64,000 nucleotides of DNA from Promethearchaeota archaeon (GTDB lineage Archaea; Asgardarchaeota; Thorarchaeia; Thorarchaeales; Thorarchaeaceae): contig JBHLPF010000003.1 of assembly GCA_048939765.1 (NCBI GenBank), forward strand, positions 32,001 to 96,000. Direction: 5' to 3'. Shown here piece by piece: positions 1 to 64,000 of this stretch; positions within the stretch are counted from its first letter, which is position 1; each line of letters begins with the position of its first letter. The notes below the pieces were generated by a model that did no database searches, was not told where the DNA came from, and saw only the letters and a program-made list of their open reading frames with translations. Made by a program: the position numbers and the translations under genes.

Positions 1-641
1 CATTAGGATACCTTATTGTGGCATTCGCTCGAACCATGGCGGGAAAGGAAGGTGGTGCATTCACAATGCGAAGAATGGGACGCCTCATGCTTCATCTTGG
101 CCTAATCGTGCTGCTTCTGGGAGTTTTTCTAAGTGAAAATGTGGTAATTAGTCAAACCAACACGTATCTCACAGATCAATCGTATGAACTGGGCTCCTCA
201 GGAATAACAGTTGGAGTGAGAGATATCAACCTGGTGTATTGGAATAACGAGTATGATTTCGAATTGCGAGTAGTAATCTTGGTGACAGAAGGAAACTCAG
301 CCTGGTTGGGACTCATAGTTGTCAATGGAAATCCGCAATGGCAATCACTGATACAGGATGTTTACGTGCAGACTACAGCTCTTCGGGATGTATTTGTGTC
401 GCTCCGGACGTTTGACCAAGTTGCTCCCATGGCTTATAGCGTAGAACTTCAAGCGAAGATTCTTCCACTCGTGACCTTTGTATGGTTAGGAGCCTTCCTA
501 ATGATAATGGCTCTGCTTCCATTAAGTGCCATGGAGCTCTCTAGCTTGAGAAAAGCCCTCAAGGAAAAGCAAGAGGACCTCTATGGCCCTATAGAGGATG
601 ACATCGAAGAGGAAATTCCGATATCCGCAGAAAATGAATGA
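1..641 (+). CDS. ccmF: Cytochrome c biogenesis heme lyase CcmF/NrfE, C-terminal part (5' end outside window)
   Basis: HLGLIVLLLGV helix, soluble insert, then PLVTFVWLGAFLM, as in CcmF C-termini; ccmABCE nearby; frame open from window edge. Confidence 0.8.
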   Translation, partial: LGYLIVAFARTMAGKEGGAFTMRRMGRLMLHLGLIVLLLGVFLSENVVISQTNTYLTDQSYELGSSGITVGVRDINLVYWNNEYDFELRVVILVTEGNSAWLGLIVVNGNPQWQSLIQDVYVQTTALRDVFVSLRTFDQVAPMAYSVELQAKILPLVTFVWLGAFLMIMALLPLSAMELSSLRKALKEKQEDLYGPIEDDIEEEIPISAENE

Positions 642-783
642 TAACGTTCACAATATTGCACTCTATGCCACTAAACCGTCTATTCTAGTGGCATTCATTT
701 TCTTCTTTCTTATAGGGAAACTTATGAGATAGGGTTACAATTTGAATTTCTCGTCGGCTTTGTAGCTCGCTGGAGGTTTCAAA

Positions 784-1416
784 ATGGCAAAGGTTGTGGG
801 TATTTCAGGTAGTAATAGACAAGGCGGCAACACATCCACTCTCGTAGAACTTGCCCTCGACGCCGCACGGGAGTATGGTGTAGAAACCGAGTTTATTGAG
901 CTCGCCGATTTTGAAATACTGCCATGCAGGCATTTCCTCAAATGCTATGAATCGGGGCGGTGTAGTCAAGATGATGACTTGAATCCCATTATTGAGAAGA
1001 TGTATGACGCGCACGGAATAATATTCGGCTCTCCAGTACACTATGCCAGCGTTACATCTCAGATGAAGAACTTCATGGATCGTGTCGGTCGGTTTGCTCA
1101 TCTTGAGGGTAAGGTAGGCGCTGCTCTTGCGGTTGCAAGAAAATCTGGGGCAGACATCGCTCTCAACCAAATGCTCTTTTTCATGCTTGTCAAGGAGATG
1201 ATTGTTCCTGGCGGTGTTTCTTGGCCAATAGGATTCGCTATGAATGTAGGTGACATCAGAAGTGATATGGAGGCCATGCGGATGGCGCAACAGATGGGCA
1301 GACGTGTGGCATTTCTATCTGATTTGGTGGCCAAAATCCCCGTTCCATGGCACTATGAACCCCGTCCTAAGGATGAGAAGTCGAGATTTGGGGACGAATG
1401 GAAGACTTCTGACTAA
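784..1416 (+). CDS. Iron-sulfur flavoprotein (Isf) / NADPH-dependent FMN reductase family
   Basis: VVGISGSNRQGGNT flavodoxin-like start, Cys cluster region, IIFGSPVHYASVTSQMKNFMDR. Confidence 0.85.
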   Translation: MAKVVGISGSNRQGGNTSTLVELALDAAREYGVETEFIELADFEILPCRHFLKCYESGRCSQDDDLNPIIEKMYDAHGIIFGSPVHYASVTSQMKNFMDRVGRFAHLEGKVGAALAVARKSGADIALNQMLFFMLVKEMIVPGGVSWPIGFAMNVGDIRSDMEAMRMAQQMGRRVAFLSDLVAKIPVPWHYEPRPKDEKSRFGDEWKTSD

Positions 1417-1802
1417 GGAGTCGCAGGTTCGTATTTGCTTGGACATTGAGCAAGTATATCATGAGCTCGAATCAGAAGTTGTTCGCCTTCTTCGAGAAAT
1501 CCAATAGCGACCATATCTTGTCCGTCGGTCAAAGTTGGAAGCTCACTTTCCACCATGACAAGAATCGTATGATTATCTCCAGCGAGAACAAGAGTAATGT
1601 TGTCGGCCGTGATGGATATTGAACCATTCTGGAGTTTTCCTTTTACCTGAATTGTACGCCCCATGAATTGATCGGGATTCTCCACAACTGCATCTACGCT
1701 GATGTACGGATCCACGAAGAAGTTGAGCATTCCATATGCGACGAAACCAACTACTACGACCAGAACGCCTGCGATTAGTAGCATGCGTGTTTTCTTCTTC
1801 AC
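1413..1802 (-). CDS. ccmE: Heme chaperone CcmE, CxxxY (System I*) type
   Basis: N-terminal TM, OB-fold-like body, terminal AQCPSKY. Confidence 0.9.
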   Translation of the reverse strand: MKKKTRMLLIAGVLVVVVGFVAYGMLNFFVDPYISVDAVVENPDQFMGRTIQVKGKLQNGSISITADNITLVLAGDNHTILVMVESELPTLTDGQDMVAIGFLEEGEQLLIRAHDILAQCPSKYEPATP

Positions 1803-1808
1803 CGGTTC

Positions 1809-2204
1809 TCACTCCGTATTCGTATCTCCAACTAGCAATGCGACGGACTCCTCAATGCCTGCAATCGCAAATATCTGCCAAAGCAGCATGATAAACACTC
1901 CAGCCCAGACAACTATTGCCATCGGAAATAGTGGAATTTGCACCCAGAAGATTAGCCCTGCGAGCAAGACCACCACACCGACCAATTCTAGGATGAAGGC
2001 CACAATGACAATCACCTCGTTTGGCATCTTAGGAAGTCCAACACTCTGCTCGCCTGCAGAGGATAGCATTACCATCGTCTTGTTGATTCCATTGATTCTA
2101 ATGAACAGCCAGAAAAGCAAGGAAAAAGTCCCTACCCATAGTATGACGGCCACAGTGAATAACTCGTTTGAAAGGATGATTTCTGGTGACTGCATTCTAC
2201 TCAC
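1809..2204 (-). CDS. Small membrane protein in the ccmD position, probable CcmD-like
   Basis: Three hydrophobic segments; lies between ccmC and ccmE with tight spacing. Confidence 0.5.
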   Translation of the reverse strand: MSRMQSPEIILSNELFTVAVILWVGTFSLLFWLFIRINGINKTMVMLSSAGEQSVGLPKMPNEVIVIVAFILELVGVVVLLAGLIFWVQIPLFPMAIVVWAGVFIMLLWQIFAIAGIEESVALLVGDTNTE

Positions 2205-2868
2205 TCCTCTGCATCCGCAGTTCCATTAGTTTTTCACTGACCAAGTCTATTCTGTAGGTTAACTCGAGAATCAGAAAATAGACTAGTCCAATAGCAATGA
2301 GACTAACCATCAGAGTCATTCCGTGTTCTATTCCCATCTGTAATCCTTCGCCAGTAATTACAATTGGATGCAGAGTCTCCCATACTCGAATTGAGATGTA
2401 ACTAAGAATGACTGCTGGAAAGGCTATGATTCCAAAGATTGAGCCGAACTGTGCTCGTACATCTCGGTCACTGACTGATGCTCGATACGCAATCAGACAT
2501 GCATACGCTATCCATAGGATCAACGTGGTCGTTTCTCTTGGGTCCCAGTTCCAATACACACCCCAAGATGCATTGGCCCAAATCATCCCGCTAAGCAATG
2601 TGATGGTTGTGAAGACGAGGCCAATCTTAATCGATGCGGCACCGACCAGGTCGTAGCGTAGGTCTTGCTTCCAGAGATACATGACTCCGCAGACCAGCGT
2701 CACACCAAATGCGAGGTAGCCAACAAGCGCTGGAGCGACATGCTGAAAGAAGATTCTGATCCTCTCCCCAAGATTCACTTCTGGCGGTGCGAAAACCCAT
2801 ACCATATAGAGGTAGAGGAAGGTGATTATCAGTGATAGAATATACATCACCATTCGTTTTGTATTCAC
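2197..2868 (-). CDS. ccmC: Heme exporter subunit CcmC
   Basis: WWD motif WGVYWNWDPRET, flanking His in FFQHVA and TLHP. Confidence 0.93.
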   Translation of the reverse strand: MNTKRMVMYILSLIITFLYLYMVWVFAPPEVNLGERIRIFFQHVAPALVGYLAFGVTLVCGVMYLWKQDLRYDLVGAASIKIGLVFTTITLLSGMIWANASWGVYWNWDPRETTTLILWIAYACLIAYRASVSDRDVRAQFGSIFGIIAFPAVILSYISIRVWETLHPIVITGEGLQMGIEHGMTLMVSLIAIGLVYFLILELTYRIDLVSEKLMELRMQRSE

Positions 2869-2938
2869 TTCTTCACATCCCTTTCTGGGCCGGCTCGAAG
2901 AAACACATCAATATGAACATTATGATTGGAGTTCAGTT

Positions 2939-3661
2939 TCAGGCTGAAAGCGTGAACTGAAAGACAGCAGCTGATAGCAGCACCATGGCAAAGACGTGTC
3001 CAGATAAGAGGAACAGCAGTTCAACAATTCCTGGTCCTACAAATGGAATTCCAATGGCCAGCATCCTCGTGATTTCCACTAGCAGAATCAGAGCTGTCGT
3101 GGCGGTTGGAAAGTAGACTATGGGGTACACGGTTGCCTTTGATTCAGCAGGCATTGTTAGTGCAGATGCCATAGCTCCAACTGCAGCCAAGTCCAATGTT
3201 CCTAGAATGAATGTTATTAGGATGAAGAGCGGTGACATCCCCGGGGCAAATGAAAAGCCGAGAAGACCCATGGCGATTGGAACCAGGAATACCTCAACCA
3301 GTCCCATCAGCATGAACCCGTAGATGACTTTCCCCAGATACACTGACCATCCTGGTATTGGAGCAAGAGACAATCCCTTTAGAGTTCCAGTTTCTGACTC
3401 GGAGATGAATACTGGCGAGAAGCCAAACATACCAGTGAAGAACACGACCACCCATAGCATTCCGCTTCCTATCTCCGTCATTACTTGGAGTCTGGCGGCA
3501 GGGTCTGGAATGATAAATGTGGAAGAACTAAGCACGAGACCCAGAACAAAGACCGCGATGATGGCAAACAAAAACATCGAAAATGCTTCAAATCGCTTTC
3601 TCATTTGAGTGACCAGATCTTTCTTCGCGATTGCCAGCGCATATGATAGGCCAGACCCCAT
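2939..3661 (-). CDS. ccmB: Heme exporter permease CcmB
   Basis: About 6 TM, AKKDL start, ESETGTLKGLSLAP..VYLGK motif; between ccmA and ccmC; ATG at 3661 preferred. Confidence 0.85.
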   Translation of the reverse strand: MGSGLSYALAIAKKDLVTQMRKRFEAFSMFLFAIIAVFVLGLVLSSSTFIIPDPAARLQVMTEIGSGMLWVVVFFTGMFGFSPVFISESETGTLKGLSLAPIPGWSVYLGKVIYGFMLMGLVEVFLVPIAMGLLGFSFAPGMSPLFILITFILGTLDLAAVGAMASALTMPAESKATVYPIVYFPTATTALILLVEITRMLAIGIPFVGPGIVELLFLLSGHVFAMVLLSAAVFQFTLSA

Positions 3662-3671
3662 TCTATTCACC

Positions 3672-4346
3672 TCATATGTTTCCATCAAATTCCGAGATCG
3701 GCCCTTGACCTATGATCTCACCTTTTCTCAACGTTATGAAATCATCACACATTTCTGTTCCCAGTGCCAGATTGTGTGTCGTTAGAATCGCTGTTCTATC
3801 ATTCCGCTTTGAATCAATGTAGTTTCTGAACACCTCGGTAGAGTCCTTATCGAGACCTGAGAAGGGTTCATCAAGCAAGAACAATTCAGGGTCATGCAAT
3901 AGACTTCTGATAATATCGAATCTCTTTCTTAGTCCCGTGGATAGGATCTTTGTTGGTTCATCCAACCATGGCTTAACATCAAACTGCTCCGCTAGGTCTT
4001 CGATAGTGGTACTAGATGTATCATCATCTAGATCGTAAAGGTCAGAGTAGAATTTCAGATTCTCCCTACCAGTCAACTCACCGTATAGTAGAGGCTTGTC
4101 ACCGACAACACCAATCCTTCTTCTTACCTCAATTGGCTCCTCCTCAGTATCATATCCAAAGACCTTCACACTGCCTGCGTGTGGCTGAAGGAGAGTAGAT
4201 ATGACTCGCATAAGCGTGGTTTTTCCTGCGCCATTATTCCCAAATAGTGCGTGAACGCCGCCGATTGGGACATTGAACGAGATGTCCTTCAAAGCTACTC
4301 TATAGCCATAGCGTCGAGTCAGTCCGTCAACTTGTATAGATACCAT
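3672..4346 (-). CDS. ccmA: Heme exporter ABC ATPase CcmA
   Basis: Walker A GNNGAGKT, LSTG signature, LLDEP Walker B; start reassigned to ATG 4346. Confidence 0.88.
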   Translation of the reverse strand: MVSIQVDGLTRRYGYRVALKDISFNVPIGGVHALFGNNGAGKTTLMRVISTLLQPHAGSVKVFGYDTEEEPIEVRRRIGVVGDKPLLYGELTGRENLKFYSDLYDLDDDTSSTTIEDLAEQFDVKPWLDEPTKILSTGLRKRFDIIRSLLHDPELFLLDEPFSGLDKDSTEVFRNYIDSKRNDRTAILTTHNLALGTEMCDDFITLRKGEIIGQGPISEFDGNI

Positions 4347-4418
4347 TTGGAGTGCCTCACACGGGTCAATGTGGGAGCACCCAACCCTTTTTTTAGTCTG
4401 ACGGATGCGCCGTAGGCT

Positions 4419-5618
4419 ATGGCTGAGAACTCCTATGACGTTATAGTCGTGGGTGCAGGTCCCGCTGGCTGCACAGCTGCCACAGTAGTTGCCGCCGCTG
4501 GCTTTAAGACTCTTGTAGTTGACAGAAGGAGGGAGATAGGAGTTCCAATCCACTGTGGTGAGTTCTTACCGACCCCAGGAGAGATGCGTGACCTATTGCG
4601 TGATTCTCCGAGAGCATCACGACTTGTCGATATCCCCAACCATCTCATTACAAATCGGACAAACCGATTGATGCTTGCTTCCCCATTGAGTCACAAGTTC
4701 TACTTCAAACTTGATGCCCATGTGATTGACCGGACACGCTTCGATCAGCATATTGCAGGCAAGGCTCGAGATGCTGGTGCTGAGTTCGTTCTTGAGTCAA
4801 CAGTCATCGAGCGAACCAAAACGAATCGACTCATCATTAGGCAGAAAGGTGAGAATTCTGAGTTGAATGCTCGTGTAGTAATAGGCGCTGATGGACCAAG
4901 TTCGCTCATTGCTAAGTCCATGGGCAATCACTATCACAGTCCCGGAAGAGACCTCTGTCCTTCCTTGAATTACGTTGTTGCTGATATTGAATGTGACTCG
5001 AAAACTACCGAGATGTATTTCGGAAACAATGTTGCTCCAGGAGGGTACTCATGGATTATTCCCAAGGGAAACGACACGGCGAATGTGGGCTTTGGGATGC
5101 GACGACCATTCGGAGCGCCTGGAGTTTCATTGAAGCAATATCTTCGAAGATTCATGGAGTTTCATCCTCTCGTTTCTCCGCGCACCAAGAACTCCACGAT
5201 TGTATCTAGAGTCGGAGCCATCATTCCTGTCGGAGGGCCAGTTGACAGAACGTGTTCTGATAATGCAGTTCTTGTTGGGGATGCGGCTGGTCATGTGATG
5301 GCGTCAAACGGTGGAGGGATTCCGACTGCTCTTGTAGGTGGGGAGATCGCCGGAGAGTCGGTCGTCAGTAACTTGATAGATGGAACTCCGTTGTCATCCT
5401 TTGAGCATCAATGGAGAAGGGAGATCGGGAATGAGCTCTATGCTGCGTTAAGGATTCTCCGCATAGCTGATCAAGTGATGCCCTCTGACAGAATAACCGA
5501 TCAATGCATGCGTCTTGCTGGCTCCAGATACCTCAAGCATCTGATTCGATGTAGGCTTCCTGCCCCTGTCGATTTTGCCTCAAAGACACTTGTGAGAGTA
5601 CTGAGTGTCTTGGAATGA
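4419..5618 (+). CDS. Geranylgeranyl reductase family FAD oxidoreductase
   Basis: VVGAGPAG, CGE, IGADG, PGGYSWIIPKG, VGDAAG..GGGI motifs. Confidence 0.9.
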   Translation: MAENSYDVIVVGAGPAGCTAATVVAAAGFKTLVVDRRREIGVPIHCGEFLPTPGEMRDLLRDSPRASRLVDIPNHLITNRTNRLMLASPLSHKFYFKLDAHVIDRTRFDQHIAGKARDAGAEFVLESTVIERTKTNRLIIRQKGENSELNARVVIGADGPSSLIAKSMGNHYHSPGRDLCPSLNYVVADIECDSKTTEMYFGNNVAPGGYSWIIPKGNDTANVGFGMRRPFGAPGVSLKQYLRRFMEFHPLVSPRTKNSTIVSRVGAIIPVGGPVDRTCSDNAVLVGDAAGHVMASNGGGIPTALVGGEIAGESVVSNLIDGTPLSSFEHQWRREIGNELYAALRILRIADQVMPSDRITDQCMRLAGSRYLKHLIRCRLPAPVDFASKTLVRVLSVLE

Positions 5619-5624
5619 TTTTAG

Positions 5625-6656
5625 TCAGTGAATCCGTTCCAGCACAAAGTCAGCAACTTTGTTTAGAAGCCTGTCATTCTTGAGGTCAACCGCTTCGAGT
5701 GCACTCTTTGCGCGTTCCACATATGTCTTTGCCAACTCGGTGGCATGATGCACAGCCTCTGTTTCATCGATGAGCTGCAATACCGGGGCTAGATTACCTT
5801 CTTTCAAAGCCTCGATGCCCTCTTGGCGTTCTGCCTCTGAACTGACCTCAAGAGCGTGAACTAGTGGATAATTGCATCTTCTTCCCTTAATATCCGACTG
5901 GACGGTCTTGCCTGCAACCTGAAGTGAAGCGATTACATCTAGTATATCATCTCTTATCTGAAAACTGAAACCTAGCATCTCTCCATACTTGGTGAGAGCG
6001 GTTTTCTGCTCATTCGAGGCTCCGCCCACAAGGGCTCCAACTCTAGCTGCCTCTCTCATGAAGGTCGCTGTCTTGTGCTCTATCACTTTTAGGTATCTCT
6101 GGCGATTGAAAGAATCCGGGCTATCTTCGCACAAGAGGAAGTCGAGAGCTTCTCCTTCAGTCATTCGTATGCCGCCTCTTCCAAGATGAATTAGTAGCTC
6201 TGGTGTTGCCTGTTCGCCAATGATTTCAACTGCTTGGGCTATCAGCAAATCCCCAGCGAGCACCGCAATCTTTGCACCGAATTTCTGGTGAGTGGTCTCG
6301 ACGCCCCTTCGGACCAAGTCTTCATCAATGATGTCATCATGAACTAAACTGGCAGTCTGAAGTAGCTCCATTGCTAGGGCAAAAGGCAGGACCTTCTTGA
6401 CCTCTCCTCCCACAGCTTCGCAGCTTAGCAGTGTGATCAGTGATCTAAGCCTCTTTCCTCCAGCCAGGAGCAGGTGATGAGCGGCATCATAGAGGACTGA
6501 AGGTTCTCCCCTGTATTTGTCAAGAAACTTCTTCATCTCTTGGTCAATAAGATTCATTCGTGATTGAAGTGTGTCATCATTGAGTAGGTGCTCAACAGAG
6601 GTCATCTTCTCATCATGCTGAGGTCCTGTCGCTGTTCGTTTCTCAGATCCGCGCAA
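5625..6656 (-). CDS. trans-Polyprenyl diphosphate synthase, probably medium/long chain
   Basis: GGKRLR, FARM ASLVHDDIID..RRG, KT, FQIRDDILD; Ala at position -5 of FARM; true start may be ATG 6605. Confidence 0.9.
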   Translation of the reverse strand: MRGSEKRTATGPQHDEKMTSVEHLLNDDTLQSRMNLIDQEMKKFLDKYRGEPSVLYDAAHHLLLAGGKRLRSLITLLSCEAVGGEVKKVLPFALAMELLQTASLVHDDIIDEDLVRRGVETTHQKFGAKIAVLAGDLLIAQAVEIIGEQATPELLIHLGRGGIRMTEGEALDFLLCEDSPDSFNRQRYLKVIEHKTATFMREAARVGALVGGASNEQKTALTKYGEMLGFSFQIRDDILDVIASLQVAGKTVQSDIKGRRCNYPLVHALEVSSEAERQEGIEALKEGNLAPVLQLIDETEAVHHATELAKTYVERAKSALEAVDLKNDRLLNKVADFVLERIH

Positions 6657-6715
6657 AGCTCCATCTCCAAGACCCTTGCTATGGTCTTACTAACGCTCTG
6701 GAATGGCGATAGCAT

Positions 6716-6730
6716 CCTTAAACGTTTCGG
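6716..6730 (-). promoter_or_regulatory. Putative archaeal BRE-TATA promoter for the polyprenyl synthase
   Basis: Minus strand reads CCGAAACGTTTAAGG, upstream of the gene start. Confidence 0.5.
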
Positions 6731-6801
6731 GATAAGCAAAGCCTTAGTTGACTGAATCATTCAGTGAGATTCAGGAAGTCTTTTCTTGAGGGGCCAATGT
6801 A

Positions 6802-7866
6802 TTGACATTACTGGTAACTATGACCGAAGGCGATGAATCCGACCCAAGCATTCCTGAGAAACCTAGCAAGCTAAGAATTTGGATGCTTGAGATGCGCCTG
6901 CCCTTTCTAACTGGAAGCATCACTCCTGTCTTGCTGGGTACGGCAATGGCATGGAGCATGCATGGTGTATTCCTTTTGGATGTCTTTCTTCTCACTCTGG
7001 TAGTCGGGGTATGTCTTCATCTAGGAGCAAACATCAGCAACGACTACTTTGATCACATCAGCACAGCCGACGACATCAATGTAGAATACGTGCGACCATT
7101 CACAGGTGGCAGTAGGATGATTCAACTTGGATGGCTCTCTCCCCGTGAAGTTCTAGCAGGTTCGTTTGTAGCTTATGGAATTGCGGTCATTGTCGGGCTC
7201 TATCTCGCTTTCACACGGGATTTGCTTCTCCTTGCCTTCGGCATTGTTGGTGCTGCCTCAGGATTCTTCTACACCGCCCCTCCTTTCAGATTTGTGTCAC
7301 GCGGCTATGGCGAGGTGTTCATAGGACTGAACTTCGGAGTGCTCATGGTTCTTGGCTCCTTTTACGTTCAAGTTCTCACACTTGCTTGGGAGCCTGTGAT
7401 TGCATCACTCCCAGTGGCCCTCCTAATCACAGCGGTGCTATACATAAATGAATTTCCCGACGCCAAGGCTGACGAGGCAGCAGGGAAGCTGACAGTTGTG
7501 GTCAGGCTTGGCAAGAAGCGAGCCGCGACAGGGTACGGAGTATTGATGGCATTTGTGTACGGTACTCTGGTTTTTGGAATTCTTCTGAATTTCGTAGCGC
7601 TCTTTGCCTCAGTCGCTTTGACTACATTGCCTCTTGGGATATTTGCAACTCGACATGCGATAGCCAATCATAGCAATACTCCAGCGCTTGTTCCTGCAAA
7701 TGCGGCAACAGTGGTGAACCATCTTCTGACTGGATTATACCTCACCATTGCATATGTTATGCATGGGTTTGGACTGTCTCTTGAGATTGTTCTACTTGTG
7801 GCGGTTGTGATGCTTCTGGTTGTTCTAATGCAATATCGTAGTTTGAACACGCCGCCAAAGTCCTAA
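6802..7866 (+). CDS. menA: 1,4-dihydroxy-2-naphthoate polyprenyltransferase (UbiA family)
   Basis: RLPFL start, NDYFD..DD, GGSR, YTAPP, NEFPD..D..AGK.T..VRLG motifs; multi-TM. Confidence 0.88.
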   Translation: MTLLVTMTEGDESDPSIPEKPSKLRIWMLEMRLPFLTGSITPVLLGTAMAWSMHGVFLLDVFLLTLVVGVCLHLGANISNDYFDHISTADDINVEYVRPFTGGSRMIQLGWLSPREVLAGSFVAYGIAVIVGLYLAFTRDLLLLAFGIVGAASGFFYTAPPFRFVSRGYGEVFIGLNFGVLMVLGSFYVQVLTLAWEPVIASLPVALLITAVLYINEFPDAKADEAAGKLTVVVRLGKKRAATGYGVLMAFVYGTLVFGILLNFVALFASVALTTLPLGIFATRHAIANHSNTPALVPANAATVVNHLLTGLYLTIAYVMHGFGLSLEIVLLVAVVMLLVVLMQYRSLNTPPKS

Positions 7867-7876
7867 TATGTCAATA

Positions 7877-9094
7877 CTATCGAAGGCCCATTAAATCCAC
7901 GAATAGATCCTCTATATTGAGGACCTTGATTTTCTTGTCCCGCTTCTTTATTGCATCCATGAAATTCAATTTGCAGAACACACAGGAAGATGCTAGAGTT
8001 GTCGCTCCTACTTCCAGCGCCGTGTCTATTCTTTCAGCGGCGACATTGATTGCATTTTCCCCAAATCCAGCCTTGAACCCTCCTCCTGCACCGCAGCATT
8101 TTGAGTTCTCACGATTGCGATCCATCTCCACCAATTCGAGACCAGGAATACTTGCCAATACCTCTCTTGGAGCATCAAAGATGCCAACATGTCGACCCAA
8201 GTGACACGGGTCGTGGTATGTGACCTTCTCGGGATAGCTCCCTTTCCATTTGAGCTCACCTTTCTTCACTTTCAGTGCGAGGAATTGTGTTAGGTGCTGT
8301 GTAGTAAATGGAAGAATACCCTGCTTCTCGCGATAGAATTTTGGCCAATCCAAAGTGACTGTGCGGAAACATCCTGAGCATGAGAAGATGAGGTGTTTGA
8401 CTCCTCTCTTCTTGAACTCCTCAATGTTATGCATGATGATGTCTTCCACATGAAGTCTTCCGACGTACTCCTTTGTACCATCTTCATGCTCATCATATAC
8501 GGGCTTATCGAGCTGGCCGGTTCTGATGAGGGGGCTGCAACAGCAGTATTCGTCAGGACCCAAGAGCTGCGGTTTGATGCCGAAGTAGTTGAGCATTCGA
8601 AGAGTGGAGTCTCCTATCTCCTGCCTCTTGAAAGATGCTGTACAACCCACAAAATAGCCCCACTCTGAATCATCAGATATCTCTGTATCATCTTGAATCC
8701 AGTCCGCTCTAGTAGCGTTGTCTGCTGCATACGGATTCTTCACTTTGTGTACAAAGTCTCCCATCAAATGAAGACGTCCATATGGTCCCTTGCCCATCTC
8801 AACAAGCTTCTTTCTGACATCTTCTATAATATCCACATAGGGTAACTTGATAGGACATCTCTCAACACATTGTTCACACGTGCTACAGGCGTAGACGGTT
8901 CTGACGAATTCATCATCAATTGGCAGGTTCTGTTCCACATAGGAACGCAGAAGCCTCAGCCGGCCTCCAGCAAACATGGCCTCAGTACGGAACTCCTCGT
9001 AACTAGTGCATGTCCACCGACAAGTGGAGCAGTTAGCGCATAGCACAATCTTGTCTGGATCGAAGTCTAGTTCTGGACCGAATAGTTTTGGCAT
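7877..9094 (-). CDS. Fe-S oxidoreductase, 2x[4Fe-4S] plus two CCG domains (GlcF/HdrD-like), module A
   Basis: CANCSTCRWTC, CSTCEQCVERCP, GC..CC..CSGC, HDPCHLGR..CCG..CVFC. Confidence 0.9.
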   Translation of the reverse strand: MPKLFGPELDFDPDKIVLCANCSTCRWTCTSYEEFRTEAMFAGGRLRLLRSYVEQNLPIDDEFVRTVYACSTCEQCVERCPIKLPYVDIIEDVRKKLVEMGKGPYGRLHLMGDFVHKVKNPYAADNATRADWIQDDTEISDDSEWGYFVGCTASFKRQEIGDSTLRMLNYFGIKPQLLGPDEYCCCSPLIRTGQLDKPVYDEHEDGTKEYVGRLHVEDIIMHNIEEFKKRGVKHLIFSCSGCFRTVTLDWPKFYREKQGILPFTTQHLTQFLALKVKKGELKWKGSYPEKVTYHDPCHLGRHVGIFDAPREVLASIPGLELVEMDRNRENSKCCGAGGGFKAGFGENAINVAAERIDTALEVGATTLASSCVFCKLNFMDAIKKRDKKIKVLNIEDLFVDLMGLR

Positions 9095-10570
9095 CTAGCG
9101 TACCTCCTCTTGTGGAATCTCTAGGATATTCTTGGCTCGTCTGAAAATACTCAGCACTCTTCTAAAGTTGCCATTCATGGTGAACATGAGATTCATTCTT
9201 CTATACGTCATGTTGGAGTGGGTCAGCTTGTCAGGATTCATAATCCCTTTTGGATCCCAGCGGTTTCGAATTTCTTGAAAGCGATTATAGTCATCAGGCT
9301 GGAACTTCTTGAGATAGACCGTGTTCTGGAGACCAAGAGTGTAGAGCTGCCCGTCATGTTTGTAACCAAGTTTCACTAATCGGTGGAGCATTGTCTTACC
9401 AGCCATGAAATGCATCCAGTGCCTGTGGTCCGACGGTGCGAATAGACAGAGTCTTGCCCTTTTATCGTCACCCAGGACCAGATAGAAGCAGGAGTTAATC
9501 CGATACTTCTTTGCTATATTGTACATTCTTTCTGTTATTGGTTTGATATTCTCCACGGGTATCCAAAGATTCTGCATTGAAAGGGTTGGTACTTCCAGCT
9601 TTAGCTTCATTTCTACAATGAACCTGTCCTCCCAGCTCCGAAGGAAGTACTCCTCTCCTAGGTCCATCGCACCAGCTGTTTTGAAGATGCCACGGGCAGC
9701 CTTGACAGAATCCTCGACATCCAAGGGCTTTCCATCATAGGCGACCAGAAGAAAGTACCTTCCCTCAATAAGAGCTGGCAGTCCTCCAGCTACGCGCCAC
9801 TCATACTCTCTGTCAGTCAGTCTTAGATAGACTGGCTTATGCTTCAGTTGGCAGATCCTCTTTATTGCTTCAATTGTCTTCTCCAGATCGGCAAATGTAA
9901 ACATGACCCCGTCAAATGCTTCTGGCACTCGACGAATTTTCAGCTTTAATGATATCACAACGCCAGCAATTCCTGATGTGCCATAGAATACTTTCATATC
10001 GTCGCCAGTGATCGTTTCTATATGGCCTTCAGGTCGCACTACAGTCATCTCGACTACATTGTCCAACATATTTCCGTGCTTTGGAGTGCCTATTCCTGCT
10101 TTTCCCCCAATTGCGAGCCAGCCCGCAATTACAGATGCCACAGCACTCTGCGGCGCCACTCTCAGGGTGAATCCTTGCTTGCGGAGCTGGTTGTCAAGGA
10201 CTTCCCAAACGGCTCCAGCTTGGACGTGTACCCACATTTCATTTTCATTTATTTCAAGAATCTTGTCGAGGAGTTTTACATCAACCATGATTCCTCCTCT
10301 GGTTGGGCTTGCCGATCCATAATAGCAGGTGCCTCCTCCCCTTGGAATGACTGGTATCTTCTTTTTATTCGCCAATTCGAAAACTTGAGCGACCTGTTCT
10401 GCGCTTGTAGGACGTGCAACGTAGTCAGCTAGCCACTTCTTCTTCCATCGATAATGGTAGTAAGGAATCCCGGTCGTGTCACCACTAGCTGATAGCCTGT
10501 CTACCATATTGCCAGTTATCCACTCTACATCTTCCACTTTCTTCAAATCAATTGATTCCGTTTCGGTCAT
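9095..10570 (-). CDS. FAD-binding oxidoreductase, GlcD/VAO family, module A
   Basis: PRGGGT, GGIMVD, IAGWLAIGG, GTSGIAGVV, DPKGIMNPDK; start ATG 10570. Confidence 0.88.
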   Translation of the reverse strand: MTETESIDLKKVEDVEWITGNMVDRLSASGDTTGIPYYHYRWKKKWLADYVARPTSAEQVAQVFELANKKKIPVIPRGGGTCYYGSASPTRGGIMVDVKLLDKILEINENEMWVHVQAGAVWEVLDNQLRKQGFTLRVAPQSAVASVIAGWLAIGGKAGIGTPKHGNMLDNVVEMTVVRPEGHIETITGDDMKVFYGTSGIAGVVISLKLKIRRVPEAFDGVMFTFADLEKTIEAIKRICQLKHKPVYLRLTDREYEWRVAGGLPALIEGRYFLLVAYDGKPLDVEDSVKAARGIFKTAGAMDLGEEYFLRSWEDRFIVEMKLKLEVPTLSMQNLWIPVENIKPITERMYNIAKKYRINSCFYLVLGDDKRARLCLFAPSDHRHWMHFMAGKTMLHRLVKLGYKHDGQLYTLGLQNTVYLKKFQPDDYNRFQEIRNRWDPKGIMNPDKLTHSNMTYRRMNLMFTMNGNFRRVLSIFRRAKNILEIPQEEVR

Positions 10571-10584
10571 TACGTTCCAACCTC

Positions 10585-10998
10585 CTACATTAAGAACTGG
10601 ATGTATCCCATCACAAAAACAATAGTCCAGCATGTCAGAGCAGTTAATCCTGGCCATTTCACTCTGATTCCACTTATTCCTGTTAGAAACGCGAGTACTC
10701 CAAACAAATAGCCCACCGTTCCCAGAAGAATATGGACAAAATGGAAGATGTCCAATGCTGGATTATTGAGCAGTAAGCCAATCCTCGCATCAGGTAGAAT
10801 CACAACGATGTTGATAGTAGTCAATACGAGCGATAGTCCAGCACAGACGCCGTGTGTGAATGTGTATTTCTCCTTTGAGATTTGATATAGAAGCGTACCA
10901 ATGCCCAGCAAGATAATTGCTGGTAGTCCCAATAAGATTGTCAAGTGAAAGCTTGTCCCAGCCTGTAGCGGCTCAAACCATATTTGTTGACCGACCAT
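10585..10998 (-). CDS. 4-TM membrane protein with His in helices (cytochrome b-like candidate)
   Basis: FTHG and FHFVH in TM helices; aligns by eye with the C-terminal domain of 22288..23484; start ATG 10998. Confidence 0.6.
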   Translation of the reverse strand: MVGQQIWFEPLQAGTSFHLTILLGLPAIILLGIGTLLYQISKEKYTFTHGVCAGLSLVLTTINIVVILPDARIGLLLNNPALDIFHFVHILLGTVGYLFGVLAFLTGISGIRVKWPGLTALTCWTIVFVMGYIQFLM

Positions 10999-11035
10999 TT
11001 TACCACCCTTGCAGATTTTGGGCGGACGATATGGA

Positions 11036-12772
11036 CTAGTGCCAAATTCGTCTACCCAATCGTAGGAAAGGACCACCAATTGCCAGCATGAACGAGATAG
11101 GAATCATGTTAGCTACCTCGACCACAACTTCACCTATTACTAGTCCAAGTCCAAATGCGAGCAGCGCACTCGCCAAATCGGTCACTCCCAGCCACGGAAC
11201 GTAGGCATTCACGATATCAGGGACAATCCAGGTGACAAGCCATATGACGATGGGCACTGCCACAGCCACTGCCAGCATAATCAGAAGGTTGAATCGAAGT
11301 GATAGCTTCAGTGGACCGGAAAAGACCTTGTGAGGGTTCATGTACCCCTTTGGATCTGTCTGTTTCTTTATCTTCGCCATCTTCGCGTAGGTTTCCTTCC
11401 CGAAGTATGAACGAGAATGTGAGACATTCCACATGCCAATAGAATATGCCCTCCCATCATATTTGACACCAATGTCAATGACATCAAGAGAACGATACCA
11501 GCCCATCAGGAACGGTATTGTCCTGCGTTCATCATCCAAAAACCAAGTTAGAACCGCGACTTCTCCCCTATCGGACACTGCTCCTTCAGCTGCCCACTTC
11601 TCACGCTTAAAGTGGTCATCCATATGTGCCAAGAACTCATTCAATCGCTCAACAGGTACATAGACTTCGGAAGGTGCCAGACTTGGTCCCAATCGCTTTA
11701 TCCTCATTGGGTAGAATCGCTCATCCCACTCGTGATGCGCGATCTCTTCTGACTCCACTGTACCATTGTGACGTCTGACAACATGTTTGAGCTTCTCCAG
11801 TTCTCCAGCAATATCATCTTCAGTGCCTTCAAACGTGCAGAGAATTACCCATTCACCTGTTGTGTCGGGTGCTTGGCCAACTTCGACAAGCATACGGTGA
11901 AATGAGTCTGTGATGAAGTGCAAGTAGAACGGTCGTGTTGCCTTCAACAAGTCTGCCAAGGCTCCCTGCATCAAATTTCGGCTTCGGAAGGATGCGACAA
12001 CAGGGTGGATATTCCTTAGAGGAATTATCTTCAGAACGACCTTTGTGATAATGCCTAGAGCTCCATTACTGTCGATTAATAGCTCTTTCACATCATCATC
12101 TTGGGTTACATCGGCTTCTTGAGATCCCCAGACGTAACTATCATCACCTGGGAAATATTGGTAGGTCTTCCCTTTTGTTGTCACGATGTCATCTGGCGGG
12201 TCACTTGTTCTAAATATCCTGCCGTCTGGAAGAACAACTTCCATGTCAACAACCTGTTCTCTGATTCCTCCGTACTTGGTGCTGCCAATTCCAGAACCCC
12301 CGGCCGCAACCCAGCCTCCTACTGTGCTAGACGGTGCACTGGATGGATATGCCCCAACTGTAAGATCCTCGTCCTCCAGGATTTCAAGCAAGCGTCCCCA
12401 GATTATGCCTGAGCCAACTTCAACTGTCATGTTCTCGTGATTAATGTCGTGGACTTCGTTCATCCTAGTGGTTTCTATAACAAGTCCGCCTCTAGTTGGA
12501 AGAGCTCCCCCATATCCACTTGTTCCATGACCCCTGGGAACGACGGGTATCTTCTGTTCTATGCAATACTTCAGTAGATTTGATACGACTTTCGCGTTTA
12601 CCGGCTGAGCCACAGCTTCTGCTTCCGTGATGAGAATATCATTGACCAATCCAGGAAGCGCTGCAATATCATGAGAGTATAGTTTCCTCATGAATCCCTC
12701 AGCTGAGAAATAGTCTTCACCTGTGATGTCCGCAAGTTCCTGAACCTGTTTCGCTGTTAACACGCCTATCAC
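11036..12772 (-). CDS. FAD-binding oxidoreductase, GlcD/VAO family, with C-terminal membrane anchor, module B
   Basis: PRGHGTSGYGG, YPSSAPSSTVGGW, DPKGYMNPHK, then 2 TM helices. Confidence 0.88.
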   Translation of the reverse strand: MIGVLTAKQVQELADITGEDYFSAEGFMRKLYSHDIAALPGLVNDILITEAEAVAQPVNAKVVSNLLKYCIEQKIPVVPRGHGTSGYGGALPTRGGLVIETTRMNEVHDINHENMTVEVGSGIIWGRLLEILEDEDLTVGAYPSSAPSSTVGGWVAAGGSGIGSTKYGGIREQVVDMEVVLPDGRIFRTSDPPDDIVTTKGKTYQYFPGDDSYVWGSQEADVTQDDDVKELLIDSNGALGIITKVVLKIIPLRNIHPVVASFRSRNLMQGALADLLKATRPFYLHFITDSFHRMLVEVGQAPDTTGEWVILCTFEGTEDDIAGELEKLKHVVRRHNGTVESEEIAHHEWDERFYPMRIKRLGPSLAPSEVYVPVERLNEFLAHMDDHFKREKWAAEGAVSDRGEVAVLTWFLDDERRTIPFLMGWYRSLDVIDIGVKYDGRAYSIGMWNVSHSRSYFGKETYAKMAKIKKQTDPKGYMNPHKVFSGPLKLSLRFNLLIMLAVAVAVPIVIWLVTWIVPDIVNAYVPWLGVTDLASALLAFGLGLVIGEVVVEVANMIPISFMLAIGGPFLRLGRRIWH

Positions 12773-12774
12773 TC

Positions 12775-13962
12775 CTAAAGACCTAGTGCCTCCACCACAA
12801 TCTGGGATAAGTCCTTGAATTTGATCTCAGACTTCTTTTCCTCGATGCCATCTGTGAAAGACATTGTACAGGATGGACATTCACTTGCTAGAATCTCTGC
12901 TCCTGTCTTCTCAGCCTCTTCTATTCTACGCCCAGAGATTCGTACTGACATCATCGGATTGGTACCCTTTAGTAGACCTCCCCCTCCGCAACATCTAGCT
13001 TTGTTTCGGTTATGTTTCATCTCTCGAAGATCCAGCCCTGGTATCGCACTCAACACCTCACGAGCAGGATCATAGATCTCTTGATGTCGTCCAAGCTCAC
13101 AGGGGTCGTGCCAAGCGACAACATGATTGTAGGGCTTGGTGAACTTTATTCTGCCTTCATTCATCATCTTTTTTATAAACTGCGAAAACGACAGAAATTC
13201 CATGCCTTCTACAGATTCTTGCCCGAGAAGGTGCGGATACTCCTCAGAGAACGCGCGATGGCATCCAGGGCAGTTGAAGACTACTGTCTTGACACCCAAA
13301 TCCTTGAGCGTCGAAAGGTTATGTTTGGCTAGGCCCTTCGCCTTCTCAAACTCACCTGCAACAAAATAGGGATTTCCACAGCAAGTCTCCTCTTCTCCGA
13401 GAACTGTGAAATCGATTCCTAAATGATCGAAAACCTTGATAGTATTCTCTCCCATGAACGCTAGTGTTCCCTTGAATGAAATATTGCAGCCCGCAAAATA
13501 GGCGACCTCTGCATGCGCCATCTCTTTGTCTTCAACCAAGTCGTCGACCATGTCCGCCCAAAGCATTCTGTCGTATTGGTCCATCTCCATGATATTTTGG
13601 GTGTTCCTCAGAGACTCGTCAAGATATTTCACAATCTCTGGCCATTCTTCGAGATTCCCAACTTCGTTTCGAATCAACTGCCAGAAACGAAGCAGAGGTA
13701 TGTTTGTCTGGCAAATCTCCTGACAAGCGCCACACAGAGTACACTTGAATATCCTGTCAGCAAAGTCTGGAGGAATCTTCTGATTCTTTTTGACTAAATC
13801 CCTCAGTTGATACAGCTTTCCTCTTGGCGATTGTGAGTCCCACAGAGTATCTAGATAGGCAGGACATACAAACGTACAGAAACCGCACCTTGCACAGACT
13901 GTCGGTTCAATATCCAGGTTCTCTGCCTTAAGTTTTTCAAAGAGTTTGCTTCCCATCAACAT
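12775..13962 (-). CDS. Fe-S oxidoreductase, 2x[4Fe-4S] plus CCG domains, module B
   Basis: CARCGFCTFVCP, CTLCGACQEIC, CCG x2, HDPCELGR, CPSC. Confidence 0.9.
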   Translation of the reverse strand: MLMGSKLFEKLKAENLDIEPTVCARCGFCTFVCPAYLDTLWDSQSPRGKLYQLRDLVKKNQKIPPDFADRIFKCTLCGACQEICQTNIPLLRFWQLIRNEVGNLEEWPEIVKYLDESLRNTQNIMEMDQYDRMLWADMVDDLVEDKEMAHAEVAYFAGCNISFKGTLAFMGENTIKVFDHLGIDFTVLGEEETCCGNPYFVAGEFEKAKGLAKHNLSTLKDLGVKTVVFNCPGCHRAFSEEYPHLLGQESVEGMEFLSFSQFIKKMMNEGRIKFTKPYNHVVAWHDPCELGRHQEIYDPAREVLSAIPGLDLREMKHNRNKARCCGGGGLLKGTNPMMSVRISGRRIEEAEKTGAEILASECPSCTMSFTDGIEEKKSEIKFKDLSQIVVEALGL

Positions 13963-13968
13963 CCCTCT

Positions 13969-14466
13969 TCAGGGCCAAGGCAATCCTATCCAATCAAGTA
14001 TTGGCTCCAGAATCGATTCGTGATAAACCGCGATCCCTCCCAATGCAGCGATTATGATTATCAATACTCCAGCAACAACTAAGCCTATCCCATAAGTGAG
14101 AAAACCTGAGGTCTTGTCCCACACTCTATCGCCAAGTCTGGTTCGAAGAATAACTAGGAAGATATAGATCTCTGTTGCCACAATTGACCAGAGAATCTTG
14201 AATCTCATATAGGGGTCAATTATCAGTGCAACCATTGGCCAATCCAAGAAGCCTGTCGCCATCCCTACGAAGAGGCCGATGAGTGTTATTATGCTTCCCC
14301 AATAGATGAAGACATCAAACTCATGAAAGATCCTTGCCATTCTTGTCCCGGGGGTTCTTATGCCATCTCGAAACACTAGCCTGAATACGATATTGAGCAA
14401 TGCAATAACCGCTACAGCTGCTCCTATGCCGGTATGAAAGTGTACAAAGACTGGATGTAGTGCCAT
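13969..14466 (-). CDS. DUF2231-like 4-TM membrane protein
   Basis: N-terminal LHPVFVHF and C-terminal LGG..VY pattern. Confidence 0.55.
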   Translation of the reverse strand: MALHPVFVHFHTGIGAAVAVIALLNIVFRLVFRDGIRTPGTRMARIFHEFDVFIYWGSIITLIGLFVGMATGFLDWPMVALIIDPYMRFKILWSIVATEIYIFLVILRTRLGDRVWDKTSGFLTYGIGLVVAGVLIIIIAALGGIAVYHESILEPILDWIGLPWP

Positions 14467-14478
14467 GATAATCACCCT

Positions 14479-15120
14479 CTAGGTTCGGGCCCTCCTCAAA
14501 ACAAACAAGCCTAAGATGGCAAGCACCACTGCCGAAGCTGGAGTTATGGTGTACATCATCAGCTCCCATATGGCAATAAGCTCCTCCTGAGATGGTGTCG
14601 TTGGAGGGGGTGTTGTTGTAGTCGGCGGTGTGCTTGTTGGGGGACTTGTTGTGGCAGTGTTCTCTGCCACATCGACATTTATGTCAACACTCCGGCCTAC
14701 TCCTCCAGTTTCAGCAGACCAAATTCTGATTACGAAGGATCCTACCGTCCGAGGTGTAAATGTGATTGACGCTTGGATCTCTCCTACGTTTCCATTTGCA
14801 TCCTCAGCATCTCCATCCCAGACTACATCGTCAGAGATTGTGAACTCCCCATTGTCAGCAACTCCGTCTTTAATGCTGATTGCGATATGTTCTGTACTAT
14901 CGCTTGCGTCTATGATGAGCAGGAATGATACTCCCCTAGTTGCTTCAATCGTCCCAGTCGCATTCGTTGAAAGTGTAGTACCCACGGTTGTATGGCATCC
15001 CGCTTGTAGAGCGCAATTAGGATTGTAATCCGGTATAGCGAAAGAACTGCTCGCCAAGATAAACACTGAGATGACCAGGGTCGCTATAACCAAGGTCATT
15101 CTGCGATGCTGCTTCTTCAT
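14479..15120 (-). CDS. Exported membrane-anchored protein with CX5CH motif, Ig-like domain and Pro/Thr linker (putative atypical c-type cytochrome)
   Basis: Signal peptide, CALQAGCH, TSPPTSTPPTTTTPPPTTP, C-terminal TM plus RRAR. Confidence 0.6.
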   Translation of the reverse strand: MKKQHRRMTLVIATLVISVFILASSSFAIPDYNPNCALQAGCHTTVGTTLSTNATGTIEATRGVSFLLIIDASDSTEHIAISIKDGVADNGEFTISDDVVWDGDAEDANGNVGEIQASITFTPRTVGSFVIRIWSAETGGVGRSVDINVDVAENTATTSPPTSTPPTTTTPPPTTPSQEELIAIWELMMYTITPASAVVLAILGLFVLRRART

Positions 15121-15343
15121 CTGGTTGTCTCCATTGGTTCTGAACAAGGCTCTATATCGAGTTCGTTCGTCGTTGGCCAAGGCCATGGTTTCAATCCGGA
15201 ACCACGCAACGCCATTTTAAGCATATCGGAAGCTTACATTGTAGGTTTCGAAAGCCGCCTGTTACGTCCTGAGACTTAACTCCTATCGAGAGGTACAATA
15301 CGTAAGTAATTCGAGTATCATCCACATTTTGGCTCTACAAGAG

Positions 15344-17050
15344 TTACCGATTGAGAATCCTATCAAGAACTCTCAACAAGGGAATTCCCACGGCCAGGGC
15401 CTGATTTATCGTCATCAGCTTAATGACTAATAGACCTAACGCTCCGCCCACGAACGATAGCATCCAGATCAGTTGCACTTGAATAGCCGGGATTGGAAAC
15501 GAAAAAACAAGGTTCACAGCCCATTCGAGTCCCAGGATCTGGGGGCCAAAGTAAAGCATGACGAATGCAAGAACGAAGCCCAAACCGAAGCCAAAGACCT
15601 GCGAATGCCATGCAGTTTGGGCTCGCCCTCCAAAGACTTTCAGCGGATTCATCATATTATTGGGATCAATCTCTTTCTTCAGCTGTGACAGCTTCGCAAT
15701 CTTCTCTTCACCGTAGAACTCTTTTGAGTGTCTGGTATTCCAGAGTGCTACCGCATAGGGATGTCCTTCATACTTTCCAGCCAAAGCAGCAATGTCAAAA
15801 GATCGGTGCCACCCTATTGTGTGCCTGATTTTCTTTCTCTCATCGTCAAGAATCCACACTAGGTAGGATGCCACTCCATCAGCGCCGATAGTTCCTTCAA
15901 CGGCGAATTTCGAACTACCTAACTTGTTCAAGGTGTTTCGGTGAAGCTCAGGGAGGCGATCCACAGGAGTCGTGACCTCAGCTGGAATCAAACTAGGTCC
16001 TTGTCTCTTGAATCTCAATGGATACAATCTTTCATCCCAATAGAAGTCTGCACGCTTCTCATCCAACATTATTCCATTATTCGCACTGACGAACTTCTCG
16101 ATTGCTTCAATTCCATCATCATTATCATAGATGGTTCCATGTAGTGCTCCGGCGAGTACGAATTTATTCCATTCAGCGGGGAAGCCAATCAAGGTCACTA
16201 ATTTAGAGGTGTGATTGCTGTCAAGATATCTTAGATGATAAGGCAATGCGCCGTCTATCATGAGCTGAGCAGCTTTGGCGAGGTCCTCTATTGAGTCGAA
16301 TGAGCATGCAAATGGACGAAGTTGGAGTTTGGGAATGGTTCGAAGTGTGACCTTGGTAATAATGCCAAGAGTTCCATAGGTTTTGGAGAGTACTTCATTG
16401 AGTCTGATTTTGCCACCTGCTTTCTCAGAGAGCCAAGCAGTCCCTTCAGCTGCTTCATCCTGCAAATCATCAGACTGAGGTCCTAGGACTACTTCGCCAA
16501 CTCGGACAATTTTGCCATTAGCCAGAACTGCTTCAATTCCAACCACTTGATCACCAATCTCACCATGCTTGGCTGATCCAATGCCGAAACCCCCACTGGC
16601 TACGAAACCTCCAACTGTTGCCGCTGTTGCGCTTGACGGATAGATCGGCAAAGTGGTGCCCATTCGCTCAAGAATCATCAGCAATTCCCGCCAGGTGATT
16701 CCTGCCTCAACCGTAACCGTGCAGGCATAGTCATCAAGATGTACAATCTTATTCATCTGCGTGAGACTCACGCAAAGTCCTCTCTTGACAGGAATAGAGC
16801 CTCCCCAGCCTGATGTTCCATTTCCCCTCGGAACAATTGGCAGGTGATTCCTGCTTGCGTAGCGGAGAAGTAATTGCAGCGATTTCACTGTGACTGGTTG
16901 AGCGACTAAATCGAATTCATTCTTGATAATCTGACTGGCTAGTGCTGGCAAATTGGCTGCATCTTCAGAGTATATGCGGCAGGTTTCACTGTCTGCAGTA
17001 ATATTATCAGCTCCCACGATGTCCTCCAATTCCTGTGGCACGACCTTCAT
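15344..17050 (-). CDS. FAD-binding oxidoreductase, GlcD/VAO family, with C-terminal membrane anchor, module C
   Basis: PRGNGTSGWGG, YPSSATAATVGGF, DPNNMMNPLK, 2 TM. Confidence 0.88.
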   Translation of the reverse strand: MKVVPQELEDIVGADNITADSETCRIYSEDAANLPALASQIIKNEFDLVAQPVTVKSLQLLLRYASRNHLPIVPRGNGTSGWGGSIPVKRGLCVSLTQMNKIVHLDDYACTVTVEAGITWRELLMILERMGTTLPIYPSSATAATVGGFVASGGFGIGSAKHGEIGDQVVGIEAVLANGKIVRVGEVVLGPQSDDLQDEAAEGTAWLSEKAGGKIRLNEVLSKTYGTLGIITKVTLRTIPKLQLRPFACSFDSIEDLAKAAQLMIDGALPYHLRYLDSNHTSKLVTLIGFPAEWNKFVLAGALHGTIYDNDDGIEAIEKFVSANNGIMLDEKRADFYWDERLYPLRFKRQGPSLIPAEVTTPVDRLPELHRNTLNKLGSSKFAVEGTIGADGVASYLVWILDDERKKIRHTIGWHRSFDIAALAGKYEGHPYAVALWNTRHSKEFYGEEKIAKLSQLKKEIDPNNMMNPLKVFGGRAQTAWHSQVFGFGLGFVLAFVMLYFGPQILGLEWAVNLVFSFPIPAIQVQLIWMLSFVGGALGLLVIKLMTINQALAVGIPLLRVLDRILNR

Positions 17051-17052
17051 TG

Positions 17053-18249
17053 CTACTCGCCTCCTTTCTCATACCCCGAACGCAATGAATTTGCCACCAG
17101 CTGTGTAATGTCTAGAATTTGAATGCTATAACCTAGGGTAATTGTTGCTAGATCGAATGCCATTTCACATCTGGGGCATTCTGTCACAAGTAGCGATGCT
17201 GGAGTGACGGATGCATCCCTCAATCGCATCTCCGCAATCTGTGCGGACAAGTGTGGATCAATCATATTCAGAAGGGCATGCGATCCGCAACATCTGGTGT
17301 CTTCCTCAGAAGGGACCATTTCGACTCGATAGATTCCAGGAATCCTCTCTATCACGTTCCTAGGTTCTTTTGAAACACCGAGGACCCTAGCTGAAATGCA
17401 AGGATCGTGATAGGTGGCAGTAATCATAGGCTGCTCTTCGAAAGAAAGACGCCCTTTCTCGATGAGCTGGTTAAGGAACTGTGAAGCAGTTAGGAGCTCC
17501 ATCTTTCTCACAGCTGAAGTTCCTGAGCTCTTATGCATCGAACTAATCCAGGTGCTAGCACACGATGGACAACTAAACACTACTTTCCTTACGCCGAGAT
17601 CAGCAAGGGCTTGCGCATTCTTCTCAACCATGGTTGGAGTTCCTTCGGGTTCTCCAGCCCAAAGCAGAGGAGCTCCACAACATGATTCGTTCTCTCCGAG
17701 AAGAGTATATTCGACTCCTGCATGTTCCATGATTCTTATCATCGACTTGGCTACGGCATGGAGCTGGTGCTTCAGTGATACATTACATCCAAGAAAGTAT
17801 GCGACATCTGCTTTTGCATTGATTCTCGGCTCAACAATGTCCTCAATGCCCTCTGCCCACAGCATTCTGTTGGATTTGCCTATGGAAAATGGGTCGCCAG
17901 TTTTCTTGATTGACTCGCTGGCAAACTTGACTGGTGGTGGAGTAAGGTCTCTTTCTTTTGCCTCCTCGCGCATTAGTTCCCAGAACCTATCGAGCCTGAT
18001 ACTAGTTGTACAGACAGTCGTGCAATGTTCGCACAGTGTGCAGAGGAAGAGCTTCCTCGTAAAATCTGGATTGAACTCGGCTTCCTTTTCTAAAATCGAT
18101 TTTGTAATGCTTAGTTTTCCTCTAGGGCCGTATGGTTCCCATCTCATCTGGCGAAACACTGGACATACGAGTGTGCAATTACCACAAGATGCACAGACGT
18201 ACGGGTCGTTCTTCTGCCCGCTTTGTTCAATCGGCCCAGCTCTAGTCAT
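17053..18249 (-). CDS. Fe-S oxidoreductase, 2x[4Fe-4S] plus CCG domains, module C
   Basis: CASCGNCTLVCP, CTLCEHCTTVC, CCG x2, HDPC, CPRC; start ATG 18249. Confidence 0.9.
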   Translation of the reverse strand: MTRAGPIEQSGQKNDPYVCASCGNCTLVCPVFRQMRWEPYGPRGKLSITKSILEKEAEFNPDFTRKLFLCTLCEHCTTVCTTSIRLDRFWELMREEAKERDLTPPPVKFASESIKKTGDPFSIGKSNRMLWAEGIEDIVEPRINAKADVAYFLGCNVSLKHQLHAVAKSMIRIMEHAGVEYTLLGENESCCGAPLLWAGEPEGTPTMVEKNAQALADLGVRKVVFSCPSCASTWISSMHKSSGTSAVRKMELLTASQFLNQLIEKGRLSFEEQPMITATYHDPCISARVLGVSKEPRNVIERIPGIYRVEMVPSEEDTRCCGSHALLNMIDPHLSAQIAEMRLRDASVTPASLLVTECPRCEMAFDLATITLGYSIQILDITQLVANSLRSGYEKGGE

Positions 18250-18351
18250 TCCAAAGGAATGTCCATTATCTCGCCTTAAGACTGTTAGGCTAGGTTCAAA
18301 AATGAAAGGACACCGGAGCACACATACAGGCACTCCGGATTGTCTATAAAA

Positions 18352-19683
18352 CTAGGACAGGTCCTGAATCATCTCGCCAGCGCAGGCAATTCCGGACCTA
18401 GAAGCCGCTTCCATGCTGGCATAGTATATTCCACAGTTGGCAAATGACCCAGCAACATAGAGTCCTTCGACCCCGGTCCTATTCGTCTTGAGTCGGTCCT
18501 CCAAGATGCCAGGGGGCTGAGAAAGGACTGACCGCCAAATCTTCCAGCTCTTCTTCCAGGTGACCTTCTCTTCGACCCCAGGGATGAGTTCTTTGAGTTC
18601 ACTGAGGATTTCATCGGTCGCTTCCTCATCACTCATCTTCAGCAGTTCTTTATCGATACTGGTGACAGTCAATAGTGATTCGCCAATAGGAGCGAGGACT
18701 CCAGAGACCCGTTTCGCCTCAGCTACAATGTTGATCTTCCTGCCAGGTACAAAGGCACCAACATTGAAGTCAAGCACACGAGATGAAAGGCCGAAGTAGG
18801 CTACGGTTGATGGAGCATAAGTGAATTTACCAACAGCCTTGCCAAAATCGGCCGGTAGCTTGTTCATGTTCACAAGATTCGGAAGAAGGTCTATTGGTGT
18901 GGTCACCACGACTGCATCGGTATCAACGTGCTGATCCTTGCCATCTTGCTCGTAGTCGACTCCTTGAACCTTGCCGTCCTCAATAATGATTTGCTTGACC
19001 GTGGAGTTCACCTTTGGTTCTACCGCAAAGTTGCGTGCTTGAAGCATGAGCGTGTATGGGACACTCCCCAGTCCTCCTCGCTCAGGATACATCGCCTTGA
19101 ATCCATCCTCATATGCGAACCTCTGCTTCTCAGAGTATAGATACTGACCAGCAGAAACCTCGTCCGGAGTCATAAAGGTCACAGTTCTTATCAGTGGATC
19201 ATAGAAGTCCTCTTGGATGGACTCAGCTATGCCCTTTTCATCTGCATATTGAGAAAAGGTCATCTTATCTAGTTCAAGGAATTCTTCGTCAGGTCTGTTC
19301 ATACTCTCTTGGACAAGCAAACCCAGACGTGCCCTATCAGCAACAGGCAATAATCCGAACTTGGCGAGGTCCACCGCAGACTTGCGGACAATGTGTCTGT
19401 CTCCGCTCTTGAGCCAGACAGCTCCCTCTCCAACCGTGGTCATTCTGATTCCACTTCGTTCGAGAATTGGAATCAGTGATTTGAAACCACCAACAAAGAA
19501 GTGGAGGCCCTGATCAAACACGTAGCCAGATTCGGTGAAGGATCTGGCTCGTCCGCCCACAGTCTTCTCTTTCTCTAGGATTGTACATCGCGCCTTAAGC
19601 CCCTTAAGCTCCAGAGCACAGCTGAATCCAGCAATGCCCGCGCCTACAACCACAACCCTTGTCCCCTTTCTTGATTCGCTCAT
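18352..19683 (-). CDS. FAD-dependent oxidoreductase, amine oxidase/phytoene desaturase/HpnE superfamily
   Basis: VVGAGIAG..E..VGGRA, FDQGLH, LYVAG..SMEAASRSG. Confidence 0.8.
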   Translation of the reverse strand: MSESRKGTRVVVVGAGIAGFSCALELKGLKARCTILEKEKTVGGRARSFTESGYVFDQGLHFFVGGFKSLIPILERSGIRMTTVGEGAVWLKSGDRHIVRKSAVDLAKFGLLPVADRARLGLLVQESMNRPDEEFLELDKMTFSQYADEKGIAESIQEDFYDPLIRTVTFMTPDEVSAGQYLYSEKQRFAYEDGFKAMYPERGGLGSVPYTLMLQARNFAVEPKVNSTVKQIIIEDGKVQGVDYEQDGKDQHVDTDAVVVTTPIDLLPNLVNMNKLPADFGKAVGKFTYAPSTVAYFGLSSRVLDFNVGAFVPGRKINIVAEAKRVSGVLAPIGESLLTVTSIDKELLKMSDEEATDEILSELKELIPGVEEKVTWKKSWKIWRSVLSQPPGILEDRLKTNRTGVEGLYVAGSFANCGIYYASMEAASRSGIACAGEMIQDLS

Positions 19684-19690
19684 TTGGTTC

Positions 19691-20815
19691 TCACTCCTCT
19701 ACAAGAGATGACTGTGCAAGATCCAAGATTAACTCGTCTAGCTGAATTACTTCCAAGTCTGTTTCACGTGCACAGTAGCTCAAGTTCTTATAACATGATA
19801 TGCATGTAGTAATCATTCCATCGACACCTAGCTCAACGGCTTCATTAACCCTTCTCTTCCCAACATCTTCAGACAATTGCGGGTCTAGGACCGTGAGGAA
19901 TCCGCCACAGCAATTTGCGTTCTCTTTATTATTAAGCAGCTCTACGAACTCTAGATTCGGAATTGCTCTGATGATCTCTCTTGGTTGCTCATATATGCCA
20001 AGTGCCCTTCCAAGATGACAGCTGTCATGAAATGTATAGCTTCCTTCTTTCCCCTTGAAAGTCAAGACACCATTTCGCACCATATTTGAAAGAACATCGA
20101 CAGTATGGTGTATCTGAACATCGAATTCCGGAATGACTTGCGCATAGTGTTCAGCTAGTGTTCCATAGCATCCTCCACAGCCTGTAACGATATGTTGGAT
20201 GCCTGCTTTCTTGAACATCTCATAGTTCTCGCGAGCTATTTTCTCAAAGCCAGCATCGTCACCAGCCCAGTATGACATGAGACCGCAGCAGACCTCACTG
20301 GGAACATACCCTGCGTCGACCTTCAGTTTCTGCAACATATCTACAACCATCTCAGGTTGATCTGGAAACCAGAAGCTACCCATACAACCACTGAAGATGG
20401 CTGTATTGGATTTCTCGGGCAATTCCAAGTCTTCAGCCCAGATGGTTCGGTCATCGGATTCGTATCCTATGAATGGCGTTCCTTCCTTGTCAAGCCAATC
20501 AATGACTTTCACGAGACTCTCTGACATTTCTCCTCCAGTCTTGAGGAGATTGGCCTTAGCTTCATGCCATATGTGAGTCACAGGCACTCCAGCTGGACAA
20601 ATAGCTTCGCACCTTCTGCAATCAGCGCAATATAGCCTCTGCAGCAATTCCTGAGGGGGATTTCTCATTTTTTCTCTATATGCCCTAAGTGCTCTGATCT
20701 TTCCTCCCGGACTGTCGAGTTCAGAGCCCAACTCAATATACATTGGGCATGTATCGCGACAATAGTTGCAGGACCCACAGTGGCGCATAGTTTCCTTGTC
20801 TATGTCAACTCTCAT
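19691..20815 (-). CDS. Fe-S oxidoreductase, 2x[4Fe-4S] plus CCG domains, module D
   Basis: CGSCNYCRDTCP, CADCRRCEAICP, CCG, CGGC, HDSCHLGR, CCGG, CISC. Confidence 0.9.
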   Translation of the reverse strand: MRVDIDKETMRHCGSCNYCRDTCPMYIELGSELDSPGGKIRALRAYREKMRNPPQELLQRLYCADCRRCEAICPAGVPVTHIWHEAKANLLKTGGEMSESLVKVIDWLDKEGTPFIGYESDDRTIWAEDLELPEKSNTAIFSGCMGSFWFPDQPEMVVDMLQKLKVDAGYVPSEVCCGLMSYWAGDDAGFEKIARENYEMFKKAGIQHIVTGCGGCYGTLAEHYAQVIPEFDVQIHHTVDVLSNMVRNGVLTFKGKEGSYTFHDSCHLGRALGIYEQPREIIRAIPNLEFVELLNNKENANCCGGFLTVLDPQLSEDVGKRRVNEAVELGVDGMITTCISCYKNLSYCARETDLEVIQLDELILDLAQSSLVEE

Positions 20816-20827
20816 TGTCTTCTCACC

Positions 20828-22282
20828 TCATCTCCCCACATATCTTGATAGGCGCCTTATTCCAGCGGCCATTAGGAACAACACATTCATCCTGAAGTAT
20901 GACGTCATGCATGAGGTCACACGGTCTGGATTCATTATATTGCTCCGATCCCACTTTTCTTTTGCTGCCTTCATTAATTCTAATCTCTCTGGATATGCAC
21001 GCTTCATATAGATTGAATTCTGAAGGCCAATCGTGTAAGGCCCACCGCCAAGCGAAATAGCCTTCTTCACCATTTTATGCAATATGCCTTTGCTGCTTAT
21101 GAACTTGAGATACTGGTCGGGATTCAGCATTGCCATCAATTCAGCTCTAACCTTTCCTTGACTTCCGAGCATTGCGAACCAGATTGCAGGCACCTTGTGT
21201 GATTTCTTGTAGGACTCATACCTGTTGAGTAGGTCATAGAGCTTGTCTACCTCAAGTGAAACCTCCTGAAACATCAAGGTGTCACAGTGCTCCTTGGGGT
21301 TGAACTCGCTGTCATAACGTAGACTCCAATCATGAGCTGCATATTCAACACCAAGTTCCATTCCTCCATTGTCTGCAATTGTCCTCTTGAGTTCATCTAT
21401 TGGGACACTTTCCGGCTGATTGGGATAGACCGCTGTCAGGACATAATTGCCCTTCTCTAGTGGATTGCTGTAGCTCTGGAAGTCCTTGTCTGCAATCTTG
21501 AGATGGATCGGTTTCTGATCAATAGCAGCAATTTGCCGCATTGCATTGCACACATGCTCCAGGTGGTCAAATCCGTAGCTGAACGGAATGAAATCATCGG
21601 GCTTATCATGGATTCTCATTTTCACCTCTGTGATGACTCCAAGTATGCCATAAGACCCAAAGAATAGTCCTATCTCATCGCCACTGATTGTGACCAATTC
21701 GCCATCAGCATTCACGACCGTCAATTCAAGGATATTCTCGATCAGAGCTCCGTAGTAGGGAGTGCCAATGCCTGCTGTACCCCCGCATCCGATCCATCCA
21801 GCGATTACAGCTGATTTAGCGCTAGTTGGATAAATGCCAATGGTCTTCCCTTGTTTTGCGAGCTCAACATCGAGTCTGTCGAAGGGAACCCCTGGTTCAA
21901 GTCTGACATAGCCTTCATCTGTATTGATTTCAAGGATGGCATCCATCCGCTTGATGTCAAGAGATATCCCGCCGCGTGTTGGGCTCGATGACCCCAGGCA
22001 ACTTGATGCACCGCCTCTTGGGATGACGGGAATACCGTGAGCAGCCGCAGTTGTAACAACTTCCCTCACCTCATCCACATTCTCGACTCGTACAACATAG
22101 TCGACCAGATACTTCCCTTTCCAGCGGTAGTGGAATTGTGGGAGGGCTGCAGGATCGCCGCTATACACTATCCTCTCCAACAGCATGTTCGAAACTCGAT
22201 CCGGACTTACGGCTGCTGCAAGGTCTCGCATGACTTGGTCATCATATTTTGGAGTCTGGGTTTCCACTTGTTCTTCAGTCAT
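20828..22282 (-). CDS. FAD-binding oxidoreductase, GlcD/VAO family, module D (close paralog of module A)
   Basis: FHYRWKGKYLVDY, PRGGASS, IAGWIGCGG, GSYGILGVI, IMNPDR; start ATG 22282 or 22288. Confidence 0.88.
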   Translation of the reverse strand: MTEEQVETQTPKYDDQVMRDLAAAVSPDRVSNMLLERIVYSGDPAALPQFHYRWKGKYLVDYVVRVENVDEVREVVTTAAAHGIPVIPRGGASSCLGSSSPTRGGISLDIKRMDAILEINTDEGYVRLEPGVPFDRLDVELAKQGKTIGIYPTSAKSAVIAGWIGCGGTAGIGTPYYGALIENILELTVVNADGELVTISGDEIGLFFGSYGILGVITEVKMRIHDKPDDFIPFSYGFDHLEHVCNAMRQIAAIDQKPIHLKIADKDFQSYSNPLEKGNYVLTAVYPNQPESVPIDELKRTIADNGGMELGVEYAAHDWSLRYDSEFNPKEHCDTLMFQEVSLEVDKLYDLLNRYESYKKSHKVPAIWFAMLGSQGKVRAELMAMLNPDQYLKFISSKGILHKMVKKAISLGGGPYTIGLQNSIYMKRAYPERLELMKAAKEKWDRSNIMNPDRVTSCMTSYFRMNVLFLMAAGIRRLSRYVGR

Positions 22283-22287
22283 AATCA

Positions 22288-23484
22288 TCACATCAAGAAT
22301 CCAACCGCATTGAGATAGAATCCTGTCAGCCCGAGTACTGTCCACATCAATACTGTAGGTAGGCCGAGATTGCATGTTTTCCACCCAGCGATATGGGTGA
22401 TGAGCGCTAGTGTTCCGAGTATCATGCTTAGTATTCCAACCCAGATATGCCAAGAGTGAATGAATAGCATCAGCTCAGCTGGGTTGATAAGATAGGATGG
22501 GTTCAAAGCAGTCCAAGCTCCAGGGTCTTCCTGAAATAGCCAAAGCACGTTGATTAATGTGAGGAAGTAGGCTATTGTTAGCATATACCCGTGAAATCTG
22601 GTGAATCTCTCTTCATCATAGTATTCGAGTGCTGTGCCAAGATACGCTAGTATCAATGCTGGAGCACCCAAATAGAACCCATAGTGCAACTTCGGTAGCG
22701 GAATGGCCTGCACTGTGTATTGTAAGGGCGGATCAGTGAATACTTCTATTCCACCTACATCCCTCGCGACTATCCGAAACTCTACTGTAGTGCCAGCCGG
22801 ATATCTTGGAATAGTTGCCTGATAGTATCCACCAACTTGTGTCATTGTAATGTTGGTCCACTCAGTAGTTGTGTTTGCCCTATGTTGTAGCACTGCTGAA
22901 ACAATACCTGCTTCCGAGCTTACATTCGCCGACACAAGTACACTCTCATTATCGAACGGAGACGTTGGCTCAATAGTGAAGTCTGCTATCGATGGTCCTT
23001 CTCCCACATGAATCACATTCACAATGATTGTAGTTCCTACCGCATAGCCACCGTTACCTGCAGCCCATATCTCAAGGGTATATGAGCCCGCTATCGCAGG
23101 CGCAGTCAATGTATAGTTGACTTCCATCTCCAGAGGGTCTGAATCAAGGTCACCTGCTAAGTTATCACGAACCAATCCATCACTGGGAATATTGAAGAGG
23201 GCATTGCTCTCCAAATTCAAGGGGAACTTGATGACTAGCGTAGTTGGCCCTGATGTTGCTGAAGCAGTGACAATAAACGAGAATTCCGCTCCTTCTTCAA
23301 CATCTACCGAAGTGTCCGTGCTTACTGTCATTCCAGTCGCAGTAGTATGACATCCCGTATTATCGCAGGCTCCCTGTTGAGTCACATAGGCAACAGTAGC
23401 TTGAGACGCTATGACGAGGGCTATGGCAGCAGCTAACACAACAATAATGGCATATCTTGATTTCCGCTTCACATCTGTCACCAT
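22288..23484 (-). CDS. Exported CX4CH domain, two Ig-like domains and a 4-TM His-containing membrane domain (putative cytochrome c/b fusion)
   Basis: Signal peptide, CDNTGCH, RFHG and IHSWH in TM region. Confidence 0.6.
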   Translation of the reverse strand: MVTDVKRKSRYAIIVVLAAAIALVIASQATVAYVTQQGACDNTGCHTTATGMTVSTDTSVDVEEGAEFSFIVTASATSGPTTLVIKFPLNLESNALFNIPSDGLVRDNLAGDLDSDPLEMEVNYTLTAPAIAGSYTLEIWAAGNGGYAVGTTIIVNVIHVGEGPSIADFTIEPTSPFDNESVLVSANVSSEAGIVSAVLQHRANTTTEWTNITMTQVGGYYQATIPRYPAGTTVEFRIVARDVGGIEVFTDPPLQYTVQAIPLPKLHYGFYLGAPALILAYLGTALEYYDEERFTRFHGYMLTIAYFLTLINVLWLFQEDPGAWTALNPSYLINPAELMLFIHSWHIWVGILSMILGTLALITHIAGWKTCNLGLPTVLMWTVLGLTGFYLNAVGFLM

Positions 23485-23628
23485 AGGTTGTGCACTGATG
23501 CACAGCGGCAAGCTACCCAGTAAAAAACCTTACCGGATGTTATGTATCATCAGATTTGAGTTTCATGTTCGTTTTCGAAAGTTTTGCTGTGGAATCACTT
23601 TGAGTTACCATCTGCAACCGAAATCTAC

Positions 23629-24117
23629 TCAATAATCGTGGTTCTTCCATCTGTAGAAGTCTGTACCTCTCCAATAGGACAATATCCTTGGAGTAATCCG
23701 AATTGCAATTCTGTTTCCCAAGGGATATCCGGCGCCGAGGAAATCTAGATACTTGGAGAGGAAGTTGATCGTAATCTCTTCATCAACAAGCTCCATCTCC
23801 ACCATCATGGCGCGACCCTTAATCATGACTCCGCGATTGGCTGCAGGTAGTACTGCGTTTCGCTCATCCACGGTTACACACACTTTTGTGTTCTTTCTGA
23901 TGTTTGCAATCTTGTGGCTACCTCTTGTGGTAATCATATAGATCTGCTTTGTAGGATCATGCCAGATATAGAACATCGCAGTTAGGTGCGGCAAGCATCC
24001 TGCTTCTGATGTTCCAAGGTATGAGAAAAAGCCTGACTTGAGGATACGCAAAGCTTCCTCTGGAATCTCCTTCGCGATTCTTATTGGAGCACCATGTGTC
24101 TTGGCTAGGAACATCAT
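23629..24117 (-). CDS. Pyridoxamine 5'-phosphate oxidase-like split-barrel flavin/F420/heme-binding protein
   Basis: PHLTAMFY, SHKIANIRKNTKVCVTVD, GVMIKGRA. Confidence 0.8.
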   Translation of the reverse strand: MMFLAKTHGAPIRIAKEIPEEALRILKSGFFSYLGTSEAGCLPHLTAMFYIWHDPTKQIYMITTRGSHKIANIRKNTKVCVTVDERNAVLPAANRGVMIKGRAMMVEMELVDEEITINFLSKYLDFLGAGYPLGNRIAIRITPRILSYWRGTDFYRWKNHDY

Positions 24118-25371
24118 TCACACCCTCAGTATCTGCGGCTTAGCCTCTCTCCAGTATGTTATCTTCTCAGGCTCGACCCTCACCATGACTCTGGATACGA
24201 ATGGTTTGTTTTGCCATGCAAGGGGGAGGTCCTTTTCTTGTGTGTCATAGTACTTCATGTATCGTGGATATTTCCTACCAAAGAGAGACCGTACTCTGAG
24301 CATCCATAGTCCATAAAGATACAGTCTGAATAGTCCTAGTGGAGTTACCTCCCCAAGAATCATCGCCTTTCCGCGAAGCATAACAGCTCGATTTTTCATT
24401 ACATTCTTACTGTCTCTCAGATCTACAAGGATAGCGATGTTGGGGTTCTTCTTGATCTTCCGATATTTCGCAGAGGCGAGCGATATTCCGAAATACAAGT
24501 ACTTTCCATCATAGACAAAGATCACTGGAGTCACATGACTCTGGTTCTTTTCACAAAGAGCAACATATGCAAATCGTTCATTGTAGAGGATGCTCTCCAC
24601 ATCGGGCGGGAACCATGGAACTCGTTCCATAGCCAACAGACTTGCTCCCGATAGTGACAGGACAGCGGCGAAGAAGGCACCCAGTCCATACAGCAGCATT
24701 GGTTCAATGCTTGCCAGAGGCAGCAACAGGACGGCTGATGCAGCCCAATACAGATTGACTGAGTCCAAATACTTTAGGGTCCGAACTTCCGAATATGCAG
24801 TGTATTCAAGTCCCCTTCTCCGTCTTGCGGCGCGGCTGAGTGATATAGACCTCCTAGCCGCAAAGAGTGTGGTAATCAACGATAATCCAATTCGATAGGA
24901 AACGTCCCAAATAAGAACTGCAACTAGTGCCATTAGTATTGGGTTGCCAAATCCTGTTCCTAGGTTCTCAGCAAGAAGTGTCGGATTCAGGAGGATGAAT
25001 CCCCAAACACCAGCGAAAAGCGTGATTCCCATTGCAAGCTCGTACCGCCTATCCAGAAGAAGTCGGTTTTTGTATGACTCAAGAACTCTTCTTTCCTCAT
25101 CGTTAGTTGGATTTCTTAAGCGTCTCAGCCACGGGATGACATAAAGACATCCAGCGGACCATACAACAGTATATAGAATTGCCAATGTACCGTAGATGGC
25201 TGAGGTCAAAGGCATTTCGAAATACAGGAATCCAGCAATCCCTATCGCTTCGACCAATAGCAATTGGGCCAAAACGTCGTAAACTGGCGGGAGCCAGCTA
25301 AATGGAGGAACTCTGTCAACTATCTCCTCATAAATCCATTTTCTCTCGGCATGCTGGCTCGTCCCTTGCAT
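24118..25371 (-). CDS. Multi-TM membrane domain fused to a PNPOx-like split-barrel domain
   Basis: About 6 TM N-terminal region; C-terminal HVTPV..SAKYRKIKKNPNIAILVD..AVMLRGKA. Confidence 0.75.
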   Translation of the reverse strand: MQGTSQHAERKWIYEEIVDRVPPFSWLPPVYDVLAQLLLVEAIGIAGFLYFEMPLTSAIYGTLAILYTVVWSAGCLYVIPWLRRLRNPTNDEERRVLESYKNRLLLDRRYELAMGITLFAGVWGFILLNPTLLAENLGTGFGNPILMALVAVLIWDVSYRIGLSLITTLFAARRSISLSRAARRRRGLEYTAYSEVRTLKYLDSVNLYWAASAVLLLPLASIEPMLLYGLGAFFAAVLSLSGASLLAMERVPWFPPDVESILYNERFAYVALCEKNQSHVTPVIFVYDGKYLYFGISLASAKYRKIKKNPNIAILVDLRDSKNVMKNRAVMLRGKAMILGEVTPLGLFRLYLYGLWMLRVRSLFGRKYPRYMKYYDTQEKDLPLAWQNKPFVSRVMVRVEPEKITYWREAKPQILRV

Positions 25372-25474
25372 TCATAGACAGGCTTCACACCAACTTATTT
25401 GCGTATCGAAACCACCGATTGGCTAGGGCTTTGATATTGTATCTTTAAGGGGGCACATCAGAATGGAATTCAGC

Positions 25475-26716
25475 CTACTCATAGATCTCCTCTAACCCAT
25501 CCCACTCCAAGCCTAATGCCTCAGCCATTAGAACTGCAAGGTCCTTAACTACCTTACTCGATCCTGCTTGAGGCAGTTGATCATGCATGAAGTCAACACA
25601 TGAAGGGCAAGATGCAGCAACTACTGAAGCACTTGTCTGTTCAATATCGTCCACTTTCAACTTGCTGATCCGGTTGGCAAACTCGGCGTCAATAGCTCGT
25701 AGCACACCGCCCGACCCGCAGCAGAAACAGTTGCTCTTGTTATGCGGCAGCTCCTCGAAAGTCACCCCAGGCAGGTACTCCAAGACCTTTCTAGGCTGTT
25801 CATAGAAACCTGAGTTCCTTCCCGCGTCGCAGCCGTCATGAAATGTCACAGTAATGTCTAGAGGATTGGTGAATTCCAACTTGTTGGCATCAATAAGCTC
25901 CTCAAAATACTCCGGTCCGTAGATGATTTCGAATGGCGGGTCAATGCCAAGGAACTCGTGATATTCATGGGCCCACATCTTATAGCAGCCCGGGCAATTT
26001 GTCATAACTCGTTCCACCCCGAGTTCCTTGTATTTCTCAATATTATGCTCAGCAAATTGACGAGCGGTCTCGAAGTCGCCTGTCATGATCATAGGCGCTC
26101 CACAACAGACTTCATCTTCACCAAGAAATGTGTACGACTCGCCAGCTTTGTCCATGATCAGAGTGGTGGCAATTGTTGCCTGAATGGAGACTCCACGGAA
26201 TGAGGAGGCACACCCGAAGAAGAATGCAGTCTTTGCCTCTTGGCCCATTGTATCTAAAAGGGCGTCTTCATCTGGATGCCAATACGACCATCCCTCGACT
26301 CTATCCATCTGTGACTGTCCCTGAATGTTCTGGCTGTCAAGTAGGGTCTTCTTTGCCATCTCAAGTTGCTCAGGCCAGAGACCCATCTTCTGGAAGTCTG
26401 ACCTCATCAGTTGGTAAATCTGAACAAAAGGAATGTCCACCTGGCAAATCTCTTCGCATCCTCCACAGAGAGTACATCCGAAAACCGCGTCGCGAAGACC
26501 CTCTAGACCTTCCGACGCCTTCAGGCTTCCCTGGGCCAATGAACGGGCAATGATCATCTTCCCTTTTCCTGAGTAGCTATCTCGGCGCTTCACCTTGTAG
26601 GTCGGACAGGCGCCATGGCCAACTTGGCAGAAGCTACATTGCGCACAAGTATATGGCATATCTTGAAGGTTATGCTTCTTCAGTGATGGGAATTCCATGA
26701 TGTCATTCACAACCAT
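25475..26716 (-). CDS. Fe-S oxidoreductase, 2x[4Fe-4S] plus CCG domains, module E (divergent from the FAD-NuoB fusion)
   Basis: CAQCSFCQVGHGACP, CTLCGGCEEIC, CCG, CPGC, HDGC, CCGSGG, CPSC. Confidence 0.9.
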   Translation of the reverse strand: MVVNDIMEFPSLKKHNLQDMPYTCAQCSFCQVGHGACPTYKVKRRDSYSGKGKMIIARSLAQGSLKASEGLEGLRDAVFGCTLCGGCEEICQVDIPFVQIYQLMRSDFQKMGLWPEQLEMAKKTLLDSQNIQGQSQMDRVEGWSYWHPDEDALLDTMGQEAKTAFFFGCASSFRGVSIQATIATTLIMDKAGESYTFLGEDEVCCGAPMIMTGDFETARQFAEHNIEKYKELGVERVMTNCPGCYKMWAHEYHEFLGIDPPFEIIYGPEYFEELIDANKLEFTNPLDITVTFHDGCDAGRNSGFYEQPRKVLEYLPGVTFEELPHNKSNCFCCGSGGVLRAIDAEFANRISKLKVDDIEQTSASVVAASCPSCVDFMHDQLPQAGSSKVVKDLAVLMAEALGLEWDGLEEIYE

Positions 26717-26935
26717 CGGGACACGTGGCTCGACATGTTTTGCCGAACGAGTTATGCCCTGCAACAGCCCTTAATATCTGTGCTCGTTGCACAATGGCAT
26801 AGCTTTCGTCACACTTTAAAACTTGTTAGGTAAGTTGTGTCAAACGCCATTCCCTCCCTCTCTCGCTAGGTTTTTATGGAGCATGATTCCACGACCGTGA
26901 CCTGAGAGCAGCTTCATCTCTTGGAGAGAGTCCAC

Positions 26936-28876
26936 ATGACACTGAAGCCAAAGCTAGTGACGGAACTCGCTGAGGTCTATGAAGACCGAGTGATCACAGA
27001 GAAGCATGAGCTCGTCATCCATGGCATGGATGTTGGTTCTTTGCCCAAACAAGTGGGCTGGTTAATGAACGTCAAGCCTGATGCGATTGTGCAGCCTCAA
27101 ACCCCTGAAGAGATCAGGTTCCTGTACGAGTTTGCAAACAAGTACAAGGTTCCTCTAATACCAAGGGGGGCAGGCACTTCGGGCTATGGTGGTGCAATTC
27201 CTCGAAAGGGAGGCATCATTGTTGACATGCGTGTTATGGACAAGATCGTTGACATCGATGAAGAGAATCTGACTGTCACTGTTGAGCCCGGACTCTCATG
27301 GGCGAATCTGCAATTTGAGCTGAACCGAAAGAACCTAGACCTCCGTTGTTATCCCTCTTCTGGACTCTCTGCAACAATCGGGGGCTGGGTGGCCCAGGGC
27401 GGCGATGGAATTGGGTCTCTCAAGTATGGGAACATCAACAAGAACGTGGTTGCTTTCGAGGTGGTCTTGCCAACTGGAAAGATGATCAAGAGCAAGGACT
27501 GTGACCTGTTCTGTGACACAGAGGGCATTCTTGGAATCATCACTAAGGTGACTCTGAAGATAAAGCCCTTCACTCCTATCAAGGTCATTGTTTCGAGCTT
27601 CCCTGAGAATTATCTGATGGTTCATGCTATAGAGAAGATACTCGAAGATGGTCCTCTTCCATTCACGATAAAGTTCGAAGAAGCAAAGTACACAGACCTG
27701 AAGAAGAAGATCTGGGACAGTGAGGAGAAGTTCCCATTCCCGGTTCATCACTGCACGATTATGGTTGCATATGACGGAGATGAGGAGGAGATTGCAGAGG
27801 GCTTCAGAGTTGTAGAAGAAGTCACAAAGATGTACAAGGGAACTGTTTATGATGAGCATGTGTCTACCCACGAATGGAGTGACCGCTTCTACCCAATGAG
27901 AGTCAAGAAAGCTGGTCCTACCCTCGTTGTTGGCCAAGCATTTGCACCGCTTGAGAACCTAACCGCAATACTTGATGACTGGCAATTTGAACAGGGATCC
28001 GCTAAAGCTGGTATTGATGGCTACGTAAACTCTTTGAATGCTGTCACCATGATGGGCTATTTCCTCGAAGATGAACGGCGCAGATTCTTCATGTTATCCT
28101 GGGCTCAGAGCTTTGTTGTGTTCAAGATTGCACAGCGGCATGGCGGTCATGCTCACTCGACAGGAATCTGGTTCGCCAACCTGGCCGGTCAATACTTTGG
28201 TGCACAGCGACTGGCAAAGATACGTGCAGCCAAGCTTAAGTACGACAAGAAGGAGATATCAAATCCTGGGAAGGTGTTCGCCTATTGGCTACCACTTATT
28301 CTCAAGTTTGGTAAGTATTTCCTCTGGATATTCTATGACCTATTCAGGAATGGGTTTGGCAGGATTGCTCCAATACTTCTGAAGTGGCTCCAGAACCTGC
28401 CGCCACTCAAGTGGGTGCTGCGATGGGGCCGAGCACATAGTCCATGGCCAGTGCAATACGGATTAGGATGTTGCATGGTCGATGGTGCCGCTGGAATCGC
28501 GTCGAGGTGGGACTTTGAACGATTCGGGATGCTCCCCCTCTTTGGCCCGCGGCAGTGTGATGTGCTATGGATATCTGGGTCTCTTACCAAGAAGATGGCT
28601 CCGCGACTGCGAAGAGTCTACGAGATGATGCCAGATCCCAAGTTCGTTATCGCCTTCGGACAGTGCGCGGCCAGTGGCGGCGTCTTTTGGGACGGATACT
28701 CGCTACAGGTTCCGCCTGAGTCTGTAGTACCTGTCGACGTCTATTTGCCCGGGTGTCCTCCGAAGCCTTCAGACTTCGTCAGGGCTCATCTGATACTCCA
28801 GAACAAGATTCGTGCAGGCACGACACACTGGCAAATGAAGTATGAAAACCAGGACGCAATGGGGATGATCCAATGA
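26936..28876 (+). CDS. nuoB: Fusion of a GlcD/VAO-family FAD oxidoreductase and complex I subunit NuoB
   Basis: N-terminal PRGAGTSGYGG, YPSS..ATIGGW, NPGK; C-terminal WP..GLGCC, ERFG, PRQCD..SG, LRRVYEMMPDPK.VIAFGQCAASGG, PVDVYLPGCPP. Confidence 0.93.
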   Translation: MTLKPKLVTELAEVYEDRVITEKHELVIHGMDVGSLPKQVGWLMNVKPDAIVQPQTPEEIRFLYEFANKYKVPLIPRGAGTSGYGGAIPRKGGIIVDMRVMDKIVDIDEENLTVTVEPGLSWANLQFELNRKNLDLRCYPSSGLSATIGGWVAQGGDGIGSLKYGNINKNVVAFEVVLPTGKMIKSKDCDLFCDTEGILGIITKVTLKIKPFTPIKVIVSSFPENYLMVHAIEKILEDGPLPFTIKFEEAKYTDLKKKIWDSEEKFPFPVHHCTIMVAYDGDEEEIAEGFRVVEEVTKMYKGTVYDEHVSTHEWSDRFYPMRVKKAGPTLVVGQAFAPLENLTAILDDWQFEQGSAKAGIDGYVNSLNAVTMMGYFLEDERRRFFMLSWAQSFVVFKIAQRHGGHAHSTGIWFANLAGQYFGAQRLAKIRAAKLKYDKKEISNPGKVFAYWLPLILKFGKYFLWIFYDLFRNGFGRIAPILLKWLQNLPPLKWVLRWGRAHSPWPVQYGLGCCMVDGAAGIASRWDFERFGMLPLFGPRQCDVLWISGSLTKKMAPRLRRVYEMMPDPKFVIAFGQCAASGGVFWDGYSLQVPPESVVPVDVYLPGCPPKPSDFVRAHLILQNKIRAGTTHWQMKYENQDAMGMIQ

Positions 28877-29418
28877 AATTGCGAGAAGACAGCGATCAGT
28901 ACTGCATGCTGCTGATCGGCACAATCATCCTAAGTGCCTATGTCTTTGACATCTTGCTGGCTGTTGTCGCTGATACAGCGATGGCTCTTCACTTTCCGTT
29001 CCTGGTCGGTGGGCCTCTGATCATGGTGTTCTTTCTAATTGGCTACTTCAGGCCAAAGCGCGGCAGGATCAAGGTCAATATGCTCTCTATTGCAATTGTG
29101 ATAGGTGTTCTCTACACAATCTATGTCTTGGTACCATTTGGCGGTGATATCATCTATGCGTCCTGGGGAATGGGAGGCGCAATCCTCCTGGCTGGCGGTT
29201 TCTCAATGTTGGACCCGATGGAGGTCAGTGTGACCCCCGGAATCATGGAGGTCAGCGACTTCAAGTACAAGCCCTTGCCAGAGCCTGAGCCCGAGCCAGA
29301 ACCCGAGGAGGCGGCTGAGGCTGAATCAGAAACGGAAGCCGCCCCTGACACCTCAACTTCAGAAGAGCCAGCTCAAACGGAATCAACTGAAACTACTGAT
29401 GAAACTCCATCAGAATAG
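28873..29418 (+). CDS. Hypothetical 4-TM protein with acidic PE-rich tail
   Basis: ATGA overlap with the fusion gene; four hydrophobic segments; PEPEPEPEP tail. Confidence 0.7.
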   Translation: MKLREDSDQYCMLLIGTIILSAYVFDILLAVVADTAMALHFPFLVGGPLIMVFFLIGYFRPKRGRIKVNMLSIAIVIGVLYTIYVLVPFGGDIIYASWGMGGAILLAGGFSMLDPMEVSVTPGIMEVSDFKYKPLPEPEPEPEPEEAAEAESETEAAPDTSTSEEPAQTESTETTDETPSE

Positions 29419-29513
29419 AGCAGACTGGAACCTGCAATTGTTATCCCCTGAGTCCGCCTAGATTCTTCTAGTCCTGACTAAAATGAGGAGGCTATGGATG
29501 AGAGCGCGGACTC

Positions 29514-29873
29514 TCATTCACGAAGCCAAGCAAACGCAGCAAACGCCAGGAGCAAACCGAAGGCAACCCATGCAAAGAGGAGAATACCTGCTAGGTCAGT
29601 GTACTGGGTGATGTCCAAATATGCGTGCACACCACCAAAGACTCCAGCAGCCATCGTGGCACCTATGCGGCCACTGCGGGTTGATGCGAATGCAATACCA
29701 AGAGTCGCTACTACGAAGAACAGCCCACTCAAGAAGATGAAGTATTGGAAGGTGAGATCAATCGGTGCTACAGTCAAGATGATCCAGAAGTATGCCCCAA
29801 TGAATCCCATTCCGATTAGAAGCGCGAGGTAATAGAAGAATGTACCCTCTTCTTTGTAAGACAATTGTATCAC
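29514..29873 (-). CDS. Hypothetical 4-TM membrane protein
   Basis: Four hydrophobic helices; GGTG upstream; fills the intergenic gap. Confidence 0.65.
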   Translation of the reverse strand: MIQLSYKEEGTFFYYLALLIGMGFIGAYFWIILTVAPIDLTFQYFIFLSGLFFVVATLGIAFASTRSGRIGATMAAGVFGGVHAYLDITQYTDLAGILLFAWVAFGLLLAFAAFAWLRE

Positions 29874-29967
29874 CTTTACCTTGTCGGTAAACTGTTTCCA
29901 TCTGGAATATGTGCTCTATTTAAGCCCTTTGAGGGAAACTGGTCGAAGACTTTTTATCATGCTACTT

Positions 29968-30055
29968 TGTACGCCGACTTCCACAGCACAAGGTAGTCCT
30001 ACCCATCAGGCGACCCGCCTCGATGGATCGGGCATCATCTTGGCTGTCGTGTACA
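29968..30055 (+). promoter_or_regulatory. Long imperfect RNA hairpin upstream of nuoA (candidate leader or ncRNA)
   Basis: Nested stems TGTACGC/GTGTACA, ACAGC/GCTGT, CAAGGT/ATCTTG, GTCC/GGGC, CCATC/GATGG, AGGCG/CGCCT; TTTTTATC TATA-like box at 29951-29958. Confidence 0.4.
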
Positions 30056-30206
30056 CGATTCGACCTGGAATACGTCACCTAGGTAAGGTTGGAGCTTGAC
30101 TGCTATGGACAAAGAACTCAGGAAGAAGGTATTTGGAATGGTTCCTTCCAGTTTAGGTGGCGTGCAGGTTACTATTTCTATAACGGACCTAGGAGGGTCT
30201 TGAGGC

Positions 30207-30665
30207 TTGCAGACAGATAGGCTGTTTCTCCAATTCATCCCGGTCTTGGTTTGGGCTATTCTTGTAATCGTTCTGATTGTTATCATGCTGTTGGCATCCT
30301 GGGTGCTGCGACCCCATATACTCCAGAACTCAGAGAAGACTTCTACATACGAATGTGGAGAAGAGCCTATTGGGCCAGCACGAATGTCATTCCCCTATAG
30401 CTACATCATCTACACGATTCTCTTTGTCATCATAGACGTAATGGGCGCATTTCTCTGGCTACTTACTGTTTCACCGCTACGATTGAATCCCATAGTCGCT
30501 TGGCAGACGTTCATCTTCGTCGTGATTATTATGGGTGCAATTGGATATGCGCTGAGGTATCTGCCTCAGACTTCGTTTAATGGTAAGGAAATCCTCGAGG
30601 CATATCGCGCTGCAAAGGCAAAGCGTCTCGAGAAAGCGCACGCATCGGGGAGGGAGCATCATTGA
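30207..30665 (+). CDS. nuoA: Complex I-like subunit A
   Basis: 3 TM, EKTSTYECGEEP, ILFVIIDV. Confidence 0.92.
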   Translation: MQTDRLFLQFIPVLVWAILVIVLIVIMLLASWVLRPHILQNSEKTSTYECGEEPIGPARMSFPYSYIIYTILFVIIDVMGAFLWLLTVSPLRLNPIVAWQTFIFVVIIMGAIGYALRYLPQTSFNGKEILEAYRAAKAKRLEKAHASGREHH

Positions 30666-31333
30666 TGCAAGGATTTGAGTCCGCGTTCGAGTCAGTTGAG
30701 TTTCTGTTGATTGCAGGAATAGTCATTGTACTGGCTTACCTCGCACTGGAACATAGGGAGATTGTGTATGCCGCATTCTTTTTTGGCTTCATGGCGTCGT
30801 TCGTAGCTGGATTCTTCCTTCTATTGGAAGCGCCTTTTGTTGCCGGTATGCAGATTGCGGTGTACACTGGAGGCATAAGTGCGTTAATCATATTCGGCGT
30901 TCTCCTGTTGCCACGAGCACAAGACTCCACACTCGAGGCAATAGAGTCGCCCCACGCCAAGAAAGTTGGCATACTTGTATCCGGCTCCATAATGTTCCTC
31001 TCTGCAATTCTTGCACTGACGTTCCCATGGAACGAAACGATTCCAGAGAGCACAATCGATTCTTCAAACAACGTGGCTCTTCTCGCTGAGTGGTTGTGGG
31101 GAGATCATGGAATCTATGTTCAACTCATCGCACTCATCATTGTGACATCCCTCGTAGGTGTCATCGCGCTCATGAAGATGGATAAGGCAGAGCTGATGAA
31201 AGATGTCGTCGCCGAGTTCGGTATCGAAGCAGCACCAGAACCTGAAGCGCCTGAGCCGGAAGAACCTCCGGAGCCTGAGGAGACCTCTGAGGAAGCTTCT
31301 GAGTCGGAAGTCAGTGAGGAGGTGGCCGACTAA
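30665..31333 (+). CDS. nuoJ: Complex I-like subunit J with acidic tail
   Basis: LEAPFVAGMQIAVYTGGISALIIFGVLL. Confidence 0.9.
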   Translation: MQGFESAFESVEFLLIAGIVIVLAYLALEHREIVYAAFFFGFMASFVAGFFLLLEAPFVAGMQIAVYTGGISALIIFGVLLLPRAQDSTLEAIESPHAKKVGILVSGSIMFLSAILALTFPWNETIPESTIDSSNNVALLAEWLWGDHGIYVQLIALIIVTSLVGVIALMKMDKAELMKDVVAEFGIEAAPEPEAPEPEEPPEPEETSEEASESEVSEEVAD

Positions 31334-31653
31334 TGGTCCCGCTTTCTTGGTATCTTGCTGTTGCATTCATCTTGATAGGCCTTGGTGCCTATGGGATGAT
31401 GGTGAAGAGGAACCTCATCAGAATTCTCATTGGTGCTGAAATCATGGGGAATGGAGTCAGCATCGCTATAGCTGCTTTTGCAGTCTACAGCCCTACCTTT
31501 ACGCTGACAGGACAGGCTCTCATTATTCTCTTGATATCAGTTGCTGCAGCTCACACTGCTCTAGCTCTAGTCTTGATGCTTGCTTACAACAGGCGACATG
31601 GAACAGTGGATCTTGGAAGACCAATCTCACAGGAGGAGAAGCTGGATGTCTGA
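31333..31653 (+). CDS. nuoK: Complex I-like subunit K
   Basis: RNLIRILIGAEIM, VAAAHTALAL, 3 TM. Confidence 0.9.
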   Translation: MVPLSWYLAVAFILIGLGAYGMMVKRNLIRILIGAEIMGNGVSIAIAAFAVYSPTFTLTGQALIILLISVAAAHTALALVLMLAYNRRHGTVDLGRPISQEEKLDV

Positions 31654-32173
31654 AGGTACTCCTATGTCTGCAGCCACATTTGGAAGACAGATTGTCAACA
31701 AGTTTCCTGGCGTTGAATGTACGCCAAAGGAAGATGGTATCCTTGAGTGCATTGTGCCAGCAGACAGGATTAGGGACGTTGTCGGGATGATTGACGAACA
31801 GATAGAAGATGCCTTTCCAGAGAGCGTCTTTGGAGTTGACCTTCAGGAAGACAAGTATGAAGTCATCTACATATTCTGGTCTCGAACCAATAGGACACTG
31901 TATCACCTTCGTGTTTCACTTGAGGGCACCAATCCCGAGGTGGACACAGTGTGTGACATATTCCCCGGCATGGAGTGGCATGAGAGAGAGACCTGGGAGA
32001 TGTTTGGAATCAACTTCAAGGGCCATCCTGACCTCAGGCTACTTTTGCTTCCTGAGGAGCTGGAAGGGAAGTATCCTCTTAGAAAGAGCTTCGTGACAGA
32101 TAGATCACGGCTCAATGAGGCTGATAAAACGCCTCCAAAGCCCAAGCCACCAGAAGGAGGTGCAACCGAATGA
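31646..32173 (+). CDS. nuoC: Complex I-like subunit C
   Basis: WHERETWEMFGINFKGHPDLR..YPLRK; AGGAGG before ATG 31646. Confidence 0.92.
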   Translation: MSEGTPMSAATFGRQIVNKFPGVECTPKEDGILECIVPADRIRDVVGMIDEQIEDAFPESVFGVDLQEDKYEVIYIFWSRTNRTLYHLRVSLEGTNPEVDTVCDIFPGMEWHERETWEMFGINFKGHPDLRLLLLPEELEGKYPLRKSFVTDRSRLNEADKTPPKPKPPEGGATE

Positions 32174-33306
32174 GCCCTGACATCATAGATGAAACAACTG
32201 AAGTCTGGTTTGGGCCACAGCACGTATCCGCGCACGGATGGGCGGCCAAACTGACTCTTGTTGGAGACTTTGTAGTGGAATGTGATCCGAACGCCGGATA
32301 CTTCCATAGATCTGCTGAGAAGTGCTTGGAGTTCCGGAACTTCCAGCAAGGGTCTCTCATCATGGAACGGCTCTGCATGCTTGAGGCATTTCTAGCTGAA
32401 TATCCCTACATCATGGCGGTTGAGAAGATAGCAGGGCTCGAAGTACCTGAACGAGCCAAGGTCATACGTACGATTATGATGGAGGCCAGCCGAATTCATT
32501 CATTGCAGTTCTGGTGGGGTCAATTCTCGGCTGAGCTCGGCTTATTCGCTATGTTGCTGTGGCCGTGGGTTGACCGTGAGTTCTTCCTCGACACTTTCGA
32601 GGAGCTCAGCGGTTCTCGTCATGCTGTTTCTTTCAGCACTCCTGGAGGAATAAGATATGATTTCACTGACAAGGTGCTCAGGAAGCTCGATATTGCCTTG
32701 GAGCGGTTTGAGGATCGGATGCCTATGATGCGAGACATGCTCATGGGTAGTCCTACTTTCAGAGCAAGGACAGAGGGCATTGGTCAGTATACGCTGAAAC
32801 AGGGGCTGAAGTACGGCTTGAGTGGACCACCGATTAAAGCATGTGGTCTACCAATGGACCTACGAAAAGATGCCCCTGACCCGAATCTAGCCTACGATAT
32901 GATCGATTGGGAAGTTCCAATTACAGAGAGCAAGGAGCATCCTGGGGAGAGTGATGCCTACGATAGGATGGTCCAGCGATTCAAAGAGATGGAGACCTCA
33001 GCAGATATAATTCGAAAACTCATTCCATTAATTCCTGAGGGCCCGATTGTTGACCCCAAGGCACGAGCCAAGGCAAACAGACTTCCAGAGGGTGAGGCAT
33101 ACGGTCGTGTCGAAGGAACAAGAGGAATCTCAACTCTCTGGCTTAAGACCACTGAAAAGGCGCAGACTCCATACAGGGCCAAGATACGCGGACCCTGTTT
33201 CAACTCTTACTACTCATTGAAACATCTGGTCCCGGGTGCGAAGTTTGCAGACTTCATTGCCATTTTTGGATCGCTTGATCCATATCCAGGGTGGTGGGAT
33301 CGCTGA
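32170..33306 (+). CDS. nuoD: Complex I-like subunit D (not a [NiFe] large subunit)
   Basis: FGPQHVSAHG, GYFHRSAEK, ERLCMLE, terminal SLDPYPGWWDR. Confidence 0.9.
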   Translation: MSPDIIDETTEVWFGPQHVSAHGWAAKLTLVGDFVVECDPNAGYFHRSAEKCLEFRNFQQGSLIMERLCMLEAFLAEYPYIMAVEKIAGLEVPERAKVIRTIMMEASRIHSLQFWWGQFSAELGLFAMLLWPWVDREFFLDTFEELSGSRHAVSFSTPGGIRYDFTDKVLRKLDIALERFEDRMPMMRDMLMGSPTFRARTEGIGQYTLKQGLKYGLSGPPIKACGLPMDLRKDAPDPNLAYDMIDWEVPITESKEHPGESDAYDRMVQRFKEMETSADIIRKLIPLIPEGPIVDPKARAKANRLPEGEAYGRVEGTRGISTLWLKTTEKAQTPYRAKIRGPCFNSYYSLKHLVPGAKFADFIAIFGSLDPYPGWWDR

Positions 33307-33317
33307 TGGGAGGTGTC

Positions 33318-34451
33318 ATGTTGCAAATAGACTTCTTCGCTTGGCTTCAAGGAATCCCTTCGTGGATCTACGGTGTGATTCAGTGGTTCTTCTACCTTGT
33401 CAGCGGGATATTCTACTGGATATGGGGGATATTCACTTGGATCTGGGCAGCTCTATTTGATGTAGCCAACTTCTTTTTCCTGATTCGAGCAATACTATTC
33501 CCGGGTCTTGTCTTCATCCTCATGACGATTATCTTCGCAGTCTGGTATACTCGCAAGCTCTGGGGTAGAATTCAAGACAGACGAGGTCCTTTCCACCTAG
33601 GGAAATACGGAGGTCTCCAGCTCTTCGCAGACGCAATCAAGCTTGTGGGGAAAGAGACTATCATTCCCGATAAGGCGAGGCGTTGGATGTACAGATTTCT
33701 TCCATCCTTGCTGCTTCTTGTCGTACTCATACCTTTCGCATTCATTCCATGGGATCCAGTATGGTACATCGCTGACCTCTCAGTCAGCCTCGTGCTTGTC
33801 TTTGCATTCTTGACAGCTGTTCCTGTAATTGCGTTGCTGTCCGGATGGATAAGCGGTTCAAAGTACACCCTAATTGGTGGGTTTAGAGCAGCTAACAATC
33901 AGTTCGCTAGCGAGATTCCGCTAATCATCTCATCCGTTGGTCCTGCGATGATTGCTGGGTCTCTTAGCGTAATGGGAATCTCGATGGCTCAGTCTAATAT
34001 CTGGTTCATCTTCCTGCTACCAATCAACTTGGCCACCTTCTTGGTCGCATCTATCGCATCCGTTGGTACATTTCCATTCGATGCCCCAGTTGCTGACTCG
34101 GAGGTCATCTTTGGTTGGAGGACTGAGTTCAGTGGTATTTACTTCACGCTCACTTATTTCGCGGAGTTCGCCGAGCAGGCGCTTTACTCAGCACTCATAG
34201 TTGCACTATTCCTTGGCGGGTTCCAAGGACCAGATTTCTTGCCAGGGAGTGTGATATTCATCATCAAGTTCCTGATCGTATTCTTCTTTTTCGTCGTTGT
34301 GACTTCATCGTTCCATCGACTTAGACAGGACCAGATTGTATACTTCTGCTGGAAGTATCTACTTCCATTGTCAATCCTGAACGTTATGCTTGTGATGTTG
34401 GGAATCGCCAACATACCCCTGCTACAAGCAATTATTGGAATAGGAGGCTAG
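33318..34451 (+). CDS. nuoH: Complex I-like subunit H
   Basis: RKLWGRIQDRRGP, GLQLFADAIKLVGKE, SKYTLIGGFRA, PFD, RLRQDQ; GGAGGTG before ATG 33318. Confidence 0.93.
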   Translation: MLQIDFFAWLQGIPSWIYGVIQWFFYLVSGIFYWIWGIFTWIWAALFDVANFFFLIRAILFPGLVFILMTIIFAVWYTRKLWGRIQDRRGPFHLGKYGGLQLFADAIKLVGKETIIPDKARRWMYRFLPSLLLLVVLIPFAFIPWDPVWYIADLSVSLVLVFAFLTAVPVIALLSGWISGSKYTLIGGFRAANNQFASEIPLIISSVGPAMIAGSLSVMGISMAQSNIWFIFLLPINLATFLVASIASVGTFPFDAPVADSEVIFGWRTEFSGIYFTLTYFAEFAEQALYSALIVALFLGGFQGPDFLPGSVIFIIKFLIVFFFFVVVTSSFHRLRQDQIVYFCWKYLLPLSILNVMLVMLGIANIPLLQAIIGIGG

Positions 34452-34457
34452 AGCAAG

Positions 34458-34889
34458 ATGGGATTCTTCAGAAACCTAGGTGACATATTCCAGATATTGA
34501 GACATATATTCCGTCAAGTGATGTCCCGTCCATTCACGTACTTCTATCCATTCGAGGACAGGGAATATCCCGAGAGGACTCGTGGCAGGCACATTCACGT
34601 GCGAGAGAATTGCACAGCCTGCATGCAGTGTGTACGAGCTTGTCCTGTTGTAGCTATTAGTATCGATAAGAGTGATAAGAAGTTCGAGAAGGACGCAGCC
34701 CTAACCTTTGATTATACAAGGTGTATCTTCTGTGGCTTATGCGTTCAAGCCTGCAGATTTGATGCACTATTTCACACCCAGGTGGTAGATATCAGCGAGG
34801 GAGAGAGGGAGGACTTGGTCTACGGTCCTGACAAGATAGAGACTCTCGATAGAGACCCGCTTGAGTGGCGTGGAAGGAGGTTCCGTTGA
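34458..34889 (+). CDS. nuoI: Complex I-like subunit I, 2x[4Fe-4S]
   Basis: TYFYPFE..RTRGRH, CTACMQCVRACP, CIFCGLCVQAC. Confidence 0.93.
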   Translation: MGFFRNLGDIFQILRHIFRQVMSRPFTYFYPFEDREYPERTRGRHIHVRENCTACMQCVRACPVVAISIDKSDKKFEKDAALTFDYTRCIFCGLCVQACRFDALFHTQVVDISEGEREDLVYGPDKIETLDRDPLEWRGRRFR

Positions 34890-36406
34890 TGCAGCTAGCA
34901 TTCGAGTTCCCATTTATGACCTTGTCCTTACTAGTCCTCTTTATCGGAGGGCTTTTGATCTACCTCTTCCGCGGTCGACTCGAAAAGACGTCTGGAAAAA
35001 TCGCAGTTGGCTTCTCGGCGGTGGGGGCATTGCTAATGGTGCCTCCATTCTACCGCATCCTGGTCGAAGGTGGTCGGGCGGCTGAGAAGGTTTCGTGGTC
35101 AGTTGTGCTCGGAGAGTTCGGTCTCTATTTGGATGAGATTGCCTTCCCAATTACGTTCGCAGTTGTTGTCTTGGGATTCCTTTCAGTCATCTATGCCGTA
35201 GGTTATACTGAGCATACTGAGAACAAGCCCACCTTCTTCGCAAACACACTATTCTTCATAATGGGCATGCAAGGAGTGACGCTTGCCACCAATTTGCTGG
35301 AGTTCTTCATTTTCTGGGAAATCATGCTTGTCCCATCATACTTCCTGATTCTGTTTTGGGGCTTGCCTGAGACCCGAAAACGAACCGCCCTCAAGTTCTG
35401 GCTCTATACACAGGCTGGAGCGGTCTGTATTCTGATCGCCCTAGGACTTTTGTACTTCTTCACAGGCACCTTTGAACTCTACACCATACTAGCAATGGCT
35501 CCTGCCATATGGTCAGACCTCCGACTATTGCAGATTATTTTCATCTTGTTCGCTGCTGGCTTTTTAGTCAAGATGGCAGCTTTCCCTGTGCATTGGTGGT
35601 TGCCTCCAGTTCACGCCGAAGCTCCGACTCCTATCTCAGTTCTGCTATCCGGAGCTATGATTGAGACTGGTGCATATGCTCTCGTCCGTTTCGGAATCAT
35701 AACGCTTGGACCTGCAGCTGCGTCTCTCTCATTCTGGATTGGAGTACTTGGTGTGGCTACGATGTTCTACGGAGGAGCTATGGCGCTCGTCCAGAAAGAC
35801 ATCAAGAGACTGCTAGCCTACTCATCGGTCTCCCAGATGGGCTACGTTTTGTTTGCACTCGGAATGATAACCACAATGGGGGTATCCGGTGGTCTATTCC
35901 ACCTCATCAATCACGCCTTCAGCAAGGGTGTCTTGTTTATGACTGCTGGAGCGGTGATTCATCAGACTCATCTAAGGGACGTCGACAAGATGGGCGGTCT
36001 CTCAAACAAGATGCCCATCACCGCATTTGCCGCGGCTATCGGCGCAATGAGCATCGCAGGGAGCCCCCCTCTCTCTGGATTCGCCAGTGAGTGGATGATG
36101 TTTCTCGGCGGCTTTGACGCCGCTCAGATGGGACCAGGAGGCCTTGCAAGACCTGAGTTCTTCTTCCTGTCCATCTTGGCTGTTTCAAGCTCCATATTGA
36201 GTGCCGGCTACATGCTCCGGTATCTCTGGAAGGTCTTTCTTGGGCCTCATCCAGCTGAACTGGAGGATGTCAAGGAGAGCTCGGACTGGATGACTGCTCC
36301 AATGATCATCCTTGGAGTTCTCATCGTGTTATTTGGAATATTCCCAGGATTGGCACTGGATGTCATAGTTCCTGGCGTAGAAGGAATATCTACCCTGCTT
36401 CCATGA
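34889..36406 (+). CDS. nuoM: Antiporter-like subunit NuoM, copy 1
   Basis: FWEIMLVPSYFLI..WG, KFWLYT, VKMAAFPVHWWLP..HAEAP, AYSSVSQMG, PPLSGFASE. Confidence 0.85.
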   Translation: MQLAFEFPFMTLSLLVLFIGGLLIYLFRGRLEKTSGKIAVGFSAVGALLMVPPFYRILVEGGRAAEKVSWSVVLGEFGLYLDEIAFPITFAVVVLGFLSVIYAVGYTEHTENKPTFFANTLFFIMGMQGVTLATNLLEFFIFWEIMLVPSYFLILFWGLPETRKRTALKFWLYTQAGAVCILIALGLLYFFTGTFELYTILAMAPAIWSDLRLLQIIFILFAAGFLVKMAAFPVHWWLPPVHAEAPTPISVLLSGAMIETGAYALVRFGIITLGPAAASLSFWIGVLGVATMFYGGAMALVQKDIKRLLAYSSVSQMGYVLFALGMITTMGVSGGLFHLINHAFSKGVLFMTAGAVIHQTHLRDVDKMGGLSNKMPITAFAAAIGAMSIAGSPPLSGFASEWMMFLGGFDAAQMGPGGLARPEFFFLSILAVSSSILSAGYMLRYLWKVFLGPHPAELEDVKESSDWMTAPMIILGVLIVLFGIFPGLALDVIVPGVEGISTLLP

Positions 36407-36411
36407 GGTGA

Positions 36412-38736
36412 TTGACAGTGTTGCTAGGACTCCCCTATTGGCTTATCCTCGTAATTCCACTGCTTGGCTCCCTCCTCGTTCCACTTGTTGGAAGGTTCAG
36501 TGAGCGTGCACGAGACTGGACTCCTGCGATCCTAATGGGAATCTCTATGGTCTTCTGCTGGTCGCTGCTGCCTGAAATCGGCCATCCTACTCAGACAACA
36601 AGCTGGATGTGGATTGAAGTTCTAGGGCTCGAATTTGAAGTGCTTCTAGATCCGCTCTCTGTTGTGATGGGCATTCTAGCCAGCACCCTCTGTTTCCTCA
36701 TCTATGTCTATTCAACCGAATATATGGCTCATGAAGGAGACCGTGACCGGTTCTTCTTCCTCATGCTTGCCTTCGGCGGCGGAATGCTCACGCTCGTGCT
36801 CAGCAACAATCTGCTGATCGCATTCATCGGATGGGAGATCATGGGATTCTGCTCCTACGGTTTGATAGGATTCTGGAATGACAAGAGGAACCCTCCCGAG
36901 ACCGACCCGACAGACATTCACTACACAAACCCACTTCTTCAATTCAAGACCGAGGGACAGTATAACACTCACTGCGGGACCAAGGCATTCGTTGTTACCC
37001 GTATCGGTGATGCATTCATGCTTGGTGGAATCCTGATTCTCTTCGTCTTCACCGGCACTTTCTCATTCACCGAGATGGCTGCTGATGCCCAATCTTGGTG
37101 GAGCACCATGGCTGGCATTGGCATGCTAGTGCCTACATTCTTGCTTATCTTCATGGGCGCTATTGGTAAGTCTGGACAGGCACCATTGCAGGTTTGGCTA
37201 CCAGAGGCTATGGCGGGTCCAACAAGCGTATCTGCTCTCATCCACGCTGCAACGATGGTCAAGGCGGGAGTCTATATCACCGCACGATTCCTAGTCACAA
37301 TGGTATCAGCAGCTGGCGGTGAGGGAAATGGAGGAGAACATATTGCTGGTCTACAGGCAATTGGCTTTGAGGCTGCACTGACGTTCTTCATCTTTGTAGC
37401 GATTATAGGCGGCATAACTGCCCTCATGACTGCGACCATGGGAATGGTCTCAAACGAGCTCAAGCAGATACTGGCGTTCTCAACACTCAGCCAGCTTGGA
37501 TACATGATGCTCTCACTAGGTGTGGGTGGCGTTCTTCAGGCCGAGGGACTTCATTTCGGTGATGCATACTTGAGTGGCGTTATGCATGTGATTTCGCATG
37601 GTGCCTTCAAGGCTCTTTTGTTCCTTGCATCAGGAGGAGTCATCCATGCTGTGCATTCGAAGTTCATTACCAAGATGGGGGGTCTCAAGCAACACATGCG
37701 TAAGACCTTCATCGTTATGTGGATTGGTGTTCTCGCTCTTGCAGGCATACCGCCGTTCTCAGGGTTCTGGTCAAAGGACTCTATCATCGAGTATGCCTAT
37801 GAGCTGGCGGTTGAATGGCCGAATCCGTTAGGTTGGATGCTATTCTTCTTTGCAGTCCTAGCAGCCGCCTGCACACTATTTTATAGCCTCCGACTCATGG
37901 GCATCACTTTCTATGGCCCTTCCAAGGAGAGTCACGACCATCACGAGTCACACGGCTCACACGAGAATGAGGAATCCGAAGAACATGAAGAGTTACATTA
38001 TGATGACCTAGATGAGCAAGAAGAATCGCATGATGATGATTCAGAGGAGCATGAAGAACCGCATGACAGCCCCTCTGAAGAGCAGGATCACTCAACTCCT
38101 CATGATCCGGGACCGGCAATGATGGTGCCATTGTATATACTAGCGGCTTTCACAATCATTGCATTCCTCGTCTTCCCATTCGTTCAGAACATTGTGCTTG
38201 AGGAGAGCCACACCTGGGCTGAGAACTTTGCTCACATGATAGAAGTCAAGCTAACCTACCCGGGCATCGTGCCGTTCATGATTACACTTGGCGCACTCGC
38301 TTTGGGTGGAATTCCTGGATATGTGATGTACATCAGGGGTGCAGACACTCCCAACACTTGGGTTCCGGAGAAAGGCTTTCGAAGGAGAGTTCATAATTTC
38401 CTCAAGCACCGATGGTACATCAACGAAATGTACTATGGATTACTAAACCGATTCCTGAGTGCTGCCGAGCGTTACCGAGTGAATGTTGACGATAAGATCA
38501 TCGATGGCATCGACTTCAAGTCCGCTGACACAGGCAAAGGCCTTGCCACCAAATTGAGGTGGTTCGATGACAATGTGGTTGACGGCTTTGCTGAGGGGGT
38601 ATCTACGTACAGTGTTGCCGCTTCAGAGTCTGGCCAATCTGCACAGACTGGTCGAGTCAATGACTACGTTGGAGTGATCATGTTCGGGATTGGGATACTT
38701 GTCATCATTGTTCTTCTGTCGCTGGGGGTGCTCTAG
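36412..38736 (+). CDS. nuoL: Antiporter-like subunit NuoL with His/acidic insert and extended lateral helix
   Basis: GWEIMGFCSY, KAFVVTRIGD, GKSGQAPLQVWLPEAMAGPT.VSALIHAATMVKAG, GFWSKD, WYINEMY..QTG. Confidence 0.93.
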   Translation: MTVLLGLPYWLILVIPLLGSLLVPLVGRFSERARDWTPAILMGISMVFCWSLLPEIGHPTQTTSWMWIEVLGLEFEVLLDPLSVVMGILASTLCFLIYVYSTEYMAHEGDRDRFFFLMLAFGGGMLTLVLSNNLLIAFIGWEIMGFCSYGLIGFWNDKRNPPETDPTDIHYTNPLLQFKTEGQYNTHCGTKAFVVTRIGDAFMLGGILILFVFTGTFSFTEMAADAQSWWSTMAGIGMLVPTFLLIFMGAIGKSGQAPLQVWLPEAMAGPTSVSALIHAATMVKAGVYITARFLVTMVSAAGGEGNGGEHIAGLQAIGFEAALTFFIFVAIIGGITALMTATMGMVSNELKQILAFSTLSQLGYMMLSLGVGGVLQAEGLHFGDAYLSGVMHVISHGAFKALLFLASGGVIHAVHSKFITKMGGLKQHMRKTFIVMWIGVLALAGIPPFSGFWSKDSIIEYAYELAVEWPNPLGWMLFFFAVLAAACTLFYSLRLMGITFYGPSKESHDHHESHGSHENEESEEHEELHYDDLDEQEESHDDDSEEHEEPHDSPSEEQDHSTPHDPGPAMMVPLYILAAFTIIAFLVFPFVQNIVLEESHTWAENFAHMIEVKLTYPGIVPFMITLGALALGGIPGYVMYIRGADTPNTWVPEKGFRRRVHNFLKHRWYINEMYYGLLNRFLSAAERYRVNVDDKIIDGIDFKSADTGKGLATKLRWFDDNVVDGFAEGVSTYSVAASESGQSAQTGRVNDYVGVIMFGIGILVIIVLLSLGVL

Positions 38737-38737
38737 A

Positions 38738-40282
38738 ATGCAGCTAGATCTCATCCAAAATCTTATCGCAATGTTGCCTATGGAAAGCATCCTCCCCTTC
38801 ATGCTTTTCCTACCACTTGTAGCAGCATTCATCGCTTACATCGTTGGAGGCAGAGGAGCTAGAGCAATTACCATTGCCATTACTTTCTTCGAGCTGTTGC
38901 TTTCAATCGTCCTTATTGTCGCCATTTTGCCTAATCCTGGAGCAATGTGGTATGAATGGACATTTACACTCAGTACAGTGCAATTCGCAAGCTGGACCGC
39001 GGTTCTTCAGATATTTCTTGGAGTCGATGGAATCTCAGTTGCTATGGTGTTCCTATCAAACCTCGTAGTCTTCATTGCGGCTCTTAGCTCAAATCATATC
39101 CACAAATCCAGGCACCTGTATTACATGTTCTTCCTGATGCTCCAGACAGGGCTGCTTGGCGTTTTCATGTCATTTGATCTTATCAGCTTCTTCATTTTCT
39201 GGGAGTTGGTCCTGATACCGATGTTCTTCATAATTGGTAGATGGGGAGAAGAGGGATGTGAACATGCAGCTGTCAAATTCTTCATCTATACACATCTTGG
39301 ATCGGCTGTGATGCTGGTCTCATTCATGGCACTGTTCTTCCTGGGACCCGGTACATTCAACATGATTGCTATCAAGGCTGCACCCATTGCAATCAACATC
39401 CAAATTGGTTTTGCTCTGGCTGTCTTTCTGGGTGCTGGCGTCAAGCTCCCAGTGTTTCCCTTGCACAACTGGCTTCCATGGGCCCACGTTAAAGCACCGA
39501 CTCCTGGTTCAGTGATACTCGCTGGGATACTCTTGAAGATGGGAGGATATGGATTCATCAGACTAGGTCTCTGGATGGTCCCGCAGGGATTTGCTCGACT
39601 CAGTATCCCATTCGCTGTCCTCGCGGTCTTCACATGCATCTATGCTGCATTCGTAGCAATGGGCCAGACTGACGTGAAGTCAATGGTCGCCTACACATCG
39701 ATAAACCACATGGCTTGGGTGTTGCTTGGAGTTGCCATTGGAGGATTTGCCATCGGTGGTGGAGCTACGGAAGGTCAGCTCTTCTCAGCTAGTCTTGCAG
39801 TTCAGGGAGCGGTTTTCATGATGGTATCTCATGGGATGATCTCCTCTGTCATGTTCATCCTCGCCGGCCAGCTGAAGTACTCAGCTGGAAGCAGATTGAT
39901 ACCTGATGTCATGGGTCTGATGACAAAGGCTCCTAGGATGTCGGCAGTCTTTATCCTCGCAGTCTTCGCAGCCTTTGGATTGCCCGGAATGAGTGGATTC
40001 ATTGCGGAAGCATTAGTGCTCTTTGGCTCTGTGAATGTCTATATCTGGTCTGGCTTCATTGCGTTCGGCATCTTTGTCACAGTGGGCTATCTCCTCTGGA
40101 CACTGAACCGAATTGTGTTTAGTGACCCTGATTCTGAGAAGGAAGTTACTGAAGCACCATGGAGTGATCTTATTGCGCCAATCTTGATGATGATACCAGT
40201 GATTATCCTTGGGCTCTGGCCAGACCTTGTCCTTAATCTAGTGATACCAATAGTCAATGACATGATAGGGGTGATTCCATGA
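38738..40282 (+). CDS. nuoM: Antiporter-like subunit NuoM, copy 2
   Basis: LGVDGIS, FWELVLIPMFFII..WG, VKLPVFPLHNWLP.AHV.AP..GSVILAGILLKMGGYG, LPG.SGFIAE. Confidence 0.92.
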   Translation: MQLDLIQNLIAMLPMESILPFMLFLPLVAAFIAYIVGGRGARAITIAITFFELLLSIVLIVAILPNPGAMWYEWTFTLSTVQFASWTAVLQIFLGVDGISVAMVFLSNLVVFIAALSSNHIHKSRHLYYMFFLMLQTGLLGVFMSFDLISFFIFWELVLIPMFFIIGRWGEEGCEHAAVKFFIYTHLGSAVMLVSFMALFFLGPGTFNMIAIKAAPIAINIQIGFALAVFLGAGVKLPVFPLHNWLPWAHVKAPTPGSVILAGILLKMGGYGFIRLGLWMVPQGFARLSIPFAVLAVFTCIYAAFVAMGQTDVKSMVAYTSINHMAWVLLGVAIGGFAIGGGATEGQLFSASLAVQGAVFMMVSHGMISSVMFILAGQLKYSAGSRLIPDVMGLMTKAPRMSAVFILAVFAAFGLPGMSGFIAEALVLFGSVNVYIWSGFIAFGIFVTVGYLLWTLNRIVFSDPDSEKEVTEAPWSDLIAPILMMIPVIILGLWPDLVLNLVIPIVNDMIGVIP

Positions 40283-41757
40283 TGCTACAATTCTCAACGA
40301 TAATCGATGCTATCAGCGACATCCTGAGTCCCTTCTTTGCACTTGTCCCGGCGGAGTGGCTGGTATCGCTGCCAGCATTGACACTTATCCTATTCGGAAT
40401 CATTGCACTTATTGTTGGAATGAGAAGAAGTCCATTGGCAGTAAGTTTCATTGGTCTATTCCTTGCGGGTCTTGAGATGATTCTCATCGACCCAGGTTCT
40501 TCATTTGGAGGGCTATTCGTAAGAGACATGTTTGGTGATTTCTTCATCTGGATCATTCTTGTTGTCGCGTTTATTATCTTGCTCTCGTCAACTACATATG
40601 GAGGAAATAGAGGCACATACAACTTTCTCCTCATGATGTCATTTGCTGGCGCAATATGGGTCGTCATGGCGACTGATCTTATTGCCCTGTATCTTGCCTG
40701 GGAATTAATGAGTACTCCAACATACATACTCGTCGCCTTAGGACCTCATCGAGGAGCCATAGACGGAGCAACGAAGTACTTCGTCATGGGACTGGTGTCT
40801 TCAGGCCTTATCGTATTTGGAATCGCACTAGTCTATGGCGCTACAGGTTATACAAGCTTTGCAGCGATAGGCACATTCGTGGCTTCTGTGTGGAGTGCCG
40901 GTTCACCTTCCGCCTATGCAATGCTTCTTGCTATGGTGCTATTCCTGATAGGCTTCGGATTCAAAGTCGGGGTGTTCCCAGGATGGATGTGGGTTCCGGA
41001 TGCATACGCCACCGCCGATGGAAGCGTTACAGGTTATCTCGCCGGCGCGACCAAAAAGACCGGTGTCAGTGCCTTGCTCAGAATACTGCTTGTAGGATTT
41101 GTTGCAGCGCAGTTGGAATGGATGCCTGTGGTTGTGACCATCTCCATCCTTACAATGGTCATTGGAAACATCCTTGCGCTCTCACAACGTAATATCATGA
41201 GAATGTTTGCTTTCTCGTCGATTATGATGATGGGCCTCCTTTTCGTGGGGATAGCTGCAGGGACTGCTTTCGGAGCAGCAGCTGCGATGTTCACTGCGTT
41301 TGCCCATGCTCTCATAAAGACAGGTGCATTCATCCTCGTCTGGGCATTAGCTGTGTCTATTGGAAAAGAAGTCACATATGAAGATCTGAAAGGGCTCAGT
41401 ACCCGTGCTCCGGTTGTGGCCCTACTAATGGCCGTTCTGGTCTTTGCGCTGGCAGGTGCTCCTTTCACAGCAGGATTCTGGTTCAAGTGGTTCCTATTGC
41501 CTGGAGCTGCGGTTGATGCCGGACTTTGGTGGTTGGCAATAATTGCTGTACTGAACTCAGTGTTCGCACTTGGCTATTATCTGAGGATTCTCAGGTATTG
41601 CTACTTCATGGAACCAACAGAAAGCACAATCCTGCGCATACCAACAATTCCTCTTGTCGCAGTGGTACTCGCAGTCGTGGGCACAATAGTAATTGGCATA
41701 TTCCCAGGTCTAATCCTAGACTATGCATCATTAGCAGCTGGAGTCCTCGTCCCATAG
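40279..41757 (+). CDS. nuoN: Antiporter-like subunit NuoN
   Basis: WELMS.P.Y.L, KYFVMG, FKVGVFP..WVPDAY, AGAPFTAGFWFK, YYLR. Confidence 0.9.
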   Translation: MMLQFSTIIDAISDILSPFFALVPAEWLVSLPALTLILFGIIALIVGMRRSPLAVSFIGLFLAGLEMILIDPGSSFGGLFVRDMFGDFFIWIILVVAFIILLSSTTYGGNRGTYNFLLMMSFAGAIWVVMATDLIALYLAWELMSTPTYILVALGPHRGAIDGATKYFVMGLVSSGLIVFGIALVYGATGYTSFAAIGTFVASVWSAGSPSAYAMLLAMVLFLIGFGFKVGVFPGWMWVPDAYATADGSVTGYLAGATKKTGVSALLRILLVGFVAAQLEWMPVVVTISILTMVIGNILALSQRNIMRMFAFSSIMMMGLLFVGIAAGTAFGAAAAMFTAFAHALIKTGAFILVWALAVSIGKEVTYEDLKGLSTRAPVVALLMAVLVFALAGAPFTAGFWFKWFLLPGAAVDAGLWWLAIIAVLNSVFALGYYLRILRYCYFMEPTESTILRIPTIPLVAVVLAVVGTIVIGIFPGLILDYASLAAGVLVP

Positions 41758-41962
41758 CTCGGTAGAATCAGCATAGGTTACCGTAAAGCAAGTGACTTCC
41801 CAAATGGAAACTTGATGAGTTAAGTACCTTTGATGGGTGTGCCTGACATCCTAGTGTTCGTTACTAATCCCTGACATCTCAGATCATTTGTTGCGCGCAA
41901 GTCGCCATTGATCTAAAAGGGCGAGAGAAACGGGGCCAGCCTGCTCTTTCGCCCACCATATT

Positions 41963-42514
41963 TCATTCAACTGCTTTGTCGCTGTATTTTCTGACTCCCG
42001 AAGTTATGAGGTCCGTGAATAACGCCTCAACATTCTCGCCTGTCTTTGCACTGGTTTCAATATGAGTGACGTCCAGCCAATCGGTCAGCATCTGTCCTGC
42101 TTCAGGGGGCACTCTCCTATCTTCCAAGTCAATTTTGTTTGCCACTATTGTTACCGTAGCATCGGGATTCACAGACATGAAATGCGAATACCAATCATAT
42201 ACATGAAGAAATGACCTCGGATTCGTCACATCATAGACAATGAAAGCGATACTAGCTCCAGCCATATATCGCAGCCTAAGTTCTTTGAAATCGGGTTGTC
42301 CGCCAAGGTCCCATAGAACAATCTGTACAGGCATAGTCTTTTCTTCGGTCAATGCAACTTGAAGATTCTTGACCGCTATGTTTGTTCCCATGGTCGCCTG
42401 ATACGACTCACCAAAGCTATTCTCAGTGTATCTGATTATACAGCTTGTCTTACCTGAAGCCGCGTCACCCAAGCTGACCATTTTGAACATATAACGCGGT
42501 GTTCTTCTTGACAC
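41963..42514 (-). CDS. Small Ras/Rab-like GTPase (Asgard-type eukaryotic signature family)
   Basis: G1 GDAASGKT, G2 ATMG, G3 WDLGGQ, G4 NKID, G5 ETSAK; no CAAX; GTG 42514 preceded by GGAG (ATG 42562 possible). Confidence 0.92.
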   Translation of the reverse strand: MSRRTPRYMFKMVSLGDAASGKTSCIIRYTENSFGESYQATMGTNIAVKNLQVALTEEKTMPVQIVLWDLGGQPDFKELRLRYMAGASIAFIVYDVTNPRSFLHVYDWYSHFMSVNPDATVTIVANKIDLEDRRVPPEAGQMLTDWLDVTHIETSAKTGENVEALFTDLITSGVRKYSDKAVE

Positions 42515-42649
42515 GCCAAGCTCCTTCCCGGAATATCTCTCATTGATGACTAGGTCCAGCATATAATCGCATTTCAGACATACAGATGGAAAACAGTAAC
42601 AAATCAGAAGATAATTGCGGGTCGGGAGTGACTCCATCCCCAGCGGTTT

Positions 42650-44044
42650 CTAAGAGTTCTGAGACAAGCTGAGAACATTGGATAATGCTTGAGCCGCTCT
42701 TTCAGGATTTGAGAATACAGGGACATGCCCGCGTTCCAATCTGTCCTTGCCAGTTGGTGGTGTGCATACAGGTGAATTCAGAATTGCGATGACTGCTTTT
42801 TCGGAAGTGGAGGTCTTCTCTAGAATCGGATCAATAGGCACTCCTCCCCCAATATCATCCTGATAGTTTGGAGAGAACACTATAATTACCGCATCATATT
42901 GTGGCTCGTCCATTATCAGATTGAAAGCTCCCGCGAAGATTTCAGGATCAGCCCAGCCCTGAGCGAGTAGATCAACAGGATTGGTGATCTCTATCTCAAC
43001 TTGCATTCCAAGCATCTTTTGAATTGTCGATGAAGTTCCCTGAGAAGGAGGAGGAAGTGATACCCCTGCGTTTTCGAGTATCTGCGCTGCTATGAGCGAT
43101 GGACCGAGCGTATGAGTTACAATAGCTACGTTACGCCCCCTTAGGCGCTTTCTGCAGATAGAGAGGATTTTGGCTGTGTCTATCATCTCAGTGACAGTGT
43201 TCGCTTCAATTGCGCCACTCTGACGTGCAGCGGCCGAATATAGTTCATGCCGACCTGCTAGGCTGCCTGTATGACTCAAAGCTACTTTCCTTGATGTGGG
43301 AGTCTTGCCAACTTTGTACATGATGATCGGCTTGTCTTTTGTCACATGTGCCATCTCATTGTACATTGACCTAGCGTGTTCAGTACCTTCCACAAACAAG
43401 CAGACGACTTCTGTTTCATCATCCTGTCCAAAATATCTCACCATGTCGTGGAAGTCGATGTTGACTCTATTTCCAATGCTGGCAAATTTGGAGACTCCAA
43501 CGCCTGAGTCAGCAGCTTCATAGAGCATAAGACCTGCCACACCTCCGCTTTGACTGACAAGGGCAACACTGCCTCCTTGAACTGGAGCAGGATGTGGAAA
43601 GAACGTAGCATTTAGTGCATTACGCGGATTGCCTGCGCCAAGGCAGTTGGGACCAATGACAGCTATATGAGATGCGTCTGCAGTCTCCTTTACTTGCGCC
43701 TGATGTTCTTCGCCGAGTGGACCCAACTCCTTGAATCCTGCAGAGAATATGATTACACCTCCAGCATTTGCCTCAGCACAGTCTTTGAGTGCTGGGAGGA
43801 CATTCAATGGCCCAAGAGCTATAATTGCTAAATCAATATCCTCCCCTATATCCGTCGCACTGAAGTAGCATTTGAGCCCATTAATTTCGGAATAACGCGG
43901 ATTCACCGGGTACTTTCTTGCATTTGAGTCTTTGAGAGCGCGAAGTGTTAGTGATCCCAGCTTGTTAGGTCGATTTGAGGCGCCGATAATCGCTATAGAT
44001 TCTGGATTGAAGAGCCTGTCAAGGGAATTAACCTTCCAGCTCAA
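42650..44044 (-). CDS. acdA: ADP-forming acyl-CoA synthetase alpha subunit-like (AcdA)
   Basis: LFNPESIAIIGAS, YPVNP, IGPNCLG, SQSGG, SHTGSLAG phospho-His, NPVDL. Confidence 0.88.
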   Translation of the reverse strand: MSWKVNSLDRLFNPESIAIIGASNRPNKLGSLTLRALKDSNARKYPVNPRYSEINGLKCYFSATDIGEDIDLAIIALGPLNVLPALKDCAEANAGGVIIFSAGFKELGPLGEEHQAQVKETADASHIAVIGPNCLGAGNPRNALNATFFPHPAPVQGGSVALVSQSGGVAGLMLYEAADSGVGVSKFASIGNRVNIDFHDMVRYFGQDDETEVVCLFVEGTEHARSMYNEMAHVTKDKPIIMYKVGKTPTSRKVALSHTGSLAGRHELYSAAARQSGAIEANTVTEMIDTAKILSICRKRLRGRNVAIVTHTLGPSLIAAQILENAGVSLPPPSQGTSSTIQKMLGMQVEIEITNPVDLLAQGWADPEIFAGAFNLIMDEPQYDAVIIVFSPNYQDDIGGGVPIDPILEKTSTSEKAVIAILNSPVCTPPTGKDRLERGHVPVFSNPERAAQALSNVLSLSQNS

Positions 44045-44949
44045 GGTTCATCTCTCCTACCCTTGTCATCTACCAGTTCGCGAATCTTGTCGAGTATGAT
44101 AAAACGTATCTCCTCTGAAGCTTGCTCATAGTCTGATAGTATCACTCTTCTAATCCCGCATTCCTTGGCAAGATGGACCATATACTCTTGAATTTGACGA
44201 GCAGCAAGGAATTCATTTTCCCTTATCTCTGCATCAGATGATACAGTCTTGAGTCCAGTAGCACTATGCTTGGCAAGGAACATAGTACGATGAGTTTGTT
44301 CTTCAGGATGGACTAGAATCTCCAAGACGCCAGGGCTAATGTCTTGAAGACTGCCGGGAAGAATGTGGACGCCCTCAACCAACCCCTCAGCTCCTTCCTG
44401 CACCATTCTATCCACAGCATCACGGATAGTGGGCTCTATCAATTCACATTGAGCCAAATACCCCCTGATCATTGGGTCGAGTTCCTCAGGGCTTGCTTTT
44501 CGATATCTATGGGCTTGGTATGTATGACAGTGCAACTCCGGGTACTCTTCCTTGGAATAAATGCATCTGAGTACCTGCCTGACAGTATCAGTACTAATGA
44601 TTCGTGTAATTGAGAGAAAGACTATGAAGTCCAATGCTAGCATCGACTTGCCAGTAGCTGATGCTCCCTCCAGTACTAAAACGAGTGGAGGAATCTCTCT
44701 TGTAGTTCTCCTTAATGCTTCGTATTTTGTAATGAGGTCGTATTCTGCTAGATATGATTCAGGTACTTGTTCTCGCGCAATAGATGCTACTGTTTCCGTG
44801 GAGATGCCTGATTCAGATGCTGCGATTTTACTAGCCAGCTTCAGTAGAATGTCATCTGTGTCACCATATGATAGACCTGCAGTCAGGAGCTTTCCACGTA
44901 GAGCAGCCAATGGAAACGGTAAGGAATCACCGTGATAGTCAATCTTCAT
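44041..44949 (-). CDS. 2-phosphoglycerate kinase-like P-loop protein
   Basis: PLVLVLEGASATGKS, ISTDTVRQVLR, VEGVHILP. Confidence 0.75.
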   Translation of the reverse strand: MKIDYHGDSLPFPLAALRGKLLTAGLSYGDTDDILLKLASKIAASESGISTETVASIAREQVPESYLAEYDLITKYEALRRTTREIPPLVLVLEGASATGKSMLALDFIVFLSITRIISTDTVRQVLRCIYSKEEYPELHCHTYQAHRYRKASPEELDPMIRGYLAQCELIEPTIRDAVDRMVQEGAEGLVEGVHILPGSLQDISPGVLEILVHPEEQTHRTMFLAKHSATGLKTVSSDAEIRENEFLAARQIQEYMVHLAKECGIRRVILSDYEQASEEIRFIILDKIRELVDDKGRRDEP

Positions 44950-44976
44950 GCAGGTTTCTATGAGCAGATAACCGAC

Positions 44977-45480
44977 TCAAAAGCCCTTCCATGAGCAGTA
45001 TCCTTTTTCCTCTCTTCCCGGAGTTCCCCTGAATGATCTACCCGTCCTCGTTCGAGGGCTTCTTCGTTGCGGCTTCTGTCCTGCGAAAGGCCTGCTCATA
45101 TCAACTGATTCATTCACATCCTCAATGTGTCTTTGAGTTTCCTTAAACTCACCATCTCGACTCCGAAGAAGGTACATGCATTCATCATATTCTCTCACGT
45201 AGCCTTTTGTCAAAAGATAGGTCCGGCCCTCCTGTAGAGAATCGGTGTCTTCATTCCAAAGTGTCATGTTGATTCTTGCGGTTGAATCGCCGGCAACAAC
45301 ATCTTGAACTAGGAACCTTCTACCCGTCTTGTTTGAGCTTACCTGTCGAGTTTGACTCGTTGAAACTATCTTGAGAAGTACCCCCACCGATCTGGTGAAT
45401 GGAGTTAAGTCAGCAACCGAGGTTAGTTCTAGGCTCAACTCCTCTCCAGCTGAGGATTCTATTAGTGATACCATGTTCAT
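44977..45480 (-). CDS. Single OB-fold ssDNA-binding protein with basic tail
   Basis: VAGDSTARINMTLWN, EG..Y....GYV, Arg/Gly-rich C-terminus. Confidence 0.75.
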   Translation of the reverse strand: MNMVSLIESSAGEELSLELTSVADLTPFTRSVGVLLKIVSTSQTRQVSSNKTGRRFLVQDVVAGDSTARINMTLWNEDTDSLQEGRTYLLTKGYVREYDECMYLLRSRDGEFKETQRHIEDVNESVDMSRPFAGQKPQRRSPRTRTGRSFRGTPGREEKGYCSWKGF

Positions 45481-45628
45481 TCTCCTTCCTGTATGTTGAC
45501 ACTCCTAAAGAACTACTACAGGAGCGGAAGTCGATCCCAGAATGCCGCTACGCAACTGCAAATCCTAACCATTCATAAGTCGGTTTCACCAAGATTACAT
45601 GTTTGAATACGAAGCATGCAGGGATGAG

Positions 45629-46030
45629 ATGTCAGTGACAACCACCATTCTCATAGTTGATGATGAGCCAGGAATAGTTGACATAATGACTGAGTATCTT
45701 AGAAGATACATAGATGATCTGGAAGTCATTCCTGCAATCGATGGCGAAGCAGCTTTAGAGAGGATCTCTGAACTCAGAGCCGAAGGCAGGCTTCCTCAAA
45801 TGACATTGATGGATCTCAAGATGCCCGTAATGGACGGGATAGCCTGTACTGAGAAGCTGACAGAACTAGGCGTTGAGAATGTGCACATCCTTACAGCCTA
45901 TGTTGACCGTGAACTCATCAGTAAAGCTGTTTCCGCTGGAGCCAAGGGACTGCTAATGAAAAGCGAAGGACTTCGTACAATCGCTATGAAAGTGGCCGAG
46001 ATGATTCGTGTGATGCGCCCTTCGATGTGA
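45629..46030 (+). CDS. Stand-alone response regulator receiver (CheY-like)
   Basis: ILIVDDE, LMDLKMPVMDG, ILTA, GA..LLMK. Confidence 0.9.
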   Translation: MSVTTTILIVDDEPGIVDIMTEYLRRYIDDLEVIPAIDGEAALERISELRAEGRLPQMTLMDLKMPVMDGIACTEKLTELGVENVHILTAYVDRELISKAVSAGAKGLLMKSEGLRTIAMKVAEMIRVMRPSM

Positions 46031-46126
46031 CAGCAGCTGCGTTTTTTGATGACTCTATATGCACAACCCTTTTCTGCTGAGAATCGAGTAGAAGCAGACT
46101 GCTAGAGACTAGGTGAGGAAATCAAT

Positions 46127-47656
46127 ATGGCCCGCTTCCGCCGAAGAAGATTGCTAATTGGCTTTCTAGCCATATGTGGAGTAGTAATTCTAGCAAGCAC
46201 GATTCTTGCCTCCGCTCAAGCGCCACCAGCGGGATGGTTCGGAGATAACGAGCATCTGCATGCGCGAATCTTGATCAATGGTGTCAGTATCACAGATACA
46301 GACCAGGAAAATGCAATTCCAATCGACCTTGAAGCTGAAACAACTGTCGACATTGAAATTGATGTAATAGGAACTCAAGCCATTCATCACGTGCAAGGTG
46401 GGATAGGCTTTTGGTATCAGAGCATAAAGGTCTTTGAAATTGGAATTTCTCAAATGAATCTGGAGGCTCTAATGCATCCTGATGATGATATACCTGCTGT
46501 TCATGGTGGTGTTACTCTTGGCGATTTCCTAAGCACAGAATTCGCAGGAATTTCAATCGATGTAATAACTGGGAAATTCGAGGCTTCAGTGAGTCTATAC
46601 TATCTATTGGAGGGCGAGGTTGACGGTGTCGATACGCCACATTCAATTGGGCAGAATTTCTTCCTTTCAATTGAGTATGCATCGGCAATAGATGCGATTA
46701 CATCGGTAGCTGGAGTTGCCACGGCAATAGCGACCGGTGGTGCAATTCTAGGCGTGGGTACAAGTTTCAAATCCCTCTTGGACGGTATTCAGACAGCCCA
46801 CAAGGTGCGCTCTATTCAAAAGAAGGCTGGAGAGATAAGATCGCTTCCAAATCTCACGGTGCTTGGGGCATTACCTGCTTTGTTCTCACTGCTTTCAATG
46901 CAGGTGAAGATTCGAAAGAAGAAGGCCACGGAAGAAGAGATTAGTTCATATGAGCGAGGAGAAGGCGGAGTCAGTGAGTATCGAATTCGCCAGCGTGTGA
47001 GAGAGATTGCTCCAGAGGCATGGAACAAAGACAAGTGTCCAAACTGCAAAGCCAAGTGGCGAGCTGATGCCACCGAATGCAAGAAGTGTCACATCGATAT
47101 CGAAGAAGCTCAGGACAAATATGCTGACTTGATAGCCAGTAGGGTGCCCATGGCGTTGCAGGTGATGGGGAAGAAGAAATCACTCTCAATCAGGAAACTT
47201 GCAAAGAAGACCAAGTCAAACGAGTACAATGCTGGAGTCCTTGGTGCGGCGCTCGTTGATTCAGAAGTAACAGAGATACAAAAGATCGAAACTCCCGTTC
47301 GGAGCTTCGTTATGAACATTGGCGGACTAGCATTTCTCGTTCTCACTTGGCAGACATTGCTAGGTGGCGCAGCTAGCACCTTCCAGACAACTCTCACTGT
47401 TGTGGGAGCTGCTCTATCCCTTGCAGTCATTGTAGCATTGTACTTCTCACGGAGGTCACAGATCCAGAAATTGAGAGTCACTTTGGACGACCAAGAACTC
47501 TCCGTTGCGGAGGAAGTCAGATCTGAGCCTGCGACTGGACCTGCAGGCGCTGAGGCTAAGCCCGAAGAAGAGGAGTATGTCGCTGAAGAGGCATCAGACA
47601 TTTACGAAGAATACTCTGAAACGGATGAGGAGTATTCAGAAGATGATGAGGCGTGA
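46127..47656 (+). CDS. Hypothetical membrane protein: exported domain, TM segments, Zn-ribbon, acidic tail
   Basis: Signal-like N-terminus, CPNC-x10-CKKC, hydrophobic helices; AGGTGAGG upstream. Confidence 0.7.
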   Translation: MARFRRRRLLIGFLAICGVVILASTILASAQAPPAGWFGDNEHLHARILINGVSITDTDQENAIPIDLEAETTVDIEIDVIGTQAIHHVQGGIGFWYQSIKVFEIGISQMNLEALMHPDDDIPAVHGGVTLGDFLSTEFAGISIDVITGKFEASVSLYYLLEGEVDGVDTPHSIGQNFFLSIEYASAIDAITSVAGVATAIATGGAILGVGTSFKSLLDGIQTAHKVRSIQKKAGEIRSLPNLTVLGALPALFSLLSMQVKIRKKKATEEEISSYERGEGGVSEYRIRQRVREIAPEAWNKDKCPNCKAKWRADATECKKCHIDIEEAQDKYADLIASRVPMALQVMGKKKSLSIRKLAKKTKSNEYNAGVLGAALVDSEVTEIQKIETPVRSFVMNIGGLAFLVLTWQTLLGGAASTFQTTLTVVGAALSLAVIVALYFSRRSQIQKLRVTLDDQELSVAEEVRSEPATGPAGAEAKPEEEEYVAEEASDIYEEYSETDEEYSEDDEA

Positions 47657-47696
47657 TGGCTACACTGCCATCACACCGTTGTCCTTTCTCCTAGCA

Positions 47697-50600
47697 TTAT
47701 TCAGAAGGTACTGAACTTCTTTTAGAAACTGCACCTGTGACCTTGCCCAGAGCCTGGATTATCTTCGAAGCAATGAATGGAATAACCACCAGGAAGAGAA
47801 CTGGCATCAGCACTATGATGGCGAGCTGGAAGCTCTGCAAGAAATCCATTGACATCACTGTAGTGGCGCCCACCACAACCAAGAACATCAGAAACTTGAG
47901 GCGGATTGAAGAACTAAACCTGTTGATCATTGATATCTTCTCATCCTCAACAATTCTTCGAGGTGTTCCTGCTTCCTCCATTCTCATCACCTTCTTGATG
48001 CCCTTGCTGACCTCTCTGTAGAGATTTACAACCACAACGATGATTGATGACACATATGCCACGAAGATTGTGGTCATTATCGTCGGGATTGTCAGATCAC
48101 CGAAGGACGTTGAAACCTCAATGATGTATGCCCTGAACCAATCTATTCCCGTGCCATATACTAGCATCAGCACAATGACCAGTGGCACAAACACGAGATG
48201 CCAGAGACCCAGGGCAATCCTACCCCTGTTCAGAGCCCCTTTGATGAGGACGGCAGAGACCGCATCTCGGTAGAGCCAGAGGCCATACATGAGCACCGAC
48301 ATTCCGAGCAGGGCTAGAGTAAGCACCAATGCTAGACCAAGTTCTGCTTGCATGAAGTACCAATATGATGCTATCAAGCCTGCACCACTACCAATTGCCA
48401 TCAGCAGGTATATTCGATCCATCCGCCGCACAGACCTTCGAAGTCCCTCAACAGATTCGTCATCTATTCTTGTAGAAGCTGAGATTCTGAAATATACAAA
48501 CATGCCAATGATGCTCAGCAGGAATGATAGTCCAGCTCCAATGCTGACGGATTGTGTTGACAGGGCGAAGTCAGGGACGGCGGGATCTATCGTTATAGTC
48601 TCTGTTGTATCAGTAGCCTGCACAAACTGGCCTTGGGCTGTAATGCCTACGGTGAATTCGCCGTATCCCTCAGTTGTTGGAATCTGTACTATGCTGACCT
48701 CATATGTCCCTATTGCATAAGTTTCAGTTGCTTGAACTGGAGGCATATCCATCAGAGACACTGTTACATCCAAGTCGGGAATCGGATTTCCGTAGATGTC
48801 TTGGATTGCTATGGCAACCAATAATGATTGGCCTTGGGTGCCTGACTCTGGGAAGAATGTGACATCGAACACGATTTGGCCTGTAACGACCAAGACTCCT
48901 TCCAGAGCGTCACCAGTCTCAATGTCTTCATGATGGACAGACACAGAATAGTTGTATTCGCCAGGCGACCATCCAACGGTTGATACTTGCGCAGTATAGA
49001 CGCCGGGAGTGCTTTCTTGCATTGGATAGGAAAGCGCCTTCACAAAGAAGGTCACAGTTGCACCAGAGACCGGTCGGTCGAGCCAATCGACAAGAGTCAG
49101 TTCCATCGTTGTCTGGCCTCCTTGCGCAACTGTATCGCCTCCGAGGGACCTGATGGATGAATATGCACTTGCATCTGCATAGGCACGAATAGTGTATACC
49201 TTTGACCATGGATTGGCGTAGGTTGCATTCACATAGACCGTGAAGGTGTTGTCTCCAATCAGGAAGTCGGCAAGGACCATGAACACAAAATCAGGCTCTC
49301 CTGTCACCCCTGTCTGGGTGTACCTTGTGCCATTGATCTCGATAGCCACTGAAGTGCCCTGAAGGACGGGGCCAAACGCGTCTTTGACGAAAACACTCAC
49401 TTCAAAAGTGGCACCTGCCTCAACTCTTGGAGTGAAGAACACATTTGGTAATAGATCACCAACTACTTCAAACTCGATCTGCTGGGCCGGATTATCGAAT
49501 ATGTTGCTTTTCTGAACGTGCAGATTGAAGGTATAGTTTCCAATGCCCAATTCAATTGTACTATTGAACTGATAGGCACCAGGTACTGCGGACTCCTGGA
49601 GCTGGAAAATTACGTTTTCACTTCTAAGAGATACAGACGCGTGAATAATTGGTCTCCCGTAGGCGTCATAGACTTGAAACACAGCTACAACATTGTCATG
49701 TTGCTGCGCAATCCCGGGGAAGTCAGTAATGACTGTCAGGCTTGATGCGAGAGTCTGAACTTCGATGATGCGCTCTCCATATCCCACCCCATTTCCAAAG
49801 GGATGCGTTGCTGTCGCACTTATAAGATGGGAGCCTGCCTGCAGTTGCACCTCAGCAACCTCCAAGAAATAGGAGTTATTCATTGGAACTGCAGGATAAT
49901 CTGAACCGCCAATATGAACCATGACCGAAGAGTCATCCACTCTCGCCTCCAAGTTGTCATGAACCAGGACCTCAACAGTCATGTTGCCTCCCTGATAAAC
50001 TCGATCCGGACAAAAGACCAGAACATGAAGATCACTTCTTACGGTGACCGCATCGGGGAAGGAAGCATATCTGAAATGATAGAAATCATGATTGACAAGA
50101 ACACTGAGGTTGATTGGTCCAATTGGCCATGAAGCGTCTGTCCATGCTTCGTAATGAGACTCACTGGGATTGTAATATGAATTGAAAGAAGGTGTCTGCA
50201 AACCTTCAGGAGTCACGAAACTAGCTTGTACGTAGACAGCAGCATCATCGACAGATTCTCCATAGATATTAAGAACTGTGACATTTGCTCCAAAGGGGCT
50301 GCCTTGATCAACAATGGCTGGAGCATACTCAATACCCACCGATAGTCTATAGAATAGATCCAGGTCTCGGATTGCACCTATGACTGCTTTTCCAACGTCG
50401 GTTACAATAGGATATGCAGCAATCTCCTGCCCACTGCCAGGATCAACATTCCCGATTGGTATGGGGTCATAGACCTCTCCGACCTCAGCAGTTCTCACTC
50501 CACCATCATTGGATATTATGGTGAGGAGTCCATCCTCCTTGGTGAACAAGAGAAACTCGTTGACAGGCCAACCATTGAAATCCGTTTCTATCGCACAGAG

Positions 50601-53192
50601 CGGTGTTGATTCCGTCACATAGATGGACCAATCAATTTCAAGAGTCACACCGACTCTTGTTAGCATTAGCTCGCCGCTGTCATGAAGAACAACGAGTTCG
50701 TCTATGCCGTCGAGATTTGCATCGAATGGAGCGAGGAAGGTCACGTCGTTATTAGGAATGACATGCATTTCCAAATCTCCCATATTCTGAGCTGTTCCAT
50801 CAAACAGATACAATCTAGTTTCGGGTGTGGGTCCAGTCCAAAATGTCATTCCAATAGCAAATTCCTCTGCACCGCCAAGGTTTCTTTCTAGAGTAGTCAT
50901 GGATTTAGCTTGTACCGCAGAGAAGCCACCAGTCGGGATGGTTATCGAACTATAGGTGTTGATGTCGGATCCGTCAACTATTTCGATGAGGGAGTTTCCT
51001 CGGATGATTGTCAAGTAACTGGCTTTGCCAGCTCCAGATTTTGCTCCGATCAGGAACTGAGGACGAAGACTGGGATTGGTTGAATCCGTTAGGTTTCTCC
51101 AAGTCCAGGTACCTACGTCATCCATTTGTGCCAGCGTGTAGTAGTCGGACGTACTGAGATGATACAACTCGTCTTTCCCATCTCCATCTCCGTCGAGAAT
51201 CTCCAATGTACGCAGGGTCTTCTGGAAGACTGGAGATACCGTGGCGTGGTAAAGCGTGAAACTGCTTCCGTGTAGGACATAGGCTTCTGTTGTAACGCCC
51301 CTACTTACGAGAGCAACTGGGTCCAGAACTGAATCGCCATCGAACATGCCACTGGCGAGCCTGAAATCAAATCCTGATGTAAAGTCGATAGGATATGAAT
51401 CTACAAGCACTCCTTCAGGCAAGTATTTGTTCAGATACACTGTTTTTCCACCAGGGTCTAATTCCAGAGAATATATCAAAGGAGTTCCATCTGAGAGATT
51501 TCCTTGCGCAATAAGATGATGCGAATATCCTGCATTGTATATCTCTGATCTATCATGTTGCCAGGCAAAATGGCCCGTGACCTCAAAGATACGAGGATGA
51601 GTTTCATTACCCCAGTACCCAGTGTTATGATACACATCATCTACAGCAATGTAGTATTCGTAGGTCGCGGCTTGTAGGCCAACCAGAAACGCAAAGAACG
51701 TGTCGCCATCATCTGGTGTCTGCATCCCGCCTGGTGGTTGAGTCCACTCAAGAGTACCCGCCTCTCGGATGAAGAGCTCTGCTGATTCAACAGCAGTAGT
51801 TTCATGGACTCCCACCTCGACTGTGATGAAGTCGTCAGTAACTGTCGGGTGAAGCGGATCAAGGGGTGCCTGTGTGATATCAGGAGGGTCAAGCTCTGAA
51901 AGGAGTATATAGAGGTCATTACCTGATGTGATGAAGATGTCCTCCAAGGCATCTTCATTGAGGTCAAAGAGTCGAATCGAATCTACCGTTTCTATGGTTG
52001 ACTCAGTGTAAGCTATCTCTGCATTGCTACCGTGGATGAAACTTGGATTCTCAGGATCGGATATCATAGCAACATCTGTGACTGTGTCACGGTCAATCAA
52101 TCCTGTTTCAAATGACTGGGCGGTGGCATATACTCCTGGGGTTTCTCTGAAGATGTTTCCATTGGTGCCGTTAATGAAGAATGCTAGACCCCAATTCACG
52201 GAACTCAAAACTAGGTCCTCTTGGCCATCATCAGTGAAATTGCCTGTTTTTACATAGAGCTGCCCTCCCGGGGGACCAACACCAACCTGGTAAATCGTTG
52301 CGAGATTTGTGCCTTGATACAGGGTTAGATCTCCGAGAATATCTGCGACAACAATGTCAGAGAGACCTCCTCCATAGTCCAATCGTTCTATGGCTCTCGG
52401 TGTAGGATGGGTCATATTGAGATTGCATGTTCCATCCCCATTGACGACCCATACGTGTGTATCGTTAGTCAATACAATTTGGTCTGCTGAAGGGTCTGAG
52501 AATCTCCCTATTGCATTGTGGGATCTAAGATAGGTGCCCACATTGAAAGTGCCAATAATACCCCCTGTGCTCAGGTCTATTGTATGCATTGAATAATCTG
52601 GCGCCCAATTCGCTATAAAGGCCAAATCGGGTGATGCATCACCGTTAAAATCGCCTATCCCGAGCAAGGTCCCTGAAACGCCTTGGAGTCCAGTCCATTC
52701 AGTCAGGGTGTCATCATTGAAGTCTACTATGTATGGTGTCAAGGAAGTTGAGGTGAGCCGCTTCAATCCAATGAACTCATCTTGGCCATCGTCATCTATA
52801 TCCTCGACAATAAGGCTGTTGTATAGTCCGTAAGCGGGTCCAACACTCATGTTGAACGATGTGCCACTCAGGGGGTCCAAGAATAAAACTAACTCATCTC
52901 CTATATCTACGTACGCAAATCCAGTCAGACCCATAGCTCTTCCAGGCGCCACGCGATACACGCTAGGAGGCAGCGTTACATGCAGCAGATTCTCTGGCCC
53001 ACCCACTGAAAGAGTACTGGCATCTTCAGTAGCGGCAGTTCTATTTACAGCTACCATGTTTGCATCTCCTGCGATTAATGGTAGCATAGCCACAAACATG
53101 AAAAACACTAGGCACATCGCTTTCATCAATTCCTTTTCAAAACCATGTGCCTCTCGTGCTCTAGGTCTAAATCTGCTTGAATCCATTTTCAT
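47697..53192 (-). CDS. Large surface protein with FG-GAP-type repeats, Ig-like repeats and a C-terminal 7-helix membrane domain
   Basis: Signal peptide; DIDDDGQDE, DFNGDASPD, DLNEDALED, DGDGDGKDE, DANLDGIDE; repeated D..G.PV..A.V and PG.Y motifs; seven hydrophobic segments. Confidence 0.8.
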   Translation of the reverse strand: MKMDSSRFRPRAREAHGFEKELMKAMCLVFFMFVAMLPLIAGDANMVAVNRTAATEDASTLSVGGPENLLHVTLPPSVYRVAPGRAMGLTGFAYVDIGDELVLFLDPLSGTSFNMSVGPAYGLYNSLIVEDIDDDGQDEFIGLKRLTSTSLTPYIVDFNDDTLTEWTGLQGVSGTLLGIGDFNGDASPDLAFIANWAPDYSMHTIDLSTGGIIGTFNVGTYLRSHNAIGRFSDPSADQIVLTNDTHVWVVNGDGTCNLNMTHPTPRAIERLDYGGGLSDIVVADILGDLTLYQGTNLATIYQVGVGPPGGQLYVKTGNFTDDGQEDLVLSSVNWGLAFFINGTNGNIFRETPGVYATAQSFETGLIDRDTVTDVAMISDPENPSFIHGSNAEIAYTESTIETVDSIRLFDLNEDALEDIFITSGNDLYILLSELDPPDITQAPLDPLHPTVTDDFITVEVGVHETTAVESAELFIREAGTLEWTQPPGGMQTPDDGDTFFAFLVGLQAATYEYYIAVDDVYHNTGYWGNETHPRIFEVTGHFAWQHDRSEIYNAGYSHHLIAQGNLSDGTPLIYSLELDPGGKTVYLNKYLPEGVLVDSYPIDFTSGFDFRLASGMFDGDSVLDPVALVSRGVTTEAYVLHGSSFTLYHATVSPVFQKTLRTLEILDGDGDGKDELYHLSTSDYYTLAQMDDVGTWTWRNLTDSTNPSLRPQFLIGAKSGAGKASYLTIIRGNSLIEIVDGSDINTYSSITIPTGGFSAVQAKSMTTLERNLGGAEEFAIGMTFWTGPTPETRLYLFDGTAQNMGDLEMHVIPNNDVTFLAPFDANLDGIDELVVLHDSGELMLTRVGVTLEIDWSIYVTESTPLCAIETDFNGWPVNEFLLFTKEDGLLTIISNDGGVRTAEVGEVYDPIPIGNVDPGSGQEIAAYPIVTDVGKAVIGAIRDLDLFYRLSVGIEYAPAIVDQGSPFGANVTVLNIYGESVDDAAVYVQASFVTPEGLQTPSFNSYYNPSESHYEAWTDASWPIGPINLSVLVNHDFYHFRYASFPDAVTVRSDLHVLVFCPDRVYQGGNMTVEVLVHDNLEARVDDSSVMVHIGGSDYPAVPMNNSYFLEVAEVQLQAGSHLISATATHPFGNGVGYGERIIEVQTLASSLTVITDFPGIAQQHDNVVAVFQVYDAYGRPIIHASVSLRSENVIFQLQESAVPGAYQFNSTIELGIGNYTFNLHVQKSNIFDNPAQQIEFEVVGDLLPNVFFTPRVEAGATFEVSVFVKDAFGPVLQGTSVAIEINGTRYTQTGVTGEPDFVFMVLADFLIGDNTFTVYVNATYANPWSKVYTIRAYADASAYSSIRSLGGDTVAQGGQTTMELTLVDWLDRPVSGATVTFFVKALSYPMQESTPGVYTAQVSTVGWSPGEYNYSVSVHHEDIETGDALEGVLVVTGQIVFDVTFFPESGTQGQSLLVAIAIQDIYGNPIPDLDVTVSLMDMPPVQATETYAIGTYEVSIVQIPTTEGYGEFTVGITAQGQFVQATDTTETITIDPAVPDFALSTQSVSIGAGLSFLLSIIGMFVYFRISASTRIDDESVEGLRRSVRRMDRIYLLMAIGSGAGLIASYWYFMQAELGLALVLTLALLGMSVLMYGLWLYRDAVSAVLIKGALNRGRIALGLWHLVFVPLVIVLMLVYGTGIDWFRAYIIEVSTSFGDLTIPTIMTTIFVAYVSSIIVVVVNLYREVSKGIKKVMRMEEAGTPRRIVEDEKISMINRFSSSIRLKFLMFLVVVGATTVMSMDFLQSFQLAIIVLMPVLFLVVIPFIASKIIQALGKVTGAVSKRSSVPSE

Positions 53193-53399
53193 TCAATCTC
53201 GTTATCCTTCAAGGTATCGCGAATCCCTACACCGTACCTAATGTTTCTAAAATCGCGTACTCCTAATTCGGTGTCTATAGCCCCTTTTATTGATTCTGAG
53301 TGGTCAAGTTCTTTCAACACAATTCCAAACATTCAAGTTGGGCTTTTCATCGCTCGAGTCAGGGCCTAACGTTACGATTAGGTTGAGGAGACCCAAAGA

Positions 53400-54761
53400 A
53401 TGGTTGATAACATTGCGGTGATTGGCTGTGGAGCTGCAGGAGCCACAGCAGCATTACAGGCAAGGAAATTCAATAGGAATGTCGAGATTTCGGTCTTCAA
53501 CGCAGAGCCTTATTCTCAATACTCGCGCTGCGGTCTACCCTACACCATTTCTGGAAAAGTAGGTGATTTTCATGACCTGGTTCTCATGCCGCCTGACAAT
53601 TGGGAACAGTTGAAGATCAATTCGTACCTTGGCGTGACAGTTGGTAAAATTGACCATGCCTCAAGAGAGCTGCATTTCAAAAATGCAGAAGGTGATGGCA
53701 TGCAGAAGTATGATGCATTGATTTTCGCAACAGGAGCAGAGAATGCAGATCCCCCAATCAAAGGTTTGGATAAGAACCGAGTATACGGACTCCGCACACT
53801 TGATGATGCAAAAGCTCTTGCCTCGGAAGTCGGTAAGGCAAAGAGAGCAGTCGTGATCGGGGGTGGCCTAATAGGAATGGAAGCAGCCGAGGCCTTTCAT
53901 GAGAAGGGTCTGGATGTCACAGTGGTTGAGTTCCTGCCTCATTGTCTTCTCGCTATGGTGGATCCCGACATGGCACAGATTGTTGAGGATCACTGCAGAG
54001 AACACGGTCTCAGTATAATCACAAACACTGCAGCGCAGGAGGTCCTTGGCGATGATTCGCCTTCTGGTGTCGTCCTTAAGAGCCGTGAAACCGAAGAGGA
54101 GTCTACTATAGACGCCGACTTCGTGATAGTCGCCACTGGAGTTCGACCGGTCACAGGGCTAGCTGAGAGCATAGGTGTCAAAATCGGATCAACACGCGGC
54201 ATTACGGTCGATGACAGGATGATGACCAATCTTGAAGATGTATATGCATGCGGTGATTGCGCTGAGCATCTCGAATATGTAACACGCCAACCGTCTCCGG
54301 GCGGTCTGGGGACTATTGCTGTACGTCAGGGCAGAGTTGCAGGCATCAACGCTGCAGGCGGCGATGAAAGGTTTCCAGGGATAGTTGGTGCGAAGGTGAC
54401 AAAGCTATTCGGTATGGAGATAGCAAGCACTGGACTAACGGACGACATGGCCAAGCGACTTGAGGTTCCACTTGTAAAGGGGTCAATAAAGGGTAGCACA
54501 AAGCCGCCCTATTTCATTGGTGGCAGGGATCTAAAGGTGAAGACGTACTTCAACAAGGAGACCGGGAAACTTGTGGGTGGGCAACTTGTAGGTCTTGAAG
54601 ATGCAGCAATGAGAATAAACGTCATTACGTTGGGCATCCAGCACGAAGTCAATTCTGTGGACCTATTTGAATTCGAAAACTGCTATGCTCCAGCGATATG
54701 TGATACCTGGGATCCCATCGTCGAGTCGGCAAGTGCAGCAAGGCGACGTTTCAAGGTGTGA
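53400..54761 (+). CDS. CoA-disulfide reductase / NADH oxidase family flavoprotein
   Basis: IGCGAAG, single redox Cys in YSRCGLPY, IGGGLIGME, ATGVRP, YACGDC, YAP. Confidence 0.88.
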   Translation: MVDNIAVIGCGAAGATAALQARKFNRNVEISVFNAEPYSQYSRCGLPYTISGKVGDFHDLVLMPPDNWEQLKINSYLGVTVGKIDHASRELHFKNAEGDGMQKYDALIFATGAENADPPIKGLDKNRVYGLRTLDDAKALASEVGKAKRAVVIGGGLIGMEAAEAFHEKGLDVTVVEFLPHCLLAMVDPDMAQIVEDHCREHGLSIITNTAAQEVLGDDSPSGVVLKSRETEEESTIDADFVIVATGVRPVTGLAESIGVKIGSTRGITVDDRMMTNLEDVYACGDCAEHLEYVTRQPSPGGLGTIAVRQGRVAGINAAGGDERFPGIVGAKVTKLFGMEIASTGLTDDMAKRLEVPLVKGSIKGSTKPPYFIGGRDLKVKTYFNKETGKLVGGQLVGLEDAAMRINVITLGIQHEVNSVDLFEFENCYAPAICDTWDPIVESASAARRRFKV

Positions 54762-55203
54762 TGATATCAATATTCTCGAATGCATATTGAAATGAACTTA
54801 CCTGAGTTGGAGAGCTAGAGACCACGACGACCTCCCTTACCCTGCTGGACCACTTTGAATGCGCGTATATCGCCTTCGCTATCTCTTCCGCCACCTCCCA
54901 GCTGGGCACTCTCGCCACCTCTAGGCCTAAGGTATAGAAGCCAACCGATGAGATTTCCTTCCTTTCAGCTGTTTCAAGAGCCTTCTTGGATGACTCATAG
55001 ATCGCCTGCCTCCGATTGTCACTAGCGATCGAGAGTTCAGGCCAGAATTCTATGTTGTCTGAGGATGATACTTCTTGAACAGTGAATCCTAATCCTTCGG
55101 CCGCTCCGATTGACTTCGACCTAACTGCCAGTCTGATATTGTCGTCATTGTAAGGTCCTAGGTGCACTCCAATCTTGATTGACCCGAAAGACCAGGCTAT
55201 CAT
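54751..55203 (-). CDS. Degenerate macrodomain-like protein
   Basis: ALETAERKEISSVGF..EVAEEIAKAI..VREVVVV resembles the macrodomain C-terminal half; ATGA-coupled to the macro gene. Confidence 0.55.
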   Translation of the reverse strand: MIAWSFGSIKIGVHLGPYNDDNIRLAVRSKSIGAAEGLGFTVQEVSSSDNIEFWPELSIASDNRRQAIYESSKKALETAERKEISSVGFYTLGLEVARVPSWEVAEEIAKAIYAHSKWSSRVREVVVVSSSPTQVSSFQYAFENIDIITP

Positions 55204-55763
55204 TCGCCTTCCCTCATGACATCAACCATCACTTGGTCAATGAATGCCTCCTCAACAGCTTTGTCGAAGTGGTCACACATTTCATTGCTGAGTCCTACCA
55301 ATAGTATTCTCTTGACAGAACGACTGGCTCGTGTATATTCAGCAATGGCATCGGCTATGGCCTTGGCTGACTCCTCTTCTGATAGCCCTCCAATCCCAGC
55401 CCCAATTGCAGGCACAGCTATTTCCTCCAATCCATGTTCGCTGGCAATATCCAAGGCTGTTGCGACGGAAGACCGAACATTCCAAAATGTTGCGCTTCCT
55501 CCAGGAGGCATTCCTGCACAATGAATGACGTACCTTGCTGGAAGTTTCCCTGCTGTAGTCATCACTGCCTCACCAGGTTTTATCGGACCTAATGAAAGGG
55601 CTTCATCCTCAATTTCTTTACCGCCTTTCGCCTTAATGGCGCCAGCAACACCCCTGCCCATCCATAAATCCGAATTTGCAGCATTTATGATTGCATCGAC
55701 TCCCAATTCAGTAATGTCACCATGATGAGTTCGTATCAGAACACCACCTACCGTCCTATCCAT
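55200..55763 (-). CDS. Macrodomain ADP-ribose-binding/hydrolase protein
   Basis: GDIT, DAIINAANSDL.MG.GVAGAI, AGKLPARYVIH, PAIGAGIGG. Confidence 0.92.
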   Translation of the reverse strand: MDRTVGGVLIRTHHGDITELGVDAIINAANSDLWMGRGVAGAIKAKGGKEIEDEALSLGPIKPGEAVMTTAGKLPARYVIHCAGMPPGGSATFWNVRSSVATALDIASEHGLEEIAVPAIGAGIGGLSEEESAKAIADAIAEYTRASRSVKRILLVGLSNEMCDHFDKAVEEAFIDQVMVDVMREGE

Positions 55764-55878
55764 CGAAGAAGCCTCCTGTCTTCACAGTACCCTGTATTAA
55801 AACACCAACGCACAAAAGTATGTCGTGCAATCACAATCCTTTTTGGTGCCATACATTTTCCACTCCTAGGCGAGTAAT

Positions 55879-56454
55879 CTGAAGGATATAGACCCTAGAG
55901 ATGAGGCAGACATCATTTCCAGGTACGGAGAGCCAGCGAAGACTCAATTCAATGCCAATTTTCAGCAGTTTGAATGTGACTTGGTGAAGCAGAGTACCTC
56001 AAAAGGGAGATACCATGACATAACATGTTTCATTCGAAGCGGGGAAAAGTACGTCGGAATACAGAAGCATGCGTATGCGGACACTGGAATATACCGGGCA
56101 CCATCAGGTGGCGCCAATATGGGAGAGCCTATCGAGGAAGCTGCAAAGAGGGAGATGTATGAGGAAACGGGACTCAAAATCCGCTTGATTCGATATGTAT
56201 TGGACTCTCGTCTGGATGTTGTCTGCGCGGATGACACAATCCCTTGGCGTTCACTAGTGTTCCTTGCTGAGATTGAAAATGGGGAAATGAATGCTGTCGA
56301 TACACACGAGATCTATGAGGTCAAGACTGTCACTCGTGAGGAGATGCTAGGCCCAATTTGCAGGCTTATGGAAGACTCCGGCTGGGGTGGGTTCCTCTAT
56401 CGTGCTCATTTAACTAGAAGATTCTTTGAGCAAATGGACGCGTTAGGTATTTGA
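55879..56454 (+). CDS. NUDIX hydrolase
   Basis: Nudix box GGANMGEPIEEAAKREMYEETGL; frame open back to 55870; CTG 55879 or TTG 55981 start. Confidence 0.88.
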   Translation: MKDIDPRDEADIISRYGEPAKTQFNANFQQFECDLVKQSTSKGRYHDITCFIRSGEKYVGIQKHAYADTGIYRAPSGGANMGEPIEEAAKREMYEETGLKIRLIRYVLDSRLDVVCADDTIPWRSLVFLAEIENGEMNAVDTHEIYEVKTVTREEMLGPICRLMEDSGWGGFLYRAHLTRRFFEQMDALGI

Positions 56455-56475
56455 GCAGACTATCCCCGTGTCATG

Positions 56476-56510
56476 AAAAAAGAAAGGGTTGGCTGCAGAC
56501 TTCTGCAGCC
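56476..56510 (-). terminator. Hairpin plus U-rich tract downstream of tfb2
   Basis: GGCTGCAG-4nt-CTGCAGCC followed on the minus strand by CCCTTTCTTTTTT. Confidence 0.55.
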
Positions 56511-56518
56511 CAGGCACT

Positions 56519-57478
56519 CTACGGAGCCATCGATATCTTGAGTCGTGAGACCAGCTCCTTGTACCTGTTACGAATTGTGACCTCTGTAACACTCGCAGCT
56601 AGAGCTATCTGACGCTGAGTCACTCTGTTATCAGTGAGTATTGATGCGATGTAGATGGCTGCTGCAGCTAGTCCTCTTGGGTCTCTGCCGGTGACAAGAC
56701 CCCCCACAGCCTTTGCTTCGTCTAGCAGTTCAAGTGCCTTGCTCTGAACTTCGCCAGGAAGGCCAAGATCTGAGATGAACCGAGGCACGTAGTTCTCCGG
56801 TTCTGAAACAGGCATTCTCAGACCGAGCTTGGTCACTAGGAGCCTATAGCTGGCGCCCATCTTCTTCTTGTGGACTCTGCTGTACTCCGATATCTCCTCT
56901 AGAGACCTCGGTGACTTCCTGAGTCTGCATGCAGCATAGATGGCGGCTCCCACCATAGCATCAATTGAACGGCTCTTGACATATCGTCCTAGGATAAGCT
57001 TCCTATACAGTGTCGCAGCCAATTCCTTGATGTTCTTCGTCAGTCCCATTTGGGATGCAAGCCTATCAAGCTCTGTCATTGCCTGTGCCAAGTTACGCTC
57101 AAGTGAGCTATGAACTCGGGTTCGTCTCTGCCACTTTCTGAGCCTATAGATCTGGGCTCGCTGTGACGCGGTGAATCGTTTACCGCTGGAGTCATGATCT
57201 CTCCAGTCAATCATTGTGGATAGACCCTTGTCATGAATAGCAATACTCGAAGGAGCGCCGGTTCTGGCGCGAGAGTCTCTCTCCTGCGAAGTAAAGGCCC
57301 TCCACTCAGGACCGGTGTCTATTCTATGGTCTGACAGTACTAACCCACACTGGGTGCAGACTATTTCTCCATTCTCCCAAATTGACTCCTTGCTGCCGCA
57401 GTCCGGACAGGCGGAGTCGACTGTACTTTCAACCTTTGCATTGTTTAGATTCTTACTCTGTGTAGTTCTGGATGCTAT
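56519..57478 (-). CDS. tfb: Transcription initiation factor IIB, paralog 2 (apparent ATA start)
   Basis: In-frame upstream of the tracked ORF: CPDC-x11-CTQC Zn ribbon, IDTGPEWRAF, HDKGLST; two cyclin repeats; VTEVTIRNRYKEL. Confidence 0.9.
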   Translation of the reverse strand: MASRTTQSKNLNNAKVESTVDSACPDCGSKESIWENGEIVCTQCGLVLSDHRIDTGPEWRAFTSQERDSRARTGAPSSIAIHDKGLSTMIDWRDHDSSGKRFTASQRAQIYRLRKWQRRTRVHSSLERNLAQAMTELDRLASQMGLTKNIKELAATLYRKLILGRYVKSRSIDAMVGAAIYAACRLRKSPRSLEEISEYSRVHKKKMGASYRLLVTKLGLRMPVSEPENYVPRFISDLGLPGEVQSKALELLDEAKAVGGLVTGRDPRGLAAAAIYIASILTDNRVTQRQIALAASVTEVTIRNRYKELVSRLKISMAP

Positions 57479-57558
57479 TTTTTCTCCCTCCTCAGGGAAA
57501 CGGTGTTAGGGGATTAACCCCACACCCCACTTGCGTGCTTTTGCGCGGATTCCGTAGA

Positions 57559-58500
57559 TCACGGTGCCATTGTGATGTTAAGCTTGTTCACCAATTCCTT
57601 GTAGCGATTTCTGACTGTCACTTCAGTGACGCCAGCGGCCATTGCAATGTCCCGCTGAGTTACTCTGTGATCCATCAGTATCGACGCGATGTATATTGCA
57701 GCCGCGGCTAGCCCTCTAGGATCGCGGCCGGTTACAAGGCTTCTCCGTTCCTTGGCCATATCCAGAATCTCAAGTACCTTCTGCTGAACCTTGCCCGGTA
57801 GGTTCAACTGAGTTATCAGTCTTGGAACATAGTTTGCTGGGTCAGATATCGGCATTTTGAGCTTCAATTTCTCCACCAGCAACCTGTAATGCTGTCCGAT
57901 CTTCTTCTTTGAGACTCTGCTGTGCCTGGAGATTTCCTCAAGGGACCTGGGTGCCTTTCTCAGTCTGCATGCGGCGTAAATAGACGCACCGACCATCGCA
58001 TCAATCGACCTGCTCCGTGCAAGTCTCTTGACTATGAGCTTCCTATATAGAAGTGCAGCCAACTCCTTGATGCTCTTTGTAAGTCCAAGCTGTGAAGTCA
58101 GTCTGTCAAGTTCAGACATCGCCTGAGCGAGATTTCTGTCCACTGAGCTATGAACGCGAGTTCTGATCTGCCACTTTCGAAGCCGATAGAACTTCGAGCG
58201 CTGTTGTGCTGTGAAACGCTTACCCTGTGAGTCATGATCTCTCCAGTCCATCATCGTTGAGAGACCCTTGTCATGAATAGCGTATGAGCTAGGCGCACCC
58301 GCTCTTGAGCGTGCATCTTTCTCATCCGCCGTGAATGCTCTCCATTCAGGACCAGTATCAATGCGGTGGTCGCTTACTACAAGGCCGCAGGTCGCGCAAA
58401 TCCTTTCACCCTTTTCTAGGTCCTGCACTATCTCATGTCCCCCACAATCTGGACATGTGAAGACTGTGCCTTTTGCTCCTGCTCCTTTCCTTGACGACAT
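57559..58500 (-). CDS. tfb: Transcription initiation factor IIB, paralog 1
   Basis: CPDC..CATC, IDTGPEWRAF, GRDP.GLAAAAIY, VTEVTVRNRYKEL. Confidence 0.96.
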   Translation of the reverse strand: MSSRKGAGAKGTVFTCPDCGGHEIVQDLEKGERICATCGLVVSDHRIDTGPEWRAFTADEKDARSRAGAPSSYAIHDKGLSTMMDWRDHDSQGKRFTAQQRSKFYRLRKWQIRTRVHSSVDRNLAQAMSELDRLTSQLGLTKSIKELAALLYRKLIVKRLARSRSIDAMVGASIYAACRLRKAPRSLEEISRHSRVSKKKIGQHYRLLVEKLKLKMPISDPANYVPRLITQLNLPGKVQQKVLEILDMAKERRSLVTGRDPRGLAAAAIYIASILMDHRVTQRDIAMAAGVTEVTVRNRYKELVNKLNITMAP

Positions 58501-58659
58501 GGCGGATCGACCTCTCCTCACACCTTAGGATTGGACACGAAAGGGAATGGAATCTCACCTTGTATTGATGTCGAAGTCGTGGTGTGGCGCTGAAAGTTCA
58601 AGAAGGTGTTCAATCCCTGTAGGTGGACCCTTAGATTTATATACATGAATGCGTATGGC

Positions 58660-58686
58660 CTTATAAGTGTTTCGAACCTTTATATA
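58660..58686. promoter_or_regulatory. Back-to-back BRE-TATA-like elements upstream of tfb1
   Basis: Minus strand CGAAACACTTATAAG; plus strand CGAACCTTTATATA; overlapping around TTCGAA. Confidence 0.45.
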
Positions 58687-58870
58687 CCTAGGTTCCACTC
58701 CCCTATTTTTCCCCCGCTACTCTGCGTATAGCTTCCTTTTGATATAAGTATTTTGACAAGTCCGTCCATTCGATTTCTCTCACATAGTGTTCCATTTTTC
58801 GTAAGAAACATGTTATTCTCACTATATAGTACGAGAAAAACATACTATCCTCATACATACGTATGTGATT

Positions 58871-59635
58871 CTACTGCTGGGATTCCATTTCTTCTGTGTC
58901 TGAATAGAGTCGCCACTCAGCAACTAGGCCGTCTCGTATCTCTGCGGTCCATAGTATGGTCTCTCTGTCTTCGATTTCTGGAGCTACATGAGAGCCGGTG
59001 GTCCTCCCCAGAATCGCAACTCCATCACCGCTTGTAATGATATGATTCACATGTATCCTGTAGTCCGGATAGGCAGTGAAGTAATCATTCCATCCGGATC
59101 TGCCTTTGGATACTTCTCCTTCGTAGTCTGTAAACGTGAAATCCTCAGTCTGCAGTGCCATGAGACCCTCAGAGTCTGCTGCGTTGATGGTTTCAACAAA
59201 CTTGAGGGCTGTTGACTTGACTCTATCAAGCTTCTCCATGTGCTCCTTGGCCTTCTCTCCAATGTTGACCTTTTCGCGGATTTCGTGCACGTCAGAGTAG
59301 ATTCTCCATTCTGATACCAAATCGCCTCGGACTTGAGCGACCCATAATATTGTCCAATGCTCTTCAACCACAGGTCCCACATGACACCCTGTTGTCCTTC
59401 CGAATACCGCTACTCCATTTCCCCCATTTACTAATTCATCTATGTGAATCTTGTATTCGGGATAATTCTCGAAGTAGCCATACCAACCATCTCGGCCCGT
59501 TGTCACATCACCGTCATAGTCAATGAATGTGAAGTCTTTAGTCTGATGCATCATCAGATCTTCAGCATCTCCGGCATTAATGCATTCAACGAATTCACGC
59601 ACAGCGGACCTAGCCTCTTCTCTCGACTTGCTCAT
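58871..59635 (-). CDS. Tandem SnoaL/NTF2-like domain protein
   Basis: Two clear internal repeats FV..IN..D...QT.DFTF.DY.G..GW..YF..YP.Y..GRTTG.HV.P..TILW..EWR.YSD. Confidence 0.82.
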   Translation of the reverse strand: MSKSREEARSAVREFVECINAGDAEDLMMHQTKDFTFIDYDGDVTTGRDGWYGYFENYPEYKIHIDELVNGGNGVAVFGRTTGCHVGPVVEEHWTILWVAQVRGDLVSEWRIYSDVHEIREKVNIGEKAKEHMEKLDRVKSTALKFVETINAADSEGLMALQTEDFTFTDYEGEVSKGRSGWNDYFTAYPDYRIHVNHIITSGDGVAILGRTTGSHVAPEIEDRETILWTAEIRDGLVAEWRLYSDTEEMESQQ

Positions 59636-59695
59636 GATATGCCTCAATGCAGTATTTGCTCTTCTTGGAGATAAAATGACCGACGAATGAGATCC

Positions 59696-59962
59696 CTAGG
59701 ATGATGCGTATTTCTTTCCCTTCTCAGTTACATAGTAGGACTTGCCACTGGTACCATCAGGCTGGCAGCCCGCGGCGCTTGGGCAGCCGGCACAATGCTT
59801 CCTAGTTGCTTCCACACAATCGCCCAATCTCAGAAGACCTCTATCTAGAAGCATCCCTAGCATATCCTCCAAAGTCTCGAGATGCACACCAACGGCTCTT
59901 GCAAGCTCTGGTTTACTAATGATATTTTCATGCAGAATGATTTGAAGGATCTTTTTCAACAA
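59696..59962 (-). CDS. feoC: FeoC-like winged-helix protein with Cys cluster
   Basis: SKPELARAVGV..LEDML..L..RG, C-x7-CAGCP-x4-C; last gene of feo operon; TTG start. Confidence 0.7.
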   Translation of the reverse strand: MLKKILQIILHENIISKPELARAVGVHLETLEDMLGMLLDRGLLRLGDCVEATRKHCAGCPSAAGCQPDGTSGKSYYVTEKGKKYASS

Positions 59963-59963
59963 G

Positions 59964-60425
59964 TCAACGGTCCCCCAGGAGATGTTGTGTGAAGTTCCCT
60001 TCAGTTTCACCTTCGAGTGCTCTCGCAATTCCAAAGATCAACAGAATAATGAGAAACAACCATACTGTCGGCGTGATGTCTAGAAGGGGCGTCCAAGCTA
60101 TCCAATCCTCAAACCCGAGAATCCATCCAAGATAGTTCGTAGCCAGAATGAACAATTGCAGAACGAATAATATACCTGCTAGGAAGATGCCAACTGCAAT
60201 GTAGGCAAAGCCTTCTCTTTCACCTCTGCGGAGCGGCCTCGCCCCAGCTAAGAAGACCATTGACACTATAACGAGCATCAATGAGCTGATTGGATCTGAC
60301 TGACTTGGAAATGGAACCGCTATGCCAATGCTAGAGCTGAACCACAGAAGACCTCCTGCAAGGTAGACTATTCCTAGGATCAAAGGGAACGGCCAAGTGG
60401 CTTTGTTGACTGTCTTCGCCATCAT
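59964..60425 (-). CDS. Hypothetical 4-TM membrane protein in the feo operon
   Basis: Hydrophobic helices; GGAGG before ATG 60425. Confidence 0.7.
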   Translation of the reverse strand: MMAKTVNKATWPFPLILGIVYLAGGLLWFSSSIGIAVPFPSQSDPISSLMLVIVSMVFLAGARPLRRGEREGFAYIAVGIFLAGILFVLQLFILATNYLGWILGFEDWIAWTPLLDITPTVWLFLIILLIFGIARALEGETEGNFTQHLLGDR

Positions 60426-60433
60426 TTTGCCTC

Positions 60434-61756
60434 CTACGGAATAAAGAACCCTCCAATCAAAACTACCAGTAGTGAGACTGCATATGCAAGAATCAGCTGA
60501 TATCCAACTGAGAAGCCAGTCCACTTCCATGATCCAGTTTCACTTCTAATTATCGCTACAGTGGCAATACAGGGTGTATAGAGGAGAACAAAGACCATCA
60601 AGGCTAGCGCTGAAAGCGGGCTGATTGCTGCTGCAAGTGCTCCACCAATGGCGGCTTTACCTTGCACAGAGTATATGATCCCTAGCGCTTCAACCACTAT
60701 CTCTTTTGCCAACAGACCGAAAATCAATGCTGCAACTATTTGCCATGGAAACCCTTGAGGAGCGAAGATAATGGTACCAAGACTCCCAATTATGCCAATA
60801 AATGATCCATCTGGCTCAACGCCAAATCCACTTGGTCCAGTGTTAGCTAGGAACCACAGAATTATTGCTCCTGCGAGTAAGTACGTACCAGCCTTTCTGA
60901 GAAATAGATAGCCTCTATCCCATGCGTGTCTAATTGACCCGTGTAGTGTCGGTGTCTGATAGGTTGGAAGCTCCATGATTAGCGGAGAGGATTCTTCCCT
61001 TAGAATCGTCTTCTTGAAGATAAGCGCCATGAGGACCGCCATGATAATGCCTAAGAGATACATGACAAAGATCATTGTGCCAGCATAGTCAGGAAAGAAC
61101 ACACCAGCGATGAGCACATACACGGGGAGTCTGGCTGCGCACGACATCAATGGACTAATGAGAATTGTTGTCAGACGATTGCTCTCACCATCTACTGTCC
61201 TTGCTGCCATTATCGCAGGCACATTACAGCCAAAGCCGAGTAGCATCGGTATGAATGACCTACCATGAAGGCCAATTCTCATCATAATTCGGTCCATAAC
61301 AAATGCCGCACGTGCGAGATAGCCACTGTCTTCCAAGATGGATATTGCGAGGTACATGAACAGGATTGGTGGGAGGAATACAAGGATGAATCCAACACCT
61401 CCAATTATCCCATCTGTTAGGAGTGAAGCCAGCCAAGGAATGGGGATTTGTATCGTGAATGTACCTAACCAAGCAAAAGCCGTCTCAATCATTGCCATGA
61501 ACACTAAAGACGCTGTAAAGGTGAAATGAAACATCGCCCACATTATGACCATGAAGATGGGCAATCCGAGGTAGCGGTGGACCAACACGCTATCCAACAT
61601 ATCACTAAGAGTCCACTTCTCCTCACCAGGTTCGTATACCTCGCAGAGTATCTCTCCGATAATCTCGTACCGACGGTCTGCGAGCACTATTTGGGGATCC
61701 AATTCTTCATCGAAATCCTCATCTTCTGAGAATGTACTCTCTGGAGGTTCGGTCAA
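60434..61756 (-). CDS. feoB: FeoB membrane (permease) half
   Basis: LEDSGYLARAAF, GFGCNVPA, MSCAARLP, MELP.Y..P, AKE, LYTPCIAT. Confidence 0.93.
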   Translation of the reverse strand: MTEPPESTFSEDEDFDEELDPQIVLADRRYEIIGEILCEVYEPGEEKWTLSDMLDSVLVHRYLGLPIFMVIMWAMFHFTFTASLVFMAMIETAFAWLGTFTIQIPIPWLASLLTDGIIGGVGFILVFLPPILFMYLAISILEDSGYLARAAFVMDRIMMRIGLHGRSFIPMLLGFGCNVPAIMAARTVDGESNRLTTILISPLMSCAARLPVYVLIAGVFFPDYAGTMIFVMYLLGIIMAVLMALIFKKTILREESSPLIMELPTYQTPTLHGSIRHAWDRGYLFLRKAGTYLLAGAIILWFLANTGPSGFGVEPDGSFIGIIGSLGTIIFAPQGFPWQIVAALIFGLLAKEIVVEALGIIYSVQGKAAIGGALAAAISPLSALALMVFVLLYTPCIATVAIIRSETGSWKWTGFSVGYQLILAYAVSLLVVLIGGFFIP

Positions 61757-62565
61757 ATGGAAACCTCCAAAACACGCTCCCTGATAGCAGGGTTTTGAAC
61801 CATCATCAGAATCTGGTCATCTCGCTCCAGGATTCTGAGTGCTAGCCATCTAGGCGGAAATCTATCCAGGAGTTCCTTTTCATCCTCCAGTATTGCAACA
61901 ATCTCTTTCAGTTTGGTTTCAATGTCAGGACCGTATTTTATTGAGGGAGGTCTGAGTCGTTCGTACTCTCCGTGATGGTGGTGTATCGGATGATAGTGAA
62001 GATGATCGTTGTTATTTGGCTCCCCCGCTGAATGGGGCGCAGAATGGACGGTTTCAACCCTATGGTTTTCTAAGAGCCCCTCTGGCAACGCATGCAGGAT
62101 TGCTTCCCGCAATTCATCCATCCCAACCTTCTTGGTGGCAGTAGTGGCAACGACTGGGGCTCTCAATCGCTGTGATAGCAAATCCATGTCGATATTGTCA
62201 CCCCTCGATTTCACAACATCATACATGTTGAGTACAACTACCAGATTCACCTGCATCTCAATGAGTAACAGCGTTAGATACAGATTCCTTTCCAGCTGAG
62301 AGGCATTCAAAATATCGACAACCACATCGGGTCGATGGTCTATCAGATATTCTCGTGCCACTTCTTCATCATCTGTTAATGCACTCAAGCTATAGACGCC
62401 CGGTAAATCAATGACTTCGAACTCAATGCCCTCGTAGTCGTAATGCCCTTCCTTGACTTCAACTGTCTTTCCGGGCCAATTGCCTGTATGTTGCTTCATG
62501 CCTGTGAGATTGTTGAAGATTACCGACTTGCCAACATTGGGATTGCCAATGAGTGCAATTCTCAT
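61753..62565 (-). CDS. feoB: FeoB N-terminal GTPase/GDI half
   Basis: GNPNVGKS, GNWPGKTVE, DLPG.YS, NMYD; His-rich insert. Confidence 0.93.
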   Translation of the reverse strand: MRIALIGNPNVGKSVIFNNLTGMKQHTGNWPGKTVEVKEGHYDYEGIEFEVIDLPGVYSLSALTDDEEVAREYLIDHRPDVVVDILNASQLERNLYLTLLLIEMQVNLVVVLNMYDVVKSRGDNIDMDLLSQRLRAPVVATTATKKVGMDELREAILHALPEGLLENHRVETVHSAPHSAGEPNNNDHLHYHPIHHHHGEYERLRPPSIKYGPDIETKLKEIVAILEDEKELLDRFPPRWLALRILERDDQILMMVQNPAIRERVLEVSI

Positions 62566-62575
62566 CCTCAACTTG

Positions 62576-62992
62576 CTAAGGCACCTCCCTAACGAGTATC
62601 CTACAAGCCATGTGATGTCCGAGTGCTATGCGTGTTCCTCTGACTTCAATTAATACTGGGCCCTGCCCACCACCTTGCACTACCATGAAGGTACAGCCTC
62701 GTGTTATGCCAAGATCTAGCAGTCTCCGCATTATGCTCCGGCCCCTTTCCTTTCTTGAATGCCTGAATCTGCAATCATCGGTTGCACTCAATACATCACG
62801 AAAATGCATCCTTTGACGGCGTCCTCTTCTATGTGGTACGTGTCGACTGCCTCTTATTCCTTCTATGCCAAGAAGTACGCATCTAGTACCTGGACTGACT
62901 GAAGCAAGCCTCTTCGCCTCGGATTCGTCTAGAACTGGCGTAACTTCTTCTGGCACACGGATCACCTGTAAAAAGTTAGATGCATCTAACAT
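62576..62992 (-). CDS. feoA: FeoA with Arg/His-rich insertion
   Basis: RRLLDLGITRG, GPVLIEVRGTRIALG..MA..ILV. Confidence 0.85.
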   Translation of the reverse strand: MLDASNFLQVIRVPEEVTPVLDESEAKRLASVSPGTRCVLLGIEGIRGSRHVPHRRGRRQRMHFRDVLSATDDCRFRHSRKERGRSIMRRLLDLGITRGCTFMVVQGGGQGPVLIEVRGTRIALGHHMACRILVREVP

Positions 62993-63102
62993 TTCTCTGA
63001 TTCAACTACCCGATATAAGCATTTTCAAATGAGCTTTCAAGGCGAATGCTACCTACCGCAACTATTACATATTGAGTATAGTAATCCGAAGTGGAGACTG
63101 CT

Positions 63103-64000
63103 ATGTCCTTCTACAAGACTCCATTGAAATATGGCGCCACCGTTATCGATGAGTTCATCCCAAAGACACTCAGCGATGTAACTGTGCTGCAGATTGAGGA
63201 ATACAAGCCTGACTTCTCGGACTTTGAGAAGAAGATTGAGGATGTATTGGCCAATCCGATTGGTTCCAAGCCCTTCGATAGTCTAGTCGATGAGGTCTAC
63301 TCTGAAGGCAAGATTATGATGTTCATGGTGGACGACAACACTCGTCCAAACATACATACTCGAATTCTACTGCCGATACTCATGAAGCGACTCTTCACTC
63401 TTGGTGTAAGAAAGGAAGATATCCGAATCATAATTGCCAGTGGCTCACACACGAAGCCCACTCCAGAGGCAATTGAGAAGCGAATCCTAGGAACTGCACT
63501 CTATAGCGAGTGGAAGGACAATGTGCTCATACATGACTGCGATTCGGGAAACCGCAATCTTGGAAACACAAAGAAGGGAGCGCCAATTCTCATAGATGAA
63601 CAAGTACTGAGTGCTTCATTGCTCATTCCACTAAGCGATTCGGAATATCACTACTTTGCTGGACAGGCGGGAACGGTCAAGTTGTTCTGCCCAGGAGTGG
63701 CAGGCCGAGAGACTATTCGAGTCAATCATCCCCGTATGTTTGATGTCGAGCGAGGATTTGTGCCTGGGTGCAGATTAGGCAATACGCAGGGAAACCCTGT
63801 AATCCAGGAGATGATTGAGATCGCAACAAGTGTCAAGCAAAAGCTTCCAATGTTTTGCATTGACACCATAGTGCATCATGGCGAAATTGTCTATGTTCAA
63901 GCTGGGGACCTCATTGAATGCCACAAAGCTGCTTCAGAGCCACTTCGAAAACTACGAGTTGTTGAGACCGATGATCCAGGTGACATAGTATTTGTGTCAG
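63103..64000 (+). CDS. larA: LarA-family nickel-pincer 2-hydroxy-acid racemase/epimerase (3' truncated; not in ORF track)
   Basis: Manual translation from ATG 63103: NPIGS.P, VDDNTRP, IASGSH, IHD, EYHYFAG, K..PGVAG.ETI..NH, GNPV. Confidence 0.88.
   Translation, partial: MSFYKTPLKYGATVIDEFIPKTLSDVTVLQIEEYKPDFSDFEKKIEDVLANPIGSKPFDSLVDEVYSEGKIMMFMVDDNTRPNIHTRILLPILMKRLFTLGVRKEDIRIIIASGSHTKPTPEAIEKRILGTALYSEWKDNVLIHDCDSGNRNLGNTKKGAPILIDEQVLSASLLIPLSDSEYHYFAGQAGTVKLFCPGVAGRETIRVNHPRMFDVERGFVPGCRLGNTQGNPVIQEMIEIATSVKQKLPMFCIDTIVHHGEIVYVQAGDLIECHKAASEPLRKLRVVETDDPGDIVFVS

Follow-up and report, generated by a model that had tools for sequence, protein, structure and literature searches.

The window, by which we mean the whole 64,000-nt stretch analysed here from a Promethearchaeota archaeon of the Thorarchaeaceae (contig JBHLPF010000003.1), contains a gene cluster that includes a NuoD-like catalytic subunit of 378 aa (positions 32170..33306, + strand; PF00346, E 6.7e-58). 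The start of this open reading frame overlaps the nuoC stop codon, and its product is the single match to PF00346 in the genome (G000). It is preceded by nuoA, nuoJ, nuoK and nuoC (30207..32173, +; Pfam) and followed by nuoH, which is of the ND1 type, and nuoI, which encodes two 4Fe-4S motifs (33291..34889, +; Pfam and sequence scores), and by the genes of four antiporter-like subunits of 513, 774 (NuoL), 530 and 492 aa (34865..41757, +; Pfam and NCBIfam). Profile and sequence comparison further identified a GlcD/VAO-type flavoenzyme fused to NuoB (GlcD::NuoB, 26921..28876, +) and, divergent from the fusion gene, a gene for an HdrD/GlcF-like CCG iron-sulfur protein (25475..26764, - strand). 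The subunit set is complete in 55 of the 77 family genomes and the cluster ligands of the subunits are complete as well; the complex is a 12-subunit, NuoEFG-less, complex-I-like ion pump of one Thorarchaeia family.

The first-pass annotation had described the active site of the NuoD-like protein as neither that of a hydrogenase nor that of a canonical quinone reductase, which is correct at the motif level, and translation of the reading frame agrees with each of the motifs it had cited. The His pair of the beta1-beta2 loop is retained in WFGPQHVSAHG (32221..32235, +; His18 codon at 32221-32223, His22 codon at 32233-32235), and in the alignment to Yarrowia NUCM His18/His22 correspond to Yarrowia H91/H95 and Thermus Nqo4 H34/H38. 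The motif ERLCMLE holds one Cys and no Tyr (Cys69-Met70-Leu71-Glu72, 32374..32385, +; Cys69 codon at 32374-32376): Cys69 takes the position of NiFe Cys1 (Thermus D86, MbsL C85), Met70 that of the NuoD Tyr87 and Glu72 that of NiFe Cys2. Glu122 (32533..32535, +), the acidic residue that pairs with the loop His, aligns with Yarrowia D196 (Thermus D139), a position at which 92% of canonical NuoD sequences have Asp. The C-terminal DPYPGWWDR (33277..33303, +) is without Cys; its Asp370 corresponds to Thermus D401, Tyr372 sits at NiFe Cys3 (MbsL C385, Yarrowia V460) and Trp375 at NiFe Cys4. The reference motifs hold among the retrieved sequences too, with RxCGxC/DPCxxC in 29 hydrogenase-type matches, and DRxDY in 115 canonical NuoD matches; MbsL has a single Cys per motif (PMC7684303).

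Conservation was assessed in 60 Thorarchaeal cluster representatives chosen by identity (74-94% to the query); full-length homologues are 377-382 aa long throughout. H18, H22, C69, E72, E122, D370, Y372 and W376 are invariant in this set (both loop His in 60/60, Glu122 in 59/59), Met70 is found in 58/60 representatives, with Leu in the remaining 2/60, and Trp375 in 58/59. Only 38% of all columns are as constant as the eight invariant residues, and the motif set is not due to chance. The sister clade (G025) has Ser at position 69 and keeps Tyr372. No characterised NuoD or FpoD clade, either here or in PMC4758237, carries the motif set, and the earlier view that it is not routine thus stands. 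The AF2 model of the subunit (pLDDT 93.5) matches complex I 49-kDa/NuoD chains with Z values of about 47-48 and an rmsd of 1.5-2.0 A, among them the NuoD chain of a quinone-bound complex I (8e9h_D; Z 47.9, rmsd 1.6 A over 362 residues); MbsL lies outside the 50 best structural matches, the Z values being nearly tied. The bulky aromatic residues W24, W115, W116, F126, W131, Y372, W375 and W376 could fill the pocket rather than line it.

The partner subunits of the pocket are of the complex I type. The NuoB domain of the fusion protein (about aa 498-635) has four N2 ligands, a Cys517-Cys518 doublet (28469-28474), Cys582 and Cys612, and scores 146/144 bits to NdhK/Nqo6 vs 108 to MbsJ. NuoH, whose TM5-6 loop reads PFDAPVADSEVIFGWRTEFSG, matches E. 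coli NuoH at 166 bits and MbsM at 50. GlcD::NuoB is the sole NuoB of the genome that does not adjoin a true hydrogenase large subunit and its only complex-I-type NuoB, and the fusion is kept in about 45 Thorarchaeal clusters. Because NuoB is free in the sister clade G025, the fusion and the Thorarchaeal pocket type have their origin in the same lineage. The HdrD-like gene adjoins the fusion in 5/5 other Thorarchaeal genomes examined, which represent five further genera.

Family membership is less easily assigned. The Thorarchaeal NuoD falls below every NCBIfam NuoD/FpoD cut-off, with 312.7 bits vs a cut-off of 360 for the best NuoD profile (NF004739), 257.8 vs 459 for TIGR01962 and 233.6 vs 600 for the FpoD profile NF040602. 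It has the Complex1_49kDa domain and fold of quinone-reductase NuoDs, the loop His with its acidic partner, a tandem-Cys NuoB and an ND1-type NuoH; the RxDY Tyr (Thermus Y87) and a curated equivalog score are absent, and the missing Tyr87 also sets it apart from FpoD. A NiFe hydrogenase is ruled out by the ligands, since Cys69 is the single NiFe Cys left of four, with Glu72, Tyr372 and Trp375 at the other positions. In quick LG+G4 and PMSF trees, in which classes were assigned by motif rather than by named MbsL, FpoD or Sulfolobus sequences, the Thorarchaeal clade fell among two-Cys (Mbx-like) forms, outside the NuoD clade. These free trees put it in the grade between Mbx-type two-Cys forms and NuoD; however, the AU test did not reject a single clade of Thorarchaeal and NuoD sequences (p 0.26), and we therefore make no claim that the protein is not a NuoD by descent. 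Ehr, reportedly described by Marreiros in 2013, are hydrogenase-related complexes that lack the NiFe ligands. The Cys-less, His-poor set P0262, P0263, P0309, P0322 and P0343, which we take to be Ehr, makes up a separate, starred clade next to the hydrogenases and away from the Thorarchaeal one; on that assumption the Thorarchaeal protein is not an Ehr subunit.

Near the start of the window lie a geranylgeranyl-reductase-family (GGR) gene for a prenyl reductase (4419-5618, +), a polyprenyl diphosphate synthase gene (5625-6656, -) and a gene for a MenA-like UbiA prenyltransferase (6802-7866, +; NCBIfam). The block of GGR, polyprenyl synthase, MenA-like, HdrD-like and GlcD::NuoB genes is kept in the window and in G257, G093, G167 and G179. 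The prenyl, HdrD-like and fusion genes lie around nuo in five genera; in G167 the block is intact though 24 kb away from the nuo genes. The MenA-like protein reaches 108 bits against the TIGR00751 cut-off of 102 and its best NCBIfam matches are all DHNA prenyltransferases, on which grounds an archaeal lipid DGGGP synthase was rejected; the same profile gave no match in Methanocaldococcus or Methanosarcina. Of the 55 family genomes with the Thorarchaeal NuoD type, which include relatives that are not independent of one another, 50 carry the gene by hand count; it is also present in 10 family genomes without this NuoD type. A MenG/UbiE-family methyltransferase is encoded elsewhere in the genome (190 bits vs a cut-off of 158). 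For the Men head-group pathway, MenB was found in 0/41 genomes of at least 90% completeness and no MenD score in G000 exceeded the cut-off; for the futalosine pathway, MqnA/D were found in 0/86 genomes and MqnC was not found in G000. Searches of G000 for ETF-QO and NarI/HdrE-type quinol enzymes found none. The proximity of the MenA-like, polyprenyl synthase, prenyl reductase, HdrD-like and GlcD::NuoB genes to the nuo genes argues for a lipid carrier, and the presence of MenA- and MenG-like genes in a family for which the searches gave neither a Men nor an Mqn head-group pathway suggests that this is probably not ordinary menaquinone. The acceptor first proposed, menaquinone bound in a different manner, otherwise comes near to the reading we prefer.

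We consider it about an even bet (probability roughly 0.5) that the complex, linked to ferredoxin, reduces a non-canonical prenylated carrier in a remodelled pocket. Electrons, most likely derived from ferredoxin, would pass the two NuoI clusters to a complex-I-type N2 in the NuoB domain and from there to a substrate in the cavity between NuoB, NuoD and NuoH, most likely a membrane-soluble, quinone-like prenylated redox carrier. The enzymes that make it would be the MenA-like prenyltransferase, the polyprenyl synthase and the prenyl reductase of the conserved block nearby, together with the MenG/UbiE-type methyltransferase. The complex-I-type Q-module supports this reading through the NuoH and NuoB scores and the Cys doublet, the appearance of which has been tied to reactivity with quinone-type carriers (PMC4758237). 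The pocket would be remodelled rather than vestigial, as the His22/Glu122 pair, a presumed proton relay, and Asp370 are kept while Tyr87 is replaced by Met. Tyr372 would lie beside Cys69, as judged from the alignment to C385 and C85 of MbsL, which are neighbours in the MBS structure, and, flanked by Trp375/Trp376, may be the source of the second hydrogen bond or proton. Running in reverse, the pump could yield reduced ferredoxin. Several points count against the carrier model: the loss of Tyr87, which is conserved in essentially all quinone- or phenazine-reducing clades, the position outside the NuoD clade in the free trees, the failure to find a Men/futalosine pathway or an ETF-QO or NarI/HdrE-type enzyme, the bulky aromatics that could fill the pocket, and the MenA-like gene in family genomes without this NuoD type. 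A preprint on other Asgard complexes also presents models that leave quinone no way in. A bolder combination is that carrier reduction arose a second time, independently, within the complex I family, from the two-Cys (Mbx-like) grade and not from NuoD, with the proton-donating Tyr on the C-terminal (former NiFe Cys3) motif in place of the first motif, and that an undescribed Asgard prenylated carrier with a non-Men, non-futalosine head group links the pump to the flavoenzyme/HdrD module; we regard it as tentative and rather doubtful.

A partner protein had also been suggested as the acceptor, and the NuoB-fused flavoenzyme and its HdrD-like neighbour do exist; as acceptors, they figure in the main rival to the carrier model. 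The NuoD pocket would then be no substrate site, electrons would enter or leave N2 by way of the flavoenzyme and the HdrD-like protein, the partner being a soluble substrate or a disulfide, and the His/Glu pair and the loops would only pass redox changes at N2 on to the antiporter-like subunits. This route is favoured by the widespread retention of the fusion as the only complex-I-type NuoB, by the HdrD-like gene that always accompanies it in the genomes examined and by the shared lineage of fusion and pocket, yet it leaves the strict conservation of His18, His22, Glu122, Asp370 and Tyr372, the ND1-type NuoH and the linkage to the MenA-like and polyprenyl synthase genes unexplained, and the linker between the flavin and NuoB domains is amphipathic rather than a rigid join; we consider it unlikely. 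A direct link between an Fpo-like complex and HdrD was reportedly proposed for Methanomassiliicoccales by Lang et al. in 2015. PMC4153887 documents no more than that the genomes of this order encode an Fpo-like complex of 11 subunits and have hdrD while hdrE is missing.

Cys69, Glu72 and Tyr372 are invariant and fill three of the four NiFe ligand positions, and might have turned the former NiFe pocket into a novel cofactor site, in which a mononuclear metal, a redox-active thiol or a Cys-Tyr pair would act on a small soluble substrate. Both Cys1 and Cys3 ligate Ni in hydrogenases, so the side chains at the positions of Cys69 and Tyr372 should touch. However, the sister clade combines Ser at position 69 with the same Tyr, and vestigial Cys1/Cys3 are common and were non-catalytic where tested (PMC7684303, PMC4758237), which makes such a site quite improbable. 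An MBS-like reductase of sulfane sulfur or polysulfide, in line with the sulfur species once considered as acceptor, would fit the sequence matches, with P. furiosus MbsL (6U8Y) the best among solved structures at 204 bits (6u8y_L) vs 178 for the best NuoD, and also the equivalence of Cys69 with MbsL C85 and the grouping with two-Cys forms in the free trees. In MBS, though, the MbsL cysteines, which stand side by side about 12 A off the proximal cluster, are dispensable, and catalysis is assigned to that cluster, which has one non-Cys Fe owing to a shortened MbsJ motif (PMC7684303). The Thorarchaeal NuoB has the doublet and four Cys ligands instead, which disfavours a sulfur acceptor, the H38 equivalent is invariant rather than absent, and the membrane arm is Nuo-type and not Mrp-type; on the NuoB doublet, the ND1-type NuoH and the retained loop His we rejected an MBS-like enzyme, a reading that is very improbable. 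That the pocket is degenerate and the complex redox-inactive or a relic would agree with the loss of Tyr87 and with the canonical quinone pathway that was not found, but with intact subunits in most family genomes, complete cluster ligands and pocket residues that do not vary, when 38% of columns overall are invariant, it is scarcely credible.

The route from a hydrogenase ancestor to the quinone chemistry of complex I is a long-standing question. The debate has so far relied mainly on a handful of signature residues: the NuoB Cys doublet, Tyr87 and the His38/Asp139 pair. In Fpo, Tyr87 works without the His/Asp pair; in the Thorarchaeal enzyme nature has run the converse experiment, in that pair and doublet are kept, Tyr87 is gone and a Tyr stands on a different wall of the pocket. 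The pump around it, of 12 subunits, is otherwise complete and is genetically linked to carrier-biosynthesis genes. Its motif set suggests concrete mutants for model enzymes and points to a candidate lipid carrier in Asgard archaea, whose bioenergetics bear on models of eukaryote origin; if the pocket is bypassed, the enzyme would illustrate the rewiring of such pumps by a fused flavoenzyme.

Compared with canonical NuoD/Nqo4/49-kDa subunits (T. thermophilus 4HEA, Y. lipolytica NUCM), the Thorarchaeal protein shares the fold, the loop His pair with its acidic partner (Glu for Asp139), the Asp401 equivalent and the RxDY Arg, and its complex has the NuoB Cys doublet, the ND1-type NuoH and NuoA/J/K/L/M/N in common with canonical complex I. 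It differs in Met for Tyr87, Cys for Asp86, Tyr for Val403, Trp at the NiFe Cys4 position where NuoD has Glu/Asp and a beta1-beta2 loop that is one residue shorter just after HG, and the complex in the lack of NuoEFG and in the fusion of NuoB to a flavoenzyme. With MbsL it shares NiFe Cys1 and the absence of Tyr87, whereas MbsL keeps Cys3, lacks a counterpart of H38 and carries Lys in place of D139, and MbsJ is without the Cys doublet. The two-Cys enzymes of other Asgard families (G112, G026; P0243-type), with NuoDs 38-40% identical to the Thorarchaeal one, share the gene order (A)-J-K-B-C-D-H-I followed by four antiporter-like genes and the NuoB Cys doublet, but keep Cys1 and Cys3 (RACFLE / DVCPADLDR), and their NuoB is not fused. 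In the literature searched, mostly outside subscription journals, we found no prior description of the Thorarchaeal motif set or pocket. FpoD and Fpo-like complexes resemble it as archaeal 11-subunit-type assemblies without NuoEFG, with the B-subunit Cys doublet and vestigial NiFe Cys, and methanophenazine provides the precedent for a non-quinone lipid carrier (PMC4758237); the FpoD signature, with Tyr87 present and H38 and D139 absent (PMC4758237), is the mirror image of the Thorarchaeal one, which has H38 and an acidic residue at 139 without Tyr87. NuoDs lacking Tyr87 are known from Sulfolobus, Nautiliales and Desulfurobacteriales (Degli Esposti 2015, PMC4758237), where they sit in Nuo11-type operons, in some cases retain Cys1 and Cys3, are reported to lack H38 and D139 too and were read as pre-quinone forms (PMC4758237). 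Tyr87-less NuoDs and vestigial Cys1/Cys3 are therefore already known, and the Thorarchaeal subunit is a variant on that theme, one that keeps H38 and an acidic residue at 139 and gains a Tyr at Cys3.

The gene at 32170-33306 (+) encodes a 378-aa NuoD-like protein that carries WFGPQHVSAHG close to its N-terminus and ERLCMLE at residues 66-72 (with the Cys69 codon at 32374-32376) and ends in the nonapeptide DPYPGWWDR; translation and a coordinate check thus agree with the motifs reported in the first-pass annotation. The protein matches Complex1_49kDa (PF00346, E 6.7e-58), is the sole PF00346 protein of its own genome (3.37 Mb, 88.5% complete) and falls under all curated NuoD and FpoD cut-offs. 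Among 5.8 billion proteins searched, ~60 clusters share 74-95% identity with it and carry the source names Thorarchaeota, Sifarchaeia, Hermodarchaeota or Promethearchaeota; the next matches fall abruptly to 49%, and those after them to ≤38%. For residue counts we delimited this group, here called the Thor clade, by identity and not by motif. His18, His22, Cys69, Glu72, Glu122, Asp370, Tyr372 and Trp376 are invariant, Met70 is present in 58/60 members (Leu in the other two) and Trp375 in 58/59, with invariant columns making up only 38% of the alignment. Judged from these sequences, the motifs characterise the whole clade and are no peculiarity of a single genome. Across the 301 genomes examined from the phylum, proteins of at least 72% identity were confined to the window's own family, where a hand count gave 55 of 77 genomes; other Asgard families hold relatives at 34-40% identity.

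Scanned in full with HMMER, 1.84 billion representatives yielded 5,904 relatives at E ≤ 0.001, and motif classes were drawn from a combined alignment of the best 150 of these and the near-homologue matches, the reference classes being assigned by motif in place of named reference proteins. Within this set of the best 150 and near homologues we counted 115 DRxDY sequences, 29 four-Cys hydrogenases and 34 two-Cys proteins, next to a Cys-less set and scattered Tyr-to-Phe/Trp variants, and the His pair and Cys1 together with a Tyr at the Cys3 position and the absence of Tyr87 occurred in the Thor clade only. The sister at 49-51% identity (P0063/P0242, genome G025) reads RLSMLE and DAYTAEFDR, having kept the Tyr and lost the Cys. 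G025 has two such copies, L018 (G025:C31:21002-22090) and L017, one lying within a nuo operon and the other an orphan whose 8-kb flanks contain no nuo genes. Trees computed with the motif columns removed (LG+G4 and PMSF) joined Thor clade and sister at 100% SH-aLRT and placed them among two-Cys lineages, outside the clade holding NuoD (93%). The pocket had been called intermediate; the motifs and the free-tree placement are in line with this description, but it is not a demonstrated genealogy, since the best tree forcing both groups together with the NuoD core was only 16.6 log-likelihood units worse (p-AU 0.26).

Aligned with Yarrowia NUCM, His18/His22 correspond to H91/H95, Arg67-Leu-Cys69-Met70-Leu-Glu72 to R141-L-D143-Y144-V-S146, Glu122 to D196 and Asp370-Pro-Tyr372-Pro-Gly-Trp375 to D458-L-V460-F-G-E463. 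The Thermus counterparts, in part after PMC4758237, are H34/H38 for His18/His22, D86 and Y87 for Cys69 and Met70, D139 for Glu122, and D401 and V403 for Asp370 and Tyr372. The protein therefore still has the loop His with its acidic partner, and the Asp401 equivalent, but no Tyr87. Compared with hydrogenase-type matches, the four NiFe ligand positions are occupied by Cys69, Glu72, Tyr372 and Trp375; Cys1 is retained and a Tyr stands at Cys3. Aromatic residues are unusually abundant in the walls of the pocket (W24, F114, W115, W116, F119, F126, W131, Y372, W375 and W376). An AF2 model (pLDDT 93.5) matched NuoD chains of complex I with Z 47-48 and an rmsd of 1.5-2.0 Å, and by sequence the best solved relative is MbsL (204 vs 178 bits), for NuoD only. 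MbsL C85 aligns with Cys69 and C385 with Tyr372; in the MBS structure these two cysteines are neighbours, about 12 Å from the proximal cluster (PMC7684303).

The gene lies in a row nuoA-J-K-C-D-H-I followed by four antiporter-like genes (34865-41757, +), one of them encoding a 774-aa NuoL with a His/Asp/Glu-rich insert at about aa 505-560; nuoB is outside the row. A 651-aa fusion, GlcD::NuoB, is encoded 3.3 kb upstream (26921-28876, +), its N-terminal 450 residues being a GlcD/VAO-type flavoenzyme and its C-terminal domain NuoB, and the gene is divergent from that of an HdrD/GlcF-like CCG protein (25475-26764, -). This fusion must be the partner of the NuoD-like protein, because the other two of the three PF01058 (NuoB-family) matches in the genome adjoin true [NiFe] large subunits. 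At the expected sites of the D-2-hydroxyacid dehydrogenase motifs it reads HSTGIWF and YDGDEEE, and we therefore term it a flavoenzyme, not a lactate dehydrogenase; its linker is amphipathic and shows no TM segment in hydropathy analysis. By their sequence scores, the remaining Q-module subunits clearly belong to the complex I type: NuoH, in which the TM5-6 loop motif is preserved, reaches 166 bits to E. coli NuoH vs 50 to MbsM, and the NuoB domain, with Cys517-Cys518, Cys582 and Cys612, reaches 146/144 bits to NdhK/Nqo6 vs 108 to MbsJ.

Conservation of GlcD::NuoB extends over about 45 Thorarchaeal clusters and reaches G167, the clade's most divergent member. Two genomes of other Asgard families (G112 and G026) share the gene order and four antiporter-like genes and have a two-Cys NuoD and an unfused NuoB carrying the Cys doublet. 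G025, which shows the same four-gene arrangement, likewise has NuoB as a separate protein, 61% identical to the fused one; the fusion is thus a trait of the Thor clade alone. Two three-TM genes, one translationally coupled to the fusion gene (28873-29418, +) and one on the opposite strand (29514-29873), are conserved in the interval from the fusion gene to nuoA at every examined Thor locus that carries nuo genes; the former protein and NuoJ (30662-31333, +) end in long acidic Pro/Glu-rich tails (PEPEPEPE...). A Ras/Rab-like small GTPase gene (41963-42637, -) lies directly downstream of nuoN, a position kept in another genome compared (G236).

A three-gene prenyl block at 4419-7866 comprises a geranylgeranyl-reductase-family gene, a polyprenyl diphosphate synthase and a UbiA-family prenyltransferase whose NCBIfam matches are all DHNA (MenA) prenyltransferases and which exceeds the TIGR00751 cut-off (108 vs 102 bits). 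In four other genera (G257, G093, G167 and G179) the block directly adjoins the HdrD-like and GlcD::NuoB genes and usually the nuo operon as well, and in G167 it is intact despite nuo genes 24 kb away; in the window ~17 kb of inserted GlcD-like/CCG pairs separate it from the HdrD-like gene. The MenA-like gene is present in 65/86 family genomes, in 50/55 genomes with Thor-type NuoD and in 10 family genomes without it, related genomes not being independent. A MenG/UbiE-family methyltransferase (L035, G000:C22:9883-10602, -; TIGR01934, 190 bits vs cut-off 158) is encoded elsewhere in the genome, next to genes for an arsenite-methyltransferase-like protein and a PreA-like dehydrogenase, on a 13.5-kb contig with no other quinone genes. 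Among these metagenome-assembled genomes, MqnA/D were found in 0/86 of the family and MenB in 0/41 of at least 90% completeness; in the window's own, MqnC and MenD gave no match above cut-off, and ETF-QO and NarI/HdrE-type proteins were not found. The simplest reading of the genes would be a carrier that is both prenylated and methylated, with an aromatic head either scavenged or synthesised by an unrecognised pathway; respiration relying on environment-supplied quinone is known from Streptococcus agalactiae (PMC6030563). In G026 (L023, G026:C1:1141908-1146215, and G026:C1:1146302-1147069), CCG and GlcD-like genes adjoin a MenA-like gene (87.8 bits, under cut-off), so that the linkage of flavoenzyme/CCG genes with a prenyltransferase reaches beyond Thorarchaeia.

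The window also holds, at 7877-26764 (-), genes for four GlcD-like FAD proteins and five HdrD/GlcF-like CCG proteins in one array, among which stand an amine-oxidase/HpnE-like gene, membrane proteins and two PNPOx-like genes, one fused to DUF7530. Other genera have just PNPOx/DUF7530 and one HdrD-like gene between the MenA-like gene and the fusion, relative to which the array is an expansion. Two exported proteins carry CDNTGCH (CX4CH; 22288-23511, -, ending in several His-bearing TM helices) and CALQAGCH (CX5CH; 14479-15186, -), and together with free His-rich 4-TM proteins at 10585-11079 and 13969-14475 they may form a putative heme-based membrane conduit. Cytochrome c maturation genes at 3-4553 (a CcmF/NrfE-like fragment at the window edge, CcmC at 2197-2868, CcmB at 2939-3688 and a CcmA-like ABC ATPase at 3672-4553) are unexpected in a presumed fermentative or acetogenic Asgard archaeon.

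In the best-supported model, to which we give a probability of about 0.5, ferredoxin electrons would pass through NuoI and N2, the cluster in the NuoB domain, to a lipid carrier in the remodelled pocket. His22/Glu122 would serve as one proton relay, Tyr372, beside Cys69, would take the place of Tyr87, and turnover would drive the four antiporter-like subunits; flow in reverse, yielding reduced ferredoxin, fits equally well. In the chief competing model, which we consider rather unlikely, the pocket is bypassed and N2 trades electrons with the fused flavoenzyme/HdrD module. A new cofactor or a Cys-Tyr site appears improbable. Sulfane reduction is slightly more doubtful still: a sulfur species had been suggested as acceptor, but MBS catalysis relies on a free-Fe cluster and not on the MbsL cysteines (PMC7684303), and the B and H subunits show none of the MBS-specific features. 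That the pocket is simply dead seems the most remote of these readings.

Ferredoxin-to-menaquinone Nuo complexes, along with many Dld-HdrD pairs, have been proposed for Sifarchaeia and Jordarchaeia, the pocket not being considered (Sun et al. 2021, PMC9723677), and a 2024 preprint devoted to complex-I-like enzymes of Asgard archaea leaves the Thorarchaeal one aside in its searchable text. Vestigial Cys1/Cys3 are described in Mbx, Fpo and 'ancestral' Nuo complexes, and Tyr87-less NuoD, also lacking H38 and D139, in Sulfolobus, Nautiliales and Desulfurobacteriales (Degli Esposti 2015, PMC4758237); our literature search found no description of the Thor motif set. Fpo has Tyr87 and lacks H38/D139, and the Cys doublet is reported to arise together with methanophenazine reactivity (PMC4758237); the Thor motif set is the mirror image of that of Fpo.

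Follow-up and report, generated by a model that had tools for sequence, protein, structure and literature searches.

The nuo operon of a Thorarchaeota (Asgard) metagenome-assembled genome (MAG) ends in four antiporter-like genes, all on the + strand and in the order M1-L-M2-N, which raises the question of whether the encoded enzyme works with four ion pumps in a single membrane arm. The number of pump modules sets the ions moved per electron pair and hence the redox reactions that can be driven or reversed. The operon lies in a stretch of 64,000 nucleotides (the window, to which all coordinates refer) whose closest database records are Thorarchaeota MAGs, in agreement with the Asgard source proposed in the original prediction. 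Our reading, to which we give a probability of roughly 0.78, is that the operon encodes a 2M-type complex-I-like enzyme, with a core devoid of nuoEFG, a four-pump arm and a NuoL lateral helix longer by one 26-residue module. The 2M design is known from earlier descriptions, and the novelty of this case lies in its lineage, Thorarchaeota. Fixed across a whole Asgard family, the four-pump design would provide an archaeal case for a class known mainly from bacteria, and one that combines an archaeal-type with a bacterial-type NuoM.

Gene content of the nuo operon

Pfam and NCBIfam searches recovered a complete 11-subunit complex I / NDH-1 core (NuoA, B, C, D, H, I, J, K, L, M and N). The operon has a single NuoB, fused to a GlcD-like FAD domain (26921-28876, + strand; PF01565, PF02913 and PF01058), the NuoB model NF005012 covering residues 498-635 of the fusion, and the CC...C...C motif of cluster N2 is present. 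The operon also encodes X1 (28873-29418), a small membrane protein that is conserved, and the core continues on the + strand with nuoA (30207-30665), nuoJ (30662-31333), nuoK (31333-31653), nuoC (31580-32173), nuoD (32170-33306), nuoH (33291-34451) and nuoI (34458-34889), all detected by Pfam. No nuoE, nuoF or nuoG was found in the operon. One more ORF (X2, 29494-29832) looks spurious, since it is basic, of low complexity and with a homologue in no relative. The genes of the operon are translationally coupled, their stops and starts overlapping or abutting.

The list of ORFs, together with the Pfam and NCBIfam scans, confirmed the expected four antiporter-like subunits as four PF00361 (Proton_antipo_M) genes in tandem on the + strand, and these are the only antiporter-like genes found in the MAG (88.5% complete). 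The first, nuoM1 (34889-36406, + strand), codes for an archaeal-type NuoM (PF00361, 2.6e-72; TIGR01972, 316 bits, above the cut-off); its ORF opens with a GTG at 34865 and the probable start is the ATG at 34889, overlapping the nuoI stop. It is followed by nuoL (36412-38736, + strand; 774 aa), which has both PF00662 and PF00361 and matches TIGR01974 with 463 bits. The bacterial-type nuoM2 (38738-40282, + strand; TIGR01972, 414 bits, above the cut-off) has an ORF that opens with a TTG at 38690, its probable start being the ATG at 38738, two bases past the nuoL stop. The last gene, nuoN (40279-41757, + strand), has TIGR01770 as its top match with 281 bits, under the 332.6-bit cut-off of this model, and NuoN chains as its best PDB matches; in the trees it sits in the NuoN clade with the Thaumarchaeota and bacterial NuoN. 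L, M1, M2 and N together comprise about 2,300 residues.

Every complete Thorarchaeota locus fetched had the same layout, GlcD::B-X1-A-J-K-C-D-H-I-M1-L-M2-N (22 distinct four-gene loci). The M-L-M-N order had been taken as an oddity of the extra subunit, a view that has to be abandoned since the single nuoM of Thaumarchaeota is also found upstream of nuoL (K-M-L-N).

Affiliation of the two NuoM-family subunits

The identity between M1 and M2 is 29%. M2 forms a clade with the NuoM of E. coli and Rhizobium, and its best PDB matches are the NuoM chain 8qby_M (231 bits) and E. coli NuoM (211 bits). For M1, classification by best hit was dropped because the scores against the NuoM, MrpA, HyfB and NuoL models were nearly equal; its PDB matches are led by MbhH (199.5 bits) and MrpA (199.2 bits), ahead of E. 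coli NuoM (172.6 bits), and Pfam gives a weak match to Proton_antipo_N. The assignment of M1 to a family is based instead on trees and on signature residues (the TM12 Glu). In the trees M1 falls inside the NuoM superclade (FastTree 99, IQ-TREE SH-aLRT 99) together with the single M of the Thaumarchaeota and of the Asgard K-L-M-N clusters, and MrpA, MrpD, HyfB/D/F and the Mbh-like subunits are all outside. A clade of M1-type sequences with MrpD was rejected by the AU test (p 0.003). Affinity of M1 to MrpD or HyfB, singled out beforehand as the adverse outcome, was therefore not found, and a MrpD, Hyf or Mbh identity of M1 was discarded on these grounds and on the lack of any further antiporter-like gene in the genome.

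Both subunits have the Glu in TM12 that is specific to NuoM, a position where L and N have Lys. They also coincide in the Glu of TM5 and the Lys of TM7; at TM8 there is a Lys in M2 and a Glu in M1, where the Lys is missing. M1 is the NuoM usual in archaea, and M2 is the added, bacterial-type subunit. In G002, a genome from the same genus, nucleotide identity is only 60-76% across 34847-38985 versus 91-97% on either side, a pattern indicating that M1 and L were swapped together by recombination. This joint replacement fits M1 and L as co-adapted neighbours.

The lateral helix of NuoL and the number of pumps

As originally noticed, a short motif is found twice in NuoL, as DDKIIDG (residues 693-699; 38488-38508, + strand; GAC GAT AAG ATC ATC GAT GGC) and as DDNVVDG (residues 719-725; 38566-38586, + strand; GAT GAC AAT GTG GTT GAC GGC), the two copies being exactly 78 nt or 26 codons apart (38488 to 38566). 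The chance of a second match to DD[KN][IV][IV]DG in one protein of 774 aa, estimated from residue frequencies, is about 1e-5. Copy 1 aligns with VDYNVVDG of the cyanobacterial NdhF (6hum_F) and is the counterpart of the [ED]xxxID motif that the NuoL of archaeal three-pump enzymes has just once. Copy 2 aligns with VDDKAVDG of the Mycobacterium NuoL (8e9g_L) and begins a 26-residue module absent from three-pump NuoL; in the MAFFT alignment there is a gap of 27 columns at this point in E. coli and in every three-pump archaeal NuoL. The spacing of 26-27 residues is preserved in all the Thorarchaeota orthologues and in other lineages. Of the earlier idea of a 26-codon duplication, the repeated motif and its spacing are confirmed. 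No direct repeat was found at the DNA level between 38300 and 38740, the two 26-residue units have only the 7-residue motif in common, and the hhalign comparison of their profiles from 25 orthologues gave a weak match (E 0.015). An old duplication is a plausible origin of the units, although one that cannot be proved from this gene.

AlphaFold2 (AF2) predicts helices at NuoL residues 656-722, 724-744 and 748-770, i.e. an almost unbroken lateral helix HL (residues 656-744; 38377-38643, + strand) and, directly after it, the TM16 anchor (residues 748-770; 38653-38721, + strand). The mean pLDDT is 78.5, with values under 50 at residues 707-750, which include the inserted module. Helix length is given for the stretch bounded by two conserved anchors, the W of RWYIN and the G of QTG (here W668 to G747). 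By this measure the helix has 80 residues here, whereas E. coli has 51 and the three-pump archaeal relatives have 53-56, so that the anticipated net extension of NuoL is real.

The same measurement was applied across relatives. Besides E. coli, 44 distinct archaeal NuoL have helices of 51-56 residues; 31 of them belong to complete three-pump clusters (Thaumarchaeota K-M-L-N and Asgard K-L-M-N) and the other 13 to loci in which only two pump genes are visible. All the distinct Thorarchaeota NuoL (31/31) have 80-81 residues, as does the four-pump cluster of a genome from a related order (G025), and a five-pump cluster in a Promethearchaeota MAG (locus L143) has 108. In the tree, NuoL sits in the NuoL clade; the extended forms are at separate positions, and the cluster of each contains an M2-type gene. 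The expected co-occurrence of the extension with a second nuoM is thus found in Thorarchaeota, in G025 and in the five-pump locus, but fails in other cases: the helix of genome G039 (89% complete) has 81 residues although the entire MAG contains just three antiporter-like genes, a cluster of genome G035 (C25) has 108 residues with four genes, and in Bathyarchaeia helices of 115 and 141 residues go with three or four genes. A longer helix as the sign of an extra pump is therefore not a strict rule, the exceptions being among the more distant archaea. Within the Thorarchaeota family there was no single-M relative among the loci compared, and the association between helix and fourth gene is there one inherited state rather than many independent events. 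One more locus (L066; genome G002, contig C12) has a nominal 80-residue helix with a doubtful alignment, ending in VEG instead of QTG, and was left uncounted. The natural relatives with three, four and five pumps provide a defined set for testing the idea of the helix as a ruler.

Assembly, redox partners and known enzymes

In the enzyme that we propose, the core formed by A, GlcD-like::B, C, D, H, I, J and K would bear a membrane arm made up of NuoN, two NuoM-family subunits and NuoL. An alpha-helix of 26 residues measures about 39 Å, close to the width of a single antiporter-like subunit, and with a module of this length the helix and its TM16 anchor could still clamp the whole arm. The gene of M2 was inserted between nuoL and nuoN, and that of M1 is upstream of nuoL by archaeal convention; for the assembled arm we infer the order N-M2-M1-L. 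Both M1 and M2 retain the charged residues of a working channel in TM5, TM7 and TM12, which suggests that one more ion would be moved per turnover than in a three-pump enzyme.

Other explanations could be given for the same features. The extra module might hold no pump, with one M placed elsewhere (e.g. distal to NuoL) or in an alternative assembly, and the 26 residues docking a small accessory protein or a lipid-facing element. The extended helices of G039, G035 and Bathyarchaeia, lacking a matching extra pump gene, would agree with this, and so would the conserved X1 encoded in the operon and the location of M1 upstream of nuoL. However, the sole M of Thaumarchaeota is also upstream of nuoL, so that gene order is uninformative about position in the arm; the sampled loci step from about 55 to 80 and 108 residues with three, four and five genes; and the extended NuoL, found at separate positions of the tree, come from clusters that each contain a gene of M2 type. 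We consider a module devoid of a pump unlikely.

M1 and M2 could alternatively replace each other, giving three-pump enzymes with either M, for example depending on the condition. Their low identity, the different central residue of TM8 and the capacity of M1 and L to be exchanged jointly, as a cassette, are what might be expected of such a pair, but the genes all belong to a single, translationally coupled operon, the helix exceeds by one module the length fitting a three-pump arm and every complete Thorarchaeota locus keeps both M genes, all of which makes this very improbable. It is harder still to believe that in M1 we have a relict subunit of the Mrp or Mbh type, acting alone or with another complex and merely co-located with nuo. 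Such an origin would account for the PDB scores of MbhH and MrpA being higher than that of E. coli NuoM and for the weak Proton_antipo_N match. Against it speak the placement of M1 within the NuoM superclade, the rejection of the MrpD clade, the TM12 Glu of NuoM type, and the archaeal three-pump complexes that have an orthologue of M1 as their sole M. In addition, no other antiporter-like gene was found in the genome, hence no cluster of Mrp or Mbh type based on such a gene.

The 2M-type enzyme that we favour would differ from the original prediction on the redox side. Reverse electron transport from menaquinol had been proposed, and this found no support: in the 88.5%-complete MAG, MqnA/D, MqnC and haem-copper oxidase genes were not found and no MenB scored above the cut-off. 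NuoD has the GPQHVSAHG loop and lacks the hydrogenase (NiFe) cysteines, and at the position of the quinone-binding RxDY tyrosine it reads ERLCM. Use of quinone is doubtful given the missing tyrosine. On the cytoplasmic side the partner is probably ferredoxin, the usual donor proposed for enzymes without the NADH module. A more daring proposal takes the 26-27-residue module as a ruler for archaeal arms with three, four, five or more pumps (helices of about 55, 80, 108 and up to 141 residues) and the Thorarchaeota enzyme as no quinone reductase but a pmf-driven one, taking electrons from the NuoB-fused flavoprotein uphill to ferredoxin or the reverse. We regard this combination as unlikely; if true, its pmf-driven ferredoxin part would explain the extra pump in an anaerobe with no detectable quinone pathway. 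The redox chemistry (flavoprotein-fused NuoB, atypical NuoD, no quinone pathway found) matters in any case for models of Asgard energy metabolism.

The closest known enzymes are the 2M complexes, defined in PMC6606698 (citing Chadwick et al. 2018, ISME J 12:2668) by a second NuoM and a lengthened NuoL; the insertion is given as about 26 residues in helix HL in PMC9040806 (also citing Chadwick et al. 2018). One extra proton per cycle and operation with ferredoxin have been proposed for the class. The Thorarchaeota locus has in common with them a second NuoM-family subunit in the nuo cluster and a HL about 26 residues longer, and with the clade 3 2M operons of Nitrospira (PMC6606698) the lack of nuoE and nuoF. 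Unlike them, it belongs to Thorarchaeota, has the M-L-M-N order, a NuoB fused to a GlcD-like flavoprotein and a NuoD without the quinone tyrosine, and its M pair are deep paralogues, archaeal-type and bacterial-type, rather than a recent tandem pair. A literature search, outside the data set of Chadwick et al. 2018, found no description of a Thorarchaeota 2M enzyme.

The complex I of ammonia-oxidising Thaumarchaeota (nuoABCDHIJK-M-L-N) is similar in that it lacks nuoEFG, in the M1-type NuoM directly upstream of nuoL and in its related L and N, but the loci examined have three antiporter-like genes, a helix of 55-56 residues, no M2-type gene and no NuoB fusion. A duplicated M in Thaumarchaeota is mentioned in a preprint (10.1101/2021.05.03.442362), in contrast to the Thaumarchaeota clusters examined here, where it was not seen. 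Fpo-like or 11-subunit ferredoxin-dependent complex-I-like enzymes have been proposed for Asgard lineages (PMC9723677) and also have a core without the NADH module; they have three pumps and a helix of normal length, versus the four pumps, flavoprotein-fused NuoB and atypical NuoD site found here. Finally, the green complex I of Rhizobiaceae, in which two MrpD-like subunits replace NuoL (PMC9040806), likewise has a complex I operon that encodes four ion-pumping subunits. There the extra unit is MrpD-like, whereas here it is a member of the NuoM family and a true NuoL is retained; a green complex I was ruled out by this genuine NuoL, with Proton_antipo_N, lateral helix and TM16. The green arrangement is present in another locus, L153.

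The four-pump operon and its host

The operon is single, tightly packed and on the + strand, with stops and starts overlapping or abutting from gene to gene. Its first gene (26921-28876) joins a GlcD-like FAD domain to NuoB and provides the operon's sole NuoB. Next come the gene for X1 (28873-29418), a small membrane protein that is conserved, and, at 30207-34889, the core genes nuoA, J, K, C, D, H and I; four Proton_antipo_M genes make up the 3' end: M1 (34865 or 34889-36406), nuoL (36412-38736, 774 aa), M2 (38690-40282, probable start ATG at 38738) and nuoN (40279-41757). We found no nuoE, nuoF or nuoG in the operon, and no further antiporter-like genes in a whole-genome scan of the MAG (88.5% complete). 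The host had been taken for a probable Asgard archaeon, correctly so, since the public records closest to it are Thorarchaeota MAGs (one bears the label Hermodarchaeota) and a Ras-family GTPase gene lies directly downstream of the operon.

X1 has hydrophobic segments that resemble membrane spans, and a long tail that is acidic and rich in Pro and Glu. It matched no family; nearly all Thorarchaeota loci keep it in this place, between GlcD::nuoB and nuoA, and it may serve as an accessory subunit. On the - strand, divergent from the adjoining fusion gene, a CCG/4Fe-4S protein (HdrD/GlcF/TfrB-like) is encoded at 25475-26764; this position is kept in many Thorarchaeota loci, and the protein may act together with the flavoprotein module.

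The paired motif and the length of the NuoL helix

The lateral-helix motif occurs twice in NuoL, as DDKIIDG (starting at 38488, residues 693-699) and DDNVVDG (starting at 38566, residues 719-725), exactly 78 nt apart, so that reading the sequence bears out the original prediction on this point. In pairwise HMMER alignments to solved structures copy 1 pairs with VDYNVVDG of cyanobacterial NdhF and copy 2 with VDDKAVDG of Mycobacterium NuoL, and these pairings show both copies to be versions of the single canonical motif. The two 26-residue units are unlike outside the 7-residue motif, no DNA-level repeat was found between them and their profile comparison was weak (E 0.015). In locus L063 of a distant relative (genome G039), 8 of the 10 first residues are common to both units, a likeness that would fit an old tandem duplication as their source, without proving it. 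Across lineages the motif period is 26-27 residues.

Helix length was counted between two conserved anchors, the W of RWYIN and the G of QTG, in 85 distinct NuoL from related genomes, the NuoL of the window and that of E. coli. As had been proposed, the helix is lengthened: it has 80-81 residues in the four-pump M1-L-M2-N clusters of Thorarchaeota (31/31 distinct NuoL) and in G025, a genome from another family within their taxonomic order, versus 51 in E. coli and 53-56 in the other three-pump clusters, namely those of Thaumarchaeota (K-M-L-N) and the Asgard K-L-M-N ones, including a second cluster of some Thorarchaeota. With five pump genes (K-M-M-L-M-N, locus L143) it reaches 108. AF2, run on a 38-sequence alignment, gave a nearly unbroken helix over residues 656-744 and then TM16 at 748-770; confidence was below 50 over the inserted module, as one would expect of a clamp helix whose partners are missing from the model.

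The predicted co-occurrence of the extension with a second nuoM holds in every complete locus of the Thorarchaeota family, where it is a single inherited state, and in G025, but the rule linking helix length to pump number is not strict. G039 (89% complete; contig C47) combines an 81-residue helix with a MAG-wide total of only three antiporter-like genes. In genome G035, cluster C25 (L057) has 108 residues and four genes, the Promethearchaeota MAG loci L111 and L112 have 82 residues where two pump genes are visible within the locus, and among Bathyarchaeia L106 and L110 show a 115-residue helix region with only three antiporter-like genes nearby, while L109:5176-13098 carries a tandem pair of NuoL-like genes whose lateral-helix regions measure 81 and 141 residues. 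The extended forms are not united in one clade of the NuoL tree, Thorarchaeota and G025 being separate from G035 (beside Thaumarchaeota) and from L143 (beside Caldarchaeales), so the extension arose or was transferred several times, with an M2-type gene alongside in each case.

The L063 locus of G039 has a 1-kb gap between nuoL and nuoM. The five antiporter-like genes of L143:8442-16574 (Promethearchaeota MAG H2M.163) accompany a helix of three motif modules, and this cluster would be a candidate six-channel enzyme; Ca. Borrarchaeum weybense (L121) has a partial cluster of this kind.

Origin of the two NuoM subunits

By score alone M1 is ambiguous: its best NCBIfam model is TIGR01972 (NuoM, 316 bits), with MrpA, HyfB, MrpD and NuoL models close behind, and its best PDB matches are MbhH and MrpA, NuoM being lower. 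PDB matches identify M2 and N as clean NuoM and NuoN. We built a FastTree of 129 subunits and two IQ-TREE trees (LG+C20) with E. coli NuoL/M/N and HyfB/D/F as references, the second adding Novosphingobium MrpA and MrpD and Rhizobium green-complex subunits. A NuoM superclade (support 99 in FastTree) was recovered by both IQ-TREE trees too and contains M1 and M2 in different parts. The M2-type part comprises the NuoM of E. coli and of Rhizobium, along with Thorarchaeota M2 and its counterparts in the other four- and five-pump clusters. Thorarchaeota M1 belongs to the archaeal M1-type part, together with the single M found in clusters of Thaumarchaeota, Odinarchaeota, other Asgard, Caldarchaeales and Bathyarchaeia. 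Mrp, Hyf and Mbh-like subunits lie outside the superclade. A grouping of M1 with MrpD or HyfB, which would have pointed to a separate complex, was thus not seen, and a tree constrained to unite the M1-type sequences with MrpD is worse by 46 log-likelihood units (AU p 0.003).

At the TM12 position M1 and M2 have Glu, the residue that marks NuoM (E407 in E. coli), and L and N have Lys. The TM5 Glu and TM7 Lys are present in all four subunits; at TM8 Glu replaces Lys in M1, likewise in the Odinarchaeota and G025 orthologues. By tree placement and the TM12 Glu, M1 is the ordinary archaeal NuoM. Archaea conventionally place this gene ahead of nuoL, as the K-M-L-N order of Thaumarchaeota shows, and the M-L-M-N order is less unusual than first thought; set against the three-pump enzymes of archaea, it is M2 that has been added.

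Locus L041 (G002:C63), from the same genus, shares 91-97% nucleotide identity with the window through nuoC-nuoI, and again from ~39286 through M2 and nuoN to the Ras gene, with a fall to 60-76% over 34847 to ~38985 (M1, L and the start of M2). M1 and L were thus exchanged together, in a recombination mosaic within one genus, which fits, weakly, with co-adapted neighbours and an arm order N-M2-M1-L.

Pumping and the redox side

The paired motif and the four pump genes are confirmed, and the comparative evidence makes an integrated four-pump arm a well-supported structural reading. The Thorarchaeota enzyme is a new lineage-level member of the known 2M class; its side features are a deep-paralogue M pair, a swappable M1-L cassette, the 55/80/108-residue helix series and an atypical redox module. 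In the published 2M model, as outlined in PMC6606698 and PMC9040806, an arm of four modules is held together by a lengthened clamp helix and one more ion is moved per turnover. The facts fit this model, and the window enzyme, with a putative four-module arm under its longer helix, may likewise gain one ion.

The physiological side of the prediction, reverse electron transport from menaquinol, is not supported. In the MAG (88.5% complete) no MqnA/D, MqnC or haem-copper oxidase was found, nor MenB above the cut-off, and NuoD (32170-33306, + strand) has ERLCM at the position of the quinone-binding RxDY tyrosine; its GPQHVSAHG loop is of the complex-I type, and the NiFe cysteines of hydrogenases are missing. 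There is no NADH module, and for Asgard enzymes of this sort ferredoxin is the donor usually proposed (PMC9723677). The enzyme could operate either forward or in the ion-gradient-driven making of reduced ferredoxin. From textbook potentials, electron transfer from ferredoxin to a carrier at around -75 mV gives roughly 70-80 kJ per electron pair, sufficient to move some five ions at 150-180 mV; the energy of NADH to menaquinone is insufficient for that number.

The C-terminus of NuoD is DPYPGWWDR. In the fusion protein the GlcD/VAO-type FAD domain precedes NuoB and a hydrophobic linker joins the two; the fusion is conserved in Thorarchaeota loci, and NuoB is free in G025, G035 and Thaumarchaeota. 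Between TM14 and TM15 NuoL has a ~60-residue Asp/Glu/His-rich loop (residues ~505-566, 37924-38109), disordered in AF2 (pLDDT 33-40); within the Thorarchaeota family it varies in sequence but not in composition. NuoL topology should put this loop on the outer side, and it may therefore be a metal-ion binder. NuoL matches Pfam Proton_antipo_M in two separate stretches, because a family-specific insertion of ~30 residues (residues ~157-187, 36880-36970; KRNPPE...NPLLQFKTEGQYNTHCGT), kept in Thorarchaeota orthologues, lies between them.
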